Positions 1-64,000 of a DNA stretch of 64,000 nucleotides are shown here, piece after piece (within the stretch, counting starts at the first letter, position 1; every line of letters starts with the position of its first letter). The stretch is taken from positions 682,001-746,000 of the forward strand of contig NW_003314308.1 in assembly GCF_000143415.4 (NCBI RefSeq). Reading direction: 5' to 3'. Below the pieces are notes generated by a model, which was given only the letters and a program-made list of their open reading frames with translations, made no database searches and was not told the DNA's origin. This DNA is from Selaginella moellendorffii. Its lineage: Eukaryota; Plantae; Lycopodiophyta. A program made the translations under genes and the position numbers.

Positions 1-159
1 AATATAAAGGACAGCTTATGATATCTCCCTAGCATTATGACATTACAATGGAAGAACCCTTCCTTTTGTGCTTCACGTGGGTTCTCGGGAGGATCGAGTA
101 CAGCGTCTCGATCGCTGGGGCTCCCCATTCGGATCGGCGGTAAGGCTAGGGTCTCTGAG

Positions 160-1583
160 ATGGAGCGTGAAATTCCCGCGGCAGTGGCGGCGGGGGAGCC
201 AGCGCTAGGGATGCACACACTGCCTATGGCGGCTGCCCTGGCGGCGTCTCCAGCGGCGGAGCTGGCGTGCAATCTCCTCGACAGGCCAAACCGCAAGGAG
301 GTGAAGCTCTTCTATTGCAGCGAGTACGAGGATTTGGCACGGAGGATCGCCGCCGAGACGGATTCCATCGAGCTCAAATCCATCCGCTGGAAGTAAGTGG
401 ATTTCTTGCTTTGTTCTTTGAGCGATCGATGGATGGCTGTCTCTTTTTTCTTTCAGCACATTCGAGGATGGCTTTCCAAACTTGTTTGTGCCAAATGCTC
501 ATGGGATCCGTGGCCAGCACGTTGCATTCCTCGCATCTTTCAGCTCCCCTGCCGTGATCTTTGAGCAGCTCTCGGTGATCTACGCTCTTCCCAGGATGTT
601 CATCGCCTCCTTCACGGTGGTGGTGCCGTTCTTCCCGACTGGAACGTCGGAGCGCATGGAAGACGAGGGTGACATTGCCACGGCCTTCACTCTCGCTCGG
701 ATCCTCTCCAACATTCCAATCTCGAGGGGTGGCCCGACAAGTCTCGTCATCTTTGACATCCACGCACTCCAGGTTTGCTTTCTCTTTTCCTTTCGATCTT
801 TCTCCTAGCCTCGCTCACCCGGACTTGTAAAACAGGAGAGGTTCTACTTCGGTGACAGCGTTCTTCCCTGCTTCGAGAGTGGAATCCCGCTGCTCAAGCA
901 CCGCCTACACCAGCTTCCGGATTCCACAAATGTGAGACTTAAGTCGAGAGAGCTTGCAACGATGTAAAAAATCTCTTGCAGGTGACTATAGCTTTCCCCG
1001 ACGAGGGAGCTTGGAAGCGCTTCAACAAGCAATTCGAGCACTTCCCCACGGTAAAGTTCGTGAGTTCGTCGAGTGATCTCTAACTGTGTTTCGATGGTGG
1101 ATCACAGATAATCTGTACGAAAGTTAGAGATGGAAACAAAAGGATCGTTCGCTTGAAGGAAGGCGAGGCCGCTGGAAGGCACGTCGTCATTGTGGATGAT
1201 TTGGTGCGCTCTGGAGGCACTCTCAAGGAATGCCAGGTTCGTGCATTGTAAGATTTCTTCATCGTTTCTTAGGCAGTATCTTTCGTCTTTCAGAAAGTAC
1301 TACAAGCGAATGGAGCCACGAAAGTGAGTGCTTACGCCACGCACGGCGTCTTCCCTCAGCAAACCTGGGAGCGATTTCTTCACGCGGCAGGAGGTACGTA
1401 GAGACTCCATTCTTCTCTTCGTTACAGGAAACTTGACACGATAACATTTCAGAGAGCGAGAAAGAATTTTCGCACTTCTGGATCACAGACTCCTGCCCCG
1501 AGACCGTCAAGGAGGTAATTGGCAAACCACCCTTCGAAGTTCTCACACTGGCTGGTTCCATCGCTGCGGCACTCCACATATAA
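160..1583 (+). CDS. PRS4: Ribose-phosphate pyrophosphokinase (class II plant PRPP synthase, PRS3/PRS4-like), multi-exon
   Basis: Exon translations include [62 protein letters not shown] (PRPP-binding loop) and [12 protein letters not shown] introns, e.g. 393-456. Stop TAA at 1581-1583. An in-frame upstream ATG exists at 37. Confidence 0.93.
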
Positions 1584-1895
1584 GTGGTCATTCTTCCATC
1601 TCCAATTTTCTTGCTCTTTCTTTGCTTGAGAGTTCATCCAGTTTTCTCTTCCACCTCCACTCTTCCTTTGCTTAAAAAACGCAGGATTTTTTTTTGCTCT
1701 TGCTCTAGCTTAAGTTCAATGAGGATTTGCTTGAGAAGTAAATGAAAACAGGCTGATTTTTCCGAATCTACTGATTTTTCTTTTTTGTTTTCTTACAAGC
1801 TGTGATGTGAAGTGGTAATATTTAGATCAAATTGAGTATTGAAAGAAATAGATGACGATCTTCAAAAGTTTTAAGACCTCCAAAACACAAGGTGA

Positions 1896-2723
1896 TCAGA
1901 TTGAGTTTTCCAGATGGCTGAAAGAACTAGAAGACGATCCACAAACTAGTAGCGCATTTTTCCCCAGCAAGACGCCCAAGAACACCATAACACACGCCGC
2001 AAAGCCGAGGAGTGGAAGAACAAATGTTAACACTGCTTGTTTTGCCTCATGAATGTTTTTAACTGTCACTTGTGGAGGGGGCTGGCCATGGGCCCTGAAA
2101 ACGCTGCTCCCAGGAATCGAACTCGCATTTCCATCTGGCAGGCTTCGATGCCACGGTGGCGGTCCAACGTCACCACTGCTACAATTCGCGCAAACGCACG
2201 GGGACAAACCCTCGACGATAGAATCGACGGGAGGAGAAGATGGAGCTGCCAAGGAAGAGGATAGATTGAGAATGGGACACAAGCATTGCGCGCACAATCG
2301 ATCAGGCGTGTGATCATGGTCGAAGAGTGCCGCGATGCGATCCAGAGTTAGATTGCTCGAGATCCGCAAGAATGCCGATTGAGCGCGCCCCGCCTCCATT
2401 CGATCCTTACACATGCACCACGAGGAGTGATTCCAGGGCCCCGGCCGGATCCAGCAGCTGCCATGGAGTGGAGAATCTCTAGGGCTTAGCGATGCTGGAG
2501 CACCTGCTAGAGGGGATGGAGCCGGCGATGGAGCTGAGGAGTGCTGCGATGGCGACGATGACGCGTTGTTGGAGGAGATTTCCGGGAGGCAGTGGCAGAT
2601 TCGATTGTGGCGGAGCGGTAATCTCTGCGTGGAGCAAAGAGAATTGCTAGAATCTGGAGTGGCGATCGCGAGAACGCTGCGAGCAAAGAGGAGGCATCCG
2701 AGATGGAAGAGGAGGAGATCCAT
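1896..2723 (-). CDS. Single-exon 275-aa membrane protein with signal peptide, Cys-rich ectodomain (SPARK-like) and C-terminal TM helix
   Basis: N-terminal hydrophobic MDLLLFHLGCLLFARSVLA; many paired Cys (CHC, CMC, CAQCLC, CVCANC); Pro/Ser linker; TM segment AVLTFVLPLLGFAACVMVFLGVLLG. Confidence 0.6.
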   Translation of the reverse strand: MDLLLFHLGCLLFARSVLAIATPDSSNSLCSTQRLPLRHNRICHCLPEISSNNASSSPSQHSSAPSPAPSPLAGAPASLSPRDSPLHGSCWIRPGPWNHSSWCMCKDRMEAGRAQSAFLRISSNLTLDRIAALFDHDHTPDRLCAQCLCPILNLSSSLAAPSSPPVDSIVEGLSPCVCANCSSGDVGPPPWHRSLPDGNASSIPGSSVFRAHGQPPPQVTVKNIHEAKQAVLTFVLPLLGFAACVMVFLGVLLGKNALLVCGSSSSSFSHLENSI

Positions 2724-2934
2724 AGCCTGGTATCGAGTGACATTGATCGGTGAGGAAGAAAGGAGGAGAAATTCGCGACAAACGAGGACAGCCGCGGATA
2801 AAAAGAAGCCACTCGCTTGCCAGAGCTTTCCTAAATTTGCTCGCGCTGCTTGAAAGAGTATATGCCTCTCAACGGTAGAGAATATGCCAGCTAAGCTCTA
2901 GGGCACAGTCTCTGGTGGAGCTAGGGCGACGGCG

Positions 2935-5900
2935 ATGGCGATGACGGCTCCCCAGGTGGAGAATGCGCCCATTCTCGACTTCATCAACAACGTCTTCCCG
3001 AACGGTAGGCAATGGCAATGCCGCTCGCTGCATAGATCGATCACTTGAGCTCTTGATTGAGCTGCAGAGGCGTCGCTGATCGCTGTGGAGCCGCTCATCC
3101 AGAAGCTGAGGAACAAAATTCGTCGCGGCGATGCCGAAATCCTTGCTGCTGTCCGGCAACAGGTTCGTTCTAGATCCAGTGGCTTGTCCTCGGATCTGAG
3201 TAATATCCACACAGAGCTCCTCAGGGACTAAAGCTAAAGAAGATCTTGCCGATGCCATGCGTGCTATCGAGGTATTTCTTCTGTCACTTCAGTCAGGAGC
3301 GAATTGTTTTGTTGATTTGCCAGGAATTGGCAAACAAAATCCGGGAGATCAAGTCCAAAGCGGAACAAAGCGAGGTGATGGTTCAAGAGCTATGCCGTGA
3401 TATAAAGAAGCTCGACTTTGCAAAGAAGCACATCACAACAACTATCACTGCTCTACATCGTTTGTCAATGCTTGGTAAATTTTGTGGTTTTTCAATGGTT
3501 TTGGTTATCTTACGGTTTTGTTTTCCGTTCTTCGCAGTCTCGGCCGTGGAGCAACTTCAGGGAATGGCATCTAAGCGACAGTACAAAGAAGCCGCCGGAC
3601 AGTTAGAGGTTTGTAATTATCAAGACGAAGTATTGAGCTGTGTGACCTTTTCTTCGCTAGGCTGTGAACCAGCTTTGTGGTCATTTTGAGGCATACAAGG
3701 ATGTTCCTAAGATCAATGAGCTCAGAGGTACCTACAAGACCATTAAAGAGACTCTAAAGGCTCACGTTTTTAACGATTTTTCAAGGTGTGAAGTGATATG
3801 GCTTTTTTTTCAATTCAATTTAATGTTTAACATCTTTTGTATTTGTTTCGCAGCTTAGGCACTGCTGGTTTGAAAGAAGATGGAAACCTCATGCAACAGC
3901 TAGCCGATGCTTGCTTCGTTGTTGATGCTTTGGAGCGGACTGTCCGCGAGGAGCTCATCGTCAATATTTGCAGTAAAGAACTGACTGCCTATCAGCAAAT
4001 TTTCCAAGGCACAGGTAAAACTTTCCAGAACAGGCATGCTGATTGGAATTCTACATTCTGTAGAGGTTGCAAAACTTGATAAGGTGGAACGCCGCTATGC
4101 TTGGATAAAACGACAGCTCCGTGCAAACGAAGATATCTGGCAGATCTTTCCTGCGCACTGGCGCGTCGCCTTTCTGCTTTGTATGCAGTTTTGTAAAGTA
4201 ACTAGGTAAGGCAGGATTTCGTATGTTCGGTCTTGATGAACTCGGTCTCTGTATCCAGGGCACAATTACTAGAGATTTTGGATGGTTTGAAGGAACAACC
4301 AGATGTTCAAACTCTCCTTCAGGTAAAATGATATTGCAATAGCGACGGACACTTCATTTTGGCTATACAATAGGCACTGCAAAGGACCTTGGAGTTTGAG
4401 GAGGAGCTTGCTGAGCGCTTTGGAATGGGGAGCGACAAAGCTGAGGACCAGGATGAAGGTGAAGGTGACGAGCAGAGTGCTTCCGCTTTGCGGAGAAAAT
4501 ATGAGAAGCAACTGGCCGTAAAAGGTGGTCGATCAAGCCAAGTTTACCCTGTAAGTATCAAGTTTCATGTTCGAGCGAAGTGGTCTAAATCATTTGACAG
4601 GATGGCGAAGGAACAGAAAAAGAAAAAAGACCTGAATATTTGTCAGCGGTATGTAGCGAGTTCACTATCTTTAAGCACTCAAGTTTCTTTGTTACAGACA
4701 GCAGCTAATTTCAGCTTTCGTGGCATCATATCGTCATGCTTTGAGTCTCACCTAGGTCCTTATGTTGAATTAGAAGAAAAGAATCTGCTCGAGACTTTGG
4801 AAAAACTTGTGATGGTAAGTATCTATTTTTACTTCCTCGGCAGCTAGGAATTGACTGATACATGTGTAGGAGGAGAGCTGGGAGGCTGAAGAAGGTAGTC
4901 AAACTAACATTCTTACAAGCAGCACACAGGTTTGAAGGTTTTTTACATAGCTGTCCGGATATACTTAAGAAAACTTTTCTACAGGTTTTTCTCGTGATCA
5001 AGAAAAGTTTAAAACGCTGTGTAGCTCTTACAAAAAATCAAACGCTCTTCAGCTTATATAAGGTATCTCGATTAAAGAACTCTATCAGAAACTGAACGCT
5101 TTGGCAGGTCTTTCAACGAGTACTCAGGGCTTATGCTGGTAAATTGATTGGACGACTACCAAAGGTTGGAGCTGGCGCGGGACTTGTTGCCGTAGCGACA
5201 GGCATGGAAAGTCATTTACGGGTACACTATCTAACTCGTTTCTATTTTGATAATAATCAAGCCTTTCCAGTTTTACAGGTTTCGGACAAAGACGAAAGGG
5301 TCATATGCTATATTGTCAACACTGCAGAATATTGCCATGAAACTGTGAGTACTTAAAATCTTTAAAACTTGTAATCATGTTTTGTCTCTTGAATCAGGCT
5401 GGTCAATTAGGAGAAAACATTTCCAGAGTAATTGATTCTCAGTTCGCGGAAAGCATCGACTTGTCGGAAGAACAGGTATCTTTCCATTTGTGTTGGATTT
5501 CTTACGAGCTTGGCTATGAAGGATGAATTCTCCGGCGTGATTACCAAAGCGCTTTCATCCCTTGTGATGGGACTGGAAACGCGATTGGAAAACGAGCTGG
5601 CAGCTATGACAAGAGTGCCATGGGGGACGATTGAAGGTGTTGGCGATCAATCCGAGTAAGAGTATATCATCCTTAAAAACAGACTCGAGCTTTAGTATTT
5701 TTGTTACAGGTATGTTAATGGAATCAGCTCGATTCTGTCTAGTAGCATTCCAGTTATATCTGGTCTATTGTCTCCGTTGTACTTCCAGTTTTTTCTAGAC
5801 AAGGTATGGTACTTCATTACCCATAGTACTTGTGATCTTATATACCTGTGTGGATATGACAGTTAGCAGCGTCCTTCGCTCCTCGATTTTATATGAATAT

Positions 5901-6638
5901 ATACAAATGCAAACGCATCACAGAAACTGGGGCTCAGCAGGTAAGTTTTCTTTTACCAAACTCTCGTGCTAACTTTGTTTCTCTTTTAGATGCTACTCGA
6001 TACACAAGCGGTAAAAACAATTTTACTCGAAGTCCCTGCATTGGGAGGCCAGACAGCTGCTCCGGCAAGCTACACCAAGTATGTCACTCGTGAAATCGGC
6101 AAGGCGGAGGCTCTCTTGAAGGTAAGTAGCCAGGCGCAAAATTTCTTCTTCCGACTGAATCAATGACCACTTCTCGGGTGGCAGGTCATTTTGTCACCGA
6201 TTGAATCCATCGCTGACACTTACCATGCTCTACTGCCTGAAGGCTCTGGTGCCGACTTCCAGCGTCTACTCGATCTCAAGGTTTGTGATGCTCTTTCTGT
6301 TATAGAGCTACATTCTCACGTACTCTTTGGAAATCCAGGGACTGAAGAAAAGTGACCAACAGCCACTGCTGGATTACTTCACCAAGCGTGGGATGGGAAC
6401 TTTGCTGCCAGTTAGTCCGGCGTCGGGACCTTCATCGCCACTCACTCCAAGCGCTGCGAGCAGAGAAGCGATGATGGCTCGAGCAGCAGCGCTCGGACGA
6501 GGAGCGATGGCTCAATCTGCGGCCGCCGCGGCCGCAGTCTCTAGCACAGGACTGAGACGATTCTTCGCGCTGGCCGAGTCCGCGAAAGAAGGAGCTGCCA
6601 AACGAGAAGGAGCGTTTAGAAAGCTCTTCAACTCGTGA
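2935..6638 (+). CDS. VPS53: GARP/EARP complex subunit VPS53, about 23 short exons
   Basis: ILDFINNVFP, KAEQSEVMVQELCRDIKKLDFAKKHITTTITALHRLSML, LDKVERRYAW, ICYIVNTAEYCHET, VGDQSEYV, GAQQMLLDTQAVK, ADFQRLLDLKGLKK across GT-AG-bounded exons. Stop TGA at 6636-6638. Confidence 0.95.
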
Positions 6639-6773
6639 GACTAGACTGTAACCTTTCAAAGCGAATTTAACGGTGACGATGTACGTAACGGGTTTTGGAC
6701 ACCGACGGCTATCATGCAGCCACGTGGACGGTGGATGTTGCTTTAGAGCGCAACGTCTTTTTTTTATTAGGGC

Positions 6774-7505
6774 ATGGCTATGACGGAGGAGGAGGAGCAG
6801 CGCAGCCGGAGGAGTCTCTTCAGCAGCGCCGAGGTAGCGTCCAATCCTTCTCCTGGTTCTCGCGATTCTACTCTCGCTCGTCTTGCCTCGCAGAAGCAAT
6901 CTCAATCGCAGTCCGAGTCCTTGTTGGGGAAGCGGCCCGCGCCGATCTCTTCTCCGGCGCCGTGCTCCAAGCGCCAGCAAAAATCTCCCGTTCCCTATCG
7001 CTGTAGAGATCTTCCGCGACGACCCAGCGACGCTCCCCGGGCAACGAATGCCAAGCGCCCCGCCGCCACCACTTCCACCACTTCGAGAAAGCTCACGGAT
7101 ATCTATGGCGATCCGGCTTCCATTTTCACTTCTTCTATCTCTTCGCCTTCTTCCTCCACCGCCGTGCTTTCACAGGAAACAAGAGAAGATCACGAGGAGG
7201 AGGATCTCGATGCTGTGGCTGCGTCGCTGGAGGAATTCGTGAGGGAGAGGAGGGTAGAGCTGCGTGGCGAAGAAGAACAAGGGGGGGAGCTAGTGCTGCT
7301 ACATCACGAAGAGCGACTAGAGTTTCACGAAGAACACCACGAGCAAGGTGAAGAACCGGGCTCTCCGCGAACTCCACCGGCGAGCTCCTCCACTCCCGCC
7401 GCTCCAGTCACTCCCATGGCGCCGCTAAAGCGCGGGAGAGCTATGGTGGCAAGACCACGTCCCCCTCCCAGCGCCGTCCACAGAAGGCTAAACTTTGACC
7501 ATTGA
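6774..7505 (+). CDS. Uncharacterised 243-aa Ser/Pro/Glu-rich, probably disordered protein (single exon)
   Basis: Long GC-rich ORF with good ATG context, followed by an AT-rich 3' region. Ends in RRLNFDH. Confidence 0.6.
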   Translation: MAMTEEEEQRSRRSLFSSAEVASNPSPGSRDSTLARLASQKQSQSQSESLLGKRPAPISSPAPCSKRQQKSPVPYRCRDLPRRPSDAPRATNAKRPAATTSTTSRKLTDIYGDPASIFTSSISSPSSSTAVLSQETREDHEEEDLDAVAASLEEFVRERRVELRGEEEQGGELVLLHHEERLEFHEEHHEQGEEPGSPRTPPASSSTPAAPVTPMAPLKRGRAMVARPRPPPSAVHRRLNFDH

Positions 7506-7630
7506 TTATACATAGAAAAATCTAAGAGTCATTATAATCGATGTTTGTGAGCATTAGTCCTCTGTGAATATCAATCTAACATCTTTCTTTCCATCCTCAT
7601 CAAAGCAAATCAAAGAAAAGAGAGCGTGTT

Positions 7631-8557
7631 CTAAGCAGTAAGAGCCACATTGAGAGAATTTGGAGGCAAAGGAACCTCTTCCCAGCTCACAATCCTCTTC
7701 TCCATGTCCAAAGTACCCTCAAACACAATCGATTTGATGGGGCTGTAGTAGATCTCCACCAGCGCTTTGCTACCACGGACGCTAAACCCTCCAACCTCGC
7801 ACACCAGGTCCGCCAGGATCTCCATCAAACTGGTACAAACTCCCGCGCAAGTAAACCTCCTGGTCACCTCGTCCGTCACGAAATCATACTCCTCGATCGC
7901 CCACAGCTCGATATCGAAGCAAAACCTGGTCGAGACATCGAACTGGCCGACGTCCTCCTTGAGCCAAGTGCCCAGATTCACGCTAGCCCAAAACTCCCCC
8001 GACACGTCGAGCAGATCATCCGGGTCGTCGTCCATCTCGCTCACCATCAGGGGCCGGCCATTGAAGAGGAAGAAGTTGTAACGCTCCTGGACTTGCAAGC
8101 CTCGCGTGGTGAGAAGCTCCCAAGTATCGGTGGCAATGTCGTAGACCTTGCTGGATCCCCAGGACTCCGGAACCACGAAGATCTTGCCGTTGAAGCCCGC
8201 GAACCAAACATACTCCTCGCCCATCAAGCCCGGCATGCTGGAAACGCTCCGCCATGCCGCCGGTTCTTCACGGCCGAGAGTGGCGAGATCAAAAACGTGA
8301 ACTTGGTTGTCTCGCGAGAGCAAGAACACTCTCTTCATGTGGTATACCATCACGCTATCCGGTTGTGGAGGCTTTGGGAGTAGCCTCCACTCGGTGCCCC
8401 GCTTGGATTGATAGTAAACCTTGTCAACCTTTTTGCTCTCGCTGAAAGAGTGGCACACTATACCTGTGGCGTCGACTCCATCGCCAAGGTCAGCGTCATT
8501 GACCTCGCCGTTGACGCTGACTTGACCGGGGACTAGGTTGACGTACTCGAAAGCCAT
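7631..8557 (-). CDS. Kelch-like/F-box-associated beta-propeller protein, 308 aa, no visible F-box
   Basis: Repeated kelch-like blades (EWRLLPKPP; VHVFDLAT..AWRSVSSMP; FAGFNGKIFVV..KVYDIATDTWELL). Confidence 0.7.
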   Translation of the reverse strand: MAFEYVNLVPGQVSVNGEVNDADLGDGVDATGIVCHSFSESKKVDKVYYQSKRGTEWRLLPKPPQPDSVMVYHMKRVFLLSRDNQVHVFDLATLGREEPAAWRSVSSMPGLMGEEYVWFAGFNGKIFVVPESWGSSKVYDIATDTWELLTTRGLQVQERYNFFLFNGRPLMVSEMDDDPDDLLDVSGEFWASVNLGTWLKEDVGQFDVSTRFCFDIELWAIEEYDFVTDEVTRRFTCAGVCTSLMEILADLVCEVGGFSVRGSKALVEIYYSPIKSIVFEGTLDMEKRIVSWEEVPLPPNSLNVALTA

Positions 8558-8834
8558 GTATGGTTGACTTAGGGCTGAATAAAGTTGACTTAGTGATTGA
8601 CTTATATGCTTGAGAGGTTTCGTGTTCGATTCTGGGAATGGAGGTCTGGCGTTCGATTCCCTTGTGGGGCCGGGGGAATATTCACATTCTCAATCAGACC
8701 GTTGAGCCGTTTAAACATCTGGCCGTTTGATCTCCATGTGCAAAACCCTAAAGAATCGGTGTGGGGAATTTTTTCGATCTTCGGTCTCTCGCTCGCTCGC
8801 TCGCTCGCGCTTGGATTGGGAGCTGGGAATCGCG

Positions 8835-10414
8835 ATGGCGGATGTGGAGAATCTCAATTGCGGCGATGTTCCGAGGCGCAAGAAGGGGTCGCCGGTGGGA
8901 TGGTTCCCCAGGGGCAAGAAGGAGTCCTATCTGGAGCGCAAGATTCGACTGCTTCACCAGGTATTTGCTTTGATCGATGCTTTCATGGGCCGGTCGCGAG
9001 ACGACTTGAGTTCGATGTGATTCCAGGAAGCGCAAGGGATGACAACCTCCCTCGATGAGACTCTACTAGGGAGCCGCCATCTCTCACGCATCGAGAAGGA
9101 GAAGCGATCGGCAGTAGCGGCTGCCCAGGAGGCTACCGAGACCCGGAAGAGCGCCCTCGTGGAAGCGTCGTGGTGCCGCATTCTCAAAGCTGCCCGGTAT
9201 GTGAATTAGTTCGTTCTTCTAGCTACTTGTCAGCCAGGAATTTCCTTTCTTTCTCGAGTTCTTCCTCGTTCTTCGTTTTCATACAGCATTTTTCTCTAGA
9301 AAGCTTCTCTCTTTTCTCTTGTTTGAAGTCTGCTCGTTAGACGTATACCAGCATTCATTTAGAAACTCTTTCAGTGTTCATCGCTTCGGAACTTTGTGAG
9401 CGTGACCACCAATTGTTTGTTCTTTTGTGAGCAGTCTACCATTCATGTCGGCCGCACTGGAGCTTCAAAAGGCCGAGAAGAAAGCTGCCGAGGCCTTCAA
9501 CAAGGCTGCTTTTCTGGGCGTTGTGCTGAGAACGAACAGCCAGAATCTGAGAGGTGAGGCGCCAGAGGCAAATGCCGGGACACCGTCGTCCAGGCACAAA
9601 GTCACAGCATCCCTTGACACCGCTTTCGAGGTTGACGAGGAAGTAGCAGCCGCTCTAAAGTGTGCCCTTGAGCAGATCGAGAGAACTTCCGAGCCTGCGA
9701 CAGGTAAACGTCATCCATCCCTTCGATCTTCATATCTCACTTTCTCGTCTCAGAAGCCGGTGATCATTCTCTTGAGGCTGGTGACACCGACCATCTCAAA
9801 GACTCGGTTCGAGCTGATAGTAACGACGAGACGACGGCCAGTCCTCTAACATGCCTCATGCTCGACCGGGTGAGGAGCCTACAGCCGGAACAGCGTGCTT
9901 CTCTAGCCTCCATGGTCGCAAGCCGTGGCCTTAATGCACTCCTCAAGGAAGAGAGCTACGAGCAGGAACTTAACGCGAAGAATGGCAAGGCCGGGCTCGG
10001 CGATGTGCTGGTGAAGCATGTCTCGCGTCTAGAAGCCGAGAAGGCAGCTGCGGCGACGATGGTTGCAGCCAGACAGGATGAACCAGAGACCAGAGAGCCG
10101 CTAGCGGAGATGTCCAACGCCGCGGAGCTAGAGCCCGTGAAGAAGGCGTCGAGGCTGGAGATGGAGAAGCAATCGTTCGCAGCTCCAAGGCCGGGTAGCA
10201 GCAGCAGCAGCTCGCAGAGGCGGAAGCAAAGGGAGCAAGAGTCGGCCACTTCCTGGGGTGGCCTCGATTTCGGGAGCTCTTTGAAACGCCATGTATCCAA
10301 GCTCGAAGCCGAACAGGTGAGTGATTAGCTGATCTTTGTAAAGGTTTTCTCATGTCTATGGTTTTGGGCCAGGCTGCTTGGCGGCGCGCGGCTGAGGATG
10401 CAAGGAACAAATAA
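8835..10414 (+). CDS. Uncharacterised plant coiled-coil protein with K-H-V-S-[RK]-L-E repeats, multi-exon
   Basis: Spliced reading includes LERKIRLL, ALVEASWCRILKAAR, HKVTASLDTAFEVDEEVAAA, LVKHVSRLEAEK and LKRHVSKLEAEQ. Last exon 10373-10414 ends in TAA. Confidence 0.75.
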
Positions 10415-10863
10415 AAAAAGGAAGCGAAGTTTAAGCTGCCGAGAAAATGTTCTCTTCCCGCAACTTAGGAGGAAGAACTGCCCAAAAGATTCCAAGGCTG
10501 ACTGTTTGTAAAACTCGCTGACAAAACTTCCACTTAACTGGGCAATAGTTACGGGGTAAAGTTGGTAAAGATAGGCATATGCTGTTTTGCCAGCTCATTC
10601 CGAAGTTGTGGGCCAGGTCTAAATTTATTAGTGGCCACGATCAATAGCACAGGTGTCCGCCTTGATTTCTGAGAAAAAGAATTATAAAAAGTCCGTGATA
10701 TTATAGAAAACAAATTCGTTTTCTCCTTTTCTCTTTCAGTCTGAGATCTTCCTCTTTGTTCTGTAGCTCCACCATTTTGTTCCATCCAATCGATGATGTG
10801 TGAGATTTGGGCAAGGCTTTTGGTGATAAGGAATGAAGAATAGGAGCGTCTATCTAGCAGATT

Positions 10864-12493
10864 ATGGGGAGGGTTAAGCTTGAGATTAAAAAGATTGAGA
10901 ATGCTACAAACAGGCAGGTGACTTATTCCAAAAGGCGCACTGGCCTTGTCAAGAAGGCTTATGAACTATCAACATTATGTGATATTGATATTGCACTCAT
11001 TATGTTCTCCCCCTCTGGAAAACTCACACAATATGCCACAGATATGAGGTATTTAATTTGTCTTTTTATTAATTAGCTCTGTATTTACATGAAGGTTCAG
11101 GGTGGAGGATGTAATTCTTCGATATGCTAATGTATCTGAAGCTGAGAGGAGCAAAAGGTATAAGATTTTGATTTGATTTTATTTTTTAAGAGGCTTTAAT
11201 TTTAGAAAAATGGAGAATTGGGAGCAGCTTAGCAGAGCAATCAAGAAACTCAAGTCAGAGACTGATGGTTCTCAAATTTCCAGGTGATAAAAGTTTTTTT
11301 GAATTTTGATTTTTAATATAATTATTTCAGAAATACTATTGACTTTAATAATTTGGGAGTATAAATATTTATATATTTGTATTTATTATTGATAATTTAG
11401 TTTAATGATAGATTTTTTTTTCAGATGATTCAAGAGGAGATTGCAAGGCTGCAGCTTGAAAATGAACAACTAATTGAACGATTCAAGTATGTGACAAATT
11501 ATTTTGGAATAATATTTTTAATTATAATTTTCAGGTTTTATCAGGGTGATACTCAAATTCTAGAACATTTAAGTTATGAGGATTTAGCTAAACTTGAAGA
11601 AGAATTAGCTACTACACTTCATCATATACGAATTCGAAAGGTTAGTATTATAATTATAATTTAAGCTACTCAAATATAATCAAATACAGCATAATATGGA
11701 CGTGGAGTTTTGTATGAGGCAAAAACAGGTATATTTTAATTTTTATCTAATAATTTTTTATATGTATAAAAATCATATTTAATATTACAGACTGAACATT
11801 TCCTCCCTCAGGTAATAATAAATTTATATTAACTATTCTAATTTTGATTTTCAGCAAGTTTACCACCTTCCACTTCATGCATCAGGAATAAATTCGTTTC
11901 CATCCCATTGGTCAGATAGAGACCCTCAAATTATCAAATTCTTGACGTAAGTATTCATTTTAATTTATGAGAGTTTATAGTAAAATCTGATAGTTTAATT
12001 ATTATGGCAGTGAAGAAACATCAGTGGAAGGATCATCAACAGATACATTATATTTTGAACAACAGAACAACATACCCTATCAAACTACCCAGCTCAACTT
12101 ATTTGGAACTCATGGTTTGAGTTTTGACAATGCCAATGGACGTGGACATTGTTACATAGGTGACAATAAGAATCCTATTATCTACATAAGTCACAATCCA
12201 AATACAAATTTGGAGCACTCCATGGAGCAGCCTCATGGAGATGAGCAACACCAGCGAGAGATAAGCTTGAATTGGAACTTGGCCTCGCATCCTAACAATC
12301 AAATGCCTGATTTATATTCATCCTCCCAGGTACTTTTTTCTTCTCAAAATTCTAACTCTTTTTGTTTTGCTTTGAAACATCACAGGGGATGAATGACGCT
12401 GAGGATGAGAGTACAGAGTCTCGTCTGGGAGAAGACGATGAGCCTGAGGACAAAGACGATTTGGACAATGTGTTTCATAGCGATGAATCTTGA
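10864..12493 (+). CDS. MADS-box transcription factor, MIKC*-type, many small exons
   Basis: [54 protein letters not shown] is a MIKC*-like MADS box. I region split over several exons; K-like coiled coil ([19 protein letters not shown]). Acidic last exon 12386-12493. Confidence 0.9.
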
Positions 12494-12542
12494 CTGAAAG
12501 AAGGGGAAAGAAATTCAGCAAGTTTGTGATAAATTGAAGTTC

Positions 12543-12746
12543 TTATTTCTTGTTCGACTTTGGTTTGTTGATAGTAGCCTCGCGGAATGGAACACGTTTG
12601 CCGGCTCGAGGATCAAACTTGACGAGCTCGAGCTTCTGTGGCGAATTGCGAGGATTCTTTGTCGAGACGAAGAAGAAACCAGTGTCAGCAGTGGAGATGA
12701 GGCGAATTAGCACGCGGCCAGTCTTGGACTTCCCACCCTTTGCCAT
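12543..12746 (-). CDS. rpl33: Organellar (probably mitochondrial) ribosomal protein L33, nuclear-encoded
   Basis: MAKGGKSKTGRVLIRLISTADTGFFFVSTKNPRNSPQKLELVKFDPRAGKRVPFREA matches the bL33 pattern. Confidence 0.9.
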   Translation of the reverse strand: MAKGGKSKTGRVLIRLISTADTGFFFVSTKNPRNSPQKLELVKFDPRAGKRVPFREATINKPKSNKK

Positions 12747-13064
12747 GGCCACAATGGTACCACGAGAATGGAGCTTCCTCTCCAAAACTCCTATTCGAAC
12801 AAAGCAAAACTACTCATTCCAATGCGAGCGATGTGATTTTCACCTGGGAACGAATGGGCTCCAAGTTTGTTGCCCAAGAAGCTCGTCGCCATGCTTGAAG
12901 AGATGGCCATGGTTGAACAGATAGGGGTTTGTAAGGCCCAAGTGGTTTGATACTCAGAGAATATACCCCAACTCTTGGTTCCACCCATTGGAAGTCCTGT
13001 TCTTTTGACATGATCACACTGTGGCATTCTTGTGTTCTTCTCGATTCCTCGAGAAACTTAGTTC

Positions 13065-15767
13065 ATGGTGGCTGGGAGGACTTCTTCTTCCGGCATTCCA
13101 TACTGGCCCGTGGACACCGTCCTGAGCATCCAGCTACTGACCCAATTCGTGGATCGGCTGGAGCGGCGATGCAGCAATCGAGCAGCGGAGGAGTCCGTCT
13201 ACGCCAGGCTGATGCGAGCGTGCGGGATCTCGGGAGCCCTCGAACAGGGACGTCGAGTCCACGGTCACGTCCAGCGCCACGCTGACGATCGATCGCTCTT
13301 CTTCGGCAACAGGCTGGTAAACATGTACAGGCGATGCAGCAGCCTGGACGAGGCGAGAAAGGTCTTCGATCGGATGCGCGAGAGGGATGTTGTTTCGTGG
13401 ACCGCGATGATCTCAGCATATGCCCAGACCGGGCATCAGCGACAGGCACTCGATCTCTTCACCGAGATGGCGGGCAGCTCTCTCGACCCAAACCGCGTCA
13501 CCTTTCTCGCTTTGCTCGAAGCCTGCGACTCGCCCGAGTTCCTGGAAGATGGAAAGCAGATCCACGCTCGGGTCTCGGCGCTCCAGCTGCTGGAATCCGA
13601 CGTTCCGGTGGCAAATGCGGTGATGGGGATGTACAGGAAGTGCGAGAGAGCAGATCTAGCGATGGCAGTATTTAGCGAAATGCGTGAGAGGGATTTGATT
13701 TCCTGGAACAACGCTATTGCAGCAAATGCCGAGTCGGGGGATTACACGTTTACGTTGGCGCTGCTCAAGAGCATGCAGCTGGAAGGAATGGCGCCGGACA
13801 AGGTGACCTTTGTGAGCGCGCTCAATGCTTGTATTGGATCGCGCTCGCTAAGCAATGGGCGATTGATCCACGCGCTGGTGCTGGAGCGAGGCATGGAGGG
13901 CGATGTAGTGCTGGGCACCGCGCTGGTGACGATGTATGGGCGATGCGGGTGCCTGGAGAGCGCGCGAGAGATCTTCCACCGCATGCCCGAGAGGAACGTC
14001 GTGTCATGGAACGCGATGGTGGCGTCGTGCACGTTAAACGCCCACTTTGCCGAGGCGATCGAGCTCTTCAAGAGGATGGTGGCGGTGGCGATGGTGGAGC
14101 CGACGCGAGTGAGCTTCATCACCGTCCTCAACGCGGTCACGACCCCGGAGGCGCTGGCGGAGGGGCGGAGGATCCACGCGATGATCCAAGAGCGCCAGCT
14201 TCTTTCCCAGATCGAGGTGGCCAACGCGCTAGTGACGATGTATGGCCGGTGTGGCGGCGTTGGAGACGCCGAGAGAGTCTTCTCCGCGATGGAGAGGCGA
14301 GACCTCGTGTCCTGGAACGCGATGATCTCGGCCTATGCCCAGTCAGGCCTCGCTCGCGAGGTGGTGAATCTCTTCCATAGAATGCGAGCCGAGCGTGTTC
14401 CTCCCGATCGCATCACCTTCCTCATGGCTCTGGACGCCTGCGCCGAGATACGCGATCTGGATTCCGGAAGAACAGTCCACCACCTTAGCGTCGAGAGTGG
14501 ATTTGGATCGTGCATCTCCGTCGCGAACGCCACCATGCATCTCTACTCGAGCTGTTCTTCTTCCTCGAGTTCTTCTTCGTCGCTCATGGAGGTGGTGGCC
14601 GGGATCTTCGAGAGCATGGCCGCCCGCGACGTGATCTCCTGGAACACGATGATCACTGGCTACGTCCAGGCCGGCGATTCATTCTCGGCTCTCTCCATCT
14701 TCAAGCGCATGCTCCTCGAGGGGATCCGCGGGAACCAGGTGACTTTCATGTCCCTCCTCAGCGTCTGTGACTCGCGAGCTTTTCTTCGACAGGGAGAGAC
14801 AATCCACCGCCGCGTCATCAATCAAACGCCGGAGCTCTCCTCGGATCCCATCGTCGCCGCGGCCATCGTCAACATGTATGGCAAATGCGGCGAGCTCGAC
14901 ACTGCTCGCCATCTCTTCGAGGATACGAGCCACCGGAACTTGGCGTCGTGGAACTCGATGATCTCGGCCTACGCTCTCCACGGACGAGCCGAGCAGGCGT
15001 TTGATCTCTCGGAGCGGATGCGCAGGGAGGGAGTTCTTCCGGACCGAGTGACTTTCATCACGCTGCTCAATGCCTGCGTCGCCGGAGGAGCTGTCCGCCA
15101 TGGAAAGATGATCCACGCCCGGATCATCGACAGTGGGCTGGAGAAGGACACGGTGGTGGCGAACGCGCTCGTCAACTTCTACTCCAAGTGTGGGAACTTG
15201 GACACCGCCACCTCGCTGTTTGGAGCTCTGGATTACCGCGACGTCGTGTCCTGGAACGGGATCATCGCTGGCTTTGCACACAACGGCCACGCTCGCGAGG
15301 CTCTCAAGTCGATGTGGCTGATGCAGCAGGACGGCGTGAGGCCGGACGCCATAACTTTCCTCACCATCCTCTCCGCCAGCAGCCATGCCGGCTTCCTCCG
15401 CCAAGGTGGTGACGACTTTGTGTCCATGGCCGTGGATCACGAGCTGGAGCGAGGCGTCGAGCACTACGGCTGCATGATCGACTTGCTGGGACGAGCCGGG
15501 AGGATTGGCGATGCCGAATACTTTGTGAGCGCGATGCGGGACGAGGACAAGGAGGTGTCGTGGATGACGCTGCTGTCGGCATGTGAGGTGCACGGGGACG
15601 AGGAGCGGGCCAAAAGAGTTGCCGGGAGCATTGTGGAGATGAATCCGCAGCACTCGAGCGCCTATGTGGCTCTCTCCAACTTGTACGCGACTTGTGGTGA
15701 CGGGAGCTTTCGCTTCAAGAGGCCCAGGCTCAAGAAAAGCTTGCTCGCTAAGTCGAGTTCTGGATAA
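13065..15767 (+). CDS. PLS-class pentatricopeptide repeat protein with E domain, no DYW domain (900 aa)
   Basis: Repeated P/L/S motifs (NALVTMYGRCG..A..VF..M..RD.VSWNAMI). E domain HYGCMIDLLGRAG...WMTLLSACEVHGD...AYVALSNLYA. Confidence 0.95.
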   Translation: MVAGRTSSSGIPYWPVDTVLSIQLLTQFVDRLERRCSNRAAEESVYARLMRACGISGALEQGRRVHGHVQRHADDRSLFFGNRLVNMYRRCSSLDEARKVFDRMRERDVVSWTAMISAYAQTGHQRQALDLFTEMAGSSLDPNRVTFLALLEACDSPEFLEDGKQIHARVSALQLLESDVPVANAVMGMYRKCERADLAMAVFSEMRERDLISWNNAIAANAESGDYTFTLALLKSMQLEGMAPDKVTFVSALNACIGSRSLSNGRLIHALVLERGMEGDVVLGTALVTMYGRCGCLESAREIFHRMPERNVVSWNAMVASCTLNAHFAEAIELFKRMVAVAMVEPTRVSFITVLNAVTTPEALAEGRRIHAMIQERQLLSQIEVANALVTMYGRCGGVGDAERVFSAMERRDLVSWNAMISAYAQSGLAREVVNLFHRMRAERVPPDRITFLMALDACAEIRDLDSGRTVHHLSVESGFGSCISVANATMHLYSSCSSSSSSSSSLMEVVAGIFESMAARDVISWNTMITGYVQAGDSFSALSIFKRMLLEGIRGNQVTFMSLLSVCDSRAFLRQGETIHRRVINQTPELSSDPIVAAAIVNMYGKCGELDTARHLFEDTSHRNLASWNSMISAYALHGRAEQAFDLSERMRREGVLPDRVTFITLLNACVAGGAVRHGKMIHARIIDSGLEKDTVVANALVNFYSKCGNLDTATSLFGALDYRDVVSWNGIIAGFAHNGHAREALKSMWLMQQDGVRPDAITFLTILSASSHAGFLRQGGDDFVSMAVDHELERGVEHYGCMIDLLGRAGRIGDAEYFVSAMRDEDKEVSWMTLLSACEVHGDEERAKRVAGSIVEMNPQHSSAYVALSNLYATCGDGSFRFKRPRLKKSLLAKSSSG

Positions 15768-15953
15768 CTTACTTCGATCTAGGAGTAGACACACAGTGAA
15801 AACATGACAAAGGAAATGTAAATTACGATTGCTTTCCTGATAACAAAGACGCTGACATATGCTCGACATATCCTATATCCTGGAATGAAGAGAAGGATTG
15901 TCAGTATGATCTCGAGCAAAAAGATATAGTAGACTTCCTACCTCCTGAGTCAG

Positions 15954-18900
15954 CTACATGAGAGATGCCACTTTTGGACGTAGACTCTTTGCAAGGTCTT
16001 CGAAGCTCCTCGAGAGCTGGATCTCGTCAATGCTCACTTGAAACATGCCGTCGCCAGCATCAGCCATGTCGGTGAGAAGTTTCTTCGCGGAATTGGTCGG
16101 ATCGGTCGCAAACATGATGGTGTGAAAGATGAGACTCTGTTCCAGCTTCTTGAGTTGGTTCACGCAGTGCACGGGATCCAAACCTCCATAGTTGTCACCA
16201 TCGCTCAGAAACACCACTGCGGGACTCTTGCCGGCCACTGCTGGATCACTGACCGAGCGAACTAGAATCTCTTCAACGCGAGCAATCCCGGACGAGTAAA
16301 CAGTTCCCCCGGCGTCTTCAAAAGTGAGAAGCTTGTCCACCTGAGGCTCGGACATGTGCTCCCGCTCCATCGCGATCTGTCCGTGGTCGTCAAAGAGAAC
16401 CACTGACATTACGTCTTGAAGGTTGGCGGCTATGCGGGTCCGAATGAAACGAACCATGGCCTCGAAGACGCAGCCGAGACGGTTCTCCGGGAACTTGACC
16501 ATCTTCGGTTTAATGTCCGGCGATCCCATGGATCCTGATCGATCCACCACAAAAATGACATGGCTGGACACGTCTTTGGAGTGGTTGCACGCAAACTTGT
16601 GTCCGTCTTCAGTCACGTAGCCTGTATAAGAGATTTCTTTGGGCACTGGATCGTGCCACAGCTTCTCAATGCAATACGATTTTCCTGCAGCCTGGAAAGT
16701 ACTGCCACCTGCAAAGAAAAAAAAAAAGAGAGTCATGCGAACTAAGAGCTTCGAAACGTAGATTACCTGAGCTGCTACCGCTGCCGTTGTGTTCTATAGA
16801 TTGGCAGCAGTGGCCGCAGAGAGCAAACTGCCTCTGGTCGTCTTCCGAGCAGGGATCCTTAAATTTCATATTCTTCCAGTACGTTGCATGTGTGAGCTCG
16901 TCTTTTGGAGTGTCGAAGTCTGGACCATATCTCACAGTCGCGTGACGAGCTCCTTCCAAAAATTTTACCTTGCCGCAGACACCGTCGTCCTTCTGGTCCT
17001 TCTCGCAAACAGCCAGGTGGATATGTCCACGGCCTCTAGCTTTGCAGTGCATCATGCACATCTCAGCCGCACCAGACTCTCCCCACTCGTACTTCCGCCC
17101 CTCGATCTCGACTTCCTCACTTTCGGCTACGAAAGTTTGCTGCGTCATGTTGCCGTGAGTTGTATCGTGAAGTCCTGGATGATCGATTGGCAAGTGGCAA
17201 AAGTAGCCACACCCCTGGCATTTCGACTCGCAGAAGTGGACGGCATCCGGATTGACGGTGTGCAAATGCTGGCCTGGATGCTCCAGCTCAAAAGGTGGTA
17301 TCGGAATGCAGCACAGCTTCTTCTTCCCATTCTGCTCGGAGACGTAGTCGTACTCAAAGGTCGAGCGCTTTCCCTGGAATGTGCGACTCTTCTTTAGAAC
17401 TTCAGTGAGAACCACGCAGTTACCCTTGCATTCACAGTCGTTCGGACACTGGTGCTCGTTCCCGCAGAGATGGACTCTAGCCTTGAGCGAGTGGAAGTGG
17501 TCCTCCATAGCACATTTCCTGTTGCACCCGTCCATGGTACACTCGCTGACGCACATCTTCTCGTGGCAGGTATGAGTGTGGTCGATCACCGCCAGAGGAT
17601 AAACGCAGGTATTTCTACACCCCGGAAGCGAGCAGTCCTCCTTGCACATATGCTGCTTCGAGTTGCAAGTGTGTTCGCCATGGTGTGCGATTTTGAGAGT
17701 GCAAGCCTTGTTGCAGTTGGACGACTTCTCCCAGAGGTGGCACGTCTCTCCACAGGTGTGGCTCTTGAGCTTGCAGTCGTGCAGACCTTCGTGACCAGCC
17801 TTGTCCACGCAGCGCTCCATACTCGAAGCCTCCTCCTTGCAAAACGAGCAGTACTCCTTGCAGCGATGGCTACCTTTGCAGCTGTGATGACCCGGATGTG
17901 CCTTCTCCAAGATGCAACGAAGAAAGCACTGCCCACACTTGCAGCTACACAGCGCCAGTTTGTCTTTCACATCCGCCACTGCCGCTGTAACTTCCAGAAG
18001 CAGCTTCTGGACATCACCGTCCGATGAGAAGTCACGGGTGTTGGCTTTGATCCAGTTAGCCACTCGAGTCTTGCGTCTCTCTGCTAGAGATCCCAGGAAA
18101 TTCTCCAAGGACGCGTGCCATTCTTCGTCGCTACATAGACTCTCTTCGCGGGGCACCACCTTCTCAAACTCCGGTATCAGCTTCTCCAAAACTGTGTTGG
18201 CGACGTCCATTTCTTCGTATCCGGCAAGCTGAAGACGTGTGTCGAGAACGTCGAACGTGTGACCACTCACGAGAATTGGCTCGTCTTCAAACTTGTCCTC
18301 CGAATCAAAGTCGACCAGCTCTCTTTTCTCGTCGCCTGCGAGACATCCCAGAGCTATGGCTGTCCTCAAGTGCTTCCTCAGCATACTGACTTTGAAGCCG
18401 ATCCTTTTGGTGTCGATAGGAGACCAGTCCTTGGAACAGATCTGTGCTATCACCAGCTTCAAATCTCTCAGGAAACTCTTCCCAGTCTGGTGCACCGCAT
18501 CAAGCCCTTCGACAGTCGCAGCGATCTGCGATATGCTCTCGTGGAATTCCTTCCGGTTGAAAGGTGGCATGGCTGAAATCTCCACAAGACCCCCGTACAT
18601 TCTCGTCAGGAAGTTGTCTTTGGACTTGTTGCAAATGTAGAGGATCTTCGAGTAGAACTCTTCGCGAAGATCGTCAACATCAGCTGCATCTACGTCTTTG
18701 ATGGCCATGTAAAACAGTCCTTTGAAGAGCTTGTCATCGTCTTTCACCAAGCTCACACCGTTTTGGAACCGTTCGAACACGGCCTCCGTTTCCTTGTCAA
18801 GGTGGAAATCCTGGACCAGAAAAACCAACATTTTAGTAACATTGCATTAGCAAACAAATGCAAACTGACCTTCTTGTTGAACAAAGTTATGTTGCTGATG

Positions 18901-21900
18901 GCAGCATTCAGGATGGCCAGCAACATATCCTCCTGCTCACTTCGCTCGAAGCTTCCAAGTCCTTCGAAATCCAGAATAATAAACATGCAGTCCTCACTGG
19001 CCCGGCAAGTCATCCACACGCCATCCGTGCAGCGTCCACCGGCAACGTCAAGGACCGAGCCACTCAGGTGATTCAAGAGGTACGACTTTCCACTGCTCTG
19101 CTTCCCCATCGAGGAGATAACTTTCACAGGCCCCGTCCAGCTTTCGAGAAGAGCATCGTAAACGCTGAACTGAATGATGCCTGCAAGCTGGATAGCGTCT
19201 CCATAGCTCACGTCTGCTGCCATCTCCAGTCCATCGATCAGAGGCCTCAAGTTGTTGTTTTGAGCTCGAGCGATCTGCACCGGAACGAGAGACATCAACT
19301 GACGCAGAAACTCGCTCATGTTCCTGTCCTCTGGCTGCACCAGCATTCCTGAGTCGCTGAAGAACTGCAGATCGAAGAGGATCCTCAGGCCCGAGAAATC
19401 CTTGCCCTTGTCCTTCTCCAGCTGCTGGACGATTCTTTCCGCATGGCTGGTGAGCTTTCTTCTTGCTAACATCGGGTCGCCTCTCAAGACGTCTACCACC
19501 AAAGAAAACCGGAGAATCCTCGAAGAATTAATGAGCGGAGGACTCACTGCATATTTGTCGAAGACATGGTAGATGTAGTCGAGCTCGTGACACATCGATT
19601 CCTCACTTTCTGCTGGTGCCACTTCTGCCTTGGTAAAAGAGTCCCTGACGAGCTGACAGCTTTGGGAGGACACCGTTACTTTCAGACACAGCGACCGCAC
19701 CACATTCATATCCTCTCCATCACTGATTAGCATCTGCATCTGCGTCCCAAAATTCGCCACTGCAAGCTGGAAGTTACTCCCATTCTTGACTGCTACTCCC
19801 AAGTCCACTGCTTTCATGCGTTCCAAACCGTCATCGAGTCTGTAAATTTCAGCTGAAAGTGCCGCTCCAACTTCCGACGGGCCACCACACACTGCGACCA
19901 GGCAGAGGCCATCCGCTGTCAAGCAAGGCCTCAGGAACGAAGTTGGAAGCTGGATGACTCGCGGCTTCATCATTCCTGGTTGTACCGCTTCAAAAACCCG
20001 GACACAGAAGTCCTCGTCCGCCACTAAGAGCTCCTCTCTGCCGGGTATGAACTCCATCCAGGTGATGTTCCTGCTGCCACTGTAGTTGCTGAGTAGAATC
20101 GTGACCCCGTTCCACATCAGCTCGCGGAACGACTCGTCAAACCGGTATACTTTGATCATTGCTCCCGAGACGTCGTATAGAGCGATGAACCTCAAGACCT
20201 CGTCATAAGCAACAAGATCCACGCCCCTGCTAAAAGTCTTGACGCGCATCTTTGAGCTTGGAACGCTCAAGTGTGCTCCCAAACTCGGGCATAAGTATAT
20301 GCTCAGCTGCGAATTCTGGAGTCCTCTGACGAAAACGAGCACCTGTCCAGACTTCAGGAAGACGACTTTAGACAGTCCAAACTCGCTAGCTTCCAAGTCC
20401 ACCACGTCACACCTTTGAGAGCACTTGAGGGTGATAAAGTGCTCGCGGTTTTGCATCTGAACTTCCAGATCTTTCTTTGTAGGCAGCAACTCGACAGCTT
20501 TCCAGGAGACACGCTCATTTTGAGTGATTTCTCTTCTGAAACGAATCTGGACCCGGTCGCTGTAAGCCTCTGAAACGCAAGTGTCCAACAAGACTTTCGG
20601 ACGTGTGTCGTTGGGATCCCACAGTTTCGCTCGAAACTCTGCTACGCATTCGGACTTCTTGGACTTGATAGCTTGCTTCAGTTGCTCCCGTTTCTCCGTC
20701 AACTCAGAAGTGGCCGTTGACTTCAAAAAGCCAAAGAGAACTTCCTCGGAGCCTTCAAAGATACTGCTGAAGAACTTCATCCGACCAGTTCTGTAGACCT
20801 CAGCACACCAAGGAAGTATCTTGTCTTCTGCCTCCAAAACAAATGGTCCAGCTGAAGCCCGTATTTCTTGCCACCTTTCCTCGCATAACCTCGCATTGGA
20901 CGCATACTGGAACTGGTTCTTATCCGCAAGCACGCAATGGAAAAGAACCTCGTCATCTGCTTCTTCGGGAATACCCAGCATGGCTTTGTGAGAGATCACA
21001 AAGTCCGCAAGCACAACTTTCCCCTCCAGAGCCACCACCTCCTTGGCGAACGAATCTATCCATGAGTGAATCCCGGAATCGACCTTGGTGAAGCCAACAT
21101 CGTAGATTGTCGACCCTCTCCAGTTTAATATCCCAACTATGACGGCCAGCGTAAATCTGTCGTTCGTGAACACTGGACCGGTTCTGCGACTAGAAGAAAG
21201 TTTGAAGGTGGCAGTGGAGTTTTTCTCATTAACCGCAGAAAGCATGTCACCATACCGCACCGGACCTGACTTTCTCGTATCAGCGGACAGAATGGTGTAG
21301 GAGCCACCAAAAATGTCAAAGGTAACTCTCGAGCCGATGAACACGATTGAACCTCTGTGACTGTTGAGCACGCTGGCCAGCCTCGACTCCAAAGTCTCCA
21401 CAGCCTTGGTGTCCAAATCTCGAGTCGACTTGCCTGGCTTATCACAGTATTCCAGAAACTCTAGAATACTTGCACCACTCAGCTGACATGGTGAAACTTC
21501 CCCATGGACTTTCGAGTAGGCCATCTCCTCCCAGGGAAAATGGAGCCTCAGGTAAGCCTTCAACCCCTCGGCCAAAGTTTGTAGCACAGATATCTTCCTC
21601 ACGGTTAGGTAGTCTTCCGTGTTGGAGAGTTTTCTGGACTCCACGTCCATGGATCTATCGAGCGCACGGAGACTGTCGGACAAAGTGTCAAAACCATTCA
21701 GCTTCGCTGCGTTTGCAAAGAGAAGAAAGCCGATTTCGCTCAGCTTACTGAGGTCGAGGCAGAGATCTTTCCACTCCGCCATCTTTTCAGGCACGTATGA
21801 TCGAGAAACTGTCCATTCTCCAGACACAAGCTTCGTTTCCGGAGTGTACTTCTCGGGAACAAGCAACGCGCAGCGATGAAAGCCTTCACTCCACATTGAA

Positions 21901-22643
21901 CAGTATCCAGACGCCACAGGTGGGAGACCTTTCAGGCGCAGCTCAAAGCCTGGTAGCACCCCAAAGTCATTCTCCGACGAGTTCACGACCGATATCTGCA
22001 GCCTCTGGATCCGATTCTTTTTCGCCGCCACCCTCACCACTGAAGAAACATTCGCACCGCCATCTTCAACTTCCATGCAGCAGTAGACCGCGTCGCAAAG
22101 GTCCAAGAGGTAGCGTATGAAGTTGCAAGAGATGTCACCCCGTCGTGCAGCCGAGAACTTCTTATCCGGATGCCAGTAGAAGAGCACAAGCTTCTTCTCC
22201 TCGAACAGAGCTCCGTAAAGTCCAGGCAGAAGGGAGTCCTCTCGAAGCTGTGTCACCGTCTCTTCCGGAAGTTGGCCGTGCTGCAGTAGAACTTTGGCCA
22301 GAATGCGTTTGCTCCCGTAGAGCCCCACCGTGGCTAGAACGGAGCTGTCCAGCCGAGAGAGATCCAAGATCCAGCGGCCGCTAGATGTTGACTTAACCGA
22401 GCCTGGCGCCACAGCGTTGAAGAAGGCAAAGATGTCCTCTCGATTGATTAGCACCTTTTCGACGAAGCTCAAGTCTTGCTTGTCCGACTTTACCCCGATC
22501 AAGTTGAAAAGAGCGTTCGCTGGAGGTGATACCTGGACGACTTCCATCGGATCGCCAAGAACAGGAGGTATTTCATTGTCGACGTAGTCGCGCTCAGGAT
22601 TCGCGTCCACCACCTCGAAATCGTCAGCCGCGCCTCCTCCCAT
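15954..22643 (-). CDS. ~2190-aa protein: long N-terminal region, very-large/GBP-atlastin-superfamily GTPase domain, Cys/His-rich (NF-X1-like) repeats and C-terminal vWA domain
   Basis: Exons 22643-18870, 18810-16767 and 16708-15954 total 6573 nt in frame; introns are 59 and 58 nt GT-AG. G1 GKQSSGKS, G2 RCTDGVW, G3 LDFEGLGS, putative G4 IKD. vWA MIDAS DRSGS...GGT...LSDG. Confidence 0.88.
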
Positions 22644-23089
22644 CGTACCAATCCTGAAATAAGAGTCTCAAAGCATGATTTCTTCTCACAGAATCCAGAA
22701 GGCCACGAGTTTGTAGAAGAAAGCTATAGAAAATTCCCCACGCAAAGCAAGAACAAAGAATATCAAGGGATCCAAGCAGCCAAGCAATCTAGGCGCGACC
22801 GCTTACCCGATCAAAGCTTCGCTCGCGAGCACGATCACCAACGAATAGCACCGAGATCGAAAATATCACTTCGCGAATACGATCGGACGTGCCATCACGC
22901 CGCGCCACCGGGAGGAAATGCGCGATAAAGTCACATCGGGCGCCCTAAAGTTTTAAATATCGCATTTTACGCGGGAAAGCTAGTCGACATAAAATTTTTA
23001 CAAGTTGCAATGGTATGATTTGACAAAACTGAAATTAAGGAATATATGCCAGGAATGGGCATTTTTCTCGCTTTTCTGCGTGAAACCAG

Positions 23090-24895
23090 ATGAACTTGGC
23101 TTCCGTTGTTTTCCACAGCAAAGATCAATCGACGACTGCTTCTCTGAACAAGCAGATTGAAATGTATGGGCGATGCGGGGACCTCGCACACGCGAGACAA
23201 ATCTTCCATGCAATTGCCCACAAGGACGATTTCTCGTGGGTGATGATGTTCCATGCCTTGTCTCGAAATGGCTGTCTTATAGACGCTAAGAATCTATTTG
23301 ACTCCATTCCAGAAGAAAACTGCACTGTCGTCGCTTGGAATTCGATGCTCTCGACATATGCCCGTAACGGGCATCTGGATCAGGCAAAAGCTCTCTTTGA
23401 CCAAATGCCGGCGTGGGATATAATCTCGTGGAATACAATCCTCTCATTGTTTTCCACAATTGAGGAGTGCTTCGATAAAGCCAAAAAATGTTTTGACGAG
23501 ATGGGCGAGCGGGATCTTGTCTCCTGGACTGTGATGCTCAACGCAAATGCCAAGCACGGGCATTTGGAGGATACGGAGAAGCTGTTCTTTCAGATGCCAC
23601 AGAGGAATCTCGTGTCGTGGACGGTGATGCTCGTGGCATACTCCGAGAATGCAATTGTGTCTTTTGCAAAGAGTTTCTTTGATGGAATGCCACAGCACGA
23701 CGAGATCGCATGGAGCGCCTTGGTAGCAGTGTATGCCCGAGCTGGGGATTTTGTTCGCGCCAAGCAATCTCTGGATGCAATGCCCTGTGTCACAACCACG
23801 GCACTCAACGCGATCTTGAGCTCGGGAAGCCTGGAGCTCGCGAGATCCTTGTTTGATGCCATGCCTGGCTGGGATCTAGCGTCCCTGAACGCGATGCTCG
23901 CGGCTCTAGCGCGCGGTGGAGCGATCGACGAGGCACAGAGCTTCTTCTCGCGGATGCCGCAGATCAATCTCGTCTCCTGCACGATTTTGATAGCCAGCTT
24001 CGCCGAGATTGGAGATCTGGACAGGGCGGCGTGGATCTTTCACGAGAGGATGCCGCGGCACGACACCATCGCATGGAACACGATGCTCAGTGCGTTCGCT
24101 TTGAACGGGTATATGGAAGAAGCAAAGGAAATGTTTGATCGATGCCCGTACGCTAGAGATCTCTTCTCGTACAACACTGTTCTTGCGGGAATTGCAACCG
24201 ATATTGTGCTGTGTGAGATATTCTTTTCTAGAATGCCCAGATGTGATCTCGTGTCCTGGAATACACTTCTGTCAGCATATGCCGAATGTGGGCATCTTTG
24301 TTCTTGTCAATCTGTCTTTGAGGCTATGCCTGAGAAGGATCAAGTCTCGTGGAACACAATGCTAGGAGCTATCTTGCAAATTGGAGACTTGACAATATCA
24401 AAGTCTTTCTTCTTTCAAATGCCTCTTAAGAACACTTTCTCCTGGAATTCTTTAATCTCAGCATTTGCTCTCAACGGGGATCTTGAACGAGCTAAGACCC
24501 TTTTCGATCAAATGCCGCTGGGCAGCGATCAGGCGTCCTTGAGTGGCTACCTTGCAGGAACTGCCAGATCAAAGCTCTTCAATCCTTCCACCTTTGAGAT
24601 CTTCCACAGCGTCGCACTGGTGCACGGAGAGATCAACGAGGACTCCTCGCATTTCTTCGAGTCAGCGCTCATCACTTGCAGCCGGAGCGGTAAGATCTCC
24701 ACTGCACGAAGATGGTTCCTCTCGATGATCGTGGATCACGGCACAAGACCCTGCAAGCATCACTACTGCTGCATGGTCGATCTTCTCGCGAGAAGCCAGT
24801 GCCTCGCGACCTTAGCAGAGAACCTTGTCCTCAACATGCCATTTCAGCCGGATTGCATGGAGTGGACGTGCTTGCATGGAGTGGAAGTTCAGTGA
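23090..24895 (+). CDS. PLS-class PPR protein made largely of short ~31-aa repeats, truncated E domain (601 aa)
   Basis: Tandem A..LFDQMP..D.VSWN.ML.A repeats; ends HYCCMVDLLAR...MPFQPDCMEW. Confidence 0.88.
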   Translation: MNLASVVFHSKDQSTTASLNKQIEMYGRCGDLAHARQIFHAIAHKDDFSWVMMFHALSRNGCLIDAKNLFDSIPEENCTVVAWNSMLSTYARNGHLDQAKALFDQMPAWDIISWNTILSLFSTIEECFDKAKKCFDEMGERDLVSWTVMLNANAKHGHLEDTEKLFFQMPQRNLVSWTVMLVAYSENAIVSFAKSFFDGMPQHDEIAWSALVAVYARAGDFVRAKQSLDAMPCVTTTALNAILSSGSLELARSLFDAMPGWDLASLNAMLAALARGGAIDEAQSFFSRMPQINLVSCTILIASFAEIGDLDRAAWIFHERMPRHDTIAWNTMLSAFALNGYMEEAKEMFDRCPYARDLFSYNTVLAGIATDIVLCEIFFSRMPRCDLVSWNTLLSAYAECGHLCSCQSVFEAMPEKDQVSWNTMLGAILQIGDLTISKSFFFQMPLKNTFSWNSLISAFALNGDLERAKTLFDQMPLGSDQASLSGYLAGTARSKLFNPSTFEIFHSVALVHGEINEDSSHFFESALITCSRSGKISTARRWFLSMIVDHGTRPCKHHYCCMVDLLARSQCLATLAENLVLNMPFQPDCMEWTCLHGVEVQ

Positions 24896-25182
24896 CAATA
24901 CAAAGAGTTTCGATCAGAGTTTCTTTGAAGATCACGAAGAGCACATAACTTGCTTTGAAGACACAGAACTTGCTCTTGGAGAAGGTAAAGATGAAAGTCA
25001 TAAAAAAAAAAAAAAAAGTTTGTAGCGATGCGCATTATCGCGTCTTCTCGTTTCTTTCGTGGGACCACTGTGGCGAGGACAGCAAGAAAGAATCTGGCAG
25101 TGTGGCGCTTTACAAGTTCCTGACCGAGCGGCTGAGCCATCAACAGAGTTTTCTTCGCGAATTTCTCTCCGCAGCAGTCACG

Positions 25183-25281
25183 ATGCACTTCAACTACTTG
25201 ATCATACCGCTGCCGATCCTGGCTCTTCTCGTCATCGTCGTGGGTATCTGCTGCTACTGCCTCGGAAGACGCCAATACTAG
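25183..25281 (+). CDS. Candidate 32-aa single-TM microprotein MHFNYLIIPLPILALLVIVVGICCYCLGRRQY
   Basis: ATG preceded by a splice-acceptor-like ctccgcag. One hydrophobic helix followed by CCYCLGRR; GC3-rich codons. Confidence 0.5.
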   Translation: MHFNYLIIPLPILALLVIVVGICCYCLGRRQY

Positions 25282-25474
25282 AGCAAGACAAAGGAAAGCA
25301 ACATGAGCATCGCTTTTGATCACTTTCGCTTACCTCCAAGTTGTAGCCTTTGTAGGATGAAATCAATAAGCAGCACCAGCAGCTAGTTTTCCAGCTGCCA
25401 CATAATCTCCTCGTTTCTCCTCCCTGTTGAGCAGCGTTGTCTGATCTGCTGCTTAGTGCTGGAACTGTTCCAAC

Positions 25475-27865
25475 TCAAAACGCCGCTGCTGTTGCTGCTG
25501 ATCCGTGCTGGAACCCCGGCGGAAGAACATCCTCGTCGCCTACCGGGAACGGCAGGTCCGGAGACGCTGGCAGTGGCATATCATCGCTCCCGACCAGCAG
25601 GAGCTTCCCAGCCGTGGTAGTACTCGCCTCCGCGGCCTCCTCCTCCTCCGGAGGGAGCTGCTGCCTCAAGATTCCCCTCACATGAGATTGCCTAAACCAC
25701 TTGACGAAGAAGGAGCCCCGGCACCAAAATGACCCGAGGTCCTCGTCCTGGAAGATAAACGGCGAGTCCAGCGGCTTCATCATCGCCTCGATAGCTTGCC
25801 TGACGGCGATGGCGTCTGAGTCCGCCTTGCTCCCTGTTAGAATCTTGATCCTCTGAGGAACGAACCTGCGCTTGAGTATCCTCTCCCGGAACTTCTCCAG
25901 CGTGCACAGCACCCCGATGAGCGCCGCTCCGATGGACATGCTCCTCACCTTGAGGCACCACGTCAAGTCTCCCTGGAGGACGATGGAGTTCGGGTACATG
26001 TGAATCTGATAGACCACCTTCCAGAAGCTGCGAGCTTTCCTCTCCTGCCCCATCACCACCAGATAGTTGAGCAGCACGTTGGTGAGGTAGCGTCGCGTCT
26101 TGAAATCCACCTCGGCTTCCAGCTCCGAGTAGAACGACTTGATGTAGTCGGCCAGACTCTGGCCATTGCGGTGCTTGCTGCTTCCCATGAGCCCGCACAG
26201 AAAGCTGTGCGCCGGATGCTTCGTCTCTCGCATGAAGCTCATGACCACTTCTTCGTGCTCCAGCCTCGAACCACGCAGAAAAAACTCGAGCAGCATGCAG
26301 TACGTCCTCAAGTCCACTGCCGAGCCCGGCCTTTGCATAAAGGAGAGCATCTGCCTCGCATGCTCCATGTCGCCACAGCTGAGAAAACCGTGGAGGATCT
26401 CCCGGCAGAGGCTGACGTGAGGAGTAAATCCATGTCCCGTGACCTTGAGAAAGAGCTCCCAGGCATCGGAGATTCTCTTGTCGTCCACCAGCTTGACGAT
26501 GCTATCGTTGACAGCGTCCGCGACGTTAAGTCCCATCTCTTGCATCTCAAATAGGATCCTCTCGACGTCGTCATACTTTCCACCCTTGGCTACGGCTCCA
26601 ACCACGATCCGGCAAGTAAAATGCGACGGCCTCAGTCCAACCCCACGCATCTCCCTGTAGAGCCTCACCGCAGTCTCGGCCTTTCCCGCTTGAGCGTGCT
26701 GCTCAATCAGAACCGCAAAGATGAGCGGCGGAAGCCACAGTCCCACGCCCCGCATCCTCTCGTAAAACTCTAGAGCCGCGTCCAGCATCCCCGCCTTTGC
26801 ATGAGCATCCACCAGAGCAGCGTAGATACACAGATTGGGCTTGTAGTTGAAAGCCTCCATGTCCTTGAAAAACTTGAGCCCCGTCTCCAGCCTGCCCGAC
26901 TTGCAGTAAGCCTCGATGAGCGAAGCAAAAGTTCCCAGAAGTGGTCGAATCTCCAAGCTCCGCATCTCCTCAAAGTACTTGGTCCCGATCTCCAGCCTTC
27001 CCGACTTCAGCTGTCCCGCAATGAGAGCCGAGTAAGCCACAGCATTCGGCTGATGCCCCTCGGCCTTCATCCTCTCGAAGAGCATGCAAGCCAGGTCGAG
27101 CCTTCCAACTTTCCCGGCGTGAGGCACCACCACCTCGTACCCGACCCTGTCCAGCGAGCAGCCAATCTTTTGCATCTCATCGTAGACCTCGAGCACCTTC
27201 TCGGACTGCCCCGCGTACGAGTAGAGGCTCATGAGTGTGTTGAAAGTGAAGATATCTGGGACACACCTCGAGTCTTGCATCTCCTTGTAGTATCCCCAGG
27301 CCTCGTCCAGCTTGTGAGCTTTCCCATAGACTTTGATGAGAGTGTTGTAAGCCACCGTGGTCATGGGACACTTATCCGCCTTGAGGTCGGACAGCACCCT
27401 CTGGACGGCCTGGAAATCCTTTCCTCGTCCATAGGTGTTGAGAAGGATGGAGAACGAATACGTGCTTGGGACGTACCACTTTTGCCTGCGAATCCATTGG
27501 AAGAATCCATTGGCGACGTCGGGCTCCTGGATGTTCTTGAGGACCTCGTTGATGTGAAACTCCGAGGGCCTGATGTCCAGGAGCTGGAGCTCCCTCTCCA
27601 CTTCTGGGGACCAGTATGGCCGCCTCACAACGTAGAGAATCTTGGAGATCAAGTCGGCGTTGCTGAGGCCGATCTCTCCCAGCTTGCTGGGGCGGAAGAA
27701 AGCCGGATCATCGTCCGCGCGCAGCAAGAAGCTCGGGAGCTCCTCCTTGTAGAAGAATCTCACGGGCGCCCAGATCACCCTAGAAGAGGCCTCTTGCCTG
27801 GCCGCATTCGCCTGGAGGAGCAGGGACGATGCTAACCTGGAGAGCGGCCGGCGGAGGGCGAGCAT
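25475..27865 (-). CDS. P-class PPR protein with C-terminal Smr domain and organellar targeting peptide (796 aa)
   Basis: Arg/Leu/Ser-rich N-terminus; about 10 P repeats; Smr-like WCLKVRSMSIGAAL...VPQRIKILTG...LDSPF. Confidence 0.92.
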   Translation of the reverse strand: MLALRRPLSRLASSLLLQANAARQEASSRVIWAPVRFFYKEELPSFLLRADDDPAFFRPSKLGEIGLSNADLISKILYVVRRPYWSPEVERELQLLDIRPSEFHINEVLKNIQEPDVANGFFQWIRRQKWYVPSTYSFSILLNTYGRGKDFQAVQRVLSDLKADKCPMTTVAYNTLIKVYGKAHKLDEAWGYYKEMQDSRCVPDIFTFNTLMSLYSYAGQSEKVLEVYDEMQKIGCSLDRVGYEVVVPHAGKVGRLDLACMLFERMKAEGHQPNAVAYSALIAGQLKSGRLEIGTKYFEEMRSLEIRPLLGTFASLIEAYCKSGRLETGLKFFKDMEAFNYKPNLCIYAALVDAHAKAGMLDAALEFYERMRGVGLWLPPLIFAVLIEQHAQAGKAETAVRLYREMRGVGLRPSHFTCRIVVGAVAKGGKYDDVERILFEMQEMGLNVADAVNDSIVKLVDDKRISDAWELFLKVTGHGFTPHVSLCREILHGFLSCGDMEHARQMLSFMQRPGSAVDLRTYCMLLEFFLRGSRLEHEEVVMSFMRETKHPAHSFLCGLMGSSKHRNGQSLADYIKSFYSELEAEVDFKTRRYLTNVLLNYLVVMGQERKARSFWKVVYQIHMYPNSIVLQGDLTWCLKVRSMSIGAALIGVLCTLEKFRERILKRRFVPQRIKILTGSKADSDAIAVRQAIEAMMKPLDSPFIFQDEDLGSFWCRGSFFVKWFRQSHVRGILRQQLPPEEEEAAEASTTTAGKLLLVGSDDMPLPASPDLPFPVGDEDVLPPGFQHGSAATAAAF

Positions 27866-27978
27866 TGGCGAGGGCGCGCGCTCATCGCCAAAATCCCAAG
27901 CGCAGTGATAAACCCTAAACCTCGCAAAAAAAAAATCAAAATATGTTCCAGGATATTCTTGACCTATTAACTAGGTCT

Positions 27979-28060
27979 CGCGGACGGCAGGATTCGAACC
28001 TGCGCGGGCAGAGCCCATTTGATTTCGAGTCAAACCCGTTAACCACTCCGGCACGTCCGC
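27979..28060 (-). tRNA. tRNA-Ser (anticodon CGA), 82 nt
   Basis: GCGGACG acceptor stem pairs with CGTCCGC plus discriminator G. A box TGCCGGAGTGG; anticodon arm TTTGA-CT-CGA-AA-TCAAA; long variable arm GGGCTCTGCCC; T arm GCAGG-TTCGAAT-CCTGC. T-run terminator about 40 nt downstream. Confidence 0.96.
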
Positions 28061-28151
28061 CATTGGTGGAAAATCTCAAGATTTTAATTTTATATTCGTT
28101 TCTTGGTTTTTATTTTTTGTAATAAAATGAGAATCTAGGGTTCTAGCGCGA

Positions 28152-29809
28152 ATGGCGCTCACGGGCGTGAAGATCGGCGATGAGGTCTGGAGGAGCTGCC
28201 TCACACACGCGCTATCGACGGAGACGGAGGAGGTGATGGGGCTGCTTCTCGGCGACATCAAAGAGGTGAAATTCTCCCCATTCACAATCTCCAGGAGCTG
28301 GATCGACATTTCTTCCATGATCCATCCAGGACAAGAGCAAAGGCACGGTGGATGCTCTCGTCTGGGGCGCTGTGCCGCAAGCTCGCTCCGATCGACGCAA
28401 GGATCGCGTGGAGACTACTCCGGAGCACCATGGCTCTGGCTGAGATATCCTCAAGGACATTATTTTCTTTCAGTTTGGTGTTTTTTCCTTCACTCTGGAA
28501 GCACAGATTATCTAGGACGATTGGAAACACGACCAGAGTTATTGGCTGGTATCATTCACATCCGCACATCACTGTTCTTCCTTCTCATGTTGGTGAGTTT
28601 CATCTCCTTCCTGCGTATGAGAAAAAAAAAAAAGAAGTTTTCGTTCTTCGTTGTTGGTGTAGATCTTCGAACACAGCAGTCTTTCCAGATGCTGGATCCT
28701 GGGTTCATTGGAGTCATATTTTCCTGCTTCGACGACGACGCAAACATGGTATCATCTTCTTTTGCTTTGCTCCTTTTCCTCATATCAGTTCTAACAGGTC
28801 GGTCGAGTTCAATCCATAGCATTTCAATCTACCAATGGTCGCCAAAGGAAGGTTTCGGGATCTTTTCAGAGTTCATCCGCTCAGCACTCCAGTTTTGGTT
28901 TTGGTTCCAACGGGGAACGGTCTTCCGTGGATGAAGCCTCCTCGTCTCTCTCGGTACTTGAGCATTTGTTGAAAGGGTCACAACTCTTTTCTTTTTTCTT
29001 CTTACAGACAGTTGTGGACATCAACTATACTCGTAGGATATCGGATTCGTCAAGCAATGAAATCGAGCAGCGGCTTTCGCCAGGCATCGAAGAAGCAATG
29101 CATCTTTCAAGTCTTGACATGAGGTAAATACCATTCTGCTCGTTCTGAAATTTTCCTACGTAAAACAGTTCCGGAGACTTTTCACGAAAGGAGATCCCAA
29201 TGCAAGTAGTTCCTGTGTCCACATTCAACCTCGCCAATCCTCCTCCCGATCCTCTGCTTTCTTTGCAGCAGACAGTGTTTAACGAAGAAAAGGCTGCGTT
29301 TGAGAAAGCGATGCATCAAAGCAAACAGTTAAGTCATTCCTGCTCAACTTCTTGACAAGTTGTTTCTCTCTTTCTTTCTTCTTGGTTCTCTAGGGGGCAG
29401 CGAATCCATCCTTTGGCAGCTTCACACCACTGCGTGACACACCAGGCGTCCCTTTTGAAACTTATGGAACTCTGGTACTCGCAGTTTTTCTGTTTCCTTT
29501 TACACTCTTCATTCGGGTTCTTTCTCTAGCCTTGTGCCTGCAATGACGACGCTGTGGGACAACCTCCAGCAGAACAAAGCGCAGGTGAAAAATCTGTCTG
29601 GATCTTGTTCAGAGCGTGCGAAGTATTAAGTTTGCTCGTTTCCTGTGCAGATTGCGCTACTGCATCAGGAAGAAGCAGCGCTTGGCCTTAGATTCGATCG
29701 GCAGGCAGCCAGGAAACAAGCCGGACACGATGGCACGCGATGGAACTCAGAGCGTACTCAGCAAAGAATTCCCGATTCTGATCAACGTGTCCGAGGAAAC
29801 ACCGTATGA
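28152..29809 (+). CDS. BRCC36: BRCC36-like JAMM/MPN+ K63 deubiquitinase; frameshifted in exon 2 as written
   Basis: CLTHALSTETEEVMGLLLGDI, RSDRRKDRVE, VIGWYHSHPHITVLPSHVDLRTQ (JAMM HxH..D) and FIGVIFSCF. The reading frame breaks at about 28426-28443. Predicted stop 29807-29809. Confidence 0.85.
28445..28504 (+). other. U12-type AT-AC intron (60 nt) in the BRCC36 gene
   Basis: 5' ATATCCTC, branch TTCCTTCAC at 28485-28493 and 3' AC at 28503-28504. Removal joins LAE to RLSRTIGNTTRVIGWYH in frame. Confidence 0.85.
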
Positions 29810-30475
29810 CGTGCTCTTAGTTTCCGCAAAGAGATTGAAGAGGTCCCTTCAGTCGTAGGCAAGCAAAGTTTCAGAAGCTTCAACTCGGAGGCTTCTTCCG
29901 CTCGACGAGTTCATGTAAGCCTTTTGCTACTCTGATTATGGAAGTTGGATGTTGCAGGTCCAGAGAGGCTACTTCATGAAGCCCTCGAGAGTTCTCTTTG
30001 TCAGTGTGAAGCTTGAGAATTCTGCATGATAAACTCCTTCGGGATGTTTGTAACATTTAAACACAATTAATTATTTAATAATCATGTTTAAGAGATTCGC
30101 CAGCCATTCCAGACCCAAACACGATCACCTCATTCTAAATTCTTCCTTTGTGAGGCTGGTGTGAGTGTTCTACAACAATAAGATCCCCAGTGTGGGGATG
30201 GGGGTGGGGGAGTTGAGGCTTTAGGGTGGAGTGGATGAGGAGTGGATGAGAAAACACTAAATGCCATTAATTATAATTACATTTGCAAAAATGGAGATTG
30301 ATTGTAAGGTTATTGTACCTAGTAGCATTTACTAAATCTAACTTTGGTGTGTTTGACTTTTACAGAAGAATTGTATTTTGCCACGTGCACTTGAATATTT
30401 TTGTTCAAAACATAGTGTCTACTGAATGTTTACTCAATGATAGCGGAAATTAATTGCTAGGAAATTATTACACCA

Positions 30476-33400
30476 CTAGTATTTGCCCAGCCAATGCTGG
30501 GCAAAGCCTCTCAAACTCACAAATATCTTTGTGACCGAATTTGCTCACATTTCACAATTTCCTTGTGAGATGATTCCTCCATCTTTAGCACTGGTCCATT
30601 GCTATCCATTGGGCCATAGAGAAAGTTAAAACATAAACAAAGTTTATTATAATTTGTTTTTATGTTTTAAGGTGTAGTAGGACAGGAGTTAGTTAATATA
30701 AAGCTTCTTTATATACAATATTGATGGTGAATATTGATGAATTGAATGGAATTAAGCAACCTTGTGTGAGTTGTGTCAATTTGAATTGCAAGTTGTTGTG
30801 GTGATGTGCATCTTGAGAGTGCAACATAAAGCTGCCCATGGCATAATCCAATTATTGGAGACATATTTCTCAGAAGAATAATTATACAACCTTCTTTTAG
30901 TATTAATTTATGTGGTGGTAGTCCAGAGGGAGTAATAGAGTTTAGAAATTCAATTGGGAAATCTTCAAGGTGTTCAACATCAACAAAGTCAATGCTAATA
31001 TAAATTTGAGGTGGACCTGGTAATTGAGAGATGATGTTGTTGTTAATTGGAAATGTATCATCATTGAGAGGTGTTAAAATGGCTCTATTTGCTGCAATTT
31101 GAACATTTGAAATGTCTTCGATACATGGGAATACGAAATTAGTAATAAAGGTACTTTTAATTAGTTCTAAAGGAAAAAGGATAAAATCAAGTGGTAAAAT
31201 AGGGTTTTGTGTGTAATTATTTCCATCACTAACTTTCAATAGCTATTCTGCCCAGTTTGGGAACTTGGGGCCAAGTTGCATATTTGTTTGCAATTAGAAC
31301 TTTCTAAATAGATTTCATAGACTATTCATTCTTATAGATGTGGAAACAATTTATGCTTAATGACTGTGTGGGACAATTGGTAATGTTTGACAGAAGTCAC
31401 CACTTATAACAATAACAATGCCATCGAATGGAGAATTGTTTCATTTCAAGTTTCGTAAGTAGCGGTCAATAGCTGAAAAGGCAAGTGTATGAACCATATT
31501 AATTTCATCCCAAATAAGCACTTGTATTGCTTTCATAAATCTGCTGGCACTATTATTAGGTGTTAAACCAGAAACAGATGTATCATTAATTAGAATTGGT
31601 AACTTAAAGGTTGCATGGGACATTTGTCCATTGTGTAGTAATATGCAATGCCATACAAACCATTTTTTTATTGTAGAACTCAAAATACTTTACCATTGTA
31701 CTTAATAAATATGTTTTGTCAATACCGCTAGGGCTATCAATAAAATAAAATGGTTGGTATTGGTCGGGCACTTGACAATGGTAACAATTTAATTAAATAT
31801 AGCTAATTGTTCAACATTCAAGTTTCTAATATGATGGTAAATTTTTATATATAAATGGTTGTAGTTTAATATTGGTTGAATAAAGGTATTTAGGATTGGG
31901 ATAGGTAAGTTGTATAATTGATTTGTTTTACCATGTATTTTCATTCTTGACTTAATGTCTATTAGAGCAAGTTTATATTGGCATACAATATTTATTCTCC
32001 CAAAATCTTCAGAGAGCTGATCCTTAAAAATATCCCAAAGATATAATGGGTCTTGTGAATTGCAAAAAATATATATGAAAGTAAAAAGTTGACGCAATTG
32101 TGTAGGCATTTGAAAATTGCATGATTCTTGTAAACAGTTACCACTCATTATCATCATCAAGAAGACCCATAGCAATAGCAGCTTGTTAAAAGCTTTAGTA
32201 AGCTATATCATTAACTATTTTAATATTGTCGAAGGATGTCGCACCTCTTTTATGAAGAAGAATATTACATAAGTGGTACAACTCGATATTTAGAGGAGAT
32301 ACTGAGTATAGTCGAGGAATAACCTTTTTTTTTCTCAACATTGCCATACATTAGCAGATTTATTGAAAACATAATGTAAAGGTATTTTAACAAAGGTATA
32401 TTGTCTTGCATTCGGATAATGAATAATGAGTTCGAACCATTTTGTTAACATTGTTCTATTATGTGCTGCTCTTTGCAAGGCATTGTGCTCTAAGCCTTCT
32501 GTAAAAAATACATATTTTAGAAGTCAGGAAGATGTACGGGTAGACGTATTATAGGGTGTGAACGTTCATGTATTTTAAATCTAAATATCCTCCAAATAAC
32601 TTCCGATGCTGAAATGTATCGGGTATTTATAAAATTTGTGATTTCATCACAATTTAATACGTTTCCAGATTGAGTAGCTGTTTGGATTTCAATGGTTGCA
32701 CAATCATATCCTTTATAAATATATTGAAAAAGATACTTAATACTTTTATTTGATGCACATATTTCTACATTTATATGGGCTTTGTATTTTTTACATAAAT
32801 ATTTATTATATAGGACAATCCATCTGTTATCAATTGGAACATCATTTTTAAGGAAGGTATTGTTTGGCTTAAAATATTCTGGGTACCCATCGACACAATA
32901 TGTAGTTCCGTCATTGAAGTTTTTGGGATAGTTTTTGGAGCATTTTTTGTTTTCCATACATGGACTTTGAGGATTTAGTAATCCACATGGACTATGTATC
33001 ATATGTGATGTGATTATTTCAAATAATTCGGGTTTTGATAAAAGGTCAAGTAATTGAGCAAATACATATTGGTCAATAGTGTCACGGTCTTTAATTTTAC
33101 TTTCATTGTATAATATGCCTAGAAAATGACAATGTGGCAAACCTTTTTTTTGGAACTCAATGACACATATAAATGCAATAGATCTTCCAAAGATATTATT
33201 TTGTGTAATATCATGAAGAAAATATTTTAGCTTCATGTTAAAAACCCTAGCAACTAAATCAGGTCGGTGTTCAGGTCCTTCATTAGGGTGCAAATTTTGT
33301 AATATTTGAAGCCATTTAAGGTTGCAAATGAAAGTTATGAAAATATCAGGTTTTGAGTATTTTGTTACAATTGCCATAGCATCTTGGTAATTTTGTTGCA

Positions 33401-35482
33401 TAGCTTTTGGGCTTCTTGTAAAAGTAAAAGGTAAAATAACAATTTTTCCTGATTGAGCATTTGCATTAGTAGCTTTGCCAACAACATAATCCATTAAACT
33501 TGTATAAAAATCAACTCTTATATTTTTTTGATTAGATCTATAGTATTGTAAATTGTTGCTTTTAATTTTAACATAGGCATCTATAATATATTGTTGGGTG
33601 AGTTTTCCAATATGTAAAATTTGGTCATATGTAACTGTAGAGGTTGATAATGTTGAATCTCTTTTGGACAAACGATATGTATAATATTGAAAGAGTGTTA
33701 CATGCTTGTTAGAAGAAAGCTTGTCATGCCAAGCTCTATCTCCATGTGGAAAAAGCAATGGATAAACCATAAGATCACAATTAGCATTTAAAATAGATAT
33801 ATGTTGTGGTTTTGATGATTTTGGATGAATGCATATTTCACAGTCAAAAGGTGGCATACCATCTTCACTTTGGAAAACTATTGCAACATCATTAGTTTGT
33901 GGAGTATTATATCGACGATGGTCTGTGCCTTCATTTTTAATGAGCATATATACTCCACGTAAATTGCTACCATAAATAATAGTTCTTGAAATATTTTCTC
34001 ATTCCAATTCATACATCATTCTAAAAGCTTGTGCATATGGATTAATATGTCAAAGTATCATATCTAGTTGAAGCAGTAAATTATAATCACAGTTAATGTT
34101 AAAAGGGTTTTGTTTTCTAATATCAGTAGCCTCATTGGAATCTAGCATGTACAATTGACTGTAACTTGGATTTTGATGTATTGAAGGATGTTATGGCATA
34201 ATTTTGTGATAGATTTGTCCATGAATTCTATAGCAGTATGGACCATGACCCGTAAAAGTATCAATGCTAGCTCCCATAGATGCGAAAGCAACACTATTAC
34301 ATTGTCTTATATTACTCTTGAAATTAGAGTGTTTGTGTGAGTTATATACAGAATACAGAAAAGGTATTGGAGGCAGGTAGACCTATCCACTCTAGTAACA
34401 AATAAACTTGTTCTCATTGGCAAAGTGTGAGGCATGACAATACTTACAAATATATGATAGGGGACCTATATTCATTGTCAAAACAGATGTATCATTATAT
34501 AGGTAATTGCTAGCAAGTGTGCTGCAAATCTGAGGTGAACAGGGCAAATAGGAATTCGAAATTGACTGCTGTTTAATGTGATTATTAAGATTTGTTTGAT
34601 GTCGATACTCTATAGCCTCTTGATATTACTGTTGTAAAAGCTATATGTATGTTTGTGCTAGTTAGTGTCTTAAACGTTATAATGAAGTGATAATGCTTTG
34701 CTTACTGCGTGAGTTTGTGCTCCCTGTCCCATCGCAACACTATTGTGTGTGTTGTGTGGGTGAGTGATGGAACGATGTACCACTTGCTCGTCGCGTGCTC
34801 TGGAGCCGACCATCTGCTGCTCACTTTACAATTACGTGCATTCCCTGGAAGAATAGACTCGTCAGTAAAAACCATGGTATGTTTGGGTAAGCTTACCACT
34901 GTTGTCTTGTTGGGATCATCTATAGCTTTCCTCGGGTCGTCAACACTTTTGTACGTGATGAAAGCGAATCCCCTGCTGGATCAAAAATAGGAATTCCTGT
35001 GCCTCACGTCCACACCTCCAGGCTCTGCAACGCTGCTCGCCATCCATTCCAGCAAAATCCCTGGCCGCTGCTTCCCTGTCGATGCCTCCGGCCACGCCAT
35101 TGCAGCTGCTCGTCGCCAAAATCCTGCTCGGACGATTTGGGCTCCTTCTGCTGGAAAAGGGATGCCGAGCGATCCCCTGTCCTTGGTTGCTGCTGGGCAG
35201 CAGTGCCCCCTCTCTCGCTTCCCCTGGAAACCCCGTGGCTGGGAGGAGCCGTGGTGAAAAAAAGAGAGCGTTACCAGGCAAGCAGACGGGTGTCGCTCAC
35301 ACCTCCTCCCCTGGCCGGGGCCATGCCGCGTGCCCACTGGCCAGCCCATAACCTCACAAAAATATTTCAAAAGGACGTGTGGTAAGAAACTGATATTTAC
35401 CAGTTTACCCCACATCCGACGGCCCCGATTGGCCAGATCCGGCGGCCCACAAAGTTCGGCGTTTGCTCCTTATAGTAGTAGA
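30476..35482 (-). mobile_element. Helitron, about 5.0 kb, both termini visible, decayed Rep/helicase
   Basis: Minus strand starts A|TCTACTACTATAAG at 35482 and ends with hairpin GCCCAGC-ATTG-GCTGGGC then CTAG|T at 30476. AT target site, no TSD. Confidence 0.9.
30709..34500 (-). pseudogene. Helitron RepHel (HUH endonuclease + PIF1 helicase), with stops and frameshifts
   Basis: PDIFITFICN, VIEFQKKGLPHCHFL (HUH), YLFQYIYKGYD, VLIWDEINMVH, LPPHKLILKEG..LLRN and HGQLYVALSR in broken ORFs. Confidence 0.92.
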
Positions 35483-35569
35483 TATTTCTTCTACTTCATA
35501 ACCACATTTTAAGAAATGCCCAAAAATCGATTATCACTTTGTTATCATCCACTCATGCAGCTCGATAAT

Positions 35570-35755
35570 TAGCACAGGCAATTTTCCGGAGGAAGAGATA
35601 CACAGCAGTGAATTCAACATTGTTGGCTTTTATTTTATTTTATTTGATTGAAGGATTTCAAAAAGTATAGCACAGGCAATTTTCCGGAGGAAGAGATACA
35701 CAGCAGTGAATTCAACATTGTTGGCTTTTATTTGATTTTATTTGATTGAAGGATT
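35570..35755. repeat. Near-perfect tandem duplication (88-bp unit, period 98) in the lectin gene 3' UTR
   Basis: tagcacaggcaattttccggaggaagagatacacagcagtgaattc...gaaggatt occurs at 35570 and 35668. Confidence 0.9.
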
Positions 35756-36745
35756 CTACTTGGGTTCCCGCCATAGCTCAGTTTGATAGTCAGTCTCCCA
35801 GATGACGATGTAGCCACCATCTGTGACAGAGAGGCCAGCAGTAACCACACAATTTGGCTGATTTGGGCAGTACTTGTTCGAAGCAAATAGAACCCACTTT
35901 CCAGTGGAATCAACCATCACTAGATTTCCATCCATTTGGAGGTTGATGTAGCAACCCTTGGCCTTCTCAAAAGTGTCACTTGCCCACACCACCTTGTTCA
36001 CGTCTCTACGCAAATCATAGAGAACGAAGTTGCAATCTTGTTGCATAATTGCCCTGTATCTTCCATTGTGAGATACGAGCGTGCCTTGCCTGCCAATGTA
36101 TGAGCCCAAGGCAGCGTCGGCTCCTCCGATCATGTTGGATTGAGAAGGCCAGCAGTTTTTCCAGCTGGGATCCGTGGTAATGTCGAAGAGAGTGCGGTTA
36201 AAGTCACGAGAATGATCAAACACTGGCTCGTCTGGAAGGTCTTCTGTCAATTCAAGAGACGAAGAAGCCATGTTCTCTGACCTTCCATACCAAGATACAT
36301 AGTCAATGGCAAACATCTTCCAGACGCAGAGAATTCGGCCATAGCCTCTGCTCTCAATCTCCTGGGAGGTCACACTATAGAGACCCAAGAATGCATTCAC
36401 TAGTGCCTGGGAACTTATGACCTGAGAAGAATCTGGTGTGACATAGCACATTCCATCGTTCCCGTGCACGCTAAACAGCCACAGCCTAACACTCACCTTG
36501 AAGTTGAAATTTGATGCAGCCATGAATGTTGATGTGAAGCTTCTTCCATAAGTGTAATAGTTCTCCCTTGAAATTGACTGGATGAGCTTTAGAATGGCCC
36601 TCGAGATCAGGCGAGAATCACCATATCCGAACCTCAATGCATATTGTCTTGCTTGAAACTCGGGATCCGCTACAATAGGATTGTGGTTAGAAAATAGAAA
36701 TAAAGCGAGGAACAGCCTAGGGACCATGTCCAAGAATTTGGACAT
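35756..36745 (-). CDS. Secreted 329-aa protein: unknown N-terminal domain plus C-terminal bulb-type (GNA/B-) lectin domain
   Basis: Signal-peptide-like start. LVSHNGRYRAIMQQDCNFVLYD (QxDxNxVxY), VWASDT, LQMDGNLVMVD, LFASN. Intact single exon. Confidence 0.85.
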   Translation of the reverse strand: MSKFLDMVPRLFLALFLFSNHNPIVADPEFQARQYALRFGYGDSRLISRAILKLIQSISRENYYTYGRSFTSTFMAASNFNFKVSVRLWLFSVHGNDGMCYVTPDSSQVISSQALVNAFLGLYSVTSQEIESRGYGRILCVWKMFAIDYVSWYGRSENMASSSLELTEDLPDEPVFDHSRDFNRTLFDITTDPSWKNCWPSQSNMIGGADAALGSYIGRQGTLVSHNGRYRAIMQQDCNFVLYDLRRDVNKVVWASDTFEKAKGCYINLQMDGNLVMVDSTGKWVLFASNKYCPNQPNCVVTAGLSVTDGGYIVIWETDYQTELWREPK

Positions 36746-39700
36746 AGCTAGCTCCTTACAAGCTCCCCCAACCTCATCTTGATTAGTTGCTGTGGTTAAT
36801 CTTTATAGTAGTATAGTGTGCGATTTTTCCATGTTTTTATGTAAAATGCTTAGTCTGTGTTCATGTTTGGTTTTATGTGTACTTTATAGCTGTGTATACC
36901 ACTTTTTTAATTAATTATAGAAGTTTGTTTTGTTTTTTTTGTTGTTTTACAACTGTATTTTTTGTTATTTTTGATTTTTGGTTTGCTTAACCAAACCTGT
37001 AGATATACTTAGAATATGTTTGGATATTCTAAGATATTTGCAGTTATTATTCATTTAGATTAATATTTTATTTATAATTTATAAACATATTTATGATTAT
37101 AAACTTTTATTTGATCAACTGGATTAATAGATATGAATAATACTACTATTAAGCAAACCAAGCATTGCTCAATGTGTAACAAATTATTTTTAACTTAAGC
37201 ATTTTTATAAAACCAATGCCATACTCTGTGTTATTGGTGTTAATATGTAGCTCTTTATTTTTAAAATTATATTCCAGTCAACAATTATGCCAACTAATCT
37301 AGGTGCATCTTTTTTTTTTACACATTTGCAGATATATAGTTTTATTTTCAATTGCATACAAAAATATAATGCAGACAATCATATTTAGATTGCTTAAAAA
37401 ACAATTGAAATGTGATTGTGTGTATTATATTTTTGTCATGCCTAGAATGCCAAAGTCTGATGCCACATCATTTTAAACAATATGATGTCACCACAATATT
37501 CATTCTTATCTCTTTCCACTTTGATTTGTGATCTCTTGATTGTGAATTTTCTCTTTGTGCTTGTTAAACTGTGCCATTCTCTTTTCAAAAGCACTCTTAG
37601 TCTTGTGTAAGAGTACTCACATTTCTCGTGCAATAGTGTTTGCACTTCCCACATACTAGCACTCCCTTAGCAGCTGAGAGGTTTGGAGCATGGCACCATA
37701 GTCACACCCTAATATAGGCTGAATAGTGCTTCAAGCATTATATATAGTGGGTGAGAGTGAACAATTGGAATGTGTGCTAGTTGTGGTAAAGGCATTAGGC
37801 AATGGTGCAAAGCCTTTTTTTAAGTTAGCTTCATCATGCTTCAAGTGTTGAGTATAGTGGTTTTGTTATGAGTAAGTACTTTAAAGCATTAGCTTGGCAT
37901 TGTATAATTTGTTACACTCAGCCATGCTGCAAAGCAACAACACTTTCTTAGGTTTTTATTTCTTACCTTCAGCTTTGTGATTATTGCAATGAGTTTATTG
38001 TGAGGAGTGAATGTAAGTAAGTAATTAATTTGTGCCTATTTATCTAATACACGTGCTAATGTGTGCATTTTCTATTCTAGATTATTTTCATGGTTGAAAA
38101 ATTGAGAGTTTTGTGCCAATTTGAATAACACACACTTGGATATATGAGTGTAATGCAATAATTTACTAATTTGCTAGGGGATGGTCCAAAGTTGAGTTGA
38201 GCTCACGAGTTAAGCTCAATTCAACACAAGTTAACTCAAGTCAACACAGTCAACTAGAAGTCTTACAAAGGAAATCTAAATTGAACAAATAAAGGTTCAA
38301 GCAAACTTTAAAATATTTAAATACGTAAATATCTAAGTTAAAAGTTTTTATAAGATTGAATTGTTTAAAAAAGACAAAGTTCACGAGAACCTATCTTTCA
38401 TAAAATTATATTATTTTATTATGACTACTATTACAGCTGGCATATTTTAATTTGACTACTTAATATTTTAAATACTTTTAGAGCTATAGATACTATTCTT
38501 TCATTCAAAAGATTTTTTAAGGTTCTTGAGAAGATGGGAAGCAAGGAAAATACAAGATTTGTGAGTAAGAGTTGTAGTGCAAAAGAATGTGAGAATGTTA
38601 ATTTTGTTTCACTACCACAATTTTTATATTATACTCCTAGTTTTTATGATCTATCTGGGAATGTGGAAACCACTATCATGATTGATAAAAATGCTCCTAT
38701 TACTTCTGAAACAATAGTCCAAAGCAAAAGAAATGAAGAAATGAATAGCACGGCGGAAAGCCTCAAGAAATTTATTCCATAAAGCTTTCTATGATATTTG
38801 TAATTTACATATTAATTCATATTAAAAACTCTGTTGCCTACCTATATTGTAATCCTCTCATATGATAAGACCAAGGTATATTTTTGCAATGAATCCTCAT
38901 TAAAAGTTTTCGGGAGTTATTTGTGAATAATAATAAAAGAAATCGAAATCTTTTGAAAGACTCAAAAGTAATATCACATCAAAGAATCAACTTTATCTAC
39001 ATTTCCAAGACTGAAAGACAATCTCACACAAGAGAATAGTAGTGTGCCAACGTGCTCTACCACTATAATGTGGTCTATATTTCCTTGCAGTCTATTTCCT
39101 TAGACATTTGGCATGTGTAGAAAAGAATATATGTGTAGCAAAGTAGGATTTCATTATAATGATAGAGTATGTGTATACACGATAATTTAAAATTTTAGAA
39201 GCTCTTATGTTTACAAGTAAGCTATGATTATGAAGCCCCATTTCCAAAACTGACATTTAAAGAATCTGAATATTGTCAATGTCATAATAAATAAACCTCA
39301 TTTTGAGACTAAAACTTAATATATAAACTATCTAGAAAAGTTATAGTCATTATAATTTTTTGGTTCTCCTTGAGTTCCTTGGAAGTTTGTATTGAAATGG
39401 CTCGAAAGAAAGTCACTACTACTTGTACTTAGCCCTCAGCATTTCATATTAATCTCCACCTCCATCCCCAAGTTTTACCAACATTCCAGCTTCACCTCCA
39501 TATAATAATCCTTTTTCTACTAAGGGCTCTAGTGAAGTTGAATTAGAGTTTTTTATATATGAAATTCCAAATCTTTCTACTAAAGAGAGATTGCCTCTAG
39601 CGCTTCAAGAGTAATATCACATGTTTTTGCAAGATCTTGTTCTTGACATGGTGGGACTACTTGAAAGCACAAAATATTATTACATTCGGTGTTTAATATG

Positions 39701-42700
39701 CTACTTTTTCTTGGACAAAACAAATGGTTATATGGGTTTATGAACTTTTCTTGAGCACTATAGAAATTGCCCAACGGCGGGTCTGGAAAATGTGCATGTA
39801 TGAATATACAATAAATTCAAGAATGAGTTATGGATACCTACCCAATATCACTTTGTGATGAGGAATAATATCCCCTTGGAAAACACTGCATTAGCTAGTG
39901 CAAAATATGGGGTTTTTAGGCCACCCTATAGTGGAATGTAAGATTTAGAATTACTTTACTATACTATAATATTATCACTATTAAAAGAAAAAATATAATA
40001 AAATGATATTAGTTGTAGGTAACATACTTTGTTCTAAAAGGTACTATCATATCATATACAATTTTTTACAAAATGTTGAAAGAGGAGATGGCAACATACA
40101 AGTGCTACAAAGTGATGGTGACAAGTGAGAATGATAGTTTGCAATTATAATATTTGACACTGAATTGACATTTGACACTTTCACTGACATATGACATATA
40201 ACAAAATTTTCATTTTATGTAAGGATGCAATTAACTTTTTTCTGCCTCATCATCAACATATTGATTTCTTTTATACTTCCTTCTATATTGGTATTATGGG
40301 GAAGATTCATCTTGCATATGTTGAACCATGGCTTTTGCATAATCAAGGAGACTTCCCAAGCCTCTAATTCTAGAAACTCCAAGTGATTGTGATCTATAAA
40401 ATAGAATTAAACATCTATTGAAATTTTAATAAATATAATTTACCTCCTTGAGGTTGGAGGCAACTCACGAAATCCTTTGAGCCAGTGTTTAAAAAAATAA
40501 TGTTCTTCAATAGCAAACACCAACCTACCAAAGTCACATGTTGCCTCCACCATAGAACCACTATCTGGTATGCAATCAATCACAACACCATCTAGTGGGC
40601 AATAGAGCTCAAGCAAGACTTGCGTCGCTGATAGAGTTCAAAATTGGTACTCTGGAAACGTCTTGTGGATCTGCTCATCCACAAGGTTGGGTATGATGTT
40701 AGTGGAACTGTCGTACCCAGGCAAAACATGTGTTGCACGTTCACTGTCACAAAACCCATTATGTGTGTTTTTACAAAAGGCATGATAGGTCCACATCATA
40801 ACCTGGAAAATAAAAATGTTTAGAAATTAGATAAAAATATAAAATACATACTCACTTTTTCAGGCTTCCCTTGGACACCCCTCGTATCGACGCCAATAGG
40901 ATCCAAGATACACATGGAAAAGAATGACTTGAAATGAACTTTTGCTGTGCATGTCATAAGCTCATACATCCAGTTAGGGTTGTTCGGTAGGTTGAAGACG
41001 ACATGGCCAACTTCAAGAATAAGTGCTTCAGACAAGAGGAATGCATCACGCATGTGGTCAGGTGTGAGAAAGTTCCAATCCTCAACTTTCCCATTAATAT
41101 CTGCAAGACCATCTGGAAAGTTGAAGAGAATGAAGTGTGCAACTGGGAGCAAGGGCCTTTATATCTTTTGGCACCAACGGTTAAACTAGTGTTGTATATC
41201 CATGTTGATATCATATTCCATAACAGATGTCAACAATCTATTATAAGAGCTAATGAAGATACCCACAATACTAGGATGGACTTATAAAAAAACTAAGTGA
41301 ATGAAAAAAGCAATAAATAATATGCTACTGTCATATGGTAGGTTGTCAATGAGAGTTCCTCCAACTCCTCTTCACGAGCATCTCGTTGAGCTAGAATGAA
41401 ATTACTACTAACAATCATTGTTGCAAAAAATATGTATTACCACCTTTATTTTGTAAAATTCACTTTTGCTTACCTTGAGGTTGACTTAATATTTTATAAA
41501 CCACTTGATCATTATTATTTACTGATGGAACCTGATTCAAATCTTGGTTGTTTTATGGTTGAACTAAAGCTTAATCCTGGCTATCTGGTGGTGAAACACG
41601 AACTTGATTTAGAGCTTCCTCGTCCTCGTCTCCATCATCACTTGCATTGCCATCGTTGCTAACATTAACAACTTCCTCGTGGTCTAGTGTAAAGGTCTCA
41701 TTCCCTAGGAGCTCCAACTCCCAAGGGCCTTTGGAACTCTCGCAAACATTATTGGGTACATTCTTCCATCCTTAGACCCTTTGTAACAAGTCAAGTGCAA
41801 ATCGGTGCCTCAAATGGCATACCTCTATATCGAAGATATCTGTAAATAATATATATTTCAAAAATGTTTTAGAAATCATATTATACCTGTAAGCTGCACG
41901 TTACATGAAATAAAGCTGACCATGTTGGCTATCATAAGTTGTTGTGCTTATAGACTTCTCTGGCAACCACCCCTTTTCGATCCCTTCCAATGATGTGTTG
42001 ATGTAGGTGTCGAAAGACATGAATATGCCATCTGGATCGTCACCAATGTACGGTGCCAAAAATTTCTCACCTTCACTTATAGTTTGTGTAATGTAGATAG
42101 CCCTTCTCATCATGTTCTCAAATAGTTCTAGTAGTCCTTTCTCTCTGTTCATCAAACAGACATTGAGGAATTCTAAAGTCTCTATTTATTTCTTATATGG
42201 AATCTTTAATTTTGCAATATTGTAAATTATGTCATCTGGAGTTTTGTTCATTGCAAAAGTAACATGTGCATAATTGAGAAAAATGAAGTATGATAAAAAA
42301 TTTACATTCATGAGAAGAAATTTTGGCTATAGTCTCTAGCGACTCCTTTAGCCTACGATTGTTTGCAATGCATACTAGTTTCTTTAACTTGAAAGATTTT
42401 GCATATTAAATTTTGTGCTCAATTTGTATGAACTCAGCTGAGAGCTCTTCCCGACTCTTCTCTAGATATGCAAATTCATAAGCATCTTGCTTAACCTTCA
42501 CCAAAGGCTAAAAACCAAAACAATTAAAAGAGGCTTTTATAAAATGAAAGGGAAAGATATACCTTGCACCACATAGCGAGCATAAAACTGATTGGGTTGT
42601 TGAACCAAGTTGTACTGTCATTTTGAGTGCATGAGTGTTGAAAAAGTGTTATGAGATTATCACCATAATGTTATTAGATGTCATCTTCATTCAAGTCTGT

Positions 42701-43484
42701 CAAAAATTGAAGTTGCTCGATGTTATGAACAAAGTTTTGCTTTTGAACAACGAACTGCCCAAACCTACATTTAAACACGACAAAATAAGTTAAAGTGGAG
42801 TTGGAGGTAAAATTATAAAACTTACGCATTGATTTCTTGGCAGGCCAAGATAAGTTTGTTGACATCCAAAGGTCCCCTTGCATAGACATGGCTGACTGGA
42901 ACATTGATATGGTAGACGGGATCATCGCGAAAATGATCGTCAATACACTTCATCCAAGCCCCATATCGATGGTTACTATTAATAATTTGGAACATTGTCC
43001 CTGTAAGCTGTCGAGTCTCAGGATGGCTGATAAACATGTTATCAAATTCCAGAGACTTCCTCCTCCAAATAGGATCTCAGCTATTCACAATCTTGGGTGT
43101 GACGGTAATGATCTCTATTGTTCCTGGCTTGCAAAAAGAGACTAAAAACATACTGATATTTGTCATAAGGCCATTTTACTTCAACAAGCTATATATGTCC
43201 GGGTTGACATGTTTGGATGCTGTGTGGACAAAGCTCGTCTATTACAAACGACAAAAGGGGATTTCTCTGATCAAGTCACAAGGGCCTAACCACTTGAGCG
43301 CCTTAAGTGTTTGGTGAACTGCTTTTTCCCTTATCTGCATAACAGTATCTTGAAAGTGCTTGTCCACCATATTATCAGGAAAGTCTGCAACTCTTTCAAC
43401 TCCAGGCTATTCCTTAGGTTCTTTATCGCGAACACTACTAGATTGCCCAACTTCAAGGATTTGAGCTGGTGGTTAGCCAGTGAG

Positions 43485-43685
43485 GAGTAAAGGTGGAGGT
43501 GGCAATGGTGATGGTAGGGGTGGTGGTGGTGGTGGCAGGGGTGGAGGCAATAGTGGTAGTGGTGGTGGCAATGGTGGCAGTGGCAGTGGCGATGGCAATG
43601 GTGGAGGTGGTGATGGTGGTAGTGGAGGTGGTGATGGCGGTGGTGGAGGTGTTGATGGTAGAGATGATGGTGGTAGAGGTAGTGG
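43485..43685 (-). repeat. (CCA)n-type low-complexity tract encoding polyproline
   Basis: ggt/ggc/gga triplet runs on the + strand; ORF 43473..43823 reads PPPPPSPPPLPP. Confidence 0.9.
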
Positions 43686-43894
43686 ATCTCTAAGTAAATG
43701 TATTTTTGTTGATATGCTAATGGATATGTCGATCATGATATCATCGTCAGTGCCGAATTGAACTTCTTTTGTTTTCTTAGCTCCAACAACCTTTTTATAT
43801 GGTACAATTTTCCTTTTCTGCAAGAGAAAAAATTTTGTTAATAAAACTAAATAAAGATAATAAGAAATTCAAATTGTCAGAGAGAAAAAAAATC

Positions 43895-44490
43895 AAGTGG
43901 GCCCAAACTTTACCAAGGTCACTGAAGTGCCCAAGGCAGTTGGCCTCGAGCACTTTAAGGGCCAAATATTTGAATAACCTCGGCCACATGGGCAGCCAAA
44001 GTGCCTGAGGTGGCCAGCCTGAGCTCGACTTTGGGCACTTTAGCCACCCAAGGGGCCGAGGTTATTCAAATAACCTCAGCCCCTTAGGTGGCCAAAGTGC
44101 CTGAGGTGGCCGGCCCAAGCTCAATCTCGGGCACTTTGGCCACCCGAGGGGTTGAGGTTATTCAAATAACCTCAGGGCCAAAGTGCCCAAAGTGGTCGGC
44201 CCAAGCTCGACTTCAAGCACTTTAGTCGCCCGAGGGGCTGAGGTTATTTGAATAACCTTGGCCCCTTGGGAAGCCAAAGTGCCCGAGGTGGCTAGCCTAG
44301 GCTTGACCTCAGGCACTTTGGCTGCCTGAGGGGCTGAGGTTATTCAAATAACCTCAGTCCCTTGGGCAGCCGAAATGCCTAAAATGGCCAGCCTAGGCTC
44401 GACCTTAGGCATTTTGGCCGCCCGAGGGGCTAAGGTTATTTGAATAACTTGGCCCCTCGGGCAGCTAAAGTGCCCAAGGTGGCCAACCCT
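43895..44490. repeat. Tandem array of about 6 palindromic 96-bp units
   Basis: Core GGTTATTYRAATAACC recurs at about 43965, 44061, 44157, 44243, 44339 and 44435. Each core is the centre of a ~70-bp inverted repeat ggcactttggcc...ggccaaagtgcc. Confidence 0.92.
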
Positions 44491-44646
44491 AAAGAAGCAA
44501 TTAAGAAAGAAGCAAGAAGGAAAAAATGGAAGTGGAAGCAATAAAATCGAAACTCACCCTTAATAGCATCTTTCCTTCTTGATCACCGTTAGCGGCTCTT
44601 AGCTTTCGTTCACGAGGGCGAGAACTTGTAGGGAAGCGTGGTGGAT

Positions 44647-44840
44647 TGTAAGCAACCAAAGAGAACGACTCAAAAGACGATCCATGGGGTTCAAATATAA
44701 AGGGAAAGGGCCCATGAACAAGAGTGCACCCCTTTTTCTAATCAGTTAATGGTCTTAGGATACTTAGAGTTAAGCATCCTTGGGTTTGAATAGTACTGGG
44801 TTGGGTGACTTCCTAGGAAGTCCAAACTCAAGAGCTTACA
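44647..44840 (+). mobile_element. Cassandra-like LTR (194 bp) carrying a 5S rRNA-derived internal promoter; no TSD
   Basis: Termini TGTAAG...CTTACA. Contains agttaagcatccttggg...tagtactgggttgggtgacttcctaggaagtcc, resembling 5S box A, IE and box C. Confidence 0.8.
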
Positions 44841-47114
44841 ATCACTATCCTCACTATCATCTCTTTCATTCTCTTGTGTGGTTTAATTATGTTGTGCAAT
44901 GGGATAATTACTGCATCTCCTAACCCTTGAACCCTGGGAAAGATTGTGAGAGTTGAAATTACCAACACTAGAACTTATAAACATTTGTGTGTATTTCCCT
45001 TTTTTCAAATGAGAGTGTGAATGAAGATCTATAAATTCTAGACAATATGCTATGACAAACCTTTCAAGAATGTATTCTAAAAAAGAACCAAGTTTTTCTT
45101 TTATGTGCAATAAACTTATATTAACGTTTATTTTTTTTCCTTTCAAACGGTTATATGGCTTTACATAGAATCATATTTAAAATTTAATAATTTTTTAATT
45201 CTGACAAACCTAACATTTACTAGCTAAAAAGAACAGAATACAAATTTAAGGAAGTGACAAGAATACTCTTTTTGTAAATATTTTATTTTATATTCTAACA
45301 AACGTCCCTATCATTGCTTGTAGTAAATATTTAAATTATTAGAACAAGAAGTGTCCTTTAGAACATTTTTATCTATATAATATATAGAGAGTTATTAAAT
45401 TATTAGGTTCGCCATAATCTTAAAATTTTAAAGTTTATAATGTTTGTACTAAATTACAATTGAAAATTGAGCTCAACTCATGAGCTCAAGTATGGTCCGC
45501 GCTCACTTGCTAAGCTTAAAATCTCGCATTGTGTCATTGATGGCCATATTAGCAAGGGAATCTCTTGGAAATGTGTTCTTTGAATTTTGAAATATTCATC
45601 ATCATATTCATTTATAAAGTGTCAAGAATTTTGGGATATTGCTATATTATGTGAGGATAGAAAAATGATAAAGTTTACTTGAGAAGATACCAATATATTT
45701 ATATCAATGTTTATATACTTCTATGTCTTTATTCTTATATGGCCTTTTCTTTCTTTCCAAGTCAAAGATTCATGCTTCATTGAATTGAGTGCTAGAAATT
45801 CTTAGACATGACTTGACAACAGTAGTTGCTTGCATACAGCCTCAAGATCAAGGACCATATTGTCTTCTTTTCTCTCAACAAAGTGAGTGTGTGTGTGTGT
45901 TGGGGGGGGGGGGGGGGTTTCCATGCAACCTTCCCCCATTACAAGTCATAGACATAGAGCTAACAACACAAGCAAAGGACAATGTTATGGAGGAAGGTGA
46001 AGAGGGAGTCGTGGAGGACGATCCCATTGCCTTGAATATTGCAAAAGAAGTGTTATTGAATCTCAAGAATGTAGAAAAAGTAACTCTACTAGTGCAAGAT
46101 GATGTACTAGCTATATCATTGAAAATGGTGCAATAAGCTTTACAATAAATACTATTGAATATTCTTTGTTTGTTTTCAAATTTTTAGAGCTACTTGAATG
46201 CAATTTTACATTGCACGGTATGAGGTTGTGGAAAAAGGCCATTCTTATGATGTTATGGAAAAGGACCATTCACGTAGGTGCAAGATGATGGTGGAAGAGG
46301 CCTCATGTGGTATGGTGGTGGAGGAGGCCTGTGTGGAGGAGGAGCCTCCTTATGAAGTGGACGCTCTAAGCCATAAATGGATGTTTACATCTATGCTAGA
46401 TACTCCATGTGAGGTATAGGATGAGACTTTGGTGGAGGTTCGCTTAAACAATGATGAGGACACTCCAATCAACAAGGTTTATGATGGAGTGGTTCCTAGT
46501 GAGAAGGTGGAGGTGCCATGTGATGAGTGTGGACTATACTTAAGCTTACGAGTTGAAGAGTTGAGCTTGTCAGTGGAGCTCAAGTTTCAATTATAGTTTA
46601 ATACAAACATTAAAAACATTAAAATATTAAGGTTATGGCGAACTTAATAATTTCATAGCTTTCTACATATTATATAAATAAAAATGTTCTAAAAGACACT
46701 TCTTGTTCTAATAATTTAAATATTTATTTATGTTTTTTGGCTAGTAAATATTAGGTTTGTCAGAATTAAAAAATTATTAAATTTGAAATAAGATTCTATG
46801 TAAGGCTAACCATTTGAAAAAAAAAAAAAAACAACCATTGATGTAAGTTTATTGGATATAAAAGAAAGACTTAGTTCTTTTCTAGAATACATTCTTAAGG
46901 GGTTTGTCATAGCATACTGTCTAGAATTTATGAATCTTCATTCACACTCTTATTCGAAGATAAGGAAATACACACAAATGTCTGTGGGTTTTAGTATTGG
47001 TAATTTTAACTCTCATAATCTTTCTTCCCAGGGTTCAAGGGCTAGGAGATGCAATAATTTCTCATTGCACAATATAACCAAATTACATAGGAGATTGAAA
47101 GAGCGAATAGTGAT
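44841..47114. repeat. Long diverged inverted repeat: arms about 44841-45490 and 46540-47114 around a ~1 kb spacer
   Basis: Mirror ORFs 44883..45146(-) and 46852..47124(+) translate nearly identically. taggttcgccataatc and ggttatggcgaactta are near reverse complements. Confidence 0.85.
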
Positions 47115-47508
47115 CATGAGTTAGAAATAAATACAATGACAAAGGGCACAACAAATTGTGTGAAAAAATGCCCTCTTACTTGTTTTAAGAAACTACAATT
47201 TTGTGATTTTCAAGAAATACTCCATATATTTTTAGCTTCTAGTGGAAATAATGGCGATGATTAGTATGATGGTATATATGCTCTTATGACAATTGCAACA
47301 TCACGCACCTGAAAGACTACCATGAAATATTTTTTGAAATGGTAAAGACAAAAATGGAGACACACAAGTACTATGGGTAGTATTGTGAAAAGAACATTTA
47401 CAAATATATAAAATGAAAAGTGAAATGAAAAATGTTTTTTTATTAATTATATAAAGTATAATAAATTTATATTATTGATAGAGAATAAACATCAATAGTG
47501 TTACAAAT

Positions 47509-50500
47509 CTAGTTAGCTCCAAAAGTTTTTTGCAACTTAGTAATAGTAAGGTTTGTTTGGTGTATATGAATATTTACTTTAGGATCTTGGTGCAAGATGT
47601 TAATGAAGATGTAGTACATATGTTTATAAGACGCATATGCCTTCTTATGTTCCTCACGCTTTATAAAGTATAGACATATGCAAGAAGGAAAGTTTTGAAT
47701 AACAATTGTGTACTCTCCAACTTTTGTTTTGACTATGTACTCATTTGCAAGTGCAATGATGTACTTCATGGAGAGAATTTCACACTCAAATATTTGAGCC
47801 AAATTTATTTTACCTTGCTTCTGCTTGGAAATGGTACCAATAAATTTAACTGCCTTACCTTTTCTTGTTGGCCTCCTATGCATCTCTATGGGAATAATCT
47901 TGGTTCTGTCACTCATGTCTCCAACTCTCCTCTTAAGATTATTTTAAGGTTTTCACTCTCACCCGAGTTGAGTATAACCCCATTAGCAACCGGCCATTCT
48001 TTAGGTATTGCATCAGGTTTAGTCACTATAGTGTCTTCAAGCCGCTTCATATGGTTGGTATTGGTGTTGCAATAATATAGTCAACACAATCTCAAAATCC
48101 TACTTGCTTTTGTTCCCTATAGAAACATGAGGTTAGAACAAAACCAGATTTGTCACCTCGAATCTAAGCCTAACACTTGCCCCTCAGAAGCATCCCCACA
48201 CACTTTACATTTGATTTTGCTAGCACACGTTGGATTGTTCATTACTTTGGCTTTATGCTACAGTAAGCAATTTCAACCTGTTATAATGCACTTTCTTCAT
48301 TAGCCACTTGAGGTGGCTCAATCTGAAAGCAGTGTCTTGGAGCAAAATGGTACTCAATATCAAGCCTGTGAGAGCTTTTTGTTCCAAGGTCCGTGCCAAC
48401 ATCTTCACTAGTAAAGGAAAAACAATGCTTTGAGCAGATAATCTTTATATCACTAATAGGAGTCTAGGGAGTGTACTCCATAAATGTGCCATGGACCACT
48501 TCCTCAACTACAATTGCCACTATTCGAGTGAGTGAATTTAATTTTCTCTTATCATGTAATATCTCAATAGAAGGCCTTGTTCCCATATATCTTCCTTTCT
48601 TGAATGCCAACGCTTTTGAAGACTGCTCTATAGCATGTATCATATCTGATAGACAGACTTCGTATAGACTCATCTTCCCTTTCCCTACCTTAGAGAAATG
48701 TTAACTCCAATGCTTACTTTCAAAGAGATTCACAGTTGGGGTGTATACAAAGTCCTCAAGTGGTTGATCCTAATGGAAAAGACAATATTAAAAAGCACTT
48801 GAAAAGAGTGATATCCCCATTGAAACATCCTAACTTCCCACCACCCTAACCATAACTCAAGTTGTGGTAAATAATTTATATTTATATGGCCATCTGTAAA
48901 CTCATGAATTTGAACTTCCCAGGAGGTCACTCAGCCTAGTACTATTCAAACCCAAGGACACTTAACTCTAAGTATCCCAAAACCCTTAACTGATTAGAAA
49001 AAGGGGTGCACGTTTATTCATGGGCCCTTTCCCTCTATATTTGAACCTTTATAGATCGTCTCTTAAGTCATTCTCTTTGGTTTCTTACACCATCTTCATG
49101 CCACCATATTCAGATCTTGTCTGCTTTTGCCTCATACTCTTCTTCAGAATGTGTAACTTGCCATTATTTGCACAACTCCTTAAACATTGATTGAAACTTT
49201 GGCGTAATAAGGTGGCAATGCTGGTTTAGACTTTGAGCCCAATGGAACTCATAAATCCTCTCAAAACCTTCCAATGGTTAACCATTCTTAAAAATTGCTT
49301 GGACACCATTTTAGTTTGCACTAGCTCTATCTGCCATGAAATTGCGAAAGTTTGCAGGCTTACTAGTCTACTTTAAGGCAATATTGGAGAAGGACTTCCA
49401 AAATATTTCTTAGGCTGTTTAGTCTTATACTTTAAATTCTACTGTTGCAATTGTCAAGTTACAATATAACTTATGAAAACACAAATATTACGACAATTTC
49501 AATATAATGAAAATAAAAATTACCTTGGATCATACACATAAGCTCTCATAGTTGTCCAACCTGATATGTGTTCCATATGGTCAAAATGTACCTATGCATT
49601 TACAAGATCATTGGACCTAAACATATCCATTCAGGATACAAGATCTACACCAGAGGTAAGGCCCATGGTAGACATTTTGAAGACGAAGGGGTGCTTCTGC
49701 GCATTCACAACTTAGTCTAAAAACAAATGTTTGTAGATGAATTCATATGGACAAGTCCGTTTCAATTCAAGGATAGAGTCAAGTTTTTTATTGCAACTTC
49801 CCCTCTTGAGATTCACATATCCAAGATTTTATCATAAACAATAGAATGTAAGAAAAAGATATTATTGTGACATATGAAATATAATAAACATACCTCTTTA
49901 GGCTATTAGCAGGTTATACTCTTTGTAATAAATCCCACAAACTAGCCTCTTTTAGTTGAGTCTTTTGGCAATCCGGATTGAGTAAGGTGTTTGTAATAAA
50001 ATCCTTGAGGATGGTCTTCTGAATATGCTTCGAAGTTGCATATGAGTTTTTCATAGTCTCTTTCTACATAGCATCTTTGAAATAGTTGAGAGAACTCCTT
50101 TGTATCCCTTTTTACATTAAATGTATGTGTGTGCCAACATGCACTGCAACTCTTCCAGCCACTCCATCCCATGGAAGAAAGTAATACATCTTAGCCTCGC
50201 AAATACCACGATATAGAGGAGTGTTTTTATAGAATCTACATTTGAATTTAACAGCAATGGTGTCATGGGCTAGAGGATTGATTGTAGACCCTTTGAAAAT
50301 TATAAAATTTCTATAGCAATCTCGATTGCATGCTTCATCCACATAATCTAAATGCCCACCACAATGAACTATAAACACTGTGCCTTCAAAATGTTGGAAA
50401 TGTGTGGTCTTGATCTTGCACCAATTGTGGACATCTTGCCTAGTTTCCATCCCCTTCCATTTGGAACCTATGCTGCTGACAAAAAGTGGTAGCTCAAAGA

Positions 50501-50783
50501 AAATGTTGCCATTGTAAGAGGATGGAAGCTTGCTCATGAGCCTATACAAAAACAAATGCATATCAATTGAGAGGCACAAAAACTGGAAAGCATTGTTAAT
50601 GGCTTTGAATATTTTTGAAGCTAGAGTTGAAGCTAATGAATTCGGCACCGACAATAGTATGACTTTTCCATATGAACTAGAAGAGGACGAAAGGATGACA
50701 ATTGACTCTTTCTTCATATTCACTTTGGCTAGAGCGCATATTGGCACTTTGATTGGAGATCCAAAAACTTGAATTTCCTTCAA
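47509..50783 (-). pseudogene. Decayed MULE-like transposase gene with Cys/His N-terminal domain and C-terminal SWIM finger
   Basis: HCGGHLDYVDEAC..FKC..CEAKMYY..RVAVHVGTH at 50112-50783; SWIM-like PSCICLYF...YKHMYYIF at 47509-47916. Many stops. Confidence 0.55.
48895..49089 (-). mobile_element. Cassandra-like solo LTR (195 bp) with 5S rRNA-derived segment and 5-bp TSD
   Basis: Minus strand TGTAAG...TTTACA, homologous to 44647-44840. AGTTAAGTGTCCTTGGG..TAGTACTAGGCTGAGTGACCTCCTGGGAAGT. Flanked by CCATC at 48890-48894 and 49090-49094. Confidence 0.88.
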
Positions 50784-52549
50784 CTTGAAATTTTGTAAAT
50801 CCCATTGTTATCCACCCTCACCCACACCAAAAAGAAGAAACTCTAAGCATGCAACTATACCGGTGTTATTGCAAATCATAGCCTCTAAAGAAATAGAGCT
50901 AAGATGAAGATTAAAATGTTGACATAAAAAACTTTCAGAAACAATACTCTGAGAGAATGAAAGAGGTGGATGATCTTGAAAATGAAGAAGAAACCTCTCC
51001 ATCCTTCTCAATAGGTTTTGGAATTCTCTCTCTTTATACTACTTGTAAAAATCCATAGTGAAAAATAATTGAAATTTAAATAGTAAGAAGAGTGTCAACA
51101 ATATATAAAATGAATTTAAATTCTATAGCAAATTTAACATGTGCAAGTGTGACAGTATTAATATTACTGTCATTTATTATGATGTCTGATCCATGTATAC
51201 ACATAGAACCAAGGAATGTAGCACATGTGGGTTTTACCCTTTATCCTATGGTGATTTACAATAGATAACCACGAAGAGGAACCTAAACCCTCCATGTGCC
51301 ACATGCCACATGCCACATCTCCAAAGGACAATGGAGTGGAACTTGAGTTTCAGTGCCTTGAGCCACTGAACGAAGGAATGGAGCTAAACTTTTAAGCATA
51401 GAGCCAAGGAGTGATAGAACCGGACCACAGAGTGACTCTTGAGCGTTTAGCCCAAGGAGCGAAAGGACAGAAGCATGGAGCAACTTGGAACAATCTTAAA
51501 GTATTCAACATCCTAATGCCAGGACAAGCATGCAAAAAAAAGCCAAATAGATGTAAGCAACTAATTTTTTCCATTCTACTTTAATCACTTAACTGCACCT
51601 CCGACCACTTAGAGGAGTCTCATTCACAACCTCCATAAGTCCCTCTCAAGACTTGAGGTTTGCTAGCCCCGAGAATGGCATCTATGCCACTCAACCTTTG
51701 CACTTGGTCTAAGTGCTCCACGTGTCTGGTCCCATGACCGACACCCCAAGGCACCACTAACATACCAGACCGTTACGCTAGGCCATGCCTAATCACCTTG
51801 GTCACATCGGTGGTCCAACATCATCTGCATTGCAATCCCGTCTCTCCAAAACTGGGCCATCCGTCCATGAGTGGTCATCCCAGATCCACTTCTTAGCATC
51901 CTTAGGATGCCCACAGACATGGGAAATAGCCTTCCCCAATATCTCTTTTCTAGTCCCCACCAAGTCCCTCTCTGTCCTTGGCCATGTTTGCCAACACTGC
52001 CACTGGATCAAGGCCCACAGGCCCGACCACTAAGTCCCACGGTCCTCTAGGACTTCCTCACTGCACGACTGTATCCTTGGTCACTACACTAGAGGATTAC
52101 TCCTCTTCCTTTCCACAGTCTAGGCTTTTGGGACAACATTTCGGAACACCGTGGCCTTACACAAGCCTCATGGGTACTCTCCCTGCCTTCCGCCTTTGGG
52201 TGCTCTAGCCATAGGCTTAGAGTGAGGTTCTGTTGAGCCATGCCTGGTATCCAAGTAGGTAGTGCCACCCACACTTGGACTAGGAGCATCGGCCAGTCGA
52301 TCTCCCGGGGGACCTAGAGCCGGCTCTTGAACACTTCACCAAGCTACCCCGTTTGTCGGTCTGTGTTCACTCTAGTCTTGGACTTCCCAGTGGGCAGCTC
52401 ATCACCTAACACTGGGTACAGCCTTCCTGGGCCAAACTAGCCTTTCCTGGCCAAATTGGCTCCACTGTAGTCCTTCCCCTTACTATACTTTTGGAGCTCA
52501 CCAAACCCCCCAGGGTCTGGGAGACGAACGCTTTGGGCTTTCACCCTCT

Positions 52550-52830
52550 TAGACTCGAACTCAGACTTGGACTCGGACTCGGACTCGGACTCGGGCTTGG
52601 TCTCAGTCTCGGTCCTGATCCCGATCTCGGTCTCAGTCTCGGTCTCGGTCTCGGTCCTGGTCTCGGTCTTGGTCTCGGTCTCGGTCTCGACCTCAGACTC
52701 CATCTTGGTCCATCTTGCACTCCATCTTGGGTCCATCTCGGACCCCATCTCGGACTCCATCTCGAACTCCATCTTGGATCCATCTCGGACTCCATCTTGG
52801 ACTCCGTCTTGGTCCATCTCGGACTCATCC
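52550..52830. repeat. Hexamer/dodecamer minisatellite (GACTCG / GTCTCG / CTCCATCTYGGA)
   Basis: Visible tandem units; a related tract lies at 53830-54100, and both are preceded by tactatacttttgga...gctttgggctttcacc. Confidence 0.9.
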
Positions 52831-53085
52831 ACGTGTCACGTGTTGGTCCATTTGGGTCCCTTTTTGGAGCCTCGCTTATTGCTCGCTTCGTACTCGTTCC
52901 TTGAGCCCTTTGCTGGGAGTTCCACTCCCGCTCTCGACCTTTCAAGTTAGAGCTTTCGGTCCAAACGTGTTACACTCGTTTGGCTTTCGCTTCGGCCACT
53001 ACCATGTGGCACCCTTCCGGCTCCACTTTGGGACCTAGGGATTTTGTGTCTCACAATAGAGTCTAGCGCTATTTCAGCATACCAG

Positions 53086-54175
53086 TGTAAGCCAAAAAAA
53101 TTTCCTTTCCAATTTGCTAGTTTACCTCGTCTATCCGACCACCATGACCTTGGCCTTTGCTAAATTCCTTTGCCAAAGTTTCCACATATTGTACCAGCTC
53201 TTACTTGGTCCTACTTGGATTTAGCAACTCACTGCACGAGCAACAAAGTGCTGGCCATTCTTCCACGGATTCCCAAATCTCTCCCAATCCCCCTCCCTGG
53301 GTTAGACTGGACTTAAGGCTTGGCTACACTCCCTGTAGGCACAAGAAACCAAGCACACTAAGCCTCCAGGTTCCTAACATTCCTTACTACAACAAGGCTT
53401 GATCATGAGACCCTCCAAATCCCAAGCTTTAGGTGCAACACTTGCCTCGGGACGCCGGGGGAAAACACCATGGCCTAACGATCAGGTATGGGTACCTCTA
53501 CCCCCCTAGGAAGGGCGAGGACCAATGAGTCGTAAAGTACTCAAGTGGGGCACCACTCCATATGAGCCAGGGGCACCACAGTCGGTTTCCCTTCCGGGAG
53601 TGGGAGTTGCTTTTGAGCACTTCCTGGGGTGGCCCCTCCGACACCACCCAAGTCCATGCTCACTCCCACCTAAGGCCCTTCAACCCCAGTTTCAACCTCA
53701 AGTCAATTTGAAAGCATCACTAGAGAGTTCCTTCAAGAATGGTTCCTAGACCTCACTATCCCTACTATACTTTTGGAACCCCCTGCAGGCCCCCCCTCCG
53801 GGAGATGCATGCTTTGGGCTTTCACCTCTAGACTTGTATTAGTACTTGGACTCGGTCTCAGACTCGACTTCGGACTCGGTCTTGGACTCGATCTTGGACT
53901 CGACCTCGAACCCGATCTCGGACCCGACCTCAGACTTGACCTCGGACTCGGTCTCAGACCCGATCTCAGATCTCGGACTCTGTCTCAAACTCAGTCTCCA
54001 ACTCGGTCTCGAAGTCAGCCTCGGACTCGATCCCGGACTTTGTCTTGAACTCGGTCTCAGAGTTGGTCTTGGACTCGATCTCAGACTCAGTCCCATCCGA
54101 TGAACTCTTTATCATTTTGGTTATGCTTTCATGGATCCTTTAGCCTACAACACTTCGGGGAGTTGGTTCCTTACA
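53086..54175 (-). mobile_element. Putative LTR (about 1.09 kb) of the Gypsy remnant, containing a GACTCG minisatellite
   Basis: Minus strand TGTAAG...CTTACA, preceded by purine-rich GGGGTGGTGGAGT (PPT-like) and followed by TGGTATG (weak PBS-like). Confidence 0.5.
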
Positions 54176-54599
54176 ACTCCACCACCCATAGAAGAAGTTC
54201 AATGCCCATATCGAATGTCTCTTTTTAATCCTAAGACTTATTGACCATGTCTCCGGGGGCATCCCCCCACTTAGCAATATGCCTAAGTTAGCCTCCCCAG
54301 CCAAGAGCTCATGACAACAAGAAATAAGTGTCCTTATACCCCTTACCTCACCATGCCCTAGTATAGGGTTGGGACTTCAACCCAGCCTTGCTTTACTAGG
54401 GGGTTGGGACTCGAACCCAACCTCCGTAAAATACGTCTACAGATTCGACATCCCCATGAAGAGTGGGGCGTAGTTCCCTACACTTGGTCAACTTAGCTAA
54501 CCCATACTAATTAGCTTACCTTTGGCACGCCTTCGGGTCCTAACATATGCCATTGCTCAACTTCATAAATTGATACTTTTAATTGAACTTTGCATAAGT

Positions 54600-57500
54600 A
54601 CATAGAGTTCTGCCTTGCAGAAATTCCTCCACTAGATCTCGCACGTTCGCTAGGTTCTCCTCTGGTTCCTATGTTGCCTCACAGTGTGGAAATCCTTTCC
54701 ACTTCACATAGAACTCCCTCACCTCGTGTCTTTGTCACTTGCTCTTGTGCACATTGAGGATGGCCTCAACTTCGTATTCTTCTTCCCCTTGGATAACCTC
54801 AGGTAAAGGTCTCACTTGGTCCTTGCAAAGTGGATCCTCAAAGTATGACTTGAGTAAGTTCACATGGAACACTGGGTGCATCTTCTCCATCTCCCGAGGA
54901 AGTCGGAAGTGGTAAGCCACTTTATGCATTCGTGCCTCAATCTCATAAGGCCTCACAAACCTATTTAAGGAACTCAAAATTAGTTCATTTCTAGGAATAC
55001 ATGCATTTTTACCTTTGGGTCAACTTCCAGCTGATCCCACTTGGCAGCCTTAGATTCTTGGTGTTCAGCCACACCTTCTCCCTAGGTTGGAACTCTACAT
55101 CTCGGCACTTCTGGTTTGCATATTTGGTTTGCCTTTGTTGAGCCCATTCCAAGGAATTCCTCACTAGATTCCAAATGTTAAGTCTTTCCGCTGTGAATGC
55201 CTCCACTGTGGGTAACTCTCCATGGCCACGCTGAGTTCCATAAGACCTTCAATAGCTCGCCCATTGATGACTTCCTATGGACTCACCCTGATATTTGAGT
55301 GTGGTGAGTTGTTATAGCACATTTCCACAAGTCCCAAATGACTTACCTAATCAGTTTGGTCTCCGAAGACATAACATCGCAAATAATCCTTTAGCTACCT
55401 ATTCACTATTTCTGTTTGTTCGTCGGTCAAGAAGTGTTAGTGCCATCAAACTTGACTTAATACCCAATACCTATCTGTGGGTGATAGACTGTGTTGAATT
55501 TCAACTTGGTGCATTACTATTTCAGGAGAGTTCTCTAGAACCTACTGGTGAAGATCTTATCTCGATCTGAGATAATCTCCTTTGGTCTTCCCCGCACTCG
55601 AACCACTTGTTTGAAGAATAACTTTGCCACACCTTCTGCATCCACTTCCGTTGTGGTGGGTTGAAATATGCCATCTTCGAAAAATAGTCCACCACCACAA
55701 ATATTGCATCAATCCCCTCGTTTGGGGGAGTCCCGTGATGAAGTCCATTGTAAGACATATTCACGAACGATTTAGAATTGGGATGCTTTGTGACAAGCCC
55801 CCACTAGCCTTAGTCATAGCTTTGACCTATTGACATATTGTACATGTCTTTACATAGTCTTGAACGTCCTTAGCCATATCTGGCCAGTGGTACTTCCTTT
55901 TGAGTAAGCCCATCGTCTTGGGCACTTTGCCGTGTCTCGCAAGAGGTCCGTCATGACACTCTTCTAAGGCTACCTTCCTTAGTTCCTTTTCTGGAACGTA
56001 CACCCTCATTTGTTTATAATAGATGAGTTCATTGCATTTCGCATAACCTGTTTTCTCTTCTGTTAGCAGCTCACCTCTTTGGTGAGCTTCTCGCTCCTCT
56101 TGGTTCCTCAGCAACATTTCTTGTGCTAGACCATTGTTCTCATACGCTATCTGCACATTGTCCCAAAAAGTTGCTGTCGCACTAAATATCGCCAACATCA
56201 AGCTCGCTTTTTGACTTAGAGCATCTGCCACAATGTTGCTCTTCCCAGGTTTATACAGAATCTCTCAATCAAACTCGGCCAAAGCATTGGCCCACCGACG
56301 TTGTTTCCCCCTCAGATCGGGTTGTGACAAGAAGTGTTTCGTTGCCACATTATCTATGTAAACTTTGAAGTGTCTTCCAAGGTAGTGTCGCCACTCTTTG
56401 AGCGCCTTGACCACCGCAAACAATTCTTTCTCATGGGCAGGCCACTTTCGTTAAGCCTTGTCCAACTTTTTTGAGAAGAACACTACTGGATGGTTGTCTT
56501 GCTTTAACACTGCCCCTAATGCAAAGTCCGAAGCATCTATTTCTACCTCAAAGTCCTTACCAAAGTCTAGTAACACTAACACGGGAGCCTTCCTCAACCT
56601 CCCTTTGAGGTGGACAAATACCACCTTGCATTGCACTGTCCATACCATCTTCCCTTTCTTCCCTTTTCCCGTTTGGTCTGTTAAAGGTAGGGTTACTTTC
56701 GAATAGTGTTTGATAAACTTTCGATAGTAGTTGCAAAGCCCCAAGAATGCCCTCAACTCATGTACATTTGATGGTCGTTCCCATTCCTGGATCGCTTGGA
56801 CCTTTTTAGGGTCCACTTTGAGCCCGTCCTTGCCCACCACATGCCCGAGAAACTTCACCTCTTGTTGAGCAAATTTACATTTGCTCTCTTTATCATACAG
56901 CTAGTGTTCCCTTAGTTTTTCAAATACCTTTGTCAAGTGTTCAGCATGTTTCTCTAGGGTCTTGCTATAGGTCAAGATGTCGTCAATGTAGATGACCATG
57001 AAATGGGTACAAAAATATGGTTTATCAATGCTGAGAAAGTTGTTGATGCATTGCACAGCCCAAAGGGCATCACTAGGAACTCAAAGCTTCCATACCTTGT
57101 TCGACAGGTTGTCTTCTACATCTTCCTCTGGTACCCTGATCTGGTAGTATCTTAATCTTAGGTCGATCCTCAAGAAGTATTTCGCCTTTCCTAACCTATC
57201 GAACAAGTCCTCAATCCTTGGTAAAGGGTATTTGTTCTTCTTTGTATACTTGTTGAGCAACCGATAATCTATGCACATGCGCATATATCCATCTTTCTTT
57301 TTCAAAAATAACACCAGTGCACCATACAGTGATTTGCTCAACCTAACATACCCTTTTTCCGCCAACTCCTCAAGTTAGCATTTGAGCTTCTCGAGTTCCT
57401 TTTCATTCAACCGATAGGGGGGACGAACCACCACCTTAGCACCCTTGACTAGTTCGATCTTGTGTTCTATCGGTCATTCGAGGGGTAACTCCGCTGGTAG

Positions 57501-57860
57501 CTCCTCCGGCATGGTATCTTGGAATTGGTTTAACACCCACTGGATCACCAAAGGCACTTCTTTTGTTTCTGTCTTTTTGTCACTCCTCACTGAGAGTAAG
57601 CACAAAAATTCTGCCTTGGTTCTTTTATTGAGTTGTCCTCTCGTGGACACCAGGTTCAAGTAGAATTCTTTGGCCTTACATTGCCCTACCTTTAGATCTT
57701 GGGCCTCCACATTGGATCATTTTCATCGGGCATTCGCCAATACCACAAGGTTCCTACTTTGTCCATGCAAGGTGACCATGAACCAATTGAACCAATCCAT
57801 CCCGAAGATTATGTCAAATCCTGCCAGCTTAAACATGAGAAATGCTTCAATGCTCTTCAC
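54600..57860 (-). mobile_element. Ty3/Gypsy chromovirus pol remnant (PR-RT-RH-IN-chromodomain), 5'-truncated
   Basis: DIIFGMDW (protease end), [48 protein letters not shown] zinc finger, MDFITGLP, HPVFHVNLLK, EEEYEVEAIL..VKWKGF chromodomain. Frameshifts and stops. Confidence 0.95.
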
Positions 57861-58605
57861 AAAAATGCCTCCTTACCCTTATGAGGCAAGGGTTTTATAC
57901 AAGGAAGATGGGGAATATTCTAAGGACCAGAATATTCCCTCTCTCTCTCTCACTCTCTCAATGGCCACGCCCTAACATGCAACCATGGTGGATCGTGTTG
58001 GCTCCAAACGTGCGAGAACCCTCCGAAAAGTGTAAAGTGTACCACTGCTACTGATGCTAAGTGCTGGTAACTACGTGGAATAGTAGAAACTCTAAAAAAC
58101 AAAGTGGAAAAAGAAAGAAAAGGGGTAGGTCTGAAGTTTGAAGATAGGGAGGAAAACCCAGTGAAGCTCTATTTCGTTAAAGTGGGAATTGTCATTATCC
58201 CACTTGTAAAATAAGGTTTCCAAACCTTTATATAGTATATAAATATAACAAAATTCAACTGCATTGAGGCACATGCCATTTTATTTTAAACAAGGAAATG
58301 TCTACTCAATCACTTCTCCTCCCCCTGCCACTGCTTCACCTCTCTCTTTTCCTTGTCATCGTCGTCCAATTTCTTTCCATCCTTTTAATATTGGCTCAGT
58401 TGCTCCGAGTCTAGGTGGAGCCCAAGTCCCCATTCAATCTTTACTTTCCCCTTATTAATAAAACAACTTCGTAGACTTCCAATAACATGCTATAACACTT
58501 CTAGTATAATGCAAATCCTCTCAAAGAATTGTCTTTTAATATTAATACAATGGCATGGAACCCCATGCCATAATAAGTTACATTTTTAAATAAATACATG
58601 CCATC

Positions 58606-59468
58606 TCAGACTGTTATTTTTTGCCTCCAACGCCTATACAATAATTTTGGAATTTCATCACTCTCCACACTATCAGGATTTAAACCCAATAGTAATGCCA
58701 TCTCTTCTCTAATACGTCCACGCTCATGTTCAGTGGTTGAAGAACCCATCCGGTTGAGCAGATTATGGAGATGCGGATAGTGCTTGGCTAGACAATATAC
58801 ATGCCATAAATGATGACTGGTGTCTGTCCGATCAAATGGCTTCTGATATACCGTTCCATCTGCCATTTGGTTGATTTCTGCAGCCACCTCCTGGACTGGC
58901 CGGTTCTCTATCACCATCGCTCCAAGCCGTTTTGCAAGGTCCCCCAGAACATATGGTTTCTTCTCCCTAGTTTCCATACTGCAAGAGATGGGGTGCACTG
59001 CATATGTGTGCGTGTTCGCTGCAGTTTTAATCGGCGAGTCATCGATGATGAGGATTTCACTTGACCTAGCAGTTCGGTTCATCACTACAGCCTCTGGCTT
59101 GACGAAGATGGGCTTGCTACCCCTCACATGGACCATAGTCAAGCAATCCTCCTGCGTTAGGAGAAAGTCAAATGGTAATATTATTCGCGTCTGATCGTGC
59201 ATCATCTGTAGCAACGTTAGTGCATTGTGGCGCATCATGGATGTCCAAACTCCCAATTGCAAATTGAACCCGGCCCTCTGTTTTAAGTGTCGCATAGTCA
59301 TTATTAGACCCTGCAGTTTCTCCCGTGTGATTAATGTGAATCTGTCTCTTTTGACCAACTTGCGACCGCAAGCTTTGGAGGGTGCAGTGACATTCGAGGA
59401 CGAGCCACGCTCATGGGAGAAAAGGACACCGTTCAGATCAAAAACGATACAGTACTTTCGCCGTGACT
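58606..59468 (-). CDS. FCP1/NIF-like HAD phosphatase domain exon (probable last exon of the upstream ParB-MTase-like gene)
   Basis: CIVFDLNGVL (motif I variant), LGVWTSMMRHN, FLLTQEDC, KPIFVK, ILIIDDSPIK..N..A.HP. Acceptor ttcag at 59469-59473. Confidence 0.8.
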
Positions 59469-59515
59469 CTGAAATGAAATGCGTCAGCATAAAAAATGGT
59501 ACAAGTCAATTTTAC

Positions 59516-61861
59516 CATCTACAATATTAGGGAATGGTGCTCCCGATGGTCGTTGAGAGGGTTTTGGTCAAGGAAACGTGAAGGGCGGAAATACTCTCCT
59601 CTGCAATGTGGGGTCAATCGCATCCGATGGCGTGTGGGCACATGCCATTTCAGCTGTACACTCTGGTACAACTGACTCAACAGTGGCATGGGGTGGTTCC
59701 GATGGCGTGTGATCACACGCCATTTCAACTGGTGCCTCCGTTGGCAAAGTGGACATGACCGAACAGGCAACAGGGGCAGTGTAGGGAGGTTCCAACAGCG
59801 CGTAGTCAGACGATTGGGCACACGTTGAGTCCGTTGGAAATGAGGATACGACCGGCTCGGCGGCTGGGGCGGCCTCATGCGGGTCCAATAGCGCCTGGTC
59901 ACCGTCAGTTGGATACGTGGACAAGATTGACTCAGTGGTATGGGCAGCATCAAGTGGAGCGTGGTCAGCTTGCTTGGCGTTGATATAGATAATAGCCTCC
60001 ACCAGCTCTGATGACTCTTGCAGGCAAGTAGAGTCCACTGGCGGATCCATATGCATGTCCAAATATCTCCCTTCGATTGAGATGGTATCCTCCCTACTGG
60101 CTACTAAAAACAAACTCATTAGCACATTGAATCGACTATACTGTATTTACCATCAACTGCTATTGAGGAACTAGGACCGATATCACTTGGGCGCACTGCT
60201 GATTCTGAAGGATTGGACATACGTTTCGACCCTTGCTTGGCACTATCCTTCCTCGACACTAAAGGCTAGAGTTTGTATCTTAATTCAACTGAATAATCTC
60301 TACTTACCATTTGCTCTGCGACCTACATGGACAATGTTAGAAATGGTAAAAGGTTAGGAATGGATGTACTATTATTTACCTGATGGTTTGTCTTGTATGA
60401 CCTTCCTCCGCTGCTCTTTGGCCACCTTAGGCTGGCCATCGTCGTCATCATCATCATCATCGTCATCCTCACCCGACTGTCTTAACATGGTTTCTGCACG
60501 TTCTTGCACCCTTCAAAGACGACGAGATGAGAAAAACGTGGCCCTGACTTGAAAAGCATCCCTCATCCATTGTACCTCTCCATTGAGATTGGGGAAGGGG
60601 AGTCCGCCATAGGAATCTGAGTCAGGAGGTGGTGACTGGCTGCTTTCACTCAGCCCTTGATCTGCAATGAATGGCATGAGCACACACGCCATAACCGCGA
60701 GGCATTATTTATCATCTTTTCGTTGCCCTTCTTCCTTTTCGAATCAAACGCCTCTGATCCCGATGACTGTCCAACGTGCTTTCGCTTTTTATGACCACTG
60801 TCAGTTTGAGCTTGATCTGCAAGAAATGGCATGAGGACCCACGCAATAACCATGACGCTTTACTTCCCATCCTTGGAGGCTCTGTCGTGCCTTCCGCATC
60901 CTCAGGTGCCTGCTCCTCAATTCCCTTTCGCTTTTGTTTCTTATGCGCCCGTTCTACAGAAATAGCATGAGGACATACGCAATAAGCACACAAATGCTTT
61001 TACCCTTCCTCCTCTACCCTGGTCGGTTGTCCATCTCTTTGTCTACAGCGTCTGAAAGCTGTTTTGCAGGTAGCCTAATTCGAGGTTCACGACGTCTCCT
61101 TGGCACTTGAACTGTATATTATTGCATCAACACATGCAACATCCCATAATATTTTTAAGTTACCTTTCATAAAGTTTTCCATTGGTTCAACTCATTCCCC
61201 TGAAATACAAACTTAGATAAGTGCATAGGGCCATATGTCATGATCGTACCTGTTTCGGAACTCTCCTTATCACTCTCCGAGGCCTCCCCCTCCTCCACTG
61301 AAGGCACGTTGTTCTGTTCGATTTTCTCGACGCGATCTGCAAGAACATTAGTTAATTGCGTGGGGCCACACGCCATCAAACCTTCAGGTTCTTGTCGTGA
61401 GGTCTGCGCTGCTTGCCCTAGTCTCTTTGGAATTTGAGCTGCAAGAAGCAATGGCATGAGAATTCACGTATAACAAAAATGATTGGTACCTCTCGTCCAT
61501 TGTACTTGGCTGGTGCTTGCCTGTTTTGCCTTTGAAGAAGTGTCTCCTACAAGGAATGGCATGAGACCACACACCATTGCAAATATAATTTGTACCTCCT
61601 TTTTTCCTATTGCTTGTCTGTTTGTCCTTCTTTGACGCGCCACCAGTGTGCTTTTCAGTCCTCGTGTCTGAATATTCACAACGATCTATAATCAAAATGG
61701 CGTGAAGCCTCACGTGACCTTACCTTGTGCAGGTTGTGAGCTCGGCCCAACATGGGTATCTTCAACAGTAGCTGTTAACGCCGTTTCAACATCTGGGGGT
61801 GGCCACGCTCCTGCATATAGAGCTTGTGAAATAACATTTAAACTTAAAGTGCGTACTCACC
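59516..61861 (-). pseudogene. Chain of short phase-1 exons encoding a Lys/Arg/acidic low-complexity linker, with several nonsense codons
   Basis: Regular GT..AG introns of about 45-60 nt. Most exons checked are symmetric phase 1-1 and read in one frame apart from TGA/TAG at 61192, 61014, 60513 and 59568. Confidence 0.6.
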
Positions 61862-61879
61862 AGATTCGTAGAGAAGATA

Positions 61880-64000
61880 CTATTTTTCTTTGGCAACTGT
61901 AATTATATGCTCCATTAAAGTCACCTCTTCAATGGAGTTTGTCACTGCAACACACGGGACACCCTTGAGTAGTGCGGCTCGAAAGAATAGTCCGCCGCAG
62001 TTGTACTCGACAACGCATTTGCCCTTGGAGTCGGAAGCAGGTGACCCACCCGCTATTGCATTGAAGACCCAGCAGAGCATTTCCCATGCTGCACCTGGAG
62101 CTTTCTCTGGATTCGAAAGCTCCATAGCCGTCTTCAGTTCCTCAGGCACGGGTAAATTGACCTCCCTCAGATCAATTCGATCGGCCTTGTCGAACGAAGC
62201 TGGGAAGTCACTCCAGTCCCACTCTGCTGCAAGACCAATAACAAGGGCGAGTGTGAAGATGCGGACATTCGTCGGTATCTTCTTCTTAGCCATTATCCCA
62301 TGGATCTCCTGCATCTCCTTGCCTTTCAACCGAGCCTTCACCTCGTTCAAGGCCTTCCAGAACTTGTGATAGGATTCGGAGTCGTAGATCATATAGTGGA
62401 CTGAAGATTCCACCTCCACAAGTCCCACCATTAAGTCAATGATGGAGCTGACTTCGTCTGCATGAGTGATCTCCTCGTTTGTGAAGTCCATCACACAAAA
62501 GATGTTCTTGACCTGCTCATCTCCGCGGGAAACGATGCTCCTCCACCTTTGATCCTCATCCGAATTCATGTATACCCGGTAAGGTTCTCGATAGGCCTCT
62601 GCTACGGGGTCGAGCTGTTTCTGAAGCCGGCAGTCGACATCCCTCTTAATGAAATTTGGATACTGATCCAACTTCTCAGCTTTACTTTTCGTGGCATCCC
62701 GCAGCAGATAGATGAACTTGGGGGCCCCCTTCACGTAGTCGTCGATGTCTTCATTTGACAACTCCAGCTCTTCCATCATCTCTTGCGTGGTGTCGATGCT
62801 CACCCTCTCCACGGCCACTTGCTCGAAGATCCAATCCTTCAATAGCGCACGAGCTCTCAGAGTCGTGCACAAGTCCTCGTATGTCACAATATGGCCGGGA
62901 GTCATTTTGGTCTTGTTGAAGACTACCTCACCACGTAGAAGAGCATTAGCCACTGTCAGAAGGTCGTCGTCGTCTAAAGACTGCGAGAAACGCAAGGCGT
63001 TGAGCTTCAAATCATTGGGCTTCCGGCCGTCCTCCACACCCATTGAGTTTAGCAACTCCCCGTCATGGTACCTCCTCAGCACATCTACCCATTTGTCAAA
63101 AACAACTTTTGTCGCGAGTAGAATGTTATAGATGCTGAGTGTGTCATTGACCCCCAGTGTTTTCGAGAGAAGACTCGAGAATTCCTGCAATGGAAATGGC
63201 GTGAGGCCACATGCTATGCCACATGCAACGAGGCTTACCTGCCAGGCGCTAGTTGCTAGTGCACGTCCTTGTCCTGGTTTTTGTGGCTTCTTCAGTTGAA
63301 CCCAGAGCTTCCGTGTTCGTGCCAATGTCTTGTGCAGACCCAATTTGTAGCACGTTTCTTGCTTGACATTCTGCGCGTGGGAGATGGATATGATAGATCG
63401 GAGGGGCGAGTTGCCTTTTATCAAGCGGACAACTCTTGTCTTGAAGACTTTCTTCACCTCCTCGCCCACCATAATATCCAGAACTATCTCTTGCATCGCT
63501 AAGCTAGAATGCTGCCTGGAGACGGCATAGAACCGGATGTTCTGATCGTCCAACACCTTCCTATTGATCAAGTCTGGAAACCTCGTCTCGCCCTTCATTG
63601 TTCGGTAGTAGGGGATCACGTCTGTGATGTCGGGTGTTACTGGACTTGCCAGCATCTTCTGCTTCAGTTTCTCCACCCACTCATCAGATACTAGCCTGTG
63701 GTTGTATTTGCTTTGGATGTCGATACGGCTCACGTCGATTGTATATACTTTGTTGGAATAGTAACAAGTACTATTATCTGTGACGATTTTTGCTGCCTCT
63801 TCTTGCTCTTTCTGCTCTTTGCGGCTCTTCTTTTTGGTGGGTGTAGTGTTCGAACCCGAGGCAATGGCATCACCGAGTAGCTTCTTTTTTGGAGCAAGAG
63901 AGTCGAACGTCGGCTTGAGCTTGACCACCCTTTTCTGCTTCGGGGTAGTTTCCAGATCGACCCCCTTCCCCTTCGCTTCGCGAACTGGAGGCACTCTCAA
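61880..64000 (-). CDS. ParB/Srx-like plus degenerate methyltransferase-like protein (5' end outside the window)
   Basis: Open for 706 codons including an in-frame 54-nt intron (63185-63238). YTIDVSRI..YNHRLVSDEWVEKLKQKM..FYAVSRQHSSLA (ParB-like); KCVVEYNCGGLFFRAALLKGVPCVAV (SAM-motif-I-like). Confidence 0.65.
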   Translation of the reverse strand: MRVPPVREAKGKGVDLETTPKQKRVVKLKPTFDSLAPKKKLLGDAIASGSNTTPTKKKSRKEQKEQEEAAKIVTDNSTCYYSNKVYTIDVSRIDIQSKYNHRLVSDEWVEKLKQKMLASPVTPDITDVIPYYRTMKGETRFPDLINRKVLDDQNIRFYAVSRQHSSLAMQEIVLDIMVGEEVKKVFKTRVVRLIKGNSPLRSIISISHAQNVKQETCYKLGLHKTLARTRKLWVQLKKPQKPGQGRALATSAWQVSLVACGIACGLTPFPLQEFSSLLSKTLGVNDTLSIYNILLATKVVFDKWVDVLRRYHDGELLNSMGVEDGRKPNDLKLNALRFSQSLDDDDLLTVANALLRGEVVFNKTKMTPGHIVTYEDLCTTLRARALLKDWIFEQVAVERVSIDTTQEMMEELELSNEDIDDYVKGAPKFIYLLRDATKSKAEKLDQYPNFIKRDVDCRLQKQLDPVAEAYREPYRVYMNSDEDQRWRSIVSRGDEQVKNIFCVMDFTNEEITHADEVSSIIDLMVGLVEVESSVHYMIYDSESYHKFWKALNEVKARLKGKEMQEIHGIMAKKKIPTNVRIFTLALVIGLAAEWDWSDFPASFDKADRIDLREVNLPVPEELKTAMELSNPEKAPGAAWEMLCWVFNAIAGGSPASDSKGKCVVEYNCGGLFFRAALLKGVPCVAVTNSIEEVTLMEHIITVAKEK

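What the first reader, a model, noticed from the sequence alone, without database searches (positions are those of the whole stretch)
15954..22643. Intact ~2190-aa very-large GTPase with Cys/His zinc-finger array and vWA domain: candidate non-seed-plant immune effector
Seen: three ORFs join through two short introns into one uninterrupted gene. It has a ~1200-aa N-terminus including a beta-rich, propeller-like stretch; a P-loop GTPase (GKQSSGKS / RCTDGVW / DFEGLGS); about 350 aa of C-x3-C...H-x3-H-x-C repeats; and a vWA domain with an intact MIDAS. Known: this G-domain signature belongs to the GBP/atlastin/very-large inducible GTPase (GVIN) superfamily, used in animal cell-autonomous immunity, and NF-X1-type fingers occur in antiviral ZNFX1-type proteins. 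Inference: a pathogen-sensing or membrane-attacking GTPase unlike familiar angiosperm defence proteins, possibly patchily distributed and shared with fungi or protists.
Basis: partly seen in the sequence, partly recalled or inferred. Interest (0 to 1): 0.75.

Follow-up and report, generated by a model that had tools for sequence, protein, structure and literature searches.

The report
Giant two-GTPase-domain zinc-vWA gene, spikemoss
This is an intact spikemoss gene for a 2,190-residue soluble GTPase from an old, unstudied protein family found in mosses, ferns, conifers, fungi and water moulds but not found in flowering plants; it may act in cell defence, but nobody has tested that.

Summary
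Three minus-strand ORFs (22643-15954) join through two GT-AG introns of 59 and 58 nt into one 2,190-codon frame, and the junctions abut exactly in homologues. The protein has no transmembrane segment.

Predicted parts, in order:
- an N-terminal domain with a GBP/Sey1-like GTPase fold but no P-loop (a dead copy), which appears to carry a large nested insert that includes a beta-propeller;
- a live GBP/Sey1/VLIG-class G domain;
- a helical stalk;
- a ~390-residue Cys/His module, with 65 Cys/His conserved family-wide;
- a vWA domain with an intact MIDAS.

The whole layout is shared with land plants (liverworts, mosses, ferns and many conifer copies), fungi, oomycetes and other protists. The tree follows the species tree. 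No flowering-plant member was found.

"Non-seed-plant" is wrong, because gymnosperms have it. The NF-X1 finger assignment is not supported. The immune role is untested.

The scan has reported this family three times already in this genome, on other DNA, including what looks like this same 2,190-aa gene (s1-402675). I found no paper on the family.

The parts
15954..22643 (-). Whole gene: 3 exons, 2190 codons plus stop
18870..22643 (-). Exon 1 (aa 1-1258)
   Evidence: ORF with no stops. The ATG is preceded by an in-frame stop 9 codons upstream. Aligns from residue 1 with paralogue P0001.
18811..18869 (-). Intron 1: 59 nt, GT..AG, phase 0
   Evidence: Homologues are continuous across the junction.
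16767..18810 (-). Exon 2 (aa 1259-1939 plus the first base of codon 1940)
16709..16766 (-). Intron 2: 58 nt, GTAAT..T-rich tract..AG, phase 1
15954..16708 (-). Exon 3 (aa 1940-2190 plus stop)
22029..22514 (-). Dead G domain, N-terminal part (aa ~44-205). GBP/Sey1-like fold; a shortened P-loop remnant VGLYGSK; no switch-I Thr; no DxxG.
20604..22028 (-). Nested insert (aa ~206-680): a four-strand unit that seems to join the propeller, helical bundles, a small beta unit, and a 65-residue helix (aa 610-674). This is the fastest-evolving part of the protein.
   Evidence: Secondary structure of the model. Propeller matches start at model residue ~212-254. Identity is 19-27% within plants and within fungi. 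No Pfam hit.
19644..20603 (-). Beta-propeller (aa ~681-1000)
19269..19526 (-). Probable C-terminal part of the dead G domain (aa ~1040-1125). This is inferred from the ranges of the matches.
   Evidence: The Sey1p and GBP1 matches span the model up to residues 1121/1124. Secondary structure is beta-alpha-beta-beta-alpha-beta.
18421..19166 (-). Live G domain (aa ~1160-1388, split by intron 1). G1 GKQSSGKS 1180-1187; G2 T1206; G3 DFEG 1225-1228; G4-like IKD 1295-1297.
   Evidence: Pfam GBP 26.5 bits against a cut-off of 21.1; URGCP 36 against 55; RHD3 36 against 42.4. PDB: GBP1/2/5 and Sey1p. The motifs are near-invariant in the family.
17956..18420 (-). Helical stalk after the G domain (exon-2 aa ~131-285)
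16783..17955 (-). Cys/His-rich module (exon-2 aa ~286-676). It holds 78 Cys/His, of which 65 are conserved in >=90% of the family. The 36-aa unit is H-x3-H-x-C-x4-H-x-C-x3-C-xn-C-x3-C.
   Evidence: pLDDT is mostly 85-93. No Pfam, PDB-sequence or fold match.
16050..16559 (-). vWA domain with intact MIDAS (DRSGS at 16530-16544; GGT; SDG)
   Evidence: Pfam VWA_2 30.4 bits against a cut-off of 27. The family profile hits PDB vWA domains 4rck (1e-9) and ITIH4 (6e-8). MIDAS residues are >=90% conserved.

Best explanation
What it is: an intact nuclear gene of the spikemoss Selaginella moellendorffii. It encodes a 2,190-residue soluble member of an old, unstudied eukaryotic family of giant GTPases. 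The family belongs to the GBP / atlastin-Sey1-RHD3 / VLIG branch of the dynamin superfamily.

Shown or predicted here: a dead GBP-like G domain that seems to carry a nested insert (helical units plus a beta-propeller); a live G domain with all nucleotide-binding motifs; a helical stalk; a module with about 65 conserved Cys/His (enough for up to ~16 zinc sites); and a vWA domain with an intact metal site.

How it probably works (inferred): as in GBPs, atlastins and Sey1p, GTP binding drives pairing of G domains and moves the stalk. Here the dead G domain in the same chain may act as a built-in partner or lock for the live one. The propeller and the fast-evolving insert may bind a ligand that releases the lock. 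The zinc module and the vWA MIDAS site may then hold partner proteins in a larger assembly.

Likely role (weakest step): a part in cell-autonomous defence or stress is the most attractive reading, and it is untested.
For: Gene model.

Live G domain: Pfam GBP is above its cut-off. The family profile hits GBP1 (3e-8), Sey1p (6e-9 to 2e-7) and GBP2/5. G1-G4 are near-invariant.

Propeller. vWA and MIDAS. No transmembrane segment.

Family: the same layout, end to end, occurs in plants, Agaricomycetes, Glomeromycota, a chytrid, oomycetes, a dinoflagellate and unclassified protists.

Consistent with defence:
- Lineage-specific duplications, with neighbouring locus tags in Cryptomeria (SUGI_0690960 to 0691520, and 0197900/0197940) and Ceratopteris (35G015200/35G015400), and at least 3 paralogues in Selaginella.
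- The insert and propeller evolve much faster than the G, zinc and vWA parts.
- The nearest studied relatives, GBP1 and GVIN1, coat intracellular bacteria (bioRxiv 10.1101/2025.03.24.645074).
Against: - There are no expression, localisation or phenotype data for any member, and I found no paper.
- The tree follows the species tree. The layout has been kept since before plants and fungi split, and copy number is low in bryophytes and Selaginella. All of this fits a conserved cellular job just as well.
- The dead G domain rests on one AlphaFold model (pTM 0.46) and whole-model alignments. Profile-profile comparison with the live G domain is negative.
- The nested topology is read from alignment ranges only.
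- Zinc binding is inferred from conservation alone.
- No hit to known prokaryotic defence models.
Confidence: 0.6

Rival explanations
1. A housekeeping GTPase for a conserved cell-biological job, such as tethering or shaping organelles, or assembling large complexes, in the manner of Sey1p/RHD3/atlastin. It would have become dispensable in flowering plants and some other lineages. It would not be an immune protein.
For: - The tree matches the species tree, with single well-supported plant, fungal and oomycete clades.
- The full layout is conserved across kingdoms.
- The G domain is 69-79% identical within plants and within fungi.
- The P-loop GxQSxGKS and the stalk look most like Sey1p.
- Bryophytes and Selaginella have only 1-3 copies.
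Against: - It has no transmembrane hairpin or other anchor, unlike Sey1p/RHD3/atlastin.
- Tandem-looking expansions occur in conifers and ferns.
- Wholesale loss in flowering plants is unusual for a core function.
Confidence: 0.3
2. A nucleic-acid-directed or ubiquitin-linked regulator. The large Cys/His module would work like the NF-X1/ZNFX1 fingers or like a RING-type ligase (compare RNF112, a GBP-like GTPase with a RING finger). The GTPase would gate that activity.
For: - The repeated H-x-C-x3-C core recalls NF-X1 fingers.
- A weak Foldseek row for RNF112 appears among the G-domain matches.
- vWA plus zinc fingers occur together in TFIIH p44/Ssl1 (my own knowledge, not tested here).
Against: - Pfam gave no zf-NF-X1, RING or other zinc-finger hit even at E<=10.
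- The NF-X1 pattern fails.
- The module has no fold match.
- No helicase or nuclease domain is present.
Confidence: 0.08
3. A decaying or untranscribed gene copy whose long open frame is a leftover.
For: - No public protein model for this locus turned up in three searches.
Against: - The frame has 2,190 codons without a stop, with clean GT-AG introns.
- All G motifs, 65 Cys/His and the MIDAS residues are kept.
- The terminal branch is shorter than that of its paralogue (0.29 against 0.43).
Confidence: 0.02

Closest known systems
Human GVIN1 / vertebrate VLIG and URGCP giant GTPases
   Same: Very large (>2000 aa) soluble proteins with a central GBP-like G domain and a P-loop of the QSxGKS kind. 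Pfam URGCP_GTPase is a joint top hit, tied with RHD3_GTPase. UniProt names two family members 'VLIG-type G domain'. GVIN1 forms a coat on cytosolic bacteria (bioRxiv 10.1101/2025.03.24.645074).
   Different: The score stays below the Pfam cut-off (36-39 bits against 55), and only the P-loop-to-G3 part of the model matches. The Cys/His module, the vWA domain, the propeller and the dead G domain are, to my knowledge, not features of GVIN1/URGCP. I did not test that here.
Guanylate-binding proteins (GBP1/2/5; plant GBPLs)
   Same: The G domain passes the Pfam GBP cut-off. These are the best PDB sequence hits. The dead domain also superposes on the GBP1 G domain.
   Different: The P-loop has Ser where GBP1/2 have the catalytic Arg (GKQSSGKS against GLYRTGKS). 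There is no C-terminal CaaX box. The protein is about four times longer and has four extra modules.
Sey1p / RHD3 / atlastin membrane-fusion GTPases
   Different: No transmembrane hairpins. Pfam RHD3_GTPase is below its cut-off (36 against 42.4).
NF-X1 / ZNFX1 zinc fingers
   Same: A tandem Cys/His unit with an H-x-C-x3-C core.
   Different: No Pfam zf-NF-X1 match, and the consensus pattern does not fit. No helicase domain.
Sensor-switch-effector NTPases with propellers (APAF1, fungal NWD NLR-like proteins)
   Same: In logic only: a propeller joined to a nucleotide switch, with lineage-specific expansions in fungi and plants.
   Different: The switch is a dynamin-superfamily GTPase, not a STAND ATPase. 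No homology was seen.

Membership tests
GBP family (Pfam PF02263) | G-domain profile score at or above the curated cut-off | tested here: met
   26.5 bits against 21.1 on exon 1 alone. Full-length homologues score 22-28 bits.
GBP family (Pfam PF02263) | Arginine finger inside the P-loop (GLYRTGKS) | tested here: not met
   The window has GKQSSGKS and the family consensus is GxQSxGKS. GBP2 is shown alongside.
GBP family (Pfam PF02263) | C-terminal helical domain ending in a CaaX box (GBP1/2/5) | tested here: not met
   The C-terminus is ...KVASLM, after a vWA domain.
VLIG / URGCP giant GTPases (Pfam PF25683) | URGCP_GTPase profile at or above the cut-off of 55 bits | tested here: not met
   36 bits for exon 1, where the domain is split by intron 1. 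Unsplit homologues P0001, P0007, P0014 and P0015 score 31-39 bits. Only profile positions ~186-290 of 396 match.
Sey1p/RHD3 (Pfam PF05879) | RHD3_GTPase profile at or above 42.4 bits | tested here: not met
   36 bits. Homologues score 21-32 bits.
Sey1p/RHD3/atlastin | Transmembrane hairpin anchoring the protein in the ER | tested here: not met
   The highest 19-residue Kyte-Doolittle mean is 1.49, and it lies in a propeller strand.
Dynamin-superfamily GBP-like G domain (general) | G1 GxxxxGKS, switch-I Thr, G3 DxxG, G4 (K/R)D | tested here: met
   GKQSSGKS, RCT(1206)DGVW, D(1225)FEG and IKD (exon-2 aa 37-39) are all >=90% conserved.
vWA domain (Pfam PF13519/PF00092) | Profile above cut-off, and MIDAS DxSxS...T...D | tested here: met
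   VWA_2 30.4 bits against 27. DRSGS, GGT and SDG are present and conserved.
NF-X1-type zinc finger (Pfam PF01422) | Profile match, or the consensus C-x(1-6)-H-x-C-x3-C-[HC]-x(3-4)-[HC]-x(1-10)-C | tested here: not met
   No hit at E<=10. No match to the pattern.
Beta-propeller (WD40/NHL-like fold) | Closed ring of four-stranded blades | tested here: met
Pseudo-GTPase (dead G domain) | G-domain fold with loss of the nucleotide-binding motifs | tested here: inconclusive

The most novel reading that the evidence does not exclude
The family is an ancient eukaryotic cell-autonomous immune machine that flowering plants have lost. A ligand-sensing propeller is nested inside a dead G domain that locks the live G domain. 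Ligand binding frees GTP-driven self-assembly, as in GBP1 and GVIN1 coats. The zinc/vWA end then recruits effectors. That would be a third kind of intracellular immune switch in plants and fungi, beside NLRs and GBPLs.
Probability: 0.2. Interest if true: 0.85.

Novelty: new variant of a known kind. Interest (0 to 1): 0.6.

Why it matters
GBP-type GTPases are central to animal cell-autonomous immunity. In plants, only RHD3 and the small GBPL group are studied.

This family is a large, strongly conserved, unnamed branch of the same superfamily. It has a layout I have not seen described: a dead plus a live G domain, a nested propeller, a very large zinc module and a vWA domain. It is present in most land-plant lineages, many fungi and oomycetes, but was not found in flowering plants. 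That absence may be why it has escaped study.

If it acts in defence, it would show what early land plants and mycorrhizal or wood-rot fungi use beside NLRs. If it is a housekeeping protein, its loss in flowering plants needs explaining.

Tractable hosts exist: family members were found in a moss (Ceratodon), liverworts (Calypogeia, Riccia) and a fern (Ceratopteris).

Tried and rejected
- ESM Atlas look-ups of the N-terminus and of the Cys/His module gave only noise-level scores or nothing.
- Pfam at E<=10 on the Cys/His module and on both halves of the dead G domain gave nothing useful.
- NCBIfam gave only trivial vWA-like hits. PADLOC gave nothing.
- PDB sequence search with exon 2 gave nothing.
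- Foldseek and VIA on the exon-2 model gave no match for the Cys/His module. This was a whole-model search, so a known fold is not excluded.
- hhalign of six N-terminal segments against the live G domain gave probability <1%. The dead-copy reading therefore rests on fold and motif remnants.
- A scan of bacterial and archaeal genomes found nothing. The test was weak, because the patterns came from exon-1 residues while the confirming query was exon 2.
- Six literature searches found no paper on the family or on its locus tags. The fern immune-receptor paper PMC12512272 does not mention it.
- I considered horizontal transfer as the cause of the patchy spread and rejected it, because the tree follows the species tree.

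Not done:
- The big representative search. It is costly tonight and its output carries no taxonomy, so it could not settle absence in flowering plants.
- Any search or fold of the joined three-exon protein.
Full report
OBSERVATION

On the minus strand the window holds three ORFs: 18753-22643, 16666-18831 and 15954-16736 (translations).

Reading the junctions, exon 1 ends at 18870 (...FNKK). A 59-nt intron follows (GTCAGT...CCAG, 18869-18811). Exon 2 starts at 18810 (DFHLDKE...) and ends at 16767 (...SSS plus one base). A 58-nt intron follows (GTAATC...T-rich tract...GCAG, 16766-16709). Exon 3 runs from 16708 to the stop at 15954-15956. The sum is 2,190 codons.

An in-frame stop lies nine codons upstream of the ATG. 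Exons are 52-53% GC and introns 36% GC.

BLASTP of each exon against 70 homologues shows that they run straight across both junctions. For example, Calypogeia P0019 aligns to residue 1453 at the end of exon 1 and to 1454 at the start of exon 2. Ceratodon P0018 gives 1096 and 1097. The first and last residues also align with those of homologues. The gene model is therefore well supported.

Every search and fold used the exons separately by reference, or used natural full-length homologues.

ORGANISM AND SURROUNDINGS

My data fit that:
- The nearest relative in the tree is a Selaginella protein.
- The introns are very short.
- The gene lies between three PPR genes at 13065-15767, 23090-24895 and 25475-27865.

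tblastn finds no second copy in the window.

DOMAINS

(a) Live G domain (aa ~1160-1388, split by intron 1)
- Pfam gives GBP 26.5 bits (cut-off 21.1), URGCP_GTPase 36 bits (cut-off 55) and RHD3_GTPase 36 bits (cut-off 42.4).
- Unsplit homologues give the same picture.
- PDB sequence searches hit only GBP1/2/5 and Sey1p.
- G1 GKQSSGKS, switch-I RCTDGVW, G3 DFEG and an IKD G4 are near-invariant across the family.
- The P-loop lacks the GBP arginine finger and looks most like Sey1p.
- My reading: a functional-looking G domain of the GBP/atlastin-Sey1/VLIG clade, not assignable to one subfamily.

(b) N-terminal 1,160 residues
Pfam, NCBIfam and the Atlas gave nothing here. An AlphaFold model built on a 47-sequence alignment has mean pLDDT 81 and pTM 0.46.
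- Foldseek finds WD40/G-beta propellers (E ~3e-8).
- The region that would be strand 1, P-loop and helix 1 reads VGLYGSKRILAKVLL. The family consensus is VGxYG[SD]K, two residues shorter than a Walker A loop.
- The switch-I and G3 equivalents read PGLY...FYWH/YWPE instead of TxGVW...LDFEG.
- Profile-profile comparison with the live domain is negative.

My reading is a dead G domain. Judging from the alignment ranges and the secondary structure, aa ~44-205 give its first half and aa ~1040-1125 its second half. Everything in between would be a nested insert: a four-strand unit that seems to complete the propeller, helical bundles, a small beta unit, a 65-residue helix, and the propeller at aa ~681-1000. 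The nested topology is an inference. I had no third fold job to test it domain by domain.

(c) Exon 2

Residues ~286-676 hold 44 Cys and 34 His. Of these 78, 65 are Cys/His in at least 90% of 57 family members. That is enough for up to about 16 zinc sites.

Three units with a 36-residue period, plus further degenerate ones, follow H-x3-H-x-C-x4-H-x-C-x3-C-xn-C-x3-C.

Pfam gave no zf-NF-X1 or other finger hit even at E<=10. The NF-X1 consensus pattern does not match. No PDB fold match was seen. The fold search used the whole model, so a known fold is not excluded.

(d) Exon 3
A vWA domain (VWA_2 30.4 bits against 27) with MIDAS DRSGS, GGT and SDG, conserved family-wide.

(e) Membrane anchoring
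There is no transmembrane segment and no CaaX box.

FAMILY AND DISTRIBUTION

Word-index searches of 5.8 billion proteins used three queries: exon 1, the Cys/His-vWA part of the Selaginella paralogue P0001, and exon 2. They found about 90 proteins, all eukaryotic:
- liverworts (Calypogeia, Riccia) and a moss (Ceratodon);
- Selaginella, with P0001 (41-55% identical) and P0074 (53-56% identical to the window and 41% to P0001, so a third paralogue);
- ferns (Ceratopteris with four, Adiantum);
- gymnosperms (Ginkgo, Taxus, and about a dozen Cryptomeria entries, many with neighbouring locus tags);
- Agaricomycetes, Glomeromycota and a chytrid;
- oomycetes, a dinoflagellate and unclassified protists.

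No flowering plant appeared in any length class searched. At the ~50% identity that links mosses to conifers, an angiosperm orthologue should have been found. This is still absence in a protein database, not in genomes.

BLASTP shows the N-terminal dead domain, the propeller, the G domain, the zinc module and the vWA domain in the same order in fungi and plants.

A maximum-likelihood tree on the exon-2 columns (57 rows, quick search, SH-aLRT support) recovers plants (100), fungi (100), oomycetes (99) and the protist group (100). Within plants it gives a bryophyte-lycophyte group (92, below the starred level) and well-supported fern (99) and gymnosperm (100) groups. The window gene is sister to P0001 (99). 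The patchy spread is therefore best explained by vertical descent with losses plus lineage-specific duplication, not by transfer.

Mean pairwise identity within plants and within fungi:

| Part | Identity |
|---|---|
| G domain | 69-79% |
| Zinc module | 56-60% |
| vWA | ~52% |
| Dead G domain | 48-53% |
| Propeller | 38-40% |
| Insert | 19-27% |

The window's own protein was not returned by any of the three searches, so the locus seems to lack a public gene model.

MECHANISM

Established knowledge of GBPs, atlastins and Sey1p says that GTP-dependent pairing of G domains drives hydrolysis and moves the stalk, giving tethering or coat assembly. The live domain here keeps everything needed for that.

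I infer, without proof, three further steps:
1. The dead domain in the same chain is a built-in partner or lock.
2. The propeller and the fast-evolving insert receive a signal.
3. The zinc module and the vWA MIDAS site bind partners.

A defence role is suggested by the duplications, by the uneven rates along the protein, and by the known roles of GBP1 and GVIN1 (bioRxiv 10.1101/2025.03.24.645074). A conserved housekeeping role fits the species-like tree and the deep conservation about as well.

I put about 0.85 on the description of what the protein is. For the role, I give about 0.3 to housekeeping, about 0.1 together to the two minor rivals, and most of the remainder to defence or stress.

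COMPARISON AND NOVELTY

By class of G domain this is a known kind. By layout it differs from GBPs, GVIN/URGCP, Sey1p/RHD3/atlastin and RNF112. I found no paper on it. Public records call its members 'hypothetical' or 'VWFA domain-containing'.

This scan has already reported the family three times in this genome, on other pieces. Those reports include what looks like this same 2,190-aa gene (s1-402675, probably the other haplotype). This report is therefore a confirmation with added structural and phylogenetic detail, not a first sighting.

LIMITS
- Only two fold jobs were available, so the domains were not folded singly.
- There are no expression data.
- The big representative search was not run, because of its cost and because its output has no taxonomy.
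- The prokaryote scan was a weak test.

Noticed in passing
window 22632-22643 (-), first four codons: The N-terminus MGGG is shared by the window protein, its paralogue P0001, Calypogeia P0019, Ginkgo P0027 and two Cryptomeria proteins, although the next ~35 residues are unconserved and predicted disordered. It may be an N-myristoylation site (Gly2), which would give the membrane anchor that the protein otherwise lacks. The generic PROSITE pattern fits the window copy only.
   Followed up: partly
window 15954-22643: None of three protein-database searches returned the window's own product, in any length class from 375 to 3711 aa. The locus therefore seems to have no public gene model.
   Followed up: partly
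P0001 (SELMODRAFT_408444), residues ~1250-1285: The public model of the Selaginella paralogue lacks about 45 residues of the G domain that all other homologues have. A short unrelated stretch stands in their place. This is probably a mis-called intron in the annotation.
   Followed up: no
window 13065-15767 (+), 23090-24895 (+), 25475-27865 (-): Three intronless pentatricopeptide-repeat genes flank the GTPase gene. One has an E motif. The 396-aa antisense ORF at 14679-15869 overlaps the first PPR gene and is probably spurious.
   Followed up: partly
window 32517-33947 (-): An ORF with a Helitron helicase-like N-terminal domain (E 1.6e-51) lies at the start of a long AT-rich stretch (GC 0.30-0.40, ~30-51 kb) that looks rich in transposons.
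   Followed up: no
window 28152-28934 (+): An ORF with a weak, partial JAB/MPN match (23.4 bits, first 40 residues only). It is probably one exon of a spliced gene.
   Followed up: no
Cryptomeria japonica proteins P0004, P0010, P0022, P0023, P0032, P0033 (locus tags SUGI_0690960 to SUGI_0691520) and P0020/P0029 (SUGI_0197900/0197940): Family members carry locus tags within a span of about 57 genes on one 863-Mb chromosome record, and a second pair lies four genes apart on another record. These look like tandem arrays. I judged this from names and contig lengths only.
   Followed up: no

What the first reader, a model, noticed from the sequence alone, without database searches (positions are those of the whole stretch)
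58606..64000. Giant spliced ParB-like / DNA methyltransferase-like / FCP1-phosphatase fusion gene hidden across many ORFs
Seen: the 706-codon ORF has a ParB/Srx-like N-terminal block and a C-terminal VVEYNCGG..RAAL..G..CVAV block. Six codons after its TAG (61880) comes a phase-1 donor (G|GTGAGT, 61860). The following short exons, where I translated them, join in one frame (GAWPPPDVE.., DTRTEKH.., GDTSSKAK.., AQIPKR.., DRVEKIE..) and finally splice (59515/59469) in frame into ESRRKYCIVFDLNGVL, an FCP1-like HAD domain. The five stops found are all TAG or TGA, one C-to-T step from CAG/CGA. Known: ParB fused to beta-class N4C/N6A MTases is a phage/plasmid architecture, and FCP1/SCP enzymes dephosphorylate the Pol II CTD. 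Inference: a eukaryotised, probably transposon-borne chromatin or anti-silencing factor coupling DNA loading, DNA-modification reading or writing, and CTD dephosphorylation, recently inactivated in this copy.
Basis: partly seen in the sequence, partly recalled or inferred. Interest (0 to 1): 0.88.

Follow-up and report, generated by a model that had tools for sequence, protein, structure and literature searches.

The report
Broken ParB/methylase-like–phosphatase-like composite gene
In a repeat-rich stretch of the spikemoss Selaginella moellendorffii, a 17-exon reading frame joins a phage-derived, apparently inactive DNA-methylase-like protein to a phosphatase-like domain; it carries four premature stops and an unusual set of 22-bp palindromes, and resembles helper genes of giant algal transposons.

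Summary
On the minus strand, 16 short introns join 64000-58606 into one frame of 1,520 codons. It has four internal stops (TAG 61880, TGA 61192, TAG 61014, TGA 59568) and one dead splice donor (AT at 60708). The spliced linker has 3 stops in 544 codons; shuffled sequence averages 25.

The window is Selaginella moellendorffii scaffold GL377612.1.

Domain calls are partly supported:
- **Methylase-like C-terminus:** it descends from beta-class N6/N4 DNA methylases (profile-profile probability 95.7%; best PDB hit M.RsrI). The catalytic DPPY motif is gone and the SAM loop is altered.
- **ParB-like N-terminus:** only weakly supported (one PHROG hit at E 1.3e-3; profile-profile P 0.027; structure models unusable).
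- **Last exon:** it passes Pfam NIF/SCP, but motif I reads DxNxV, not DxDxT.

The single-protein fusion is not established. The only paralogue ends in TAG within three codons of the same position and has no linker or phosphatase domain. Yet the first linker exons have no start codon of their own.

New here: a 22-bp palindrome (ATGGCRTG-N6-CAYGCCAT), about 11 copies, all inside this locus and mostly in its introns. ParB-like plus methylase accessory proteins, with inverted-repeat arrays, are already described in giant algal transposons. I read this as a decaying land-plant variant of that kind.

The parts
63239..64000 (-). Exon 1, in-window part only; the ORF runs off the window end. After a basic low-complexity stretch it holds the putative ParB/DGQHR-like domain (residues about 80-254). 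ORF706 reads SRQHS where homologues read DGQHT, SGQHS or NGQHT.
   Evidence: alignment with P0005, P0007, L002, L006. PHROG 1033 'ParB-like partition protein', E 1.3e-3, for the L002 homologue only; hhalign P 0.027. No Pfam or PDB hit.
63185..63238 (-). In-frame 54-nt GT-AG intron inside the 706-codon ORF. Its position (after W-Q) is conserved. It contains one copy of the palindrome (63196-63217).
   Evidence: GTAAGC...TTGCAG. An intron lies at the same site in L002, L006 and paralogue L001. The paralogue's intron has no palindrome.
61880..63184 (-). Exon 2. It holds a helical middle region (the best-modelled part), then a degenerate beta-class N6/N4 methylase-like domain. The motif IV strand keeps Asp but reads DFTN instead of DPPY. 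Motif I reads EYNCGG instead of DPFxGSG. It ends at TAG 61882-61880.
   Evidence: AlphaFold pLDDT is 70-89 only for residues about 290-440. Paralogue P0001 ends in TAG within 3 codons of this stop.
61861..61879 (-). Nineteen bases (six codons plus one base, no ATG) between the TAG and the phase-1 donor GTGAGT at 61860.
59516..61810 (-). Linker of 14 exons: 61810-61724, 61685-61596, 61546-61490, 61438-61382, 61336-61250, 61199-61164, 61111-61004, 60953-60864, 60816-60709, 60661-60576, 60476-60380, 60322-60308, 60258-60151, 60103-59516. They are separated by introns of 38-99 nt and nearly all junctions are phase 1. The sequence is K/E/S/D/P-rich low complexity with KKRK-type basic runs and a poly-Asp run. 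There is no Met before residue 828 of the chain.
   Evidence: No Pfam hits for pieces.
61192..61194 (-). In-frame TGA in exon 61199-61164.
61014..61016 (-). In-frame TAG in exon 61111-61004.
60707..60708 (-). Dead splice donor: AT where the neighbouring duplicated unit (60863) has GT.
   Evidence: repeat D3, 77 nt, 75% identity, spacing 155.
59568..59570 (-). In-frame TGA near the end of the 588-nt exon, 18 codons before the last donor.
58606..59468 (-). Last exon: NIF/SCP-type HAD domain plus a C-terminal extension of about 130 residues. Motif I is FDLNGVL (DxNxV); WTS, VKP and IIDDSP follow at the positions I expect for HAD motifs II-IV. An ATG inside the preceding intron (59490) gives the free-standing 294-codon ORF.
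   Evidence: PF03031, E 1.3e-5, 25.4 bits, cut-off 21.8; the only homologue found, P0022, is a stand-alone 215-aa gene with FDMNGVL.
58550..63217 (.). Span holding the palindrome family ATGGCRTG-N6-CAYGCCAT. Copies: 58550-58571 (after the stop), 59627-59648 and 59702-59723 (in the large exon), 60671-60692, 60826-60847, 60962-60983, 61355-61376, about 61450-61471 (weak), 61556-61577, 61697-61718, 63196-63217 (in introns). Decayed copies lie in introns 61249 and 61163. In introns the 3' arm ends 8-18 nt before the acceptor.
   Evidence: 4 exact matches, 0 expected, all in the locus; of 17 loose matches in the window, 12 lie at 58258-63217, 10 of them in this family.. Absent from L001-L004.

Best explanation
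This is one decaying transcription unit in a repeat-rich part of the Selaginella moellendorffii genome. It strings together three parts.

1. A eukaryotic, intron-bearing descendant of the phage/plasmid 'ParB-like N-domain plus beta-class N6/N4 DNA methylase' architecture. Its methylase catalytic motif is lost, so it would at most bind DNA or SAM, not methylate.
2. Fourteen mini-exons of basic/acidic low-complexity linker, partly made by tandem duplication of exon-intron units.
3. An SCP/NIF-type HAD domain in which the general-acid Asp is Asn.

Shown: the exons, the frame, the breaks, the methylase ancestry, the NIF match and the palindromes. Inferred: at some time the frame was read as one protein, because the first five linker exons are open, symmetric (phase 1-1) and have no start codon of their own. 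It is now interrupted by four stops and one dead donor. Today only the first 688 spliced codons, ending at the family's normal C-terminus, and possibly the free-standing 294-codon HAD ORF could be translated.

By analogy with ParB-like and methylase accessory genes of giant algal DNA transposons, the protein most likely recognised the 22-bp palindromes scattered through its own locus. It would have acted on chromatin or transcription there. That last step is inference only.
For: - **Organism.** An exact PPR protein match places the window on GCA_000143415.2 GL377612.1.
- **Single frame.**
- **Real gene family.** The intron inside ORF706 sits at the same site in L002, L006 and L001.
- **Methylase ancestry.** Pfam PF01555 E 1.3e-3 on L006. 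M.RsrI is the top PDB hit. Weak tblastn hits on plasmids fall almost only on annotated DNA methyltransferases, at their C-termini. These were confirmed as PF01555. hhalign gives 95.7%, E 9e-9, colinear over the whole domain under greedy extension.
- **Motif loss.** Seen in the alignments.
- **NIF domain.**
- **Duplicated units and dead donor.**
- **Palindromes confined to the locus.**
- **Repeat context.** Decayed Ty3/gypsy ORFs lie directly downstream and a Helitron ORF lies in the window.
- **Mild CpG depletion.** 0.71-0.79 in the locus, 0.83-1.12 in PPR genes, 0.52 in the gypsy remnant.
- **Not annotated.** No protein in the 1.8-billion-representative library is more than 32% identical, although this genome is in the collection.
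- **Precedent.** A ParB-like plus N4/N6 methylase 1104-aa accessory protein in Ectocarpus Sola1 (PMC12477816). PAG2/PAG3 with inverted-repeat arrays in red algae (bioRxiv 10.1101/2025.02.11.637652).
Against: - The paralogue P0001 ends in TAG within three codons of ORF706's TAG and has no linker or NIF domain. The stop may therefore be ancestral rather than a recent mutation.
- Frame continuity across the TAG has a 1-in-3 chance expectation.
- All three other stops lie in the linker and none in the two domain-bearing ORFs (about P 0.04 under uniform decay; my own calculation). This fits two still-constrained separate ORFs as well.
- The ParB assignment is weak.
- No transposase, terminal repeats or further copies were seen. 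The window ends inside the gene, and no eukaryotic genome could be searched.
- No transcript evidence was available.
Confidence: 0.5

Rival explanations
1. Two neighbouring genes, not a fusion. The ParB/methylase-like gene ends naturally at TAG 61880. A separate downstream gene (linker plus HAD domain) has lost its own first exon or start and is decaying, or survives only as the 294-codon HAD ORF starting at ATG 59490.
For: - The paralogue's stop is at the same place and is the same codon.
- The HAD homologue P0022 is a stand-alone 215-aa gene among housekeeping genes.
- No other family member has a HAD domain.
- Stops cluster in the linker only.
Against: - The first five linker exons (126 codons) are open, phase-symmetric and lack any ATG. 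The exon that supplies their donor is the ORF706 exon itself, with 19 nt between TAG and GTGAGT.
- There is no room for another first exon between them.
Confidence: 0.3
2. A live giant fusion protein. The stops would be assembly or haplotype errors, would be bypassed by alternative splicing, or would be read through.
For: The frame is remarkably coherent. Both terminal ORFs are intact.
Against: - Four independent stops plus a GT-to-AT donor.
- No alternative GT-AG intron removes the TAG in frame. The candidate 62006-61880 shifts the frame, and the only phase-1 GT sites upstream are non-consensus (and reading).
- The locus is unannotated in every protein set searched.
Confidence: 0.07
3. The palindromes and intron similarity are only a by-product of tandem duplication of one exon-intron unit, with gene conversion. 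They have no binding or mobile function.
For: - Adjacent units share 77 nt across exon-intron borders (D3).
- Several exons begin with the same ATCAAG (D4).
- Differences between copies are CpG-to-TpG type, so they arose at the DNA level.
Against: - Copies also lie in the ancient conserved intron of ORF706, whose paralogue lacks it. They also lie inside an exon and after the stop codon.
- The palindrome is better kept than the surrounding exon sequence.
Confidence: 0.35

Closest known systems
ParB-like plus N4/N6 DNA-methylase accessory proteins of giant eukaryotic DNA transposons (Ectocarpus Sola1-1_Ec32, 1104 aa; red-algal Plavaka/Zisupton PAG2 and PAG3)
   Same: A prokaryote-type ParB-like N-domain together with a PF01555-type methylase region in an intron-bearing eukaryotic gene. 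The size matches the L002 homologue (about 1,100 aa over two exons). Arrays of inverted repeats lie beside or within the gene. The genomic setting is repeat-rich.
   Different: Here the host is a land plant (lycophyte) and the gene is low-copy. The methylase catalytic motif is lost. No transposase or termini are in view. A linker and a HAD domain follow in frame.
Phage/prophage ParB_N-N6_N4_Mtase fusions (for example Streptococcus phage Javan107 gp26, 418 aa)
   Same: The domain order is the same. The C-terminal HPxQKP helix, motif I and the following strand align.
   Different: The phage enzymes keep DPPY and FxGSG. Their ParB_N domains do not align convincingly with the N-domain here. The eukaryotic family has an extra helical domain of about 200 residues and introns.
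SCP/NIF small CTD-phosphatase-like HAD domains (Pfam PF03031)
   Same: Pfam match above the curated threshold. Nucleophile Asp, and residues at the expected HAD motif II-IV positions, are present (sequence).
   Different: Motif I is DxNxV, not DxDxT. This holds in both known members of this sub-family. There is no BRCT domain, so it is not FCP1 proper. An unmatched C-terminal extension of about 130 residues follows.
DndB/DGQHR-type ParB-superfamily domains
   Same: A D/S/N-G-Q-H motif followed by a helix ending in AAK, then a conserved S..N.
   Different: No NCBIfam or Pfam DndB/DGQHR hit at E up to 1. The Arg of DGQHR is Thr or Ser.

Membership tests
Beta-class N6/N4 DNA methyltransferase (Pfam PF01555) | Significant profile match to the family | tested here: inconclusive
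   ORF706 alone has no Pfam hit. Homologue L006 scores 19.2 bits, E 1.3e-3, below the 26.7-bit cut-off, at profile positions 159-216. The family profile against five genuine members gives hhalign 95.7%, E 9e-9 over 68 columns. This shows homology of the C-terminal third, not family membership.
Beta-class N6/N4 DNA methyltransferase (Pfam PF01555) | Catalytic motif IV (D/S)PP(Y/F/W) | tested here: not met
   At the colinear strand ORF706 reads DFTN. Homologues read DSAN, DANS, DATT and DLRR. Genuine enzymes read DPPY, DLPY or DPPF.
Beta-class N6/N4 DNA methyltransferase (Pfam PF01555) | SAM-binding motif I, D-x-F-x-G-S-G | tested here: not met
   ORF706 reads EYNCGG. Homologues read EYGCGG, DINTGG and DVCTGG. 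One Gly of the loop and the Ser are missing.
Beta-class N6/N4 DNA methyltransferase (Pfam PF01555) | Permuted motif order, IV before I | tested here: inconclusive
   Greedy hhalign extension is colinear from the motif IV strand to motif I, but with low per-column confidence.
ParB/Srx superfamily (ParB_N, PF02195) | Profile or fold match | tested here: inconclusive
   There is no Pfam or PDB sequence hit. PHROG 1033 gives E 1.3e-3 for L002 and 0.18 for P0005. hhalign against seven phage ParB_N domains gives P 0.027, probability 1.8%. The AlphaFold models have pLDDT of about 51 and Foldseek finds nothing.
ParB/Srx superfamily (ParB_N, PF02195) | Arg-rich nucleotide-binding box (GxRR / GERRxRA) | tested here: not met
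   The family motif is (D/S/N)GQH(T/S)xxAAK. ORF706 reads SRQHSSLAMQ. There are no paired arginines.
FCP1/SCP NIF-type HAD phosphatase (PF03031) | Pfam match above the gathering score | tested here: met
   25.4 bits against 21.8, E 1.3e-5, residues 13-161.
FCP1/SCP NIF-type HAD phosphatase (PF03031) | Motif I DxDx(T/V), with both Asp | tested here: not met
   The window reads FDLNGVL and homologue P0022 reads FDMNGVL. The second Asp is Asn in both.
FCP1/SCP NIF-type HAD phosphatase (PF03031) | BRCT domain (FCP1 proper) | tested here: not met
   No BRCT or other Pfam domain in ORF294.
Accessory gene of a giant DNA transposon | Lies between terminal repeats together with a transposase, and is multi-copy | not testable with these tools
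   The window ends inside the gene. No eukaryotic genome collection could be searched. Only one distant paralogue pair appears in the protein collections.
Accessory gene of a giant DNA transposon | Inverted-repeat array next to the ParB-like gene | tested here: met
   About 11 copies of a 22-bp palindrome, confined to 58550-63217.

The most novel reading that the evidence does not exclude
A land-plant descendant of the ParB-like/methylase transposon accessory proteins has scattered its own parS-like 22-bp palindromes through its introns, exon and 3' end. It was also fused to a CTD-phosphatase-like (possibly phospho-CTD-trapping, DxN) module. Together these would form a self-recognising device that loads on its own DNA and manipulates RNA polymerase II or chromatin there. 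If so, the palindromes would be protein-binding sites selected inside spliceosomal introns.
Probability: 0.12. Interest if true: 0.85.

Novelty: new variant of a known kind. Interest (0 to 1): 0.55.

Why it matters
ParB-like and bacterial-type methylase accessory genes have only recently been noticed in giant transposons of brown, red and green algae, and their function is unknown. A relative in a vascular plant would widen their host range. This one has a degenerate active site, a conserved ancient intron, a locus-restricted palindrome array and a possible in-frame phosphatase-like partner.

It would also show how such genes decay or are domesticated. The paralogue SELMODRAFT_409495 is an annotated gene that has lost the N-domain. 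Finally, it gives a concrete binding-site candidate to test. The palindromes lie 8-18 nt upstream of 3' splice sites in ten consecutive short introns, which is an unexplained oddity in its own right.

Tried and rejected
**Searches that led nowhere**
- Word-indexed protein searches with ORF706 and with the family alignment found nothing. Low-complexity words probably swamped the candidate list.
- The exhaustive phmmer search gave only 8 weak hits.
- The metagenome scan added one locus.
- Both AlphaFold runs (whole ORF706 with 15 sequences; N-domain with 5) gave pLDDT of about 51. Foldseek against PDB was uninformative.
- Profile searches of the whole family and of the N-domain against PDB sequences gave nothing meaningful.
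- NCBIfam gave nothing.
- tblastn of family pieces against phages was empty or noise. N-domain tblastn against plasmids was noise; the MT-A70 hit (H31) has no ParB domain.

**Readings considered and rejected**
- Fungal RIP or an introner origin was my first impression from the short introns. The window is a lycophyte, and the motif is confined to this one locus in the sequence I could see.
- An RNA hairpin selected on the transcript: mismatches are G·U on one strand in some copies and on the other strand in others. This is the CpG-decay pattern of a DNA palindrome.
- Alternative introns that would skip the TAG: all shift the frame or use non-consensus donors.
- LTRs for the adjacent gypsy remnant were not found.

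**Caveat.** The PF01555 reference set for hhalign was picked from weak tblastn hits of one family member. The 95.7% figure is therefore somewhat favoured by selection. The independent Pfam and PDB hits point the same way.
Full report
**Where this is.** A 900-residue PPR protein encoded at 13065-15764 matches exactly a gene on Selaginella moellendorffii GCA_000143415.2, scaffold GL377612.1. That places the window at about 682001-746000 of the scaffold. The window holds three intronless PPR genes, a Helitron-like ORF and a GTPase-domain ORF. Decayed Ty3/gypsy reverse-transcriptase and integrase ORFs lie at 55.8-57.9 kb, directly downstream of the finding. The gene-rich half is about 50-58% GC and the half carrying the finding is 30-50%.

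**The observation.** The 706-codon ORF (61880-64000, minus strand, running off the window) and the 294-codon ORF (58606-59490) are real. I listed candidate GT..AG introns and chose the short ones with good acceptors. This gave 16 introns: 15 GT-AG of 38-99 nt, most 45-57 nt, and one AT..AG. With these, all exons from 64000 to 58606 read in a single frame of 1,520 codons.

The internal stops are TAG 61882-61880, TGA 61194-61192, TAG 61016-61014 and TGA 59570-59568. The frame ends at TGA 58608-58606. The AT..AG intron at 60708-60662 aligns base for base with its neighbour at 60863-60817, which has GT, so that donor is mutated.

The spliced linker has 3 stops in 544 codons in this frame. The other frames have 10 and 45, the unspliced DNA has 26-45, and 1,000 shuffles average 25 with none at 3 or fewer.

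Inside the 706-codon ORF, 63238-63185 is a canonical 54-nt intron (GTAAGC...TTGCAG) that happens to be in frame. Distant homologues on metagenome contigs L002 and L006 have an intron at the same point, after W-K. So does the Selaginella paralogue. This marks ORF706 as a genuine, old eukaryotic gene family rather than a chance ORF.

**Relatives.**
- ORF706 has no Pfam, PHROG, NCBIfam or PDB sequence match of its own.
- An exhaustive phmmer search of 1.8 billion representatives gave eight weak hits and nothing above 32% identity. The locus is therefore unannotated even though this genome is in the collection.
- True relatives are a Selaginella paralogue pair (SELMODRAFT_409495 and 416075, 451 aa, covering residues 222-700), and unnamed eukaryote-like sequences from metagenomes and Logan assemblies.
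- On L002 two overlapping ORFs are colinear with all of ORF706. They give a protein of about 1,100 residues.

**Methylase-like C-terminus: supported, but catalytically degenerate.**
- Homologue L006 hits Pfam PF01555 (N6_N4_Mtase) at E 1.3e-3, below the cut-off, at profile positions 159-216 of 221.
- A profile of the family's C-terminal block has the beta-class adenine methylase M.RsrI as its best hit among 177,635 PDB sequences, at E 0.012. The aligned stretch runs from the HPTQKP helix through motif I.
- Weak tblastn hits of the L006 block on plasmids fall almost only on annotated DNA methyltransferases of unrelated bacteria, at their C-termini. Five of these are bona fide PF01555 proteins.
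- hhalign of the family against those five gives 95.7% probability, E 9e-9. Greedy extension is colinear over the whole domain.
- In that register the motif IV strand keeps its Asp, but DPPY is replaced. ORF706 reads DFTN; homologues read DSAN, DANS, DATT and DLRR.
- Motif I has lost part of its glycine loop (EYNCGG, DINTGG).
- I therefore read this as a methylase-derived pseudo-enzyme or binding module, not a writer.

**ParB-like N-terminus: plausible, not shown.** Homologues share ADxxPY, then F-x-I-x-(D/S/N)GQH(T/S)xxAAK, RKARI, S..N and ARxQW...KP..G...WKV. ORF706 has SRQHS at the key motif.
- The L002 domain hits PHROG 1033 'ParB-like partition protein' at E 1.3e-3, and P0005 at 0.18.
- Two members touch Pfam DUF6551 at 0.12.
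- I built a reference from a verified ParB_N-PF01555 fusion of Streptococcus phage Javan107 and six diverse relatives.
- hhalign against that reference gave only P 0.027, over the first strand-helix region.
- The AlphaFold models were of low confidence and Foldseek was empty.
- The paired arginines of the ParB nucleotide-binding box are absent.

**Phosphatase-like end.** ORF294 passes Pfam NIF at 25.4 bits against a cut-off of 21.8. By inspection the nucleophile Asp is present, and WTS, VKP and IIDDSP sit where I expect HAD motifs II-IV. Motif I, however, is DLNGV. The only homologue found, P0022, reads DMNGV.

In HAD phosphatases the second Asp is the general acid/base (established knowledge of the family). 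So this sub-family is either a poor phosphatase or does something else. P0022 is a stand-alone gene between MOZ/SAS, ThiF and RFC-like genes on a compact eukaryotic contig. No ORF706 relative has a HAD domain nearby.

**One gene or two?**

For one unit:
- The donor used by the first linker intron lies 19 nt after the TAG, in the ORF706 exon.
- The first five linker exons (126 codons) are open, all phase 1-1, and contain no ATG.
- The frame is continuous.

Against a true fusion:
- The paralogue ends in TAG within three codons of the same aligned position. It is followed by no donor, linker or HAD domain.
- That position is also the normal end of a PF01555 domain.
- The other three stops all lie in the linker. 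This would happen by chance about 4% of the time under uniform decay (my calculation).
- No alternative intron removes the TAG in frame.

I conclude that the locus is one decaying composite unit. Whether it ever made a single ParB/methylase/HAD protein is open. I give it roughly one chance in three or a little better.

**The palindromes.** ATGGCRTG-N6-CAYGCCAT occurs four times exactly where 0 are expected, all within the locus. With up to three mismatches, 12 of 17 window matches fall at 58258-63217, and 10 of them belong to this family. Repeat D1 adds a weaker copy near 61450, and two introns hold decayed copies.
- Eight copies sit in introns with the 3' arm 8-18 nt before the acceptor. Two lie in a 75-nt duplicated piece of the large exon. 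One follows the stop codon.
- One copy is in the ancient ORF706 intron, whose paralogue has none.
- Copy differences are CG to TG or CA. Some favour pairing on one strand and some on the other, which points to a DNA palindrome losing CpGs rather than a selected RNA hairpin.
- Tandem duplication of exon-intron units explains part of the array (D3 and D4) but not the outlying copies.

[quoted passage not shown] The Bostrychia genome paper describes PAG2 (PF01555 plus SET) and PAG3 (ParB-like plus 2OG oxygenase) in Plavaka and other elements. It reports tandem arrays of inverted repeats next to PAG3 and proposes self-binding (bioRxiv 10.1101/2025.02.11.637652). A survey of ParB-fold proteins found sulfiredoxin to be the commonest eukaryotic representative (PMC12704722). 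I found no paper linking ParB to Selaginella.

**Verdict.** This is best filed as a decaying land-plant variant of the ParB-like/methylase accessory-gene kind. Three features are new here: loss of the catalytic motifs, a possible in-frame SCP-like DxN domain, and a locus-restricted palindrome family embedded in its introns.

Noticed in passing
window 58550-63217: A 22-bp palindrome (ATGGCRTG-N6-CAYGCCAT) occurs about 11 times, only in this locus. Most copies lie 8-18 nt upstream of the 3' splice site of roughly 50-nt introns. The CTCAT/CTCAC in the 3' arm could double as the branch point.
   Followed up: partly
window 63185-63238: An in-frame 54-nt intron is hidden inside the 706-codon ORF. 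Its position is conserved in metagenomic homologues and in the Selaginella paralogue.
   Followed up: yes
L001 10001-11425 (S. moellendorffii GL377575.1): The annotated paralogue SELMODRAFT_409495 (451 aa) keeps only the tail of the N-domain plus the helical and methylase-like parts. No ParB-like region was found within 10 kb upstream. At the conserved intron site a GC-AG splice directly after W-Q would fit the family better than the annotated GT donor two codons later.
   Followed up: partly
window 16666-22643, minus strand: Two overlapping very long ORFs (721 and 1,296 aa). The second ends in a GBP/RHD3/URGCP-type GTPase domain below or near the Pfam cut-offs. The rest has no Pfam match.
   Followed up: no
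window 32517-33947, minus strand: A 476-aa ORF with Helitron_like_N (E 1.6e-51) in a 30-33% GC block. It is a Helitron Rep fragment.
   Followed up: no
window 52549-52721 and 53822-54097: Degenerate 6/12-nt repeats (TCGGAC/TCGGTC) in two blocks about 1.2 kb apart, beside the gypsy remnant. No LTR pair was detected for that element.
   Followed up: no
window 59623-59731 and 60437-60471: A 75-nt tandem duplication inside the large linker exon, each copy carrying the palindrome. A GAT/GAC run encodes ten consecutive Asp.
   Followed up: no
L003 (Logan SRR29293673 contig, 8 kb): A very compact, apparently intronless eukaryotic contig with genes about 60-160 bp apart. It carries the only homologue of the DxN HAD sub-family. 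Its organism is unknown.
   Followed up: no
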